From positions 970,064-1,002,063 of the forward strand of contig NZ_JHUX01000003.1 of the NCBI RefSeq assembly GCF_000619845.1: a stretch of DNA of 32,000 nt, in the 5' to 3' direction. The position numbers and the translations under genes are program-made. This stretch comes from Alkanindiges illinoisensis DSM 15370 (GTDB lineage Bacteria; Pseudomonadota; Gammaproteobacteria; Pseudomonadales; Moraxellaceae). Below the pieces are notes generated by a model. The model saw nothing but the letters and a program-made list of their open reading frames with translations, was not told the DNA's origin and did not search any database. Within the stretch, counting starts at the first letter, position 1. Each line of letters opens with the position of its first letter. Positions 1 to 32,000 of the stretch are shown here, in pieces.

Positions 1-45
1 TCCTTTTATTTAAAACACATTGAGCAGTTATTCACTCTCAAGAAA

Positions 46-1575
46 TTGTCCAGGTTAAGCCAGTGTAGCTTGATTGGATTAAGCGTTGGATTGTCAATGC
101 CTGTACTGGCCAAATCAAAACCAGCAAGTACAGGCATTACCCCAGCGCCAATTCAGGTGAAAGCCAAAACCTATGAAGAAACCTTACCAAATGGCCTCAA
201 AGTCATTATCCGTGAAGATCACCGCGCGCCAGTTGCCATGACCCAGATCTGGTACAAGGTGGGTTCTACCGATGAAACAGGTGATGAGCTTGGCCTGTCA
301 CATGCACTGGAACACATGATGTTCAAAGGCACCAGCAAGGTTCCGGGTGAGGAACTGTCGCGCATTAGCGGTAAGTTTGGCGGCTCAACCAATGCGTTTA
401 CCTCCAACAATTACACGGGTTATTACCAGCTTTATCCCGCGCAATATGTACCGCTAGCGCTGGAACTCGAAGCCGACCGCATGCAAAACCTACAGTTGCG
501 CCAACAGGATTTTGAACCGGAAATGCGGGTGATTATGGAAGAGCGCCGCCAGCGTACCGATGACAATCCAAAGGCACTGGCCTATGAAAAATTCCGCTGG
601 ATGGCCTATCCCACCAGTCCGCTACGCCAACCAACGATCGGCCATATGAAAAACCTGGAAGGCCTGAAACTGGATTCACTGAAACGCTGGTATCAAAAAT
701 GGTACACGCCCAATAATGCAACCCTGATTATTGTGGGTGACGTTGATCCGCAAAAAACCATGTATGACGTGCGCCGCTACTTTGGCGATATGCCGCGTCG
801 TGCGACGCCGATTCGTCCTGATGTGAGCGAGTTCCAGCATATTGGCGAGCGGCAAATGGATGTAAGTGTGCCTGTACAAATTCCGGCGCTTTATCTGGCA
901 TGGAATGTCGATTCGCTACAAAGTGCAGACAACCCGGATAAAGCCTATGCACTAGCATTGTTGCAATCCGTTCTGGATGGTGGCCTGTCTGCCCGCTTTG
1001 AAACCCGCCTGATTCGCGAACAACGTATACTTGCCTCGGTTAGTTGCAACTATGATCTGTTTAACCGGGGCAGCAGCCTGTTTACTATTACTGCCATTCC
1101 AGAACAGGGTGTAACCCTCGAACAAGCCCGCGCTGCAATTCTGGCTGAAGTGGAAAAACTTAAAACCGATCCAATAACCCCTACTGAACTCGAACGGGTG
1201 AAAACCAGTTATCTGGCAGAACTGGTATATAGTCAGGACAGTATTGAAGGTCAGGCACAACTAATTGGCATGCTGGAAAGTGCTAATTTGAGCTACAAGA
1301 TTATTGATGCGCTGCCACAAAAACTAAACCAGCTCTCAGTACCTTATATGCAGCAAATTGCCCAGCAATATCTAGTACCCGATAACCTCAGTACCATGTA
1401 TTTGCGGGTTGCGGATAACAAAACACAGGCCAAGTCAGATCCTAATACACAAAATCCGGTGCAAGCGGTTCCGCAGCCCAGCACACAGTCCACGATAAAG
1501 CCAGTATCAAGCGATACAGCCACCTCTGCAACCACAAATCCTGTTAGCAGCACTAATACAGGAAGCAATCCCTAA
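46..1575 (+). CDS. M16 (insulinase/pitrilysin) family zinc peptidase, catalytic-type, secreted
   Basis: Inverted zinc motif HxxEH (HALEH) near the N-terminus. Signal-peptide-like start (LSVGLSMPVLA). The start is TTG at 46, the first start codon after an in-frame stop at 22-24. Long P/T/S/Q-rich C-terminal tail. The stop overlaps the next ATG (TAATG). Confidence 0.85.
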   Translation: MSRLSQCSLIGLSVGLSMPVLAKSKPASTGITPAPIQVKAKTYEETLPNGLKVIIREDHRAPVAMTQIWYKVGSTDETGDELGLSHALEHMMFKGTSKVPGEELSRISGKFGGSTNAFTSNNYTGYYQLYPAQYVPLALELEADRMQNLQLRQQDFEPEMRVIMEERRQRTDDNPKALAYEKFRWMAYPTSPLRQPTIGHMKNLEGLKLDSLKRWYQKWYTPNNATLIIVGDVDPQKTMYDVRRYFGDMPRRATPIRPDVSEFQHIGERQMDVSVPVQIPALYLAWNVDSLQSADNPDKAYALALLQSVLDGGLSARFETRLIREQRILASVSCNYDLFNRGSSLFTITAIPEQGVTLEQARAAILAEVEKLKTDPITPTELERVKTSYLAELVYSQDSIEGQAQLIGMLESANLSYKIIDALPQKLNQLSVPYMQQIAQQYLVPDNLSTMYLRVADNKTQAKSDPNTQNPVQAVPQPSTQSTIKPVSSDTATSATTNPVSSTNTGSNP

Positions 1576-3290
1576 TGAATCAACTTATAAATAACACCAT
1601 GTTCTGTTCCCGTACCTTGATAGCGCGTTTTAGCGCCAGCTTTTTAAGCGTTGCCATGGCTGCTACCACAATTTCTCCTTTGGCTATTTCCAATGTCTGG
1701 GCCGAGGAATCCCATCAGGCCGAACCCAGCGATGCACCGATTACTTCACTGGCAACCTTAAGCAGCTTGCGCAATATTGCAGCGTCAGGGGCTGTGGCAA
1801 TCAAGACCCCAGCAATTGAGAGCCTGAGCACTAAAACCGGCACGCCCACCCTGTTTGTGGCAGCGCCCGAATTGCCGATTGTTGATATTCGCCTTACCTT
1901 TGATGCCGGCTCTGCACGTGATAGCGAATTTCGCGATGGCTTGTATGGCTTGGCATCCTTAACCTCGCAACTTTTGGATGAAGGCACTTCTACCCAGAGC
2001 ACAGATGATATTGCTGCCAACTTTGAACGCCTTGGCGCCGAATTTAGTGCAACGTCTTACCGTGACATGTTTACGGTGAGCCTGCGTACCCTGTCTGACC
2101 CGGCTTATTTTAACCCTGCGGTAGACCAGTTACTGGCCATTCTAAAGGATGCGCAATTTCCGCAAGCCAGTATTGACCGGGTGCTTAACAATGCCGCTAT
2201 CGGCCAGCAACAGCGCAAGGAATCACCGGGCGCTGTCGTGGGCATTCGATTTTACCGGGAATTATACGGTAAGCATCCATATGCAGAACCGACCACAGGG
2301 ACTGAAGCCAGCCTGAAAAAAATTACCCCGCAGGACATCCGTAACTTTAAGGATACCTATCTGGTTGCAAAAAACCTGAATATTGCCATTACCGGGCAAC
2401 TCAGCCGTGATCAGGCGCAGCAACTGGCTAACCGCATTAGCCAGAGCCTGCCCGCTGGTCAAAAAGCGCAGCCCTTGCCTGCACCACAACCCCTGACTAC
2501 TGCCAAAACAGTGGCTGTTCCGTTTAATTCCAGCCAGTCGCATGTGATGATTGGTCAGTTGGGCATTACCCGTGACAATCCCGACATTTATGCACTGACC
2601 GTTGGTAATGAAATGCTGGGCGGTGACGGTTTTAATGCATTGTTAATGAAAGAATTGCGTGAAAAACGTGGCCTGACCTATGGTGCTTACAGTGGTTTTA
2701 CCTCCATGCGCACCACTGGGCCGTTTATCATGAGCTATTCCACACGTGGTGATCAGGCCGTTGAAAGTATTAGGGTCGCCAAGCAAACCCTGCAAAATTT
2801 TTTAAGCCAGCCTTTGGATCAGCAACTGCTCAGTGAAACCCGCGAAGGATTGCTGAAAAGCTATCCACTATCACTGTCCAGCAATGAAAGCATTCTGGGT
2901 TATCTGGGTATGATTGGCTTTTACGGTTTACCAACCAGCTATCTGGCCGATTATCCCAAAAAGATTGAAGCAGTTACCCCGCAAGAAATTCAGGCTGCCT
3001 TACGCAAATATATTCAGCCATCCAGCATGCTCACAGTCGTTGTGGGTCAACCTTTTGACAGCAATGCCTTAAACACCCCGATTGCGCCTGCTACAGCAGC
3101 CAGTCAACCCGGTGAAGTACCAGTAGTGCCAACAGAAGCTATATCAAAGGATATAGACAGCAAGGAAAGCATTAGCACGGCGCCAGCACAGCAGCCCTCT
3201 CTAAAAGACCCGCAACCTGTGTCACCAGCGGATGCTACGCAACCTACAGATACAGCATCACCATCCATTAGCCAGACAGGGCAACCTTAA
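1575..3290 (+). CDS. M16 family peptidase, partner subunit lacking the HxxEH motif
   Basis: M16 fold-like sequence (TFDAGSARD, LTYGAYS) with no HxxEH. N-terminal signal-like hydrophobic segment. Translationally coupled to the upstream M16 gene. Low-complexity P/S/T/Q/A tail. Confidence 0.8.
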   Translation: MNQLINNTMFCSRTLIARFSASFLSVAMAATTISPLAISNVWAEESHQAEPSDAPITSLATLSSLRNIAASGAVAIKTPAIESLSTKTGTPTLFVAAPELPIVDIRLTFDAGSARDSEFRDGLYGLASLTSQLLDEGTSTQSTDDIAANFERLGAEFSATSYRDMFTVSLRTLSDPAYFNPAVDQLLAILKDAQFPQASIDRVLNNAAIGQQQRKESPGAVVGIRFYRELYGKHPYAEPTTGTEASLKKITPQDIRNFKDTYLVAKNLNIAITGQLSRDQAQQLANRISQSLPAGQKAQPLPAPQPLTTAKTVAVPFNSSQSHVMIGQLGITRDNPDIYALTVGNEMLGGDGFNALLMKELREKRGLTYGAYSGFTSMRTTGPFIMSYSTRGDQAVESIRVAKQTLQNFLSQPLDQQLLSETREGLLKSYPLSLSSNESILGYLGMIGFYGLPTSYLADYPKKIEAVTPQEIQAALRKYIQPSSMLTVVVGQPFDSNALNTPIAPATAASQPGEVPVVPTEAISKDIDSKESISTAPAQQPSLKDPQPVSPADATQPTDTASPSISQTGQP

Positions 3291-3292
3291 TC

Positions 3293-4696
3293 ATGGCAAA
3301 TTTTGATGGTTTTGATGGACTGGGTTTTGGTACAGACATCCGGGGAAATTCCAGCTTTGGTACTGTTCGCCTCAGTGAATACCTGAATGCCATTCAGACC
3401 GTAATCAAGTTAAGCTTTGATGAAGGTACGTGGGTTAAGGCAGAAATTACCGGCATGAGCAGCAAAACCGGTCATTATTATTTTGAACTGGCTGAAAAAG
3501 ACCAGTTTACCGATAAAACCGTTGCCACCTGCCGGGCAACCTTATGGCGCGGCCAGGCCCAGCGACTGATTAGCCAGTTTAAGGCTGAAAGCGGGATTGA
3601 TCTGGCCAAAAACCTGAGCGTACTGGTCAAGGTACGGCCTAATTTTAACCCGCAATATGGCTTTTCCTTAAATATTGAGGATATTGACTCCAGCTATACC
3701 TTGGGTGATCTGGCGCAAAAATATCAGGATATTGTACGGCGGCTGGTGGATGAAGAACTCATTGATCTTAACCGCAGTTTACCAAATCCCTTTGATATCC
3801 GTCAGGTGTTGGTCATTGCACCGGAAAAAGCAGCTGGACTGGGGGATTTCCAAAAGGATGCCGACCTGCTGGCGCAACATGGCGTCTGTGAATTTATTTA
3901 CGCGCATGCGACATTTCAGGGGGTTGATGCCCCAAAAACCATTCAAACCGCCCTGTTCGATACGTTGCAGCAATGGCAAGATACAAAGCAAAGCCTGCCT
4001 GATCTGGTTGTCATCATTCGGGGTGGTGGCGCGGTAAATGATCTGGCTTACCTGAATGACTACACCCTTGCTGCCATGCTGGCGCAGAGTCCGGTTCCAG
4101 TTTGGGTGGGCATTGGCCATGAACGAGACCGCACCATTCTGGATGAAATTGCCCATCGCTCCTTTGACACGCCCAGCAAGGTGATTGCCGGAATTAGAAA
4201 CCACATTGCCAATGTGACCGAACAGGCCGAAAGCTATTTCGACACTATACAATCTATAGCGCATTATGCGTTTAATGCAGGCTTGGCAGAACTTGAAACC
4301 CTGATGACCCTAACCCAGCGCAGCAGCAAATACAAGCTACTCCAGCTTAGCCAGGAAACCGATCAGCTGATTGAAACCCAGCACTATCTGGCTCAGCAAC
4401 ACATCAGGCAAGCACAGCAACAGACCGAACAACTGATGCGCGAAATTCTGCTACAAAGTCCCAAGCAAACCCTTGAGCGTGGTTATGCCATTGTGCGCTT
4501 AAATGGCAAGCCGATTAGTTCTGTCAAAGAGCTGCAAAATGCTTCTGCGCAACCTACAGACACACCACCTTTAGCAAACCAGGCTTTAAATAGCCGGGCT
4601 TCAAATAGTCAAGCTTCCAGCCAGACAGTTATTCAGATTGACATGCAGGATGGCCAAGCCACTGCCCAGCTTAGTACCATCAATTTTTTTGAGTGA
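3293..4696 (+). CDS. xseA: Exodeoxyribonuclease VII large subunit
   Basis: Typical XseA N-terminal OB region (VRLSEYLNAIQTVI..WVKAEITG..GHYYFEL), catalytic core (VIAPEKAAGLGDF, IIRGGGA, GIGHERD) and coiled-coil C-terminus. Starts 2 nt after the previous stop. Confidence 0.93.
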   Translation: MANFDGFDGLGFGTDIRGNSSFGTVRLSEYLNAIQTVIKLSFDEGTWVKAEITGMSSKTGHYYFELAEKDQFTDKTVATCRATLWRGQAQRLISQFKAESGIDLAKNLSVLVKVRPNFNPQYGFSLNIEDIDSSYTLGDLAQKYQDIVRRLVDEELIDLNRSLPNPFDIRQVLVIAPEKAAGLGDFQKDADLLAQHGVCEFIYAHATFQGVDAPKTIQTALFDTLQQWQDTKQSLPDLVVIIRGGGAVNDLAYLNDYTLAAMLAQSPVPVWVGIGHERDRTILDEIAHRSFDTPSKVIAGIRNHIANVTEQAESYFDTIQSIAHYAFNAGLAELETLMTLTQRSSKYKLLQLSQETDQLIETQHYLAQQHIRQAQQQTEQLMREILLQSPKQTLERGYAIVRLNGKPISSVKELQNASAQPTDTPPLANQALNSRASNSQASSQTVIQIDMQDGQATAQLSTINFFE

Positions 4697-4703
4697 ACTT
4701 ATT

Positions 4704-4928
4704 ATGCCCAAATCAGAAATCAACCAACCTACAGACCATTCTTCAATGGATTTTAAACAGGCATTTGCGGTTCTCAAGCAAAATGCCGAACGACTAGAAG
4801 ACCAGCAGGAGCCTGATCTGGATCAGCTCATGGTGATTGTGGAAGAATCCATGCAAGCCTATAAAGCCTGCAAGTCTCGCATCAAGGCTGTACAGGATGC
4901 CCTTAACCAAACCTTTGAGCATGATTAA
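4704..4928 (+). CDS. xseB: Exodeoxyribonuclease VII small subunit
   Basis: The 74-aa product from ATG 4704 (MPKSEINQ..FKQAFAVLKQNAERLE) resembles XseB and sits immediately after xseA. The longer ORF from 4638 overlaps the xseA end and is unlikely. Confidence 0.85.
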   Translation: MPKSEINQPTDHSSMDFKQAFAVLKQNAERLEDQQEPDLDQLMVIVEESMQAYKACKSRIKAVQDALNQTFEHD

Positions 4929-4944
4929 CTTGATCAAGTAGTCA

Positions 4945-4987
4945 TAAAAAAACGATGTATGAATAGACACTCATACATCGTTTTTTG
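4945..4987. terminator. Bidirectional rho-independent terminator (xseB on +, KGG gene on -)
   Basis: Perfect 10-bp stem cgatgtatga/tcatacatcg (4953-4962 and 4971-4980). An A-run precedes it and a T-run follows. Confidence 0.85.
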
Positions 4988-5102
4988 CTTTCAGACCGTA
5001 GAGTCCACAAAGTCAGCTTTAAATTAACCTAGCTTTAGAATAATCAGGCTGCTTGCTTCTCTCTGGTTCAGTTTTAAAACTCTAGCCATCTAGATTGCAA
5101 TC

Positions 5103-5585
5103 TTAGCGATTTTGCTTACTGGTAAACTGGCCATCTTCATCACGGGACTGATTACCGTTCTGATTGGACTGCTGGCCACGCTGGCTGCCCTGCTGCTTAC
5201 CGCTTGAGCTGTCATTTTGGGTATATTGGTTATTGCCCTGACTGTTGTTGCTTTGCTTGCCCTGGTTTTGGTTATTGCTACCCTGTTGCTTGCCATTACT
5301 ATTGCTGCTTTGGGTTTGCTGACCTTGTCCACCATGGCTTTTTGAACCCGCCTGACGTGCTTCTTCAGAGGTAAACTCATGAGCATTACCACTGGCATGA
5401 GCGGCACGGCCACCTTCACTGGCAATTTCACGCTGACGCTCTGGATCCATGCTGGCAAAGCCACGGTTTGAAGTACCGCCACCTTGTTGCTGTTGCTGTC
5501 CGCCCTGTTGTTGGTGCTGTTTGCCTTGCTGACTACTTTGAGTATGCTGATTATTTCCTTGGGAATTATTTGAACGATTAGACAT
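5103..5585 (-). CDS. KGG-repeat (stress-induced acidophilic repeat) general stress protein, N/Q/G/S-rich, hydrophilin-like
   Basis: Core RGFASMDPERQREIASEGGRAAHASGNAHEFTSEEARQAGSKSHGG resembles the YciG/KGG repeat family. The rest is N/Q/G/S low complexity. ATG at 5585 is preceded by aaaggtaggtg; the ORF start at 5627 is less likely. Confidence 0.8.
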   Translation of the reverse strand: MSNRSNNSQGNNQHTQSSQQGKQHQQQGGQQQQQGGGTSNRGFASMDPERQREIASEGGRAAHASGNAHEFTSEEARQAGSKSHGGQGQQTQSSNSNGKQQGSNNQNQGKQSNNSQGNNQYTQNDSSSGKQQGSQRGQQSNQNGNQSRDEDGQFTSKQNR

Positions 5586-6110
5586 ATTACACCTACCTTT
5601 CGAATTAATAACGTGGGTTAATAACACACCGAAGTTTCGGTTTAATCAAGTTAAGCGTATTATCCCAATTACACTGTCTAAAAAACTGTAGAGTTTTACA
5701 ACCTTAATCCAGTCTTAGGTCATTAAATGTAATGCAGGTAAATTTATATAAATACTTCCATCCTCTTTATATTTTATTCATAGCTCTTTAAATAATCACA
5801 ACTTAATGTATATTAAATAAAAATTTAATCTTACATTTTAGAGTAGCTAAAGAAAAATTTTAACTATTTAAAATTTTAATGACATGATGGAGAAATTATG
5901 TGTTCAATGCATTCACTAATTTAAATACTGGCTTTAAATAAAAAATTTTTTTATTTTAATTAGATAAGAATATTTTAGCTTAAATCTTACCAAGTATATA
6001 TAAAACTAATGCCCTACAGAGGGCATCAGTTTAAATCAGATCATCTATAGATCGCATGCAAGAAATAGCTTCAAGCAAATATCTCCAGATAGCTATCTAA
6101 CAATATTTAA
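5586..6110. other. Long, very AT-rich non-coding spacer (KGG-gene 5' region plus DUF2171 3' region)
   Basis: No ORF of 60 aa or more. Runs of A/T throughout. Contains short perfect palindromes atctatagat (~6044-6053) and agatagctatct (~6087-6098), and accgaa-gt-ttcggt (5629-5642) in the KGG leader. Confidence 0.5.
5998..6027 (-). terminator. Rho-independent terminator downstream of the DUF2171 gene
   Basis: Stem atgccct/agggcat (6009-6026) with a 4-nt loop. On the minus strand it is followed by a T-rich run (tagttttatatat). Confidence 0.6.
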
Positions 6111-6356
6111 TTAGATGGAACGCCATTGCTGCTGCGCTTCAGCTGCTGTCTTGTTCAATACAACCTGACCATCGTTGATGGATTCAACCCACTCAACCGG
6201 AATGGCATGGTGCGTGTTATCAGCGGCTGAATCCTGCTTTGCCAGTTTAATCTGGTCAGTACCAATCGCGTGATCCACTTTGCCGACGTGTTGTTGATCA
6301 GAGCCAATTACTTCAGCATGCGGTTTAATATCATTAATATCTATTTGTCTAGCCAT
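6111..6356 (-). CDS. DUF2171 (PRC-barrel-like) small protein
   Basis: 81 aa. The pattern V.GSD..HVGKVDH..G.DQIKL.K.D....HH.IP..WV..I.DG.V.L matches my memory of DUF2171. Confidence 0.7.
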   Translation of the reverse strand: MARQIDINDIKPHAEVIGSDQQHVGKVDHAIGTDQIKLAKQDSAADNTHHAIPVEWVESINDGQVVLNKTAAEAQQQWRSI

Positions 6357-6799
6357 TACAAGCTCCTTATATTACTCTAATTTTAAATTAACCTTCTTGA
6401 TTAAAAGTTAATTTTTAAAAATTTTATTACCTGATAGTTAAAATTTAAATATCAATAATATCAAACAGATTTTAGCTATCAAGCAATGCCCATGACTTTA
6501 TAATAAATTTTCAGCAATTAAATAATCCAAAACGTCACTATATGTAATTTGATGTAGTTTATGAAATTAGCAATAATATTAGTTATAAGAAAATAAATTA
6601 TTAAGACACTGTAATTAATAAAAAATTTTTAAATATATAGAAGTAAGATTTTATTGCAAAGTAATTCCATCTTCATAAATTGAGCCTTCTAATTTTCTTA
6701 TATACCTCCTTGTATATCGCTTGTTTTTAGCTCTTTTAACCCTTTGCATTCATTGCTATTAATCATTGTCCCCGAATAACTGAAAGATGAGGTTTATTG
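6357..6799. promoter_or_regulatory. About 440-bp AT-rich divergent control region between the DUF2171 gene (-) and the SDR gene (+)
   Basis: No credible ORF and extreme A/T richness. It must contain both divergent promoters. No specific operator identified. Confidence 0.4.
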
Positions 6800-7678
6800 A
6801 TGAGCACAATCCTAATTACAGGCGCCGGTACTGGTTTTGGACGTGAATCTGCCCTACGTTTGGCTGAAAAAGGCCATGCGGTTATTGCAGGTGTGGAAAT
6901 ATTTCCACAAATTTTTGATCTGCAACAGGAAGCCAAAAAGCGTGGCGTCAATTTACAGGTTGAAAAACTGGACATTACCAATGAAAAAGACCGTGAAAAA
7001 GCCTGGCAATGGGATATCGATGTCTTGGTCAATAACGCAGGTGTGGCAGAAGGTGGCGCAGTTGCTGACATCCCGGAGAAAAATCTGCGTCATCAATTTG
7101 AAGTCAACGTTTTTGGCACAATTTTATTGACACAGGGTTTTGCCAAAGCAATGGCGCAAAAAAATGAAGGTAAAATTATTTTTATTTCTTCAGTTGCCGG
7201 CTTAATGACGGATCCTTTTTCTGGTCCATATTCTGCCTCTAAACACGCCCTGGAAGCCTTTGCCACTGCATTGCATAAAGAACTTAAGGAATTTGGCATT
7301 CAGGTTACTACCATCAACCCAGGCCCATACCTGACAGGCTTTAATGACAGGATGTATGAAACGTGGAAAAACTGGGATGATCAGCCGGAAAAACGCCTGT
7401 TTGACTATGATCAATTGGCGTTCCCGCATATGCAACTTGACCCTGAAGCAGTCTATGAAACTGTTGTGGACGTCGTGTCTGGCAAGAGCAAGCTTTATCG
7501 TAATGTGACGCCTAAAGCCATGAAAAAGCAGCTTCAGGCGCTTATGGCTGCCGAATGGGAAGTTACCCAAAACTCTGGTACTGGCAAGCGTGATAACATG
7601 GTGCAGCAAGCTTATGACATGAAACCCGGTACGCCTGCCAAAACCTTTATTCTGGACAAACTTTTAAAAAGTTTTTGA
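6800..7678 (+). CDS. Classical short-chain dehydrogenase/reductase (SDR)
   Basis: TGAGTGFG cofactor motif, NNAG, and the catalytic Ser...YSASK set. ATG 6800 lies 7 nt after aagatgagg; TTG 6797 is an alternative start. Confidence 0.88.
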   Translation: MSTILITGAGTGFGRESALRLAEKGHAVIAGVEIFPQIFDLQQEAKKRGVNLQVEKLDITNEKDREKAWQWDIDVLVNNAGVAEGGAVADIPEKNLRHQFEVNVFGTILLTQGFAKAMAQKNEGKIIFISSVAGLMTDPFSGPYSASKHALEAFATALHKELKEFGIQVTTINPGPYLTGFNDRMYETWKNWDDQPEKRLFDYDQLAFPHMQLDPEAVYETVVDVVSGKSKLYRNVTPKAMKKQLQALMAAEWEVTQNSGTGKRDNMVQQAYDMKPGTPAKTFILDKLLKSF

Positions 7679-7714
7679 TCCCTTGCACTTAAATTAAAAC
7701 CCATTTAGCCAGCA

Positions 7715-7756
7715 TGAAAAAAGCCGCTCAGTTAATGAATTGAACGGCTTTTTTCA
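7715..7756. terminator. Putative bidirectional terminator between the SDR gene and the 127-aa ORF
   Basis: gaaaaaagccg ... cggcttttttc inverted repeat with a fairly long loop and A/T runs on both sides. It sits between convergent genes. Confidence 0.55.
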
Positions 7757-7814
7757 TAATTCTAGCTATCATTAAGGCAACTCAATTCTAATGCACGGCC
7801 TTTAAACGTATCAG

Positions 7815-8198
7815 CTATAACAAGCTATCTAAACGTGCGGACTCGCCACTTGAAGAACGTAACTGATGGATTTTTTCAGAAGCCACCGCAATGGGCAAAA
7901 CCTTGTTAATCAGTTCAACCAGATCAGGAAAGGTTTTTAAGGCCACAAATTGCGGGTCACAGCCTGCCAGTAAATCCAGTTCTACCAGATAAGCATAATG
8001 GGCTCTATCTGGATTGCCAACATATACTTCCATAATCACGTCACCGCAGATCATATTCCCAATGCTCATTCCATCTGCTGGCTCGTATCCTGCATTTCTG
8101 ATGTCTTCCGACAAATCAATGCTGGCAGTTTCCTTTTGAGTATGTGTAAGAAAATCTTCTATTTCTGCCCAGCCATATTTATAGCTAAATTTCCACAT
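7815..8198 (-). CDS. Hypothetical protein, 127 aa, no recognisable family
   Basis: Clean ORF with no competing ORF of similar length. No signal peptide or TM segment and no motif I can place. Confidence 0.55.
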   Translation of the reverse strand: MWKFSYKYGWAEIEDFLTHTQKETASIDLSEDIRNAGYEPADGMSIGNMICGDVIMEVYVGNPDRAHYAYLVELDLLAGCDPQFVALKTFPDLVELINKVLPIAVASEKIHQLRSSSGESARLDSLL

Positions 8199-8478
8199 AC
8201 TTCAATTCCTTTTACTATTAAAAAATTAGCACCAACAACCTCACAGCTAAAATTGTAAATCCTGTTACCAAGCTTTTAAACCGTGAATTGTAGCAACTAT
8301 ATTAAAAAGTAGACTAATCTGTATAGGGTTCTGTTACTAAAGGCTAATAAAACAAGTGATCAGCAAATTTTAATGTAAACTAAGAACTATAATAATTTTT
8401 TAAACAGCTTTAAAAAGCGCTTTCATGGTACAAAAACAATAGAATAGCAGGTTGGCAATACCAATAAATGCATAACGG

Positions 8479-9063
8479 TTAAGCGTGATGTTCCAGATAG
8501 CTGGTAATGTAAAAGGCTAAAACAATGATCAGGACAATGAATAGTCCTAAAAATAAATAATTAATAGAAGAAAAAGGCTTAGCTGACTTAATGGTACGCT
8601 CATTGGCAATAGACTCATATTGCTCCAAAAAGGTATAGCTCACTGCCTCTTCATTTTGAATGATCAATTGAACAAACTCATCCAGCATCGTACCCTGAAC
8701 GATATAAGGATTAAACGTATCTTGATGCCAGTCCAAAAAAAATTGCTGAAGTACAGTTTCCCGAATAAAGTATTTAATATTCCAGAATTTAAATGACTTT
8801 GCTGGAATGATTTCTCGCTTTAATAGCAAAAAATCACGAGTATAGGGGCTTTCCAGAGACATCTGGTGAAACTTGTTAATCTGTTCTTCACTACCTTCAA
8901 TACAGTGCAAAAACGTGTTATTCCCATAAATCAGAACGCCACTTAACTCCTCGATATTATTCAATGTTTCACAAATCTGGGTGATCTCAATCAGATGCTG
9001 GCGAATTGTGGACGGGAGTGCCGTTGAAGTAGCCGCATAAATAAAACGGGTATAGTTTGGCAT
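8479..9063 (-). CDS. BLUF-like (BlsA-like) domain protein with C-terminal transmembrane anchor; photocycle Gln replaced by His
   Basis: By eye it aligns along its length with BLUF/BlsA: RFIYAATS (Tyr9), SGVLIYGNNTFLHCIEG (His53 where BLUF has FxQxLEG), FKFWNIKY (Trp94, with Ile96 where Met is usual) and DTFNP. Residues ~166-189 (INYLFLGLFIVLIIVLAFYITSYL) form a hydrophobic helix. Confidence 0.7.
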   Translation of the reverse strand: MPNYTRFIYAATSTALPSTIRQHLIEITQICETLNNIEELSGVLIYGNNTFLHCIEGSEEQINKFHQMSLESPYTRDFLLLKREIIPAKSFKFWNIKYFIRETVLQQFFLDWHQDTFNPYIVQGTMLDEFVQLIIQNEEAVSYTFLEQYESIANERTIKSAKPFSSINYLFLGLFIVLIIVLAFYITSYLEHHA

Positions 9064-9304
9064 TGTTATTACACGTTCAGTCGGGGTAAATACGAATTAG
9101 GCATTATAGCTAGTTCTTTGAATATTTTAAAATAATTAAATGGCTGGCAAATTAAACTTAAATTCTGACCCTGCTTGCTGGCATTTAACATGAACCACTA
9201 TACAACTTAAGACTTATTTGTGGATCAGTCATACAACGATCCGTCAGTTTAGCTGGCCAATTATTTAAATGCTTAATCAGCGAATCCAAGCTAAACATAA
9301 GGAA

Positions 9305-9721
9305 TTAGCGTCCATACAGTGAACTGTTATAAGCGTCCCGCATGGATTGTATTCTGGATTTTTCTGCAGCCCTTGATGCTGCGTCGGCAGCACTACTTAC
9401 AGCATCAGCCGCTGCAACTGCTGCATCTACTGATGGATCACGCGTACTATCCACTGCTGCCCTGACCGCATCTTGATGTGCCTGCTCTGCATCTCTTAAG
9501 GCTTGCTCTTGCATGGATTCACTGTCATCCAGCGAATTACCATATGAATATCTGGCATCTGCAACTGCTATGGTTTTCGCTATTTTTGCATTCTTGGCAG
9601 GCGGTGTCTGGCTATACTGCACATTACCCGAAGCATCTATCCATTTATACGCTGTTCCCGCATGCGCTACAGGTAATAATAGTGAACATATACTCATGAG
9701 CAAAAATTTCTTATTTTTCAT
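9305..9721 (-). CDS. DUF4124 domain secreted protein
   Basis: Signal peptide (LLMSICSLLLPVAHA) followed by YKWIDASGNVQYSQTPP, the typical DUF4124 motif. A/D/S-rich C-terminus. Confidence 0.75.
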   Translation of the reverse strand: MKNKKFLLMSICSLLLPVAHAGTAYKWIDASGNVQYSQTPPAKNAKIAKTIAVADARYSYGNSLDDSESMQEQALRDAEQAHQDAVRAAVDSTRDPSVDAAVAAADAVSSAADAASRAAEKSRIQSMRDAYNSSLYGR

Positions 9722-9944
9722 ACATGGCTACCTTTCATACGTAGATAAAAACTCATAAAACCAGAATGTTTCTATCTTGATTTAAATACTTTTAAAACTA
9801 TTAACGCTCAAAAATTAATTAATTCCTGATAGAAATCAGGCTTCTTTTAAAAAACCATTTTTTATTTAACGATTAAATCATATCACTAAATAACTGTTTT
9901 ATTATGCAAACATTTTTATTCATCTTAACTTTTCCATAACCCAT

Positions 9945-9983
9945 AAAAAAAACCGCCTGAAAATTTAACTTTCAGGCGGTTTT
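9945..9983 (-). terminator. Rho-independent terminator downstream of tRNA-Val (bidirectional in form)
   Basis: 10-bp stem ccgcctgaaa/tttcaggcgg (9953-9962 and 9970-9979). On the minus strand it is followed by an 8-nt T-run (A-run 9945-9952 on +). Confidence 0.85.
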
Positions 9984-9991
9984 AAAAATTC

Positions 9992-10068
9992 TGGTAGACA
10001 CAACTGGACTCGAACCAGCGACCCCCACCATGTCAAGGTGGTGCTCTAACCAACTGAGCTATGTGTCT
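9992..10068 (-). tRNA. tRNA-Val (anticodon GAC)
   Basis: The reverse complement folds as a 77-nt cloverleaf: acceptor AGACACA/TGTGTCT, D arm GCTC..GAGC, anticodon stem CCACC/GGTGG with loop TTGACAT, T arm GCTGG-TTCGAGT-CCAGT, discriminator A and an encoded CCA. Confidence 0.93.
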
Positions 10069-10120
10069 AAAGTGGCCAAATTATTACCGTAATCCAGTTC
10101 CATAGCAAGATTTTTTTATA

Positions 10121-12232
10121 CTATTCCTTTCTGTTCGGCCAACTGCTAACCAGTTTTTTCATTTGCTGAATGACTTTAGCCTGAGCTAGTTCATCCCCTG
10201 CTGGCGCATAACGTGCTTGCTGATAGAGCTGAATCAGCTCTTGTGCCGGCTTTTGATAAGCTGGATAGGCTGCTAACCGCTGCAACCAGTTCACTACACC
10301 TTCTGACTCACCCCGCGCCAAGTTTTCTTTGGTCAATTTTCTGGACAATCGCTGTAATGGTGCATCAAGCGGATGCCAGACTTTTCGCCTGCGCCACCAC
10401 ATGATCCCGACAATGATCGCTAGTAGGGTGATAAAGCTGCCTACCATCCAGGCCACTTGCACATACATGCTTTTGATACCAAACAGCCGCTGTAGCAGAC
10501 CTTGCTGCTGGGACTGGTCAAAACCCACCACATCCCGCTGCCATACGTAGCTGGCATAATCTGCCCAGACACGCGCCTGCCCTAAAAACCTGAACTGGCT
10601 GGAGCGTAGTTGGCCTAATACGTTATCACCAAAGACCTGCTGATCTTCCTGCATGAAATTATTCATGCCTTTTTCAACGCGCTCAGGTGCAACAGCAGCT
10701 GTTGGGTCAACCCGCACCCAGCCACGTCCGGCGAGCCAGATTTCCACCCATGCATGGGCATCCAGCTGGCGAACTTCCCAGCTTTGCTGATCTGGAGAAA
10801 ATTGGCCGCCCTGATAGCCCACCACCACCCGTGCCGGGATACCAGCTGCACGCATCAAAAATGTATACGATGATGAATAATGCTCACAAAATCCACGTCG
10901 GCTTTCAAACAGGAATTGATCAATCCGCTGGCCGGAGAGTACTGGTGGCTCCAGTGTATACACAAAATTTTGCTGTCTGATCCAGTTTAGCCAGTAATCG
11001 GCATAACGTTCAGGATTTCGCCCAACCTGATTAAACACCTGTTGCGCCAGTTGCCGGGTACGCGGATTACTGTTGGCTGGTAGCTGTAAATTGACTTGTT
11101 GTAGCCAGTCCGGTAACTCGGTATCACGCTTGAGATTTTTAAACTGTAAGGCGTCATAACTGAACTGGCGATAAACCTCGCGGGAACTTTTTAAATTATA
11201 TTCACGGGTTAAAGCAATGCCACGGGTACGGCTAAAGGGTACATCCAGCGCAAATAGCCATTGCTGCTGGGTCGGCTCAAGCAGCACCTGATATTCAAAC
11301 CCCGTATTCACCTTGCCTGCAAAAGTCTGTTTAAACCATTCAGGCTGGTATTGCATGCCTGTCCAGACGGGATTATCGGCGCGATAGTCCTTAAGCTGCG
11401 TCCAGGTGACGCCATCAAATTTGCTTAATACTAAACCACGCCAGTAGAGCTCTGAACGTGGAGGCAGATGCCTTGCCAGATTGTTTTGCTTATCCAGCAC
11501 ACGGAAGGCTAGCTCCGTGGACTGACTCAGGCTTGCAATATTGCCGGGTGACATCTGGTCAGTCATGCCGGTTTTACCCTGTGACTGGTTAACTGGCACA
11601 CTCCATAAAGGCGGAATTCGTGGAAAAAATATAAATAGAACCACAAGCAATGGAATGGCCTGTAAAAATAGGCGCAATAAAGGTTTCCATAGACCTGCTG
11701 AAGGATTGATGGCTTCGGGAATATTGGTTTTTAGCTGGGCAGAATGGTGATACAGCAGGTCAGGATTAATATTCTGCTGTAATAATGCATAAAATATAGC
11801 CAGAATACCCAGCAATGCCATAGCCGCATTAAAAATGGATTGTTCAAACAGAAATAGGCTGGCAACTACAAAAAGCGATAAGGTTAAGGCAATATAACTG
11901 TCACGGCGCTGTTTTAACTCAAGTAATTTACCCAGTAAACATAACGCCAGGAAAGCCACACCAGCATCTACACCAATAAGCGTACGATACGTTACCAATA
12001 TAATGGCAAGGCCTGCTGTCACAATAATATATTGATAAAACTTGGGTGGTTGTGAATGAAAGATTTTTCGACGCCGCGCCATGAGCCACAGGCTTATTAG
12101 CGTAATAAAGGTCAGTACTGAAAATAAGACAGGCAAATGAAAAACATGCGGGAAAAACACCACAAACTGTGCAGCAATAATACTAACAAATTGTCTGTAA
12201 CGAATCGGTTGTACAGGAATTAATGTGCTCAT
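10121..12232 (-). CDS. Transglutaminase-like membrane protein (TgpA-like: DUF3488 N-terminal TM region plus transglutaminase core)
   Basis: Multiple N-terminal TM helices. Cys-His-Asp core motifs GFCEHYSS, DAHAWVEIW and VRVDPT. Its ATG overlaps the DUF58 stop (ATGA). Confidence 0.88.
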   Translation of the reverse strand: MSTLIPVQPIRYRQFVSIIAAQFVVFFPHVFHLPVLFSVLTFITLISLWLMARRRKIFHSQPPKFYQYIIVTAGLAIILVTYRTLIGVDAGVAFLALCLLGKLLELKQRRDSYIALTLSLFVVASLFLFEQSIFNAAMALLGILAIFYALLQQNINPDLLYHHSAQLKTNIPEAINPSAGLWKPLLRLFLQAIPLLVVLFIFFPRIPPLWSVPVNQSQGKTGMTDQMSPGNIASLSQSTELAFRVLDKQNNLARHLPPRSELYWRGLVLSKFDGVTWTQLKDYRADNPVWTGMQYQPEWFKQTFAGKVNTGFEYQVLLEPTQQQWLFALDVPFSRTRGIALTREYNLKSSREVYRQFSYDALQFKNLKRDTELPDWLQQVNLQLPANSNPRTRQLAQQVFNQVGRNPERYADYWLNWIRQQNFVYTLEPPVLSGQRIDQFLFESRRGFCEHYSSSYTFLMRAAGIPARVVVGYQGGQFSPDQQSWEVRQLDAHAWVEIWLAGRGWVRVDPTAAVAPERVEKGMNNFMQEDQQVFGDNVLGQLRSSQFRFLGQARVWADYASYVWQRDVVGFDQSQQQGLLQRLFGIKSMYVQVAWMVGSFITLLAIIVGIMWWRRRKVWHPLDAPLQRLSRKLTKENLARGESEGVVNWLQRLAAYPAYQKPAQELIQLYQQARYAPAGDELAQAKVIQQMKKLVSSWPNRKE

Positions 12233-13179
12233 CAGGGTTCCTCCGCCAGCAGTCGTAAGGCCTGATTTGTATGGGTTTCACCATGTCCTAAAGGCAGTTC
12301 GCGCGTGGGTAACCTCATACTAAAAGCAATATTTTGTGCGCCAAGTATTTGCACCCAGTACGCCATTTGCGATAGCTTGGTTTCATGGTCAATTGCTGGC
12401 ATCTGGTCATAATCCAGCGCATCCTGTTCGGCACAAAAGTCTATAAACTGCTTGCTTAGTAACCCCTGTCCCTTGGCCAGATGCGACCATGATACCCGGG
12501 ACAAGGATTCGCCTTTAACATAGTTTTTCAATTCCTGAAATTCTTCCTGGCCGCTTAAACCATGCGTTTCCTCACCTTCTCCGCCAATGCGGTTTAATAC
12601 ATTGCGTTCAGCTTCAATTGGCTTTGGTGATACCCAGACTTCCTGATCAAAATAAATATATGTCCACGCACGAATCAGCCCCAATGGATATACACTTTGC
12701 AGCATCAGGCGTGGCGGCAAAAATTGTCCCCGTTTTGGTGTATCAATATCAAAATGCAGCACCTGTTTGTCATTAAGCACGGCAATGCGCTGATATTGCT
12801 GCCAGACCAGTTCAAGCTGGCAATAGCATTTGGCAGTGGTAGGGCTGATTTCAATTTGAAAACGGGCTTGGCCTTCAGCCTGACTGTCACTGGCATGCAG
12901 CACTTTTATTTTTAGACCGGATAACTGCGCATAGCTATGATGAATGCCAATAACCAGAATACTGCTCAGCAGAAAAAATACGCCCAGAATCAGATTATTG
13001 CCGTAATTGACACCTGCCAGAAAAGTCACTGCCAGTAACACAGCAAACAAGCCACCTTCCTTGGTTAAAAATACAAAAATCTGGCGCTGTGACAGCGTAA
13101 CTTCCCTGCAGCATGGCAAACGCCGCCGCATCCAGCGCTGAACAGGGGGCCGGTTTTCAAACCAGTTGGTGAGGCGCAT
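12232..13179 (-). CDS. DUF58 domain protein
   Basis: Two N-terminal TM segments. Positioned between the MoxR ATPase and the transglutaminase, the canonical operon order. Confidence 0.75.
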   Translation of the reverse strand: MRLTNWFENRPPVQRWMRRRLPCCREVTLSQRQIFVFLTKEGGLFAVLLAVTFLAGVNYGNNLILGVFFLLSSILVIGIHHSYAQLSGLKIKVLHASDSQAEGQARFQIEISPTTAKCYCQLELVWQQYQRIAVLNDKQVLHFDIDTPKRGQFLPPRLMLQSVYPLGLIRAWTYIYFDQEVWVSPKPIEAERNVLNRIGGEGEETHGLSGQEEFQELKNYVKGESLSRVSWSHLAKGQGLLSKQFIDFCAEQDALDYDQMPAIDHETKLSQMAYWVQILGAQNIAFSMRLPTRELPLGHGETHTNQALRLLAEEP

Positions 13180-13193
13180 AAAAAGCTCCTCTA

Positions 13194-14198
13194 TCAGCTA
13201 ATAACAGGAACTTGACGCAGGATTTGATGAGCCGGGGAATCTGCACCGCCAATGCCTTTAACCCCCAGTCGATGATCAGCAACTGCCACAAATACTGCCT
13301 GAATATCTTCAGGAATGACAAAAGCTCGACCTTCAACCAGTGCATACGCCTGTGCAGCACGTTTTAGTGCCAGTAAGCCACGGGTCGATAATCCGGTGTG
13401 CTGGCCAGTACGGGTTTGTTCAACCAGATGCTGCAAATAATCCAGCACGGGTTCTGACAGATAAATGTCATTCACCAGCTGGCGATAGTCTTTTAATGAT
13501 TGCGTATTCAGCAGCGCCTCCACTGCTTTTAGCATGCTACGGCGATCCTGCCCCAGCAAAATTTCCCGCTCGGCCTGTGCTGAGGGAAAACCCAGGGATA
13601 AGCACATCAAAAAGCGGTCAAGCTGCGATTCTGGCAATGGGTATGTGCCAGACTGGTTAATGGGATTTTGGGTAGCAATCACAAAAAAAGGCTGCGGCAA
13701 TGTTCGGGTTACACCATCCTGTGATACCTGATTTTCCTCCATAGCCTCCAGCAATGCACTCTGGGTTTTAGGGCTGGTACGGTTGATTTCATCGGCCAGC
13801 AGAACCTGAGTAAAAATCGGGCCTTCCCGAAATTCAAATTCCTGTTTCTCCGGGTTAAAAATTGATAAGCCCAGAATGTCACTGGGCAGCATGTCACTGG
13901 TAAACTGTACCCGGCGATAGCTTAGCCCGGATAGCTTAGCCAGACTTTCAGCCATGGTGGTTTTACCCATCCCCGGCAAATCCTGTAGCAATAAATGCCC
14001 ACCTGCCAGAATGCAGCTTAGAGCCAGCTTGGTTTGTTGCGGCTTATCAAGCACAATCTGGTTAAGCTGATTAAGAAACTGATCCAGTTTTGCCTTGGTG
14101 TGGGTGACCAGTTGCTCTACTTCCTGCTGGGAACGCTTTATTGTTTCTACAATGGCTTTTTCTGAAGCAACATTTGGTGGGGTGGCATCCTGAAGCAT
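13194..14198 (-). CDS. MoxR-family AAA+ ATPase
   Basis: Walker A GMGKTT, Walker B LLADEINR, and the MoxR-like segments ATQNP..G.YPLPE.QLDRF. Confidence 0.9.
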   Translation of the reverse strand: MLQDATPPNVASEKAIVETIKRSQQEVEQLVTHTKAKLDQFLNQLNQIVLDKPQQTKLALSCILAGGHLLLQDLPGMGKTTMAESLAKLSGLSYRRVQFTSDMLPSDILGLSIFNPEKQEFEFREGPIFTQVLLADEINRTSPKTQSALLEAMEENQVSQDGVTRTLPQPFFVIATQNPINQSGTYPLPESQLDRFLMCLSLGFPSAQAEREILLGQDRRSMLKAVEALLNTQSLKDYRQLVNDIYLSEPVLDYLQHLVEQTRTGQHTGLSTRGLLALKRAAQAYALVEGRAFVIPEDIQAVFVAVADHRLGVKGIGGADSPAHQILRQVPVIS

Positions 14199-14431
14199 AA
14201 ACTTTCTTCCTTATTAAACAGGCTCAGCTTAACTATAAACAAAGCTAAACCCTGATTAAACCACAGTATTTAGTGCATAGGTGCATTTAAGGGTTGAGCA
14301 AAATTCAGGTTTAACGTTAGTTATACAGGAAGTTTATTTTGGCTGACCAGACAGTTTCCTTAACAATAGTCTGTGCTTTTGTATTGTTTTTATAAGATTT
14401 ACAGTTTAAAAAACTTTCATTTAAGAAAAAA

Positions 14432-14725
14432 TTAGCAGGGGCATTTTCCAACTTTCCCGGCTTTATTAGGATAACGCGCTTCTAGGCAATGACGGTAGAA
14501 CTGCTTTTCAGTCATGGCCTGAAGCTGCGGATGATGTTGCTGCATGTGCTGCAAATACGCCTGATAGTCGTGGACTCCGACCATCAGGCGGAAGCTTTGT
14601 GCCAAGCGCGTTATAATTAACTTAAGCTTGCTTTGCCAGCTTAAGCCAACCTGTACAGCCACTGAACCTGTTTTTGCTGGTAAAATCCGGTGAATATGCA
14701 AGCTATTAACCTTTCTTTTAAGCAT
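14432..14725 (-). CDS. YbdD/YjiX family small protein (CstA-associated)
   Basis: The C-terminal core LMVGVHDYQAYLQHMQQHHP..MTEKQFYR..EARY...GKCPC matches YbdD. It lies directly downstream of cstA. The start is uncertain: ATG 14725 gives 97 aa, and GTG 14662 gives a more family-typical ~76 aa. The ORF start at 14836 overlaps cstA and is rejected. Confidence 0.75.
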   Translation of the reverse strand: MLKRKVNSLHIHRILPAKTGSVAVQVGLSWQSKLKLIITRLAQSFRLMVGVHDYQAYLQHMQQHHPQLQAMTEKQFYRHCLEARYPNKAGKVGKCPC

Positions 14726-14750
14726 AGAAAATTCAACAAACGGGACAGGT

Positions 14751-16844
14751 TTAAACTGATGGCTGGGCATCTGTATTGGACTTTTCATAGCTGGTGTTTT
14801 CATGGACAATTTCAGCCTCATGTACTGTAGGTTCACTCGCGCGTAAAGCCTTATAGATTACTCTAAAAGATGCCAGCAGCATTACTACGGCCACAATCAT
14901 AAAAAAGGCACACAGCACCGCATTAATCTGATTGCTAAATACAATCGTATGCATATCCTCAAGGGTTTTAGCGGGCGCAATAATTGTGCCCTGATCCATT
15001 GCAGTGGCATACTTGCTGGATTGTGCCAAAAAACCAATTTTGGGATTTGCATGGAAGATCTTTTGCCAGCCCGCGGTTAACGAGGTAACCAGCAACCAGA
15101 GAGTCGGTACAATTGTCACCCAGGCATAACGCTGTTTTTTCATCTTAAACAAAATAACAGTGCCTAAAATTAACGCCATGCTGGCCAACATCTGATTGCC
15201 AATACCAAACAGCGGCCATAAGGTATTAATACCACCGAGTGGATCAATCACACCCTGATAGACAAAAAAGCCCCAGCCTGCCACTGCAACCGTTGTACCC
15301 ATAATATTCCCCAGCCATGAACGATTATTCGCAATACTGGGAACCACTGTACCTGCCAGATCCTGCACCATAAAGCGACAGGCCCGTGTACCTGCATCCA
15401 CAGCGGTTAAAATAAATAGCGCTTCAAACAAAATAGCAAAGTGATACCAAAAGGCCATCATGGCACGGCTATTGAAAATTTCCGAAATAATATGTGCCAT
15501 ACCCACCGCAAAAGTTGGTGCACCGCCTGCACGTGACAAAATACTTTGTTCACCCACTTCTTTAGCAATAAGGCTTAACATTTCTGGCGTCACTACAAAA
15601 CCCAGTTGGCTCACAGCCTGGGATGCAGATTCTACGGTTGTGCCGATAATGGCTGCTGGAGCATTCATGGCAAAATACACACCTGGCTCTAATACAGATG
15701 CGCAAATGAGCGCCATAATGGCGACAAAGGATTCCATCAGCATTGCGCCATAGCCAATAAAGCGGATATGGCTTTCGTTCTCAACCAGTTTGGGCGTTGT
15801 TCCACTAGACACCAGCGCGTGGAAACCGGAAATTGAACCACAGGCAATCGTAATGAATAAAAACGGGAACAGGCTACCAGCAAATACAGGACCAGTCCCA
15901 TCGATAAACGTCGTTACTGCAGGCATTTTAAGCATAGGCATGGCAAACACAATTCCAATGGCCAGCCCGACAATCACCCCAATTTTTAAAAAAGTAGACA
16001 AATAATCCCGAGGTGCCAGTAGCAGCCAAACCGGCAAAACAGATGCAATAAAACCATAAATTACCAGCACCCAGGTTAACGTGGTGCCAGACAACGTAAA
16101 CAAGGGACCCCAATAAGGATCAGCCGCCACATTACCACCATAAATAATCGCCAGCATCATCAGCACAAAGCCAATGATGGATACTTCAGCAATTTTACCA
16201 GGTCGTAAGTAGCGCATATAAATACCCATCAACAAGGCGATGGGAATCGTTGCAGCGATAGTAAATGTCCCCCACGGACTATTGGTTAAAGCCTTTACCA
16301 CTACCAGTGCCAGTGCTGACAAAATAATAATCATCACACCCAGCGCGCCCAGCATGACCACCACACCTGCAAATGAACCCAGTTCCTGCTTGGCCATTTC
16401 TCCGAGCGAGCGGCCATCACGGCGTGTGGAAATAAACAGCACCAGAAAATCCTGAACGGCACCCGCCACCATGACACCAACCAGAATCCATATCGTCCCA
16501 GGCAAAAATCCCATTTGCGCAGCCAGAATTGGCCCAACCAGTGGCCCTGCACCGGCAATCGCTGCAAAGTGATGGCCAAACAGTACCCATTTGTTGGTGG
16601 GGACGTAATCCAATCCATCATTTAAGCGTACTGCAGGCGTCAACCGGCGGTGATCCAGCTCAAACACACGATTGGCAATAAACAGGCTATAAAAGCGATA
16701 AGCAATGCTATAACAGCTGACAGCGGCAACTACCAGCCATAAGGCATTTACCTGCTCACCCCGGCTCAATGCCAGCATGGCAAATGAAAAAGCACCTATT
16801 AGTGCAACAACAAACCAGATGAGTTTGGATTTAAGCTGAGTCAT
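14751..16844 (-). CDS. cstA: Carbon starvation protein A (CstA family peptide/pyruvate transporter)
   Basis: 697-aa polytopic membrane protein with CstA-typical segments (HFAAIAGAGPLVGP, SGFHALVSSGTTPK), followed by a ybdD-like gene. Confidence 0.92.
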   Translation of the reverse strand: MTQLKSKLIWFVVALIGAFSFAMLALSRGEQVNALWLVVAAVSCYSIAYRFYSLFIANRVFELDHRRLTPAVRLNDGLDYVPTNKWVLFGHHFAAIAGAGPLVGPILAAQMGFLPGTIWILVGVMVAGAVQDFLVLFISTRRDGRSLGEMAKQELGSFAGVVVMLGALGVMIIILSALALVVVKALTNSPWGTFTIAATIPIALLMGIYMRYLRPGKIAEVSIIGFVLMMLAIIYGGNVAADPYWGPLFTLSGTTLTWVLVIYGFIASVLPVWLLLAPRDYLSTFLKIGVIVGLAIGIVFAMPMLKMPAVTTFIDGTGPVFAGSLFPFLFITIACGSISGFHALVSSGTTPKLVENESHIRFIGYGAMLMESFVAIMALICASVLEPGVYFAMNAPAAIIGTTVESASQAVSQLGFVVTPEMLSLIAKEVGEQSILSRAGGAPTFAVGMAHIISEIFNSRAMMAFWYHFAILFEALFILTAVDAGTRACRFMVQDLAGTVVPSIANNRSWLGNIMGTTVAVAGWGFFVYQGVIDPLGGINTLWPLFGIGNQMLASMALILGTVILFKMKKQRYAWVTIVPTLWLLVTSLTAGWQKIFHANPKIGFLAQSSKYATAMDQGTIIAPAKTLEDMHTIVFSNQINAVLCAFFMIVAVVMLLASFRVIYKALRASEPTVHEAEIVHENTSYEKSNTDAQPSV

Positions 16845-17290
16845 TCAAGCGTCCCTGTTTTATTCTTAATGTTTTTCACTGTCTTGCTGATTCACATTGA
16901 CAGTAAAAATTAAAATATTCTTAAAAATACTCTTTTTATTTTCTACATCAAAGTAGACTTTGGACTACATTGACAAATCCGCTACAACAAAAACTGCCTT
17001 TTATATGGCTTTGCTTAACCATTTAAAAATTTAATTATCATAACATGTTGTAAATATTAGCTATTTTTCATGGACAAGATTGCCTGATTTCATGTTATTA
17101 ACCCAACAAAAACCGATAAATAATCATTGATTCATGCACTAGAATGTAACAGAAGAAAATACTTCGCCGCTTTTTTAAGCATAAAATAAATGAAAGTTGA
17201 AGTAAGAAAAAAGAATTGTGCTGCACTAGCAACTTGCGCAGTAATAATGCAGGCTAGCACGAATAATCGTATAAAAATAAACAAATAGTC

Positions 17291-17546
17291 ATGTTAAATC
17301 AAACTGTTCTTTTACGCGGAATCAATGATAATATAGATACACTTGTTGCATTAAGCGAACAATTATTTGAAAGCCAAGTGCTACCCTGTGATCTGAGTGT
17401 AGCTGCACGGTAGAAGCGCCGCTCATTTTGATATGAATGAACAAGATGTAATAGCCTTTTGCAGGGTACTGATGTCTAAGTCACCGGGCTATTTATTGCC
17501 AAAGCTGGTACGTGAAATTGCAGGCATATGCCACAAGATTCCGTGA
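17291..17546 (+). pseudogene. epmB: Remnant of epmB/yjeK (lysine 2,3-aminomutase-like, EF-P beta-lysylation); C-terminal fragment with stop and frameshift
   Basis: Translation gives LNQTVLLRGINDNIDTLVALSEQLFESQVLP, then an in-frame TAG at 17411-17413. A shifted frame continues AAHFDMNEQDVIAF..LMSKSPGYLLPKLVREIAG...KIP*. This matches the EpmB C-terminus (NQSVLLRGVNDN..LF..GV.PYYLH..D...GAAHF........GYLVPKL.REI.G). The roughly 250 N-terminal residues, including the radical-SAM Cys motif, are absent. Confidence 0.7.
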
Positions 17547-17602
17547 AACCGAAATAAGCTTGGTTATATGGAGAATCTTGGTTTTAAGGGAAAATAACTT
17601 CA

Positions 17603-19381
17603 ATGAATCAGAACATTAGCAATTTGCTTATTAATGATCAGCCAGAAATGACAGTTGCACAGTTAAGTCTTGTGCAAGCCAATAAAAATAGTGTGCGAGA
17701 CTGGCTTGCCAATCTTTCCATGCTTAACCTCGGTGATACAGCACGTCAGTTGTACACTACCCTTAAAGAATTGTCCCAGTTGCAAACTGATGAACAGACT
17801 CGCTTTGAGCTGACTGAACTGTTGCGCCCTTCTGTTCACACCATTATTTCTTCCCTAAGCAAGCATTACTTTAGCCAGAATTTTTCGCTTGACCAGCGTG
17901 CACAACGCATTGCCACGCTGGTTGAAGAAATTCGTGTATATCTAATCGTCATTTACGATACGATTTCAATGCACTGTTATCAGAAGCTACAATCACAAAA
18001 CTTTGGCTTATTTAATATCAAAAACAAGAAAAATCTGCTGGATCTAATTGGTCTGTCCAGTCATCGTGCACTGACCGAAATGACAGGTCTGCTCTATGAG
18101 CTGCAATCGCTTTACCTAACCATTCCCAAAGGTTTATGGAAAAAAACCCATACCCTGTATCAGCGGGCACTACAGTTACATCTCACCAAGATGGAAATTG
18201 AGGACAAAACCAATCCTATTATTGTGTTGTCCAATATCAAGCGTGCTTATAGTCGCATGATTATCATGGGAGCTAGTAATACCAATAAATTGCGTCAGTC
18301 AGAAATCAAGGCCATTTATCAGTCCAGTATCTTATGGGCAGACCTGATTTCACTGGATAACGCAGAAACACCGTATCATCTGTTTAGCATTGACCTCGAA
18401 CTGGATCAGCCCCCTGTTTATATTACAAAAAGAACTGGTTCGCCTGCGTCCATGCTTTTTGTCAATGCGCAAAAACTACTACAACACTTTAAAAATCTGA
18501 TGAATCAGTATCCGCAGTACTTGCACGCCAGCGAACAAAAACAGTTTAGTACTGCCCTAAAAGTGCATTTGGTAAATAATTTTTCAGCGCCTTCTGAGCG
18601 TATTCATACCCGCCATCCCTACTCTGGCAAGGTAGATATTGCTTTTGGTTTACTCGGGATTCATTACCATTTATCAAATGGTAAAACCTTTGAAGACATC
18701 ATTAATATTCATCGTGACTATCTACTTACCAGTGATACTGAGGTTAAAAGCCTGTTTGGCCAGGTTGAATATGATGTAGATATTGATTTTCCGGGACAAG
18801 GTAGCCAGAAAAAAACCGAGGCTGTCGCTGAAATGTCAGAGCTTTATAAATGCGAGATTGTCAATATCAGTCCAGGTGGCTATTGCCTGCGCTGGCAGGG
18901 TGAAAGCCCTACCACGTTGCGTACTGGTGAACTTGTGGTGATTTGTGAGCCCTCCGACAAGGTATGGCACATCGGCCTGATCCGCTGGGTAAAACAAATT
19001 CCGATTAAAATCATTGAATTTGGCATCGAAATTATTTCATCTCGCGCCAAAATCTGTGGTATCCGTGCTTCACAGCGCAACGATAATATTGACAGTTTTA
19101 AGCGGGCAATCTTACTACCAGAAATTCAGAGTTTAAACCGTCCTGCCACCTTGATTACTCAAGCTTTTGCTTTCCATAGTAATCAGCGCGTGATTATCCG
19201 TTATGGCAATGAAGAAATTCGTGCCATTTTGAATAAAGAATATCTTATTACGCAAAGTTTCATTCAATTTGAATATACAATTGAGGAAGATGACTTAAAC
19301 TCGACGAAAATTGAGAACCAGTATACAATTGACAGCAATACACTGGTAAGTCCTGACGATGAAGTCTGGAAAATATTGTAA
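17603..19381 (+). CDS. Large protein with unrecognised N-terminal domain and atypical (split) PilZ-like C-terminal region
   Basis: RxxxR (RIHTR, aa 333-337) and [DN]xSxxG (NISPGG, aa 421-426) are present but 84 residues apart. Beta-rich sequence follows (LRTGELVVIC, WHIGLIRWV, IEFGIEII). I recognise nothing in aa 1-330. Confidence 0.65.
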   Translation: MNQNISNLLINDQPEMTVAQLSLVQANKNSVRDWLANLSMLNLGDTARQLYTTLKELSQLQTDEQTRFELTELLRPSVHTIISSLSKHYFSQNFSLDQRAQRIATLVEEIRVYLIVIYDTISMHCYQKLQSQNFGLFNIKNKKNLLDLIGLSSHRALTEMTGLLYELQSLYLTIPKGLWKKTHTLYQRALQLHLTKMEIEDKTNPIIVLSNIKRAYSRMIIMGASNTNKLRQSEIKAIYQSSILWADLISLDNAETPYHLFSIDLELDQPPVYITKRTGSPASMLFVNAQKLLQHFKNLMNQYPQYLHASEQKQFSTALKVHLVNNFSAPSERIHTRHPYSGKVDIAFGLLGIHYHLSNGKTFEDIINIHRDYLLTSDTEVKSLFGQVEYDVDIDFPGQGSQKKTEAVAEMSELYKCEIVNISPGGYCLRWQGESPTTLRTGELVVICEPSDKVWHIGLIRWVKQIPIKIIEFGIEIISSRAKICGIRASQRNDNIDSFKRAILLPEIQSLNRPATLITQAFAFHSNQRVIIRYGNEEIRAILNKEYLITQSFIQFEYTIEEDDLNSTKIENQYTIDSNTLVSPDDEVWKIL

Positions 19382-19404
19382 TATTTTAAGGGATTTAAAT
19401 TTTT

Positions 19405-21504
19405 ATGAATAGTCGCTCTCAACACCTCCAACTTCTGGTTATTGATGATGAGCAGACGACTGCAAATAATCTTGCACAATTGCTGCAACAGCAACATACA
19501 ACAACCCAGTTTCAGCTACTGGATGATCAGGAAGAATTTGAGAAAGCCATTCGTACCCATTGGGACGTCATTTTATTTGGCCATGCTTATGATCTGGATT
19601 ATCAAAAAGTTCTCCAGTTATTAAAGGACAATAATCTGGAAATTCCAGTCATTGCTATTCCTGATGAAATGGCTGCCCCTGCTGATAATCAGGATACCTC
19701 GCCTGATCTGGTTGCCGGGTTTAAGCTGGGTCTAACCGATGTAATTCCCCGGCACCAGTTAACCCATCTGGCTTATGCAATACAGCGTGAGGCAAAATAC
19801 TCACGCAATGTCGCACGTAATCTTAAGCTTAGTAATCAGTTCAAAGAAGCAGAACGACGTGCCCAGCTACTGGTAAAAAACTCAAAAAGTGCTGTGGCCT
19901 ATATTCATGATGGCGTTCATATTTATACCAATGAAACCTATAACGAACTGTTTGGTTATCATTCCCTTGAAGATTTGGTAGGTATGCCGGTCATTGACCT
20001 GATTGAAGGCAAGGATATTAATTCTTTTAAAGAGTTTTTACGCGCGTATAGCCGTGGTGCAACCCAGCAATCTGAATTCAAGTTTAATGGGATCAAGGCT
20101 GATGGGACTGAATTTGAAGCACTGCTGCAGCTTGCACCTGCAAGCTATGACGGTGAAGACTGTATCCAGATCATTATTCAGCCTCAGCTACAGTCCAGTG
20201 CTGCGCTTGCTGCACAGCTTGCAGTAATTGAACGGGTTGATAATCTAACCAAACTCAATAATCGTCTTGCCTTTGAAGAAGACCTGACCAAAACACTGGC
20301 TCAATTACGCATTACGCCTGCTGAGCATGCCGTGCTATATATTAATATCGGTAATATTGGTCATATTCATGCCATTGCCGGTCTTTCAGGTAGCGACACT
20401 GCCATTCTGGATATTGCCAAACTTTTGAAAAAAGAACTGGCACCAAACGAGCTTTATCGTTTCCGTGAATCCAGTTTCACTGTTATTTTGAATGGCCAGA
20501 ATATTGAGGAAGCGAGAGCTACTGCCAAAAGTCTATGCCATCTCGTGTCTGAACATCTGATTATGGTGGATAAACGTACTGTTCAGGCAACCATTAGCAT
20601 TGGCGTTGTGCCCATTAACCAAAGCTCACCGGGTCAGGCTGAAGTACTGGATCGTGCATATCAGTCCTCGGAAAAAGTTAGACTACAAAATCAGGGCAGC
20701 GGTAATGGGATATATGTGTATAACCCTGCCGAAAATGCCAATAACTCTGACAGTGCCTTGCGTGAACTTCTGGAAAATGCGCTAAATCGTGGCCAGTTCC
20801 AGCTCATGTTCCAGCATATTTATGACACGACTGAACAGGATCAGGAGCTATTTGAAGTCTATGTCCGCCTGCCGCTGGGTGATGGCAAAGTCATGGGCCC
20901 TGATGAATTTCTGGCAGTTGCCCAGCAATATCATCTTGAAGGCCGTATTGACCGCTGGATACTGCTGAATGCCTCAAAACTGCTCAAAGCCTTTATGGTT
21001 CAGCACCCTAAAGCGCGCTTACTGATTAATCTGGGTGTAGAGTCCATTCAGGATCCAAGTCTGTCTGATGTCATTACCAAGTTGCTGGGGGCGCTTAACT
21101 CGCCTCATAAGCCGTTAATTCTGCAATTTAATGAAGCCAATGTATCGACCTATATGCAACTGGCTAAGACCCAGCTGGAAGCTTTAAGAAATGTAGGGGC
21201 GCAAGTCTCTGTCAATGACTTTGGTTCAACCTTAAACAGCAAAAACCTGCTGAATTATCTAAAGCTGGATCTGGTTAAGCTGGACAAAGCCTATATGACC
21301 AATCTGAACAATGATGATAACTACAATGCCACACAGGCACTGGTATCAGAAATTCAGGAATATGAAATTGATATTATTGGCGGTTATATTGAGGCCCCAC
21401 AGGAAGTTGCCAAGGCTTGGACACTGGGTGCCCGCTATCTGCAAGGTTATTACTTCCAGAAACCAATGGACAAACTGGTCTTAAATCAGGAAGAGCAAAT
21501 TTGA
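19405..21504 (+). CDS. FimX-like REC-PAS-GGDEF-EAL protein with degenerate catalytic motifs
   Basis: The REC-like N-terminus (LLVIDDE) has WDVILFG where the phospho-acceptor Asp is expected. PAS region (AVAYIHDGVHIYTNETYNELFGY). The GGDEF domain (DNLTKLNNR) has RESSF instead of GG[DE]EF. The EAL domain has FEVYVRL instead of EAL, NDFG instead of DDFG and GGYIE instead of EGVE, while KLDK and QGYYF are retained. Confidence 0.8.
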   Translation: MNSRSQHLQLLVIDDEQTTANNLAQLLQQQHTTTQFQLLDDQEEFEKAIRTHWDVILFGHAYDLDYQKVLQLLKDNNLEIPVIAIPDEMAAPADNQDTSPDLVAGFKLGLTDVIPRHQLTHLAYAIQREAKYSRNVARNLKLSNQFKEAERRAQLLVKNSKSAVAYIHDGVHIYTNETYNELFGYHSLEDLVGMPVIDLIEGKDINSFKEFLRAYSRGATQQSEFKFNGIKADGTEFEALLQLAPASYDGEDCIQIIIQPQLQSSAALAAQLAVIERVDNLTKLNNRLAFEEDLTKTLAQLRITPAEHAVLYINIGNIGHIHAIAGLSGSDTAILDIAKLLKKELAPNELYRFRESSFTVILNGQNIEEARATAKSLCHLVSEHLIMVDKRTVQATISIGVVPINQSSPGQAEVLDRAYQSSEKVRLQNQGSGNGIYVYNPAENANNSDSALRELLENALNRGQFQLMFQHIYDTTEQDQELFEVYVRLPLGDGKVMGPDEFLAVAQQYHLEGRIDRWILLNASKLLKAFMVQHPKARLLINLGVESIQDPSLSDVITKLLGALNSPHKPLILQFNEANVSTYMQLAKTQLEALRNVGAQVSVNDFGSTLNSKNLLNYLKLDLVKLDKAYMTNLNNDDNYNATQALVSEIQEYEIDIIGGYIEAPQEVAKAWTLGARYLQGYYFQKPMDKLVLNQEEQI

Positions 21505-21542
21505 TGGCTCTTGCCTGTTAAACACTGAAAAAGCAGGCAAAC

Positions 21543-21568
21543 AAAAAACGGGCAATTGCCCGTTTTTT
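21543..21568. terminator. Bidirectional rho-independent terminator between the FimX-like gene and rpmE
   Basis: aaaaaacgggcaattgcccgtttttt: GC-rich palindromic stem flanked by an A-run and a T-run, between convergent genes. Confidence 0.88.
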
Positions 21569-21594
21569 GATTTTTGACATACTGCTACAAACAA

Positions 21595-21816
21595 TTAACG
21601 CTTGATGCTGCGGCTCATGCCAAAACGCTGCTTGAACTTGTCAATACGGCCACCAGTATCTACTGATTTCTGTTTGCCTGTGTAAAACGGATGGCAAGCA
21701 GAACATACGTCAAGGTAAAGAGCATCTTTACCAATCGCAGAACGGGTTTCAATGACGTTGCCACAAGAACAGGTAGCAGTTAATTTTTCATATTTTGGGT
21801 GAATATCGGCACGCAT
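21595..21816 (-). CDS. rpmE: 50S ribosomal protein L31 (Cys-containing, zinc-ribbon type)
   Basis: [27 protein letters not shown] is canonical L31 with both CxxC-type pairs. Confidence 0.95.
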
Positions 21817-22073
21817 GGCGATCTCCTAAACAAGATTGGCTTATGCTGTCATCGCAATCTACCACTCCCAAAGTTTTTCTAACTTTCATTAAAAACCTTT
21901 GAGGAAGCATTTAAAACTCAAGATTCTAAAAGCAGGTAAACACCACAACAGACCAGTCTTTTGGCTCACCGAGATTCGTAATCAGGGCCAAGCTCAACAA
22001 GGTGGTCTATTCTAGCACAATATTGCAAAATTTTCACGTCTGGTGCTGATCAATTGACCACTACGACTACTGC

Positions 22074-23069
22074 TCAGTTATTGCGGTTTTTTTCCTGACG
22101 CCTTGCATAGCGCGCTGCCAGAATCCCACACACTACAAGTTGAATCTGATGGAATAAAATAAGCGGTAAAATCAACATGCCGATGGGATGACCAGCAAAT
22201 AGGATTTTAGCCATTGGCAAACCACTGGCCAATGTTTTCTTGGAACCACAAAATACAATGGTGATTTCATCTTCCTTATTAAATCCAAGTGCACGGCTGG
22301 CATATGTCAAACCAACCATTACTATTGCCAGAAGAATGCAGCAAATAATGACGAGTGCCAGAAGAATAGAACCAGAGACCTGCTGCCACAAACCTTCATT
22401 AATGGCCTCACTAAACGCGGCATACACCACCAGTAAAATTGAGCCTTGATCGACCACTTTAACCATTACCGGGTAACGCTGAATTATTGGAAAAATCTTG
22501 CTACGACACAATTGACCCAACACAAAAGGCACTAACAGCATCAATACGATGCTTAAAGCCGCTTGTGAAGAATCAACATCCTGCTGGTTGGCCTGCGCAT
22601 TAATTAAGAGCCCGACCAGTACAGGGGTTAGAAACATACCCAGAATATTGGATAGCGATGCGCTACACATCGCTGCAGCGACGTTGCCTCGCGCTACTGA
22701 GGTGAATGCAATGGATGACTGCACTGTAGATGGCAAGACACAAATATACAAAACGCCCAGATATAGGGTCGGGGTGAGAAATGGCTCAAAAACAGGTTCG
22801 AACATCATACCTAAGATAGGAAACAGTACAAAGGTTGCTGCAAAAATAAATAAATGCAGACGCCAGTGGGTAATGCCTTGCACAATTGCTTCACGGGACA
22901 GTTTGGCACCATGCAAAAAGAATAACAATGCAATTGCAATGTCAGTCCCATGGTTAAATGCAACTGCTGCCTGACCTTGCACTGGCCATAAGCTAGCCAG
23001 TATCACCATAACAAACAGCAAAATCGTAAAATTATCAAAAAACGTGCGCAGGGATTTGAAAATGTTCAT
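22074..23069 (-). CDS. Bile acid:sodium symporter (BASS/YfeH-like) family transporter
   Basis: Polytopic membrane protein of about 330 aa with a BASS-like sequence. ATG 23069 lies 5 nt after AGGAG. The alternative GTG 23075 overlaps the gloA stop. Confidence 0.8.
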   Translation of the reverse strand: MNIFKSLRTFFDNFTILLFVMVILASLWPVQGQAAVAFNHGTDIAIALLFFLHGAKLSREAIVQGITHWRLHLFIFAATFVLFPILGMMFEPVFEPFLTPTLYLGVLYICVLPSTVQSSIAFTSVARGNVAAAMCSASLSNILGMFLTPVLVGLLINAQANQQDVDSSQAALSIVLMLLVPFVLGQLCRSKIFPIIQRYPVMVKVVDQGSILLVVYAAFSEAINEGLWQQVSGSILLALVIICCILLAIVMVGLTYASRALGFNKEDEITIVFCGSKKTLASGLPMAKILFAGHPIGMLILPLILFHQIQLVVCGILAARYARRQEKNRNN

Positions 23070-23071
23070 GC

Positions 23072-23455
23072 TCACTCCTGCTGTATGAGTTCAACCTTAT
23101 ACCCATCAGGATCTTCTACAAAAGCAATCACCGTTTTGCCATGTTTCATTGGCCCTGCTTCACGCACCACTTTACCGCCTAAAGATTTTATTTTTTCACA
23201 AGCTGCGTACGCATCCGGTACACCCAATGCAATATGTCCATAGGCATTGCCTAGCTCATAAGCAGATGTATCCCAGTTATGGGTTAATTCCAGCACGGTA
23301 TTGGTATCTTCCGGTCCATAACCTATAAATGCCAGCGTAAAGCGGCCTTCAGGATAATCATTCTGGCGCAGGAGCTGCATGCCCAGCACTTCAGTATAAA
23401 ACTGCAATGATTTTTCCAGATTACCAACCCGTAACATGGTATGAAGCATACGCAT
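23072..23455 (-). CDS. gloA: Lactoylglutathione lyase (glyoxalase I)
   Basis: [53 protein letters not shown] is typical GloA. ATG 23455 is preceded by AGGAGA. The longer ORF start at 23530 would overlap ampG. Confidence 0.92.
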
Positions 23456-23474
23456 TACAAATTCTCCTATTGCG

Positions 23475-25028
23475 TTAACTTTCAGTTGATGAACTTGAAT
23501 GTTGACCAAGCTGACGTTGCACCAGCACAATCAGCAACAAAACCGGCAAACCAATCAAGGCAGTAAACAAAAAGAAATTTGGATAGCCAGCGCTTTCTAC
23601 AATAGTTCCGGAATAACCACCAATCACCTTTGGGATCAAGGTCATTAGTGAACTAAAAATGGCATATTGTACGGCGGTAAATGACACGCTGGTTAAGCTG
23701 GATAAAAATGCAATAAATGCTGCACCAGCCAGACCAGACGCCAGATTATCGGCCACAATGGCAAAATACAGCCACGGCAGGCTATGTCCGGCATGAGAAA
23801 AGCCAATAAAAATCAGGTTGGTTGCACTGGATAAAATTGCGCCAAGCATTAATACTTTTAACACTGAAAACCGTTGTGACATCAAGCCGCCCAAAAAGCC
23901 GCCAGCCAGACTGAATACCACCCCGAACACTTTAACCGCAGTGGCAATTTCATCCTTGCTAAAGCCCATATCCTGATAAAACACATTGGAAATGACACCA
24001 GCCACAATATCTGAAATGCGATACAGGCCAATCAATAAAAGCAACAATGAGGCTGTTTTGACCCCATAGCGTCTAAAAAAGTCTTTTACGGGTGCAATCC
24101 AGGTTTCTATTGCCATTTGTGAATTGACCAATCCGGCTTTGACCAGTAAATAACCCGCCGTACCAGCAGCAGCAATGGCGCATAAAATTCTTAGTGTTTC
24201 ATGCAAAAATAATAAAAACGGATTAGCATCTTCGCTGATCACCCACAACTGGCCCACCTCGATAAAGGTCGCTACAAACGCTGAAACTGCAATTAAAAAC
24301 ACCAATACCAGCCGCATATAATCAGTACCCTGATAAGGCCGTGGCGGACGCTGGCGGGCCGGCTCACGAATTATCAAGGTCGTCAGCACTCCAACCAGCA
24401 TGACGGCAGCCATAATCAGATAAGTCGATTGCCAGGCACTATAAAGGTAATGGCCCTTTTCAGAACCAAAGCCGCTGGCCAGAAATAATGCACCGGCACC
24501 AGCAACAATCATGGCTATCCGGTAGCCTGCGTTATAGGTTGCGGCCAGTGCCGACTGCATTGTCGCGTCTGCCAGCTCAATCCGGTAGGCATCAATTACA
24601 ATATCCTGCGTTGCTGCTGAAAAACCCAGCAGTACTGCACCTATAGCCATTTGTACCAGACTGTTCTGCCCTTGCGACGGATCAGTCATGGCCATAATAG
24701 CAATGCCAGCCATAATCAATAGTTGTGCAATTAATAGCCATGCCCGGCGGCGACCCAATGTGCGAGTTAAAAAAGGTAGCGGTAACTCATCAATTAAAGG
24801 TGCCCAGACAAACTTGAATGAATATCCCAGCGCTGCCCAGCTAAAAAAAGTCACTGCTTTTTTTTCAATTCCTGCTTCACCTAGCCACAGCGACAAACTG
24901 GAAAAAATCAGTAAAATCGGTATGCCCGCTGAAAATCCCAAAAAAAACATAATTACTGCACGTCTGTCAGCAAATACAGAGAGCGCCTGTCCCCATCCTG
25001 ACAGTCCTGATATTTTGGATGATTTCAT
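23475..25028 (-). CDS. ampG: AmpG-family muropeptide MFS transporter
   Basis: MFS protein whose N-terminal sequence resembles AmpG ([38 protein letters not shown]). ATG 25028 is preferred over ORF start 25082. Confidence 0.82.
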
Positions 25029-25241
25029 GTTTTTATTAACCAGAAAAAGTCTTAAAACAGCCAGATTACCCTGATGCGCCACACAAAGCTATGGTCTAAA
25101 AACAACTGTTCAAATATTCTGCAAACCTGATATTCAGGCATTAAAAAAGCCCAAAAACTTGATGGATTAAACTAATGAAATTGGCATTTTTCCTGCTACA
25201 CTCATGGGATATTACAATTTTTTAGAGCAATGTTTTAAATA

Positions 25242-27968
25242 ATGACTTCCAGACAAAGTATTCAATTGAATGAGCAAAAGGCCACCTCCTTAGCAGAAGC
25301 TGCTGTAGCAAAGCCATCAAAACGTCGGGACAAGTCCATGAAAACTACCTCTATGCAAAGCGCCTCAATCATTGACCCTAGCAATACCCATGAAAAAACC
25401 CGGCTGCAACCCAATCAGCTAACACGCCTGCCGAATCTGGATAATATTCCTGCATCTACCCGTCGCATCAAGCCTTTAAATGATTTTTTAGGCCAGCAGC
25501 GGGCACGGGCTTCAGTTGAGGCTGCCTTATCCTTACCTTACGATGGCTATAATATTTTTGCTGTAGGCCCCAGTGGACTGGGCAAGCGCACCATGCTCAA
25601 GCGTTTGCTGCTTAAGCAGGCGGCGCAAATGCCAACACCAAGTGACTGGGTGTATGTCAATAATTTTGCCGACACCCGGCAGCCGATTGCGCTGGAATTA
25701 CCGGCTGGCCAGGGTCCAAAACTTAAAAAAGCCATGCATCAGCTTTGGCAAACCATGCTGAATACCCTAGAGCGCCGCTTTACCACCGATAGTTATCATG
25801 CACGCATTGAAACCATCCGCCAATCTACTGGCCAGCAACAGCAGGATGCCTTAATTGAGCTAACCCAGGAAGGTGAAGCACTGGATTTGCGCTTGATTTC
25901 ACGTAATGAAGAGCACCGTTTTGTCCCTGTGCATCATGTTGAGCCGCCATCAAATGCTGGACAGTCGAATGCCGAACAGCCGCAAAGCAACTTGCCGCCT
26001 GAATTAACCGAAGAAGAAATGGCTGCACTGGCACCGAGTGTACGCGCCCGTATTGCCCAGAATGTACGGCAAATGGACAAAAAACTGGAAAAACTGGGAT
26101 CACAATTGGGCCAAATGGAAGAACAGGCCCGTGCCAAGGTTTCTACTATTAACCGCGAGCTGGCCAGCAGTGTGGTTGAACCCAAGATTATGCAAATTGC
26201 CCAGCGCTTTGAGCATGTCGATGGTCTTGAGCAATATTTAAAAGTTTATGCTCAGGATATTATTACCCATGTTGAACATATTCTGGCGCAGGATGAAGAA
26301 GACTTTTTGCCCGGAATTTTTGACCGGGTGCCACCGCGCTATCAGGTCAATGTGGTGGTTACGCACAAGCCAAACAGTGGCGCGCCTGTTATTTTTGAAG
26401 ACCTGCCTACCCACTACAATTTGTTAGGCCATGTTGAACAGCTCACCCAGATGGGTACGATCACAACGGACTTTACCCTAATCCGCTCCGGGGTGCTGCA
26501 CCATGCCAATGGCGGTTTTTTGATTCTGGAAGCCGATCAATTACTGGAACAACCTTATGCATGGCAAGGTTTAAAACGTGCCTTGCGTTCAGGCCATATC
26601 AAGCTGTCTTCACTGGAGCACATGATCACCCTGACTGGCAGTATTTCCATTGAACCGGCAGCTATTCCACTACAGGTGAAAGTGGTACTGCTAGGCGAAC
26701 CCTATATTTATTATGAGCTGCTGGAATTTGAACCCGAACTTAATAGCCTGTTCAAGATCCGTGCAGATTTTACCGATACCCTGCCGCGCAATGATGAAAA
26801 CGAACAGGCTTATATGCGCCTGATTGCCGATTACGTGCAAAAAGAAAAACTACTGCCTTTTGACCGTAGTGCTCTGGCTGCCTTGCTGACTGATTCCAGC
26901 CGTCAGGCTGAAGACCAGACTTCCCTGTCCTTGCATGCCGCAACGCTGGGTGACCTGCTACGTGAAGCAGCGCATCTTGCGGCCAGTCAGGAAGCTACCA
27001 TGGTGAGTGCCCAGCATATTGCCGATACGCTGGAACAGCGCCGCTACCGCTTGGGCTACTTGCGTGAACTGTATTGGCAGGACTTGTCACGTGGTACACA
27101 ACTGATTGAAACCAGCGGCCTGCGCTATGGACAAATCAATGCGCTCACTGTCGTGCATTATGCCGATAGTGAATTTGGCCTGCCTGCCCGTCTCACTGCC
27201 TCAGTCTATCAGGGTGGTGGCGATATTCTGGATATTGAACGCAATGTTGAGCTGGGCGGTTCGCTGCATGCCAAAGGCATCCTCATCATGTCGAGCTTCC
27301 TGCGCTCGCACTTTGGCCGCTCACAGCCATTGCACTTTTCAGCAGCATTGGCCTTTGAGCAAAGCTATGGCGAAATTGATGGTGACAGTGCGACTTTGGC
27401 TGAGTTAAGTGCCCTGATTTCTGCCATTAGCCATATTCCCATTGATCAGTCGTGGTCTATTACCGGCTCCATGAACCAGTTGGGTCAGGTACAGCCTATT
27501 GGTGGTATTAATGCCAAGATTGAAGGTTTTTATGATGCCTGCAAACTGCAGGGTCTAACTGGCAAGCAGGGCGTTATTTTTCCGGTACAAAACATGCAAC
27601 ACCTGATGCTGCGTCAGGATGTGATTGAAGCGGTTGAACAGGGCAAGTTCCATTTACATGCAATCGACACCATTGAACAGGCGCTTGAGTTGTTAATGAA
27701 TCGCCCGGCAGGTCAAATTGACGCTAAAGGTAAATATACTAAAGGTAGTATTTATGCTGAGGTAATGCGCCAGCTTAAATCATGGCAAGTGCTGGAAAGT
27801 GGTGAGCCGGAAAAGGACAAAAAGCGTAAGAAAAAGAAATCCAAGTCCAAAAAAGCGGCCTTGCAGAAGCAACCCGTTGAAGACATTGCTGAGGATAGTT
27901 CAACTGCTCCAAATGAAGCTGCTGAAGTGAAAACCAGTTCTAGTCAGCCGGATGAGCAAGGTAGCTGA
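25242..27968 (+). CDS. Lon-like AAA+ protease (AAA ATPase domain plus Lon C-terminal Ser-Lys protease domain)
   Basis: Walker A GPSGLGKRT. Lon proteolytic motifs GDSATLAE (Ser) and GGINAKIEG (Lys). Polybasic, then acidic, C-terminal tail. The start is uncertain because ATG 25242 has no clear RBS. Confidence 0.85.
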   Translation: MTSRQSIQLNEQKATSLAEAAVAKPSKRRDKSMKTTSMQSASIIDPSNTHEKTRLQPNQLTRLPNLDNIPASTRRIKPLNDFLGQQRARASVEAALSLPYDGYNIFAVGPSGLGKRTMLKRLLLKQAAQMPTPSDWVYVNNFADTRQPIALELPAGQGPKLKKAMHQLWQTMLNTLERRFTTDSYHARIETIRQSTGQQQQDALIELTQEGEALDLRLISRNEEHRFVPVHHVEPPSNAGQSNAEQPQSNLPPELTEEEMAALAPSVRARIAQNVRQMDKKLEKLGSQLGQMEEQARAKVSTINRELASSVVEPKIMQIAQRFEHVDGLEQYLKVYAQDIITHVEHILAQDEEDFLPGIFDRVPPRYQVNVVVTHKPNSGAPVIFEDLPTHYNLLGHVEQLTQMGTITTDFTLIRSGVLHHANGGFLILEADQLLEQPYAWQGLKRALRSGHIKLSSLEHMITLTGSISIEPAAIPLQVKVVLLGEPYIYYELLEFEPELNSLFKIRADFTDTLPRNDENEQAYMRLIADYVQKEKLLPFDRSALAALLTDSSRQAEDQTSLSLHAATLGDLLREAAHLAASQEATMVSAQHIADTLEQRRYRLGYLRELYWQDLSRGTQLIETSGLRYGQINALTVVHYADSEFGLPARLTASVYQGGGDILDIERNVELGGSLHAKGILIMSSFLRSHFGRSQPLHFSAALAFEQSYGEIDGDSATLAELSALISAISHIPIDQSWSITGSMNQLGQVQPIGGINAKIEGFYDACKLQGLTGKQGVIFPVQNMQHLMLRQDVIEAVEQGKFHLHAIDTIEQALELLMNRPAGQIDAKGKYTKGSIYAEVMRQLKSWQVLESGEPEKDKKRKKKKSKSKKAALQKQPVEDIAEDSSTAPNEAAEVKTSSSQPDEQGS

Positions 27969-27969
27969 G

Positions 27970-28308
27970 ATGTTGTGGCAAGCGATCATTTATCTGGCGC
28001 TGGCCATTGCTTGTGAAATTGCCGGAACCATCTGCCTGCGCTTGTCTGATGGCTTTAGCAAATGGCCGTATATTATCGGGATTGCCACAGGTTATGGCCT
28101 AGCCTTCTGGTTTTTATCCTTAAGCTTGAAACTGGGTATGCCGCTTGGCTTGGCCTATGCCATCTGGGCAGGACTTGGCACTGCCATTATTGCAGTGGTT
28201 GGAATTCTGGTATTTAAAGAACCCTTGGCTTTGCTGCAATGGCTTGGTATCTGCTGCATTATTGTTGGCGTTGTCTTGTTGAATCTGGGTGGCAAAGTAA
28301 GCCATTAG
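27970..28308 (+). CDS. SMR-family small multidrug resistance/Gdx-like transporter
   Basis: About 112 aa with four TM helices and the membrane-embedded Glu in TM1 (IACEIAGT). ATG 27970 directly follows the Lon-like stop. The alternative ATG 27952 overlaps that gene by 17 nt. Confidence 0.85.
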   Translation: MLWQAIIYLALAIACEIAGTICLRLSDGFSKWPYIIGIATGYGLAFWFLSLSLKLGMPLGLAYAIWAGLGTAIIAVVGILVFKEPLALLQWLGICCIIVGVVLLNLGGKVSH

Positions 28309-28382
28309 GTTTAATGGCTTGTTTAAAATTCCAGATTGAAATTCATCTCTAAAATTCCACCATCGACTGATTCATTACGCGT

Positions 28383-29621
28383 TCAGGATGCTTTGGTATT
28401 GGATAACGACTGTGGTGCCAGATGGGCAAATACATAGCCATCACGGCCTCTGTTCTTGGCTTTATATAGCGCATGATCGGCACAATATAAAAAGTCGTTT
28501 ACATCTTCGTTCATTTGCGGCACATAGGTCACAACGCCAATACTTAAAGTCACATGCTGCGATATTTCGCTGGCCGGGTGTGGAATGTGCAGGTTTTTAA
28601 TAGCCCGTAACAACCTCTCGGCCTGGCGAATTGCATGTTGCTGGCTGGTCATTGGCAGTAAAATCACAAACTCTTCACCACCGTAACGTGCCACCAGCTC
28701 ACCACTTCGTGTAGCAACTTTGGTAATGGCGTGAGCTATTTTAATTAAGCATTGATCACCTGCCAGATGCCCCAGTGAATCGTTATATGCCTTAAAATAA
28801 TCAATATCAATCATCATGATGGACAACGGAGTCTGGTGGCGCATGGCGCGATACCACTCTTCTTCCAGCATTTCATCCAGATAACGGCGGTTGGCAATCC
28901 CGGTTAGGGCATCCTGACGTGACATGACTTCCAGTTGCTGGGTCTGCTGTACCATTTCAATGCGGTGTAATTCCAGCAAGCAGGATTGCAAATAATTTTC
29001 GCGATGATGGCGATCAGTCACATAGGCCAAAGCCATGCCCAGAAAACTGCTGAATGTATAAGTCCGGTTGAGCAAGGTCCATGCAATTTCATTGCTAAAA
29101 TACATGCTAACCAATGTGCCTAACGCACCACCTACCCAACCTGCCAGAATGGCTACATAGAAACGCAGCCCTACAAAGCCATAAACGATTACTACAGCAT
29201 ACATAATAGCGGCATGTAACAGCACACTACCCTGTTCATCATGCACAAGGTTAACAATCGTAAAAGAAATCGCAATTGCAATTGTTGAACCAATGGTGGC
29301 ATACCAGTCAAACCACTGGTGCATTTTTTCAAACCAGCTAAATCCCCAGGCTGTCAGGACAATAATGCCCACACAGCCATACAGCTTTAGCCATAGGCCC
29401 ACCTGCTCAGCAGGTAATAGCTGATAAATCCCATAACTCAAGAATAGGTAAAGCAGCAGGATAATTGGGCCACGATAACGAAATTCGTGTGCGGCTTCAT
29501 TCTGGTATTGAAATCGATAGTCTTTTTCCAGTTTTGCAGGAAACCAGACAAAGTTTAAATCCTTACCCAGTAATTTTTGGATTTCTTTACGTTCCAGCAG
29601 GTTGGAACCTTGTAATTTCAT
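28383..29621 (-). CDS. Membrane-bound diguanylate cyclase (multi-TM N-terminal sensor region plus GGDEF domain with GGEEF)
   Basis: DALTGIANRR, DIDYFKAYND and RYGGEEFVILL indicate an intact active site. The position five residues upstream reads RSGE rather than the I-site RxxD. About six hydrophobic helices lie N-terminally. The start is uncertain (ATG 29621 or GTG 29660). Confidence 0.85.
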   Translation of the reverse strand: MKLQGSNLLERKEIQKLLGKDLNFVWFPAKLEKDYRFQYQNEAAHEFRYRGPIILLLYLFLSYGIYQLLPAEQVGLWLKLYGCVGIIVLTAWGFSWFEKMHQWFDWYATIGSTIAIAISFTIVNLVHDEQGSVLLHAAIMYAVVIVYGFVGLRFYVAILAGWVGGALGTLVSMYFSNEIAWTLLNRTYTFSSFLGMALAYVTDRHHRENYLQSCLLELHRIEMVQQTQQLEVMSRQDALTGIANRRYLDEMLEEEWYRAMRHQTPLSIMMIDIDYFKAYNDSLGHLAGDQCLIKIAHAITKVATRSGELVARYGGEEFVILLPMTSQQHAIRQAERLLRAIKNLHIPHPASEISQHVTLSIGVVTYVPQMNEDVNDFLYCADHALYKAKNRGRDGYVFAHLAPQSLSNTKAS

Positions 29622-29883
29622 TATCGCCGCATCCTTGGTGGAAGTGCTTAAACACCTCACTGTCCTTATAGCAATCCCGCAGTCATCCTAACATTGGGAA
29701 AAAGTAGTTCTATTAGTTTTATATTGTGTAAAAATAGCAGAAGTTTTATATTTTTTAATAGTTCGAATTACAAAATGTAATAAAAGGCTTACACGTTCGG
29801 TCACGAAATAACCTTGCCAATACGTATTGAAAATTATTAACTTCTATAAAGGATAAATATAAGCTACAGGTTAGGGATAAACC

Positions 29884-30702
29884 ATGAACTCACTGAATAA
29901 CTCTATTGATAGTATTACTCCCACCATTAATGGCAGTCAAGCCAAGGATTCTCAAGCTAAAAAAGCTTACACTCATGAGCTGGAAATAACGCCACATAAT
30001 GAATGGTCTCAAGCTTTTTGGGATCAGTTATTGCCTGCAAAGAATCGGGTTAGCCAGCATCCATTGTTTCAGGATCTGGCGGCCGGACGGCTAAGCCTAG
30101 CCTGTTTTAAACATGCACTGCTAAATTTCTACCCACTGGTTGCCCATTTTCCTTCATATATGGCAATGAGTCTGGCGAAGGCCACTGCATTTCAGCTGCC
30201 TGGCGTTACTGAAGCACGTAACTGGCTTATCCAAAACATCAAGGTAGAAGAGCGACATTTGTACTGGTATCAGGACTGGGCTTTGGGTTTCGGTTTAACT
30301 GTTGATGAGCTTGACCATGTCTGCCCACCAGCCGCCATGAATGCCGTGAATCATTATTTATGGAGCGTAGCCTATCGCGGAACTTTGGCAGAAACTATTG
30401 CAGCAACCAATCTTGCCATTGAGTGGGCCACTGGCGACTGGACAATTCAGGTGTATAAAGGCATAGAAGCCTATGCTAAGCATCCTGAAATTCAGATGAG
30501 CAGCAAAACAGTGGCATGGTTGCGCGCCCATGCGCACTATGATGATTTGCATCCTTATGAAGCCATGGAACTGATCAAGCGCCTGTGTAATCACGATGTT
30601 ATGATGCAGCAAAAAGCACTACAGGCTGCCCAGCAGGGCTTAGCTTACTATGAACTGGCGCTAAATGAATGCTACAAAGTCCAGAAACTATCCAAGGCCT
30701 AA
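29884..30702 (+). CDS. Heme-oxygenase-like diiron enzyme of the TenA/PqqC/CADD superfamily, UndA-like
   Basis: Ligand pattern E122-x-x-H125 (KVEERH), E180 (AIEWATG) and H216-x3-D220-x2-H223 (HAHYDDLH). The blocks NWLIQNIKVEERHLYWYQDW, IAATNLAIEWATGDW and WLRAHAHYDDLHPYEAMELI resemble my memory of Pseudomonas UndA. Confidence 0.7.
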   Translation: MNSLNNSIDSITPTINGSQAKDSQAKKAYTHELEITPHNEWSQAFWDQLLPAKNRVSQHPLFQDLAAGRLSLACFKHALLNFYPLVAHFPSYMAMSLAKATAFQLPGVTEARNWLIQNIKVEERHLYWYQDWALGFGLTVDELDHVCPPAAMNAVNHYLWSVAYRGTLAETIAATNLAIEWATGDWTIQVYKGIEAYAKHPEIQMSSKTVAWLRAHAHYDDLHPYEAMELIKRLCNHDVMMQQKALQAAQQGLAYYELALNECYKVQKLSKA

Positions 30703-30743
30703 ATTTAAGCCCTTCCGTTATTTAGATATTATATTTGACCAAT

Positions 30744-30774
30744 AAAAAAGAGCCTGATTTGAGGCTCTTTTTTA
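30744..30774. terminator. Bidirectional rho-independent terminator between the UndA-like gene and grxD
   Basis: aaaaaagagcctgatttgaggctctttttt: 7-bp stem agagcct/aggctct with an A-run and a T-run. Confidence 0.8.
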
Positions 30775-30808
30775 TTGATTTATCTTTTATGGATTCATCA
30801 TGCAACGC

Positions 30809-31171
30809 TTATTGCGCTTCTGGACTATTTTGTTCAATCAGAGGCTTAAGCTCACCTTTTTGGAACATTTCCAGCACGATGTCACTACCACCAATCAGCT
30901 CACCACCGACCCACAGCTGTGGAAAAGTAGGCCAGTTGGCAATACGCGGTAGGGTTGCACGAATGTCCGGGTTTTCCAGAATATTAACGTAGGCAAAAGG
31001 ACGACCAATCTGGCTTAAAGCTTCAACTGCACGCGCCGAAAAGCCACACTGGGGAAACTGGGGAGTGCCTTTCATGTATAAAATCACAGGATGCTTGGCA
31101 ATTTGCTCACGAATCAATGTTTCGGTGCTGTTGTCAGCATGAGCTGGGTTAGGGTTGGCTGCGTCAGTCAT
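30809..31171 (-). CDS. grxD: Monothiol glutaredoxin (Grx4 family, CGFS)
   Basis: VILYMKGTPQFPQCGFSARAVE, TFPQLWVGGELIGGSDI. ATG 31171 is preceded by aaagagg. ORF start 31219 is less likely. Confidence 0.92.
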   Translation of the reverse strand: MTDAANPNPAHADNSTETLIREQIAKHPVILYMKGTPQFPQCGFSARAVEALSQIGRPFAYVNILENPDIRATLPRIANWPTFPQLWVGGELIGGSDIVLEMFQKGELKPLIEQNSPEAQ

Positions 31172-31362
31172 AAAACAAACCTCTTTAAATGTCGCGCTAT
31201 TATAGCGGTGATTCGCCATAACGGCTATTGGATTAAATTAGGCTTACACGCACTGATTTCAAGGCTGCTCTTTGGTTAAAATTCTGCAAAAGCGTCTCAC
31301 CTCGGATAAAAGTTTTGTTAAGATGCTTAACTCCTGTTTTGTCCCAACAAAGAGCGCTGACA

Positions 31363-32000
31363 ATGACCGTGCCCCCTAATTTTACTTCTGTAAAAAAACA
31401 AACCAATAATCAAACTAGCAGTTTAATGCCCACTTATGCACGTCAACCCATTGCTTTTGTCCGAGGTCAGGGCAGTTATCTATATACTGAAGATGGCACA
31501 GCCTATCTGGATGCCTTAACAGGAATTGCCGTGTGTGGGCTGGGTCATGCGCATCCTGTAGTGGCGCAGGCTATTAGTGAACAGGCCAGCTTACTGGTGC
31601 ATACCAGCAACCTGTTTGAAATTCCATGGCAGGAAGCTGCTGGCCAGCTCCTGACCCATGTCGCAGGCATGCAACAGGTATTTTTTAGCAATAGCGGTGC
31701 CGAAGCCAACGAAGCAGCGATTAAGCTGGCACGCATTAGTGGGCATAAAAAAGGCTTTAGCTCACCAAAAATTATTGTCATGGAAAAATCATTTCATGGC
31801 CGTACGCTGGCTACGTTGTCTGCGACTGGCAATGCCAAGGTACAGGCTGGCTTTGCCCCACTGGTCGAAGGCTTTTTGCGCGTTCCCTTTGGTGATGTTG
31901 ATGCGATCAAGCAACTGGCCAGTCAGCATGATGATATTGTGGCCATTCTTGTTGAACCGATTCAGGGCGAAGGTGGAATCAATACGGCGCCACAGGGTTT
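31363..32000 (+). CDS. argD: Acetylornithine/succinylornithine-type class III aminotransferase (5' partial, runs off the window)
   Basis: My own translation reads MTVPPNF...LMPTYARQPIAFVRGQGSYLYTEDGTAYLDALTGIAVCGLGHAHP..FFSNSGAEANEAAIKLAR..SFHGRTLATLSATG..EPIQGEGG, which is typical ArgD. This ORF is absent from the ORF track because it is open-ended. An alternative in-frame ATG is at 31426. Confidence 0.85.
   Translation, partial: MTVPPNFTSVKKQTNNQTSSLMPTYARQPIAFVRGQGSYLYTEDGTAYLDALTGIAVCGLGHAHPVVAQAISEQASLLVHTSNLFEIPWQEAAGQLLTHVAGMQQVFFSNSGAEANEAAIKLARISGHKKGFSSPKIIVMEKSFHGRTLATLSATGNAKVQAGFAPLVEGFLRVPFGDVDAIKQLASQHDDIVAILVEPIQGEGGINTAPQG

Follow-up and report, generated by a model that had tools for sequence, protein, structure and literature searches.

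Do two adjacent genes in the genome of an Alkanindiges illinoisensis-like bacterium, a hydrocarbon-degrading member of the Moraxellaceae, form an undescribed module of c-di-GMP receptors, or do they belong to a system that is already known? An earlier note proposed the former for a pair of open reading frames (ORFs) in a 32-kb stretch of DNA (hereafter the window, meaning the whole stretch analysed). Here we conclude that the region is very probably a fimW–fimX operon, orthologous to PA4958–PA4959 of Pseudomonas aeruginosa and involved in c-di-GMP-sensing control of type IV pili. The proposed two-gene unit, the receptor-like nature of its products and a likely type IV pilus output all stand; its status as an undescribed module does not, as the pair corresponds to P. 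aeruginosa fimW–fimX. That pair has already been described, is conserved across the Pseudomonadales and is not a new kind of module. The error in the earlier note was one of novelty, not of biology.

Gene structure

The genes, their signals and the predicted domains of their products are as follows.

17586–17591, + strand: Shine–Dalgarno-like AAGGGA, 11 nt 5′ of the fimW ATG, read from the sequence
17603–19381, + strand: fimW orthologue (ORF1), 592 amino acids, from the ORF list
17603–18592, + strand: FimW_N domain, amino acids 1–330, mostly helices plus one small beta element in the AlphaFold model
18593–19282, + strand: FimW_C region, amino acids 331–560, modelled as a PilZ-like beta-barrel followed by a second beta module
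18599–18613, + strand: RxxxR motif, R333-I-H-T-R337, from the family alignment
18863–18880, + strand: [D/N]xSxxG motif, N421-I-S-P-G-G426, from the family alignment
19352–19378, + strand: conserved acidic tail at the C terminus (PDDEVWKIL-COOH), a putative docking peptide
19388–19393, + strand: Shine–Dalgarno-like AAGGGA within the 23-nt spacer, 11 nt 5′ of the fimX ATG
19405–21504, + strand: fimX orthologue (ORF2), 699 amino acids, from the ORF list
19435–19659, + strand: REC-like domain (Response_reg, E = 0.037, below the Pfam cut-off), no acceptor Asp
19864–20160, + strand: PAS domain, amino acids 154–252 (PF00989, E = 1.8e-08)
20236–20685, + strand: degenerate GGDEF domain (PF00990, E = 1.8e-15), with RESSF
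20767–21465, + strand: degenerate EAL domain with a predicted c-di-GMP site (PF00563, E = 7.9e-45)
21542–21569, + strand: intrinsic terminator after fimX, with a 12-bp stem (6 G–C pairs), a 4-nt loop and a T-run

The layout given in the earlier note was confirmed from the sequence: ORFs of 592 and 699 amino acids, a 23-nt gap (19382–19404) and a terminator on the 3′ side. The starts of fimW and fimX share the context TTTTAAGGGA with the same 11-nt spacing. A terminator scan of the + strand returned 21542–21569 as its sole terminator-like site and none between the genes. Because the spacer is only 23 nt long, each gene has its own ribosome-binding site and the single terminator lies 3′ of the pair, fimW and fimX are probably transcribed as one unit. 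No type IV pilus genes were found within the window.

ORF1 as a FimW protein

Amino acids 1–330 of ORF1 had been regarded as unassignable; the region is instead a curated Pfam family. Each of 69 ORF1 homologues carries PF27125, PF27104 or both, families named FimW_C and FimW_N, respectively; both are present in 66 of the 69, and three truncated homologues (P0064–P0066) have one of the two only. The membership of ORF1 itself was read from this precomputed annotation of its homologues, among them a protein with 99% identity and 100% coverage (P0001). A scan of ORF1 against copies of Pfam and NCBIfam that lack the FimW_N and FimW_C models gave nothing above cut-off.

Residues 1–592 of ORF1 are colinear with residues 1–599 of a FimW-family protein of Pseudomonas fulva (P0322; 29% identity, E = 2e-89), and a profile search with ORF1 recovered 1,909 clusters (50% identity) at E ≤ 1e-30, mostly full length. 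Given these homologue clusters and the retention of the pair in other genomes, ORF1 and ORF2 are real genes rather than chance ORFs. We assign ORF1 to the FimW family as an orthologue of P. aeruginosa PA4958, a link drawn through the names of the Pfam families, members from other Pseudomonas species and published work. As in PA4958, FimW_N and FimW_C occur together in close homologues of ORF1, in proteins of around 600 amino acids, the RxxxR and [DN]xSxxG motifs are conserved and the gene is the immediate upstream, same-strand neighbour of fimX; identity to the Pseudomonas members is, however, only about 29%.

The Pfam PilZ model (PF07238) scored below threshold on ORF1 (14.1 bits, where 22.5 is required; E = 0.063), and ‘atypical PilZ’ was therefore a fair label. 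The same model reaches E ≤ 0.01 in just 7 of 43 members of the FimW family. By its motifs and modelled fold, ORF1 is PilZ-receptor-like, yet it is classed as FimW_C, not PilZ. R333 and R337 are invariant in 81 of 81 FimW proteins, and likewise in alignments A1 and A2; in the second motif, N421 is found in 80 of the 81, and S423, G425 and G426 in all.

Modelled alone with AlphaFold, FimW_N reached a pLDDT of 92.6 and a pTM of 0.92. Neither a structural neighbour (best Foldseek E = 0.29) nor a sequence relative was found for it in the PDB, and it appears from the model to be a confidently predicted fold without a solved structural relative. A match to a family of unrelated function, raised as a possible objection to the earlier proposal, did not appear; the match was to FimW_N. 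Nor was any other refuting outcome named in the earlier note encountered.

In the model, the FimW_C barrel is interrupted by an insertion of about 60 amino acids, with residues 376–404 disordered. Its Foldseek matches at a probability of 0.77–0.95 are exclusively PilZ-type c-di-GMP receptors (MotI 5vx6, MrkH 5kec, PA0012 8u0i, MapZ 5y4r and the BcsA PilZ domain 4i86), with YcgR (5y6f) and PP4397 (3kyf) at lower probability (0.25–0.38); these matches are weak, with E values of 7e-3 or worse and a TM of about 0.2. Two-barrel PilZ receptors (YcgR, MotI/DgrA, MrkH and PP4397) are the best structural matches of the C-terminal 230 amino acids and share the ligand motifs. Unlike them, FimW adds a 330-amino-acid helical domain, the insertion between the motifs and a C-terminal tail.

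This tail follows a linker that is disordered in the model (amino acids 563–583, pLDDT below 50). The ending W-x-x-[LIMVF]-COOH closes 80 of 81 FimW proteins, with L itself in 79, and is preceded by [DE][DE][FY]D; the conserved tail looks like a docking peptide.

The earlier note also set ORF1 beside the Xanthomonas PilZ adaptor, at about five times its size. The P. aeruginosa counterpart of that adaptor is PilZ (PA2960), which the literature lists separately from FimW (PA4958); ORF1 has a different architecture and is not a larger form of the adaptor. We rejected ORF1 as a small PilZ adaptor of the PA2960/XAC1133 type on its length of 592 amino acids, its three modules and its invariant binding motifs.

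ORF2 as a degenerate FimX

The FimX architecture proposed for ORF2 was borne out by the Pfam layout and by its best PDB relatives. The top five are all FimX (4j40, E = 8.5e-60; 7lkq, 3hv8, 3hv9 and 4afy, around 1e-39), and the first non-FimX relative is PA0861/RbdA (E = 3.4e-22). Over its full length ORF2 aligns with FimX of P. fulva (31% identity, E = 1e-106), the REC-like domain of the Pseudomonas orthologue likewise being below cut-off and marked ‘faint’. We identify ORF2, from its sequence, as a FimX orthologue with degenerate REC–PAS–GGDEF–EAL domains.

All of the motifs quoted in the earlier note are present in the two proteins: RIHTR and NISPGG in ORF1, and WDVILFG (53–59), RESSF (354–358), EVY (484–486), NDFG (604–607) and GYIE (660–663) in ORF2. 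The implication that such ‘fully degenerate’ motifs are special to this locus did not hold, as they are common to the 76 FimX orthologues examined and to P. aeruginosa FimX (PaFimX). After the invariant W53–D54, the columns read [ACFLV][GRA] and never hold Asp (76/76). The GGDEF column is [GSR][DE]xxF across orthologues, RESSF replacing GG[DE]EF in ORF2, and an RxxD I-site is absent from the ORF2 GGDEF domain. In place of DDFG the orthologues have [STN]xFG; Gln replaces the first Glu of ExxE in all 76 (Q574 in ORF2), and Tyr, Phe or Leu replaces that of EGVE (Y661). Catalytic degeneracy is, on this alignment, a trait of the FimX family and not a peculiarity of Alkanindiges.

These substitutions bear on whether ORF2 could work as a phosphodiesterase or cyclase and thereby set a local c-di-GMP level read by the PilZ module of FimW. 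Several EAL residues are indeed kept (E484, R488 and E577 and K625 in 76/76 orthologues, E663 in 75/76 and Q680 in 71/76, together with N542), as is the second Asp of DDFG, in the form NDFG. However, DDFG has lost its first Asp, ExxE and EGVE have each lost their first Glu, the GGDEF signature is RESSF, and PaFimX, which shares this pattern, reportedly shows no enzymatic activity in vivo and does not bind GTP; we regard an active enzyme as highly improbable.

The c-di-GMP contacts of PaFimX, L477, R479, H533, F652, E654 and Y673, correspond to Y486, R488, N542, Y661, E663 and Y682 of ORF2: three of the six are identical, two are conservative replacements, and N542 is the residue canonical for EAL domains as well as the majority state of the FimX family. 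ORF2 resembles PaFimX (PA4959; 4J40, 3HV8, 3HV9, 3HVA and 4AFY) in layout, in lost catalytic residues and in contact residues kept or conservatively swapped, with different motif spellings (RESSF versus GDSIF, EVY versus EVL, NDFG versus SQFG, and N542 versus H533). The EAL pocket is compatible with c-di-GMP binding, and both FimW and FimX look like c-di-GMP receptors, not enzymes.

Linkage across genomes

The pair proved to be syntenic in related genomes. Among related loci with 2.2 kb or more of DNA downstream, all 75 have a FimX-like gene directly 3′ of fimW on the same strand, and the median fimW–fimX spacer in related loci is 84 nt. The loci span the Moraxellaceae, Pseudomonas, Marinobacter, Ketobacteraceae and Oleiphilaceae. 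In Pseudomonas the order is psd–fimW–fimX–serB, whereas a decayed epmB lies upstream of the Alkanindiges fimW. The literature also places fimW immediately upstream of fimX in P. aeruginosa.

Such strict linkage, with short spacers, could mean that FimW is an oversized PilZ-type adaptor that bridges FimX to PilB, the pair forming an obligate hetero-complex; the docking-peptide-like tail of 80 of the 81 FimW proteins and the helical FimW_N model, a type of domain commonly used as a scaffold for protein binding, would fit. A known parallel is the Xanthomonas FimX–PilZ–PilB system (4F3H, 4F48, 4FOK and 7LKQ), in which a degenerate GGDEF–EAL receptor works with a PilZ-fold-related protein and the output is pilus extension. 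There, however, the partner is a small, non-c-di-GMP-binding PilZ protein from a family other than FimW, its gene does not adjoin fimX, and ORF2 matches Xanthomonas FimX less strongly (E = 1e-23 to 1e-39) than PaFimX (8.5e-60). P. aeruginosa has the small adaptor besides FimW, its FimX is reported to contact PilB directly, without an adaptor, and linkage of genes alone is no proof of contact. We consider a bridging FimW possible but unlikely.

A second alternative comes from within the family. Acinetobacter baylyi FimX (AbFimX; ACIAD2209) acts in type IV pili, and is reported not to bind c-di-GMP, PilB or PilZ and to govern pilus localization through Pil–Chp (PMC12139848, which names no FimW partner); FimX function is therefore not uniform within the Moraxellaceae. 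Alkanindiges belongs to the same family, ORF2 has the same overall domain order, its EAL has drifted to EVY, and PaFimX H533 is replaced by Asn as in AbFimX. ORF2 might, then, also position pili through Pil–Chp independently of c-di-GMP and leave FimW as the sole c-di-GMP sensor. The Asn is nevertheless the canonical residue, as noted above. The six contact positions are T, G, N, E, N and S in the non-binding AbFimX, whereas ORF2 keeps R488, E663 and Y682, as in PaFimX, with an aromatic side chain at 661 (G, N, S and E, respectively, in AbFimX); ORF2 is also 31% identical to Pseudomonas FimX, against 21% between AbFimX and PaFimX. Finally, the best 80 FimW loci include none from Acinetobacter, which counts against the parallel and suggests that Acinetobacter departed from the fimW–fimX arrangement that Alkanindiges retains. 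Rewiring of the Acinetobacter type thus seems improbable here.

Proposed function

We therefore return to the fimW–fimX operon of the P. aeruginosa type. Its gene structure, family membership, conserved binding motifs, catalytic loss and strict linkage are shown by the present analysis. Ligand binding, polar recruitment and pilus output are proposed by analogy with experiments in P. aeruginosa.

In P. aeruginosa, PA4958 is FimW and PA4959 is FimX (PMC10335732). Reviews that draw on P. aeruginosa experiments describe FimW as a c-di-GMP effector, which c-di-GMP is reported to send to the poles and which there stimulates pilus assembly (PMC10212136). Published fimW phenotypes conflict, with a need for optimal piliation and twitching in one account, wild-type twitching in PA14 in another and twitching without visible pili in a third.

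By analogy, a rise in c-di-GMP, for example on surface contact, would lead FimW to bind the ligand and gather at the pilus-bearing pole, where type IV pilus assembly would increase. The EAL pocket of the catalytically dead FimX would be a high-affinity c-di-GMP site, and FimX may promote the extension of pili by way of the PilB motor or of where that motor is placed. Co-transcription would then supply two c-di-GMP receptors in a fixed ratio to a single output.

A fimW–fimX unit in Alkanindiges

We identify the gene pair that the earlier note put forward as an undescribed c-di-GMP receptor module as the known fimW–fimX unit. The underlying observations are fully borne out, with every quoted motif found at the residue given, and the biology drawn from them was right; the error lay in the judgement of novelty. 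The locus comprises the following features.

17270–17549, + strand: epmB remnant, frameshifted and 5′-truncated, retaining only codons ~245–338 (TIGR03821, E = 1.7e-23)
17586–17591 and 19388–19393, + strand: TTTTAAGGGA, 11 nt 5′ of the ATG of fimW and fimX, respectively
17603–19381, + strand: fimW, the 592-aa ORF
19405–21504, + strand: fimX, the 699-aa ORF
21542–21569, + strand: terminator-like hairpin with a 12-bp G+C-rich stem and a T-run

ORF calling places the two genes in the same orientation with a 23-nt spacer, and their translation-initiation contexts are identical (TTTTAAGGGA, 11 nt, ATG). A scan of the + strand between fimW and fimX found no terminator-like site, and the hairpin that follows fimX is the only such site on that strand. 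A single transcript would therefore be expected to yield both FimW and FimX.

Local Pfam and NCBIfam scans of the 592-aa protein, using releases older than the FimW_N and FimW_C models, returned a sub-threshold PilZ match (E = 0.063), a spurious SAM_1 match and nothing else. Precomputed protein-database annotation places PF27125, PF27104 or both on all 69 homologues (both on 66), one of which is 99% identical, and a genome-context look-up gives the names of these families as FimW_C and FimW_N, respectively. FimW_N, a curated family, accounts for the N-terminal region that the earlier note could not assign. Over its whole length the protein can be aligned with a FimW-family member from P. fulva (29% identity, E = 2e-89); at E ≤ 1e-30, an exhaustive profile search with FimW recovered 1,909 clusters, almost all with a length of ~600 aa. 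A search with P. peli FimW returned, among the matches listed, only closer Pseudomonas species and no P. aeruginosa entry, under the names ‘molecular chaperone’ or ‘cyclic-di-GMP-binding protein’. On the basis of the Pfam families of its homologues, the Pseudomonas alignment and the literature, in which one study names PA4958 as FimW and PA4959 as FimX (PMC10335732), the 592-aa protein is identified as FimW. Comparison with the small Xanthomonas PilZ protein was misplaced: the P. aeruginosa counterpart of that protein is PilZ (PA2960), and PilZ and FimW have separate entries in the literature. An enlarged adaptor of the Xanthomonas type is rejected, as FimW belongs to a different family.

Degeneracy and predicted ligand contacts of FimX

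The 699-aa protein matches the Pfam EAL (7.9e-45), GGDEF (1.8e-15) and PAS (1.8e-08) domains, with a sub-threshold receiver domain. Its top five solved relatives are all FimX (4J40, E = 8.5e-60; 7LKQ, 3HV8, 3HV9 and 4AFY, ~1e-39) and the best non-FimX relative reaches only 3.4e-22, so by sequence relationship the protein is FimX. When aligned to its structural relatives it reads RESSF, EVY and NDFG, whereas P. aeruginosa FimX (PaFimX) reads GDSIF, EVL and SQFG.

Degeneracy was scored on an alignment of 76 orthologues from related loci. In place of GGDEF the family has [GSR][DE]xxF, and in place of DDFG it has [STN]xFG; Gln occupies the position of the first Glu of ExxE in 76/76, Tyr, Phe or Leu that of the first Glu of EGVE, and the acceptor-position Asp of the receiver domain is absent throughout. 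Loss of the enzyme motifs is, as judged from this alignment, a family-wide property, and an active enzyme is rejected given the absence of catalytic residues across the whole family. Other residues are retained: E484, R488, E577 and K625 in every orthologue, E663 in 75/76 and Q680 in 71/76.

PaFimX, for which a c-di-GMP Kd of 144 nM is reported, holds the ligand through L477, R479, H533, F652, E654 and Y673 (2025 preprint, PMC12139848). Alignment to FimX structures places Y486, R488, N542, Y661, E663 and Y682 of the window protein at these contacts: three of the six match PaFimX exactly, two are conservative replacements and the remaining one is the asparagine canonical for EAL domains. In A. 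baylyi FimX, which does not bind the ligand, the corresponding residues are T, G, N, E, N and S (PMC12139848). Acinetobacter FimX has been rewired, which is a caveat for the mechanism proposed below. As the window protein resembles PaFimX at these contacts, unlike the non-binding A. baylyi protein, we infer that it is of the ligand-binding PaFimX type. Alkanindiges would provide a contrast within the Moraxellaceae to A. baylyi, whose FimX has lost c-di-GMP binding.

Linkage across genomes

A scan for FimW relatives, with one genome per species, yielded 416 loci, the best 80 of which were fetched; the closest among these is from Alkanindiges illinoisensis (98% identity). The earlier note had proposed examining neighbourhood conservation, and the pair proved to be syntenic: 75 loci extend 2.2 kb or more beyond fimW, and in every one of them the next gene is a co-oriented FimX-like gene, after a median spacer of 84 nt (range, 14–481 nt). 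Among the taxa represented are Alkanindiges, Fluviicoccus, Agitococcus, Pseudomonas, Marinobacter, Mangrovitalea, Ketobacteraceae and Oleiphilaceae, so the association of the two genes is ancient and stable.

Pseudomonas loci carry psd, fimW and fimX in succession, followed by an oppositely oriented serB, the arrangement of PA4957–PA4960 in PAO1. Around 35 of the 80 loci, from several families, instead have an intact, co-oriented epmB of ~340 aa, which encodes the radical-SAM enzyme for β-lysylation of EF-P, as the gene immediately 5′ of fimW (for example, L004–L006, L009, L046 and L069). Outside Pseudomonas, the ancestral order was thus probably epmB–fimW–fimX. The epmB remnant of the window sits in the 758-nt region upstream of fimW, and the same truncation in three fetched loci (L001–L003) indicates that epmB decayed in the A. 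illinoisensis/A. hydrocarboniclasticus clade. Horizontal acquisition of the pair as a novelty is rejected, as synteny tracks taxonomy and the loci have the ancestral neighbour epmB in common.

Acinetobacter, Moraxella and Psychrobacter are absent from the best 80 of the 416 FimW loci, among which more distant Pseudomonas and Marinobacter are present. Considered alongside A. baylyi FimX, which is divergent and non-binding, this pattern among the best 80 suggests that FimW may have been lost or have strongly diverged in these genera.

Architecture of FimW

The AlphaFold model of full-length FimW is confident (pLDDT 83.6, pTM 0.82) and gives, with the family alignment, the following parts.

Residues 1–330 (17603–18592, + strand): FimW_N, a mainly helical domain
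R333-x-x-x-R337: junction of the N-terminal and C-terminal regions
Residues 338–489: β-barrel broken by a ~60-residue insertion, partly disordered (376–404)
N421-x-S-x-G-G426: on the β-barrel
Residues 500–560: second β module
Residues 563–583: disordered linker
C-terminal end: short terminal helix
Residues 584–592 (19352–19378, + strand): acidic C-terminal tail, [DE][DE][FY]D[SE][LIV]W-x-x-L-COOH, in 80/81 members (the last position counted as [LIMVF]; Leu itself in 79/81)

Both Arg residues, the Ser and both Gly residues of the PilZ-type motifs are invariant in 81/81 FimW sequences. R337 and N421 are 83 aa apart in the window protein, the sole usable value for this spacing because spurious RxxxR matches make family-wide regular-expression spacing unreliable. 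Foldseek matched the model to MotI/DgrA, MrkH, PA0012, MapZ and the BcsA PilZ domain at probabilities of 0.77–0.95, all PilZ-type c-di-GMP receptors, and to YcgR and PP4397 at 0.25–0.38; against the PDB, the full-length model had no match at E ≤ 1e-3. Matches to Cry toxin, retromer and 14-3-3 were dismissed as generic helical or β likeness, given their low probability and very high r.m.s.d. The invariant motifs and the receptor matches thus suggest that FimW is PilZ-receptor-like by motif and fold, yet it falls below the Pfam PilZ threshold.

FimW_N modelled alone is predicted with very high confidence (pLDDT 92.6, pTM 0.92), and the structure search proposed for residues 1–330 yielded no structural neighbour in the PDB (best E = 0.29, probability ≤0.25). 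A sequence search of the PDB with the FimW family profile likewise returned nothing meaningful (Aer2, E = 0.89). The acidic tail follows a variable, disordered and poorly conserved linker, a position typical of a docking peptide, which it looks like; we found no description of it in the publications consulted.

Proposed mechanism

The discovery value of the locus is small: such a module is known from P. aeruginosa, represented by curated Pfam families and widespread. We document how its genes are arranged, the families to which they belong, the conservation of their motifs and their linkage, and three modest but concrete leads for type IV pilus regulation arise from its adjacency, the FimW_N fold and the tail.

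By analogy, the most likely mechanism would be that of P. aeruginosa, in which, as reported, surface contact raises c-di-GMP, and FimW is then recruited to the poles and stimulates pilus assembly (PMC10212136). FimX would bind c-di-GMP in its dead EAL pocket and support pilus extension; FimW would bind it through the PilZ-type module, move to the pole and promote assembly. Ligand binding, localization and pilus output are attributed by homology, and no type IV pilus genes lie within the 32-kb window. Published P. aeruginosa fimW phenotypes are inconsistent.

Near-invariant adjacency across several Pseudomonadales families argues for functional coupling, while a 2024 review gives the exact function of FimW as unknown and reports no interaction with FimX or PilB as yet. 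It is conceivable, although we consider it rather unlikely, that FimW and FimX form one machine, with their strict linkage in Pseudomonadales reflecting physical or sequential coupling. The acidic tail would then dock on FimX, PilB or a polar landmark such as FimV, and the structurally unprecedented FimW_N would serve as a scaffold. If true, such a machine would explain the c-di-GMP-dependent polar recruitment of FimW, a step for which published studies give no mechanism. FimW_N, although predicted with confidence, has no solved structural relative, and the near-invariant tail can be targeted precisely and easily by mutation.

Other genes in the window

8479–9063, − strand: BLUF blue-light sensor protein (PF04940, E = 1.2e-11)
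10121–14198, − strand: three-gene unit
10121–12232, − strand: TgpA-type transglutaminase membrane protein, in this unit
12232–13179, − strand: 315-aa protein with no Pfam or NCBIfam match, in this unit
13194–14198, − strand: MoxR-type AAA_3 ATPase, in this unit
14432–16844, − strand: cstA (carbon starvation protein, E = 4e-256), then an overlapping small Sel_put/YbdD-like ORF
25242–27968, + strand: 908-aa LonC/LonB-like AAA protease (AAA_32, LonC_helical and Lon_C domains)
28383–29660, − strand: 424-aa GGDEF protein

BLUF proteins regulate motility and biofilm formation in the related genus Acinetobacter. The Sel_put/YbdD-like ORF, called as 134 aa from a GTG, is probably over-extended because its Pfam match spans only the last 64 residues. 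The 424-aa protein, 7 kb from fimX, has an unassigned N-terminal region of 230 aa and a strong and apparently intact GGDEF domain (Pfam, 1.9e-54; TIGR00254, 6.6e-53), and is likely to be an active diguanylate cyclase.
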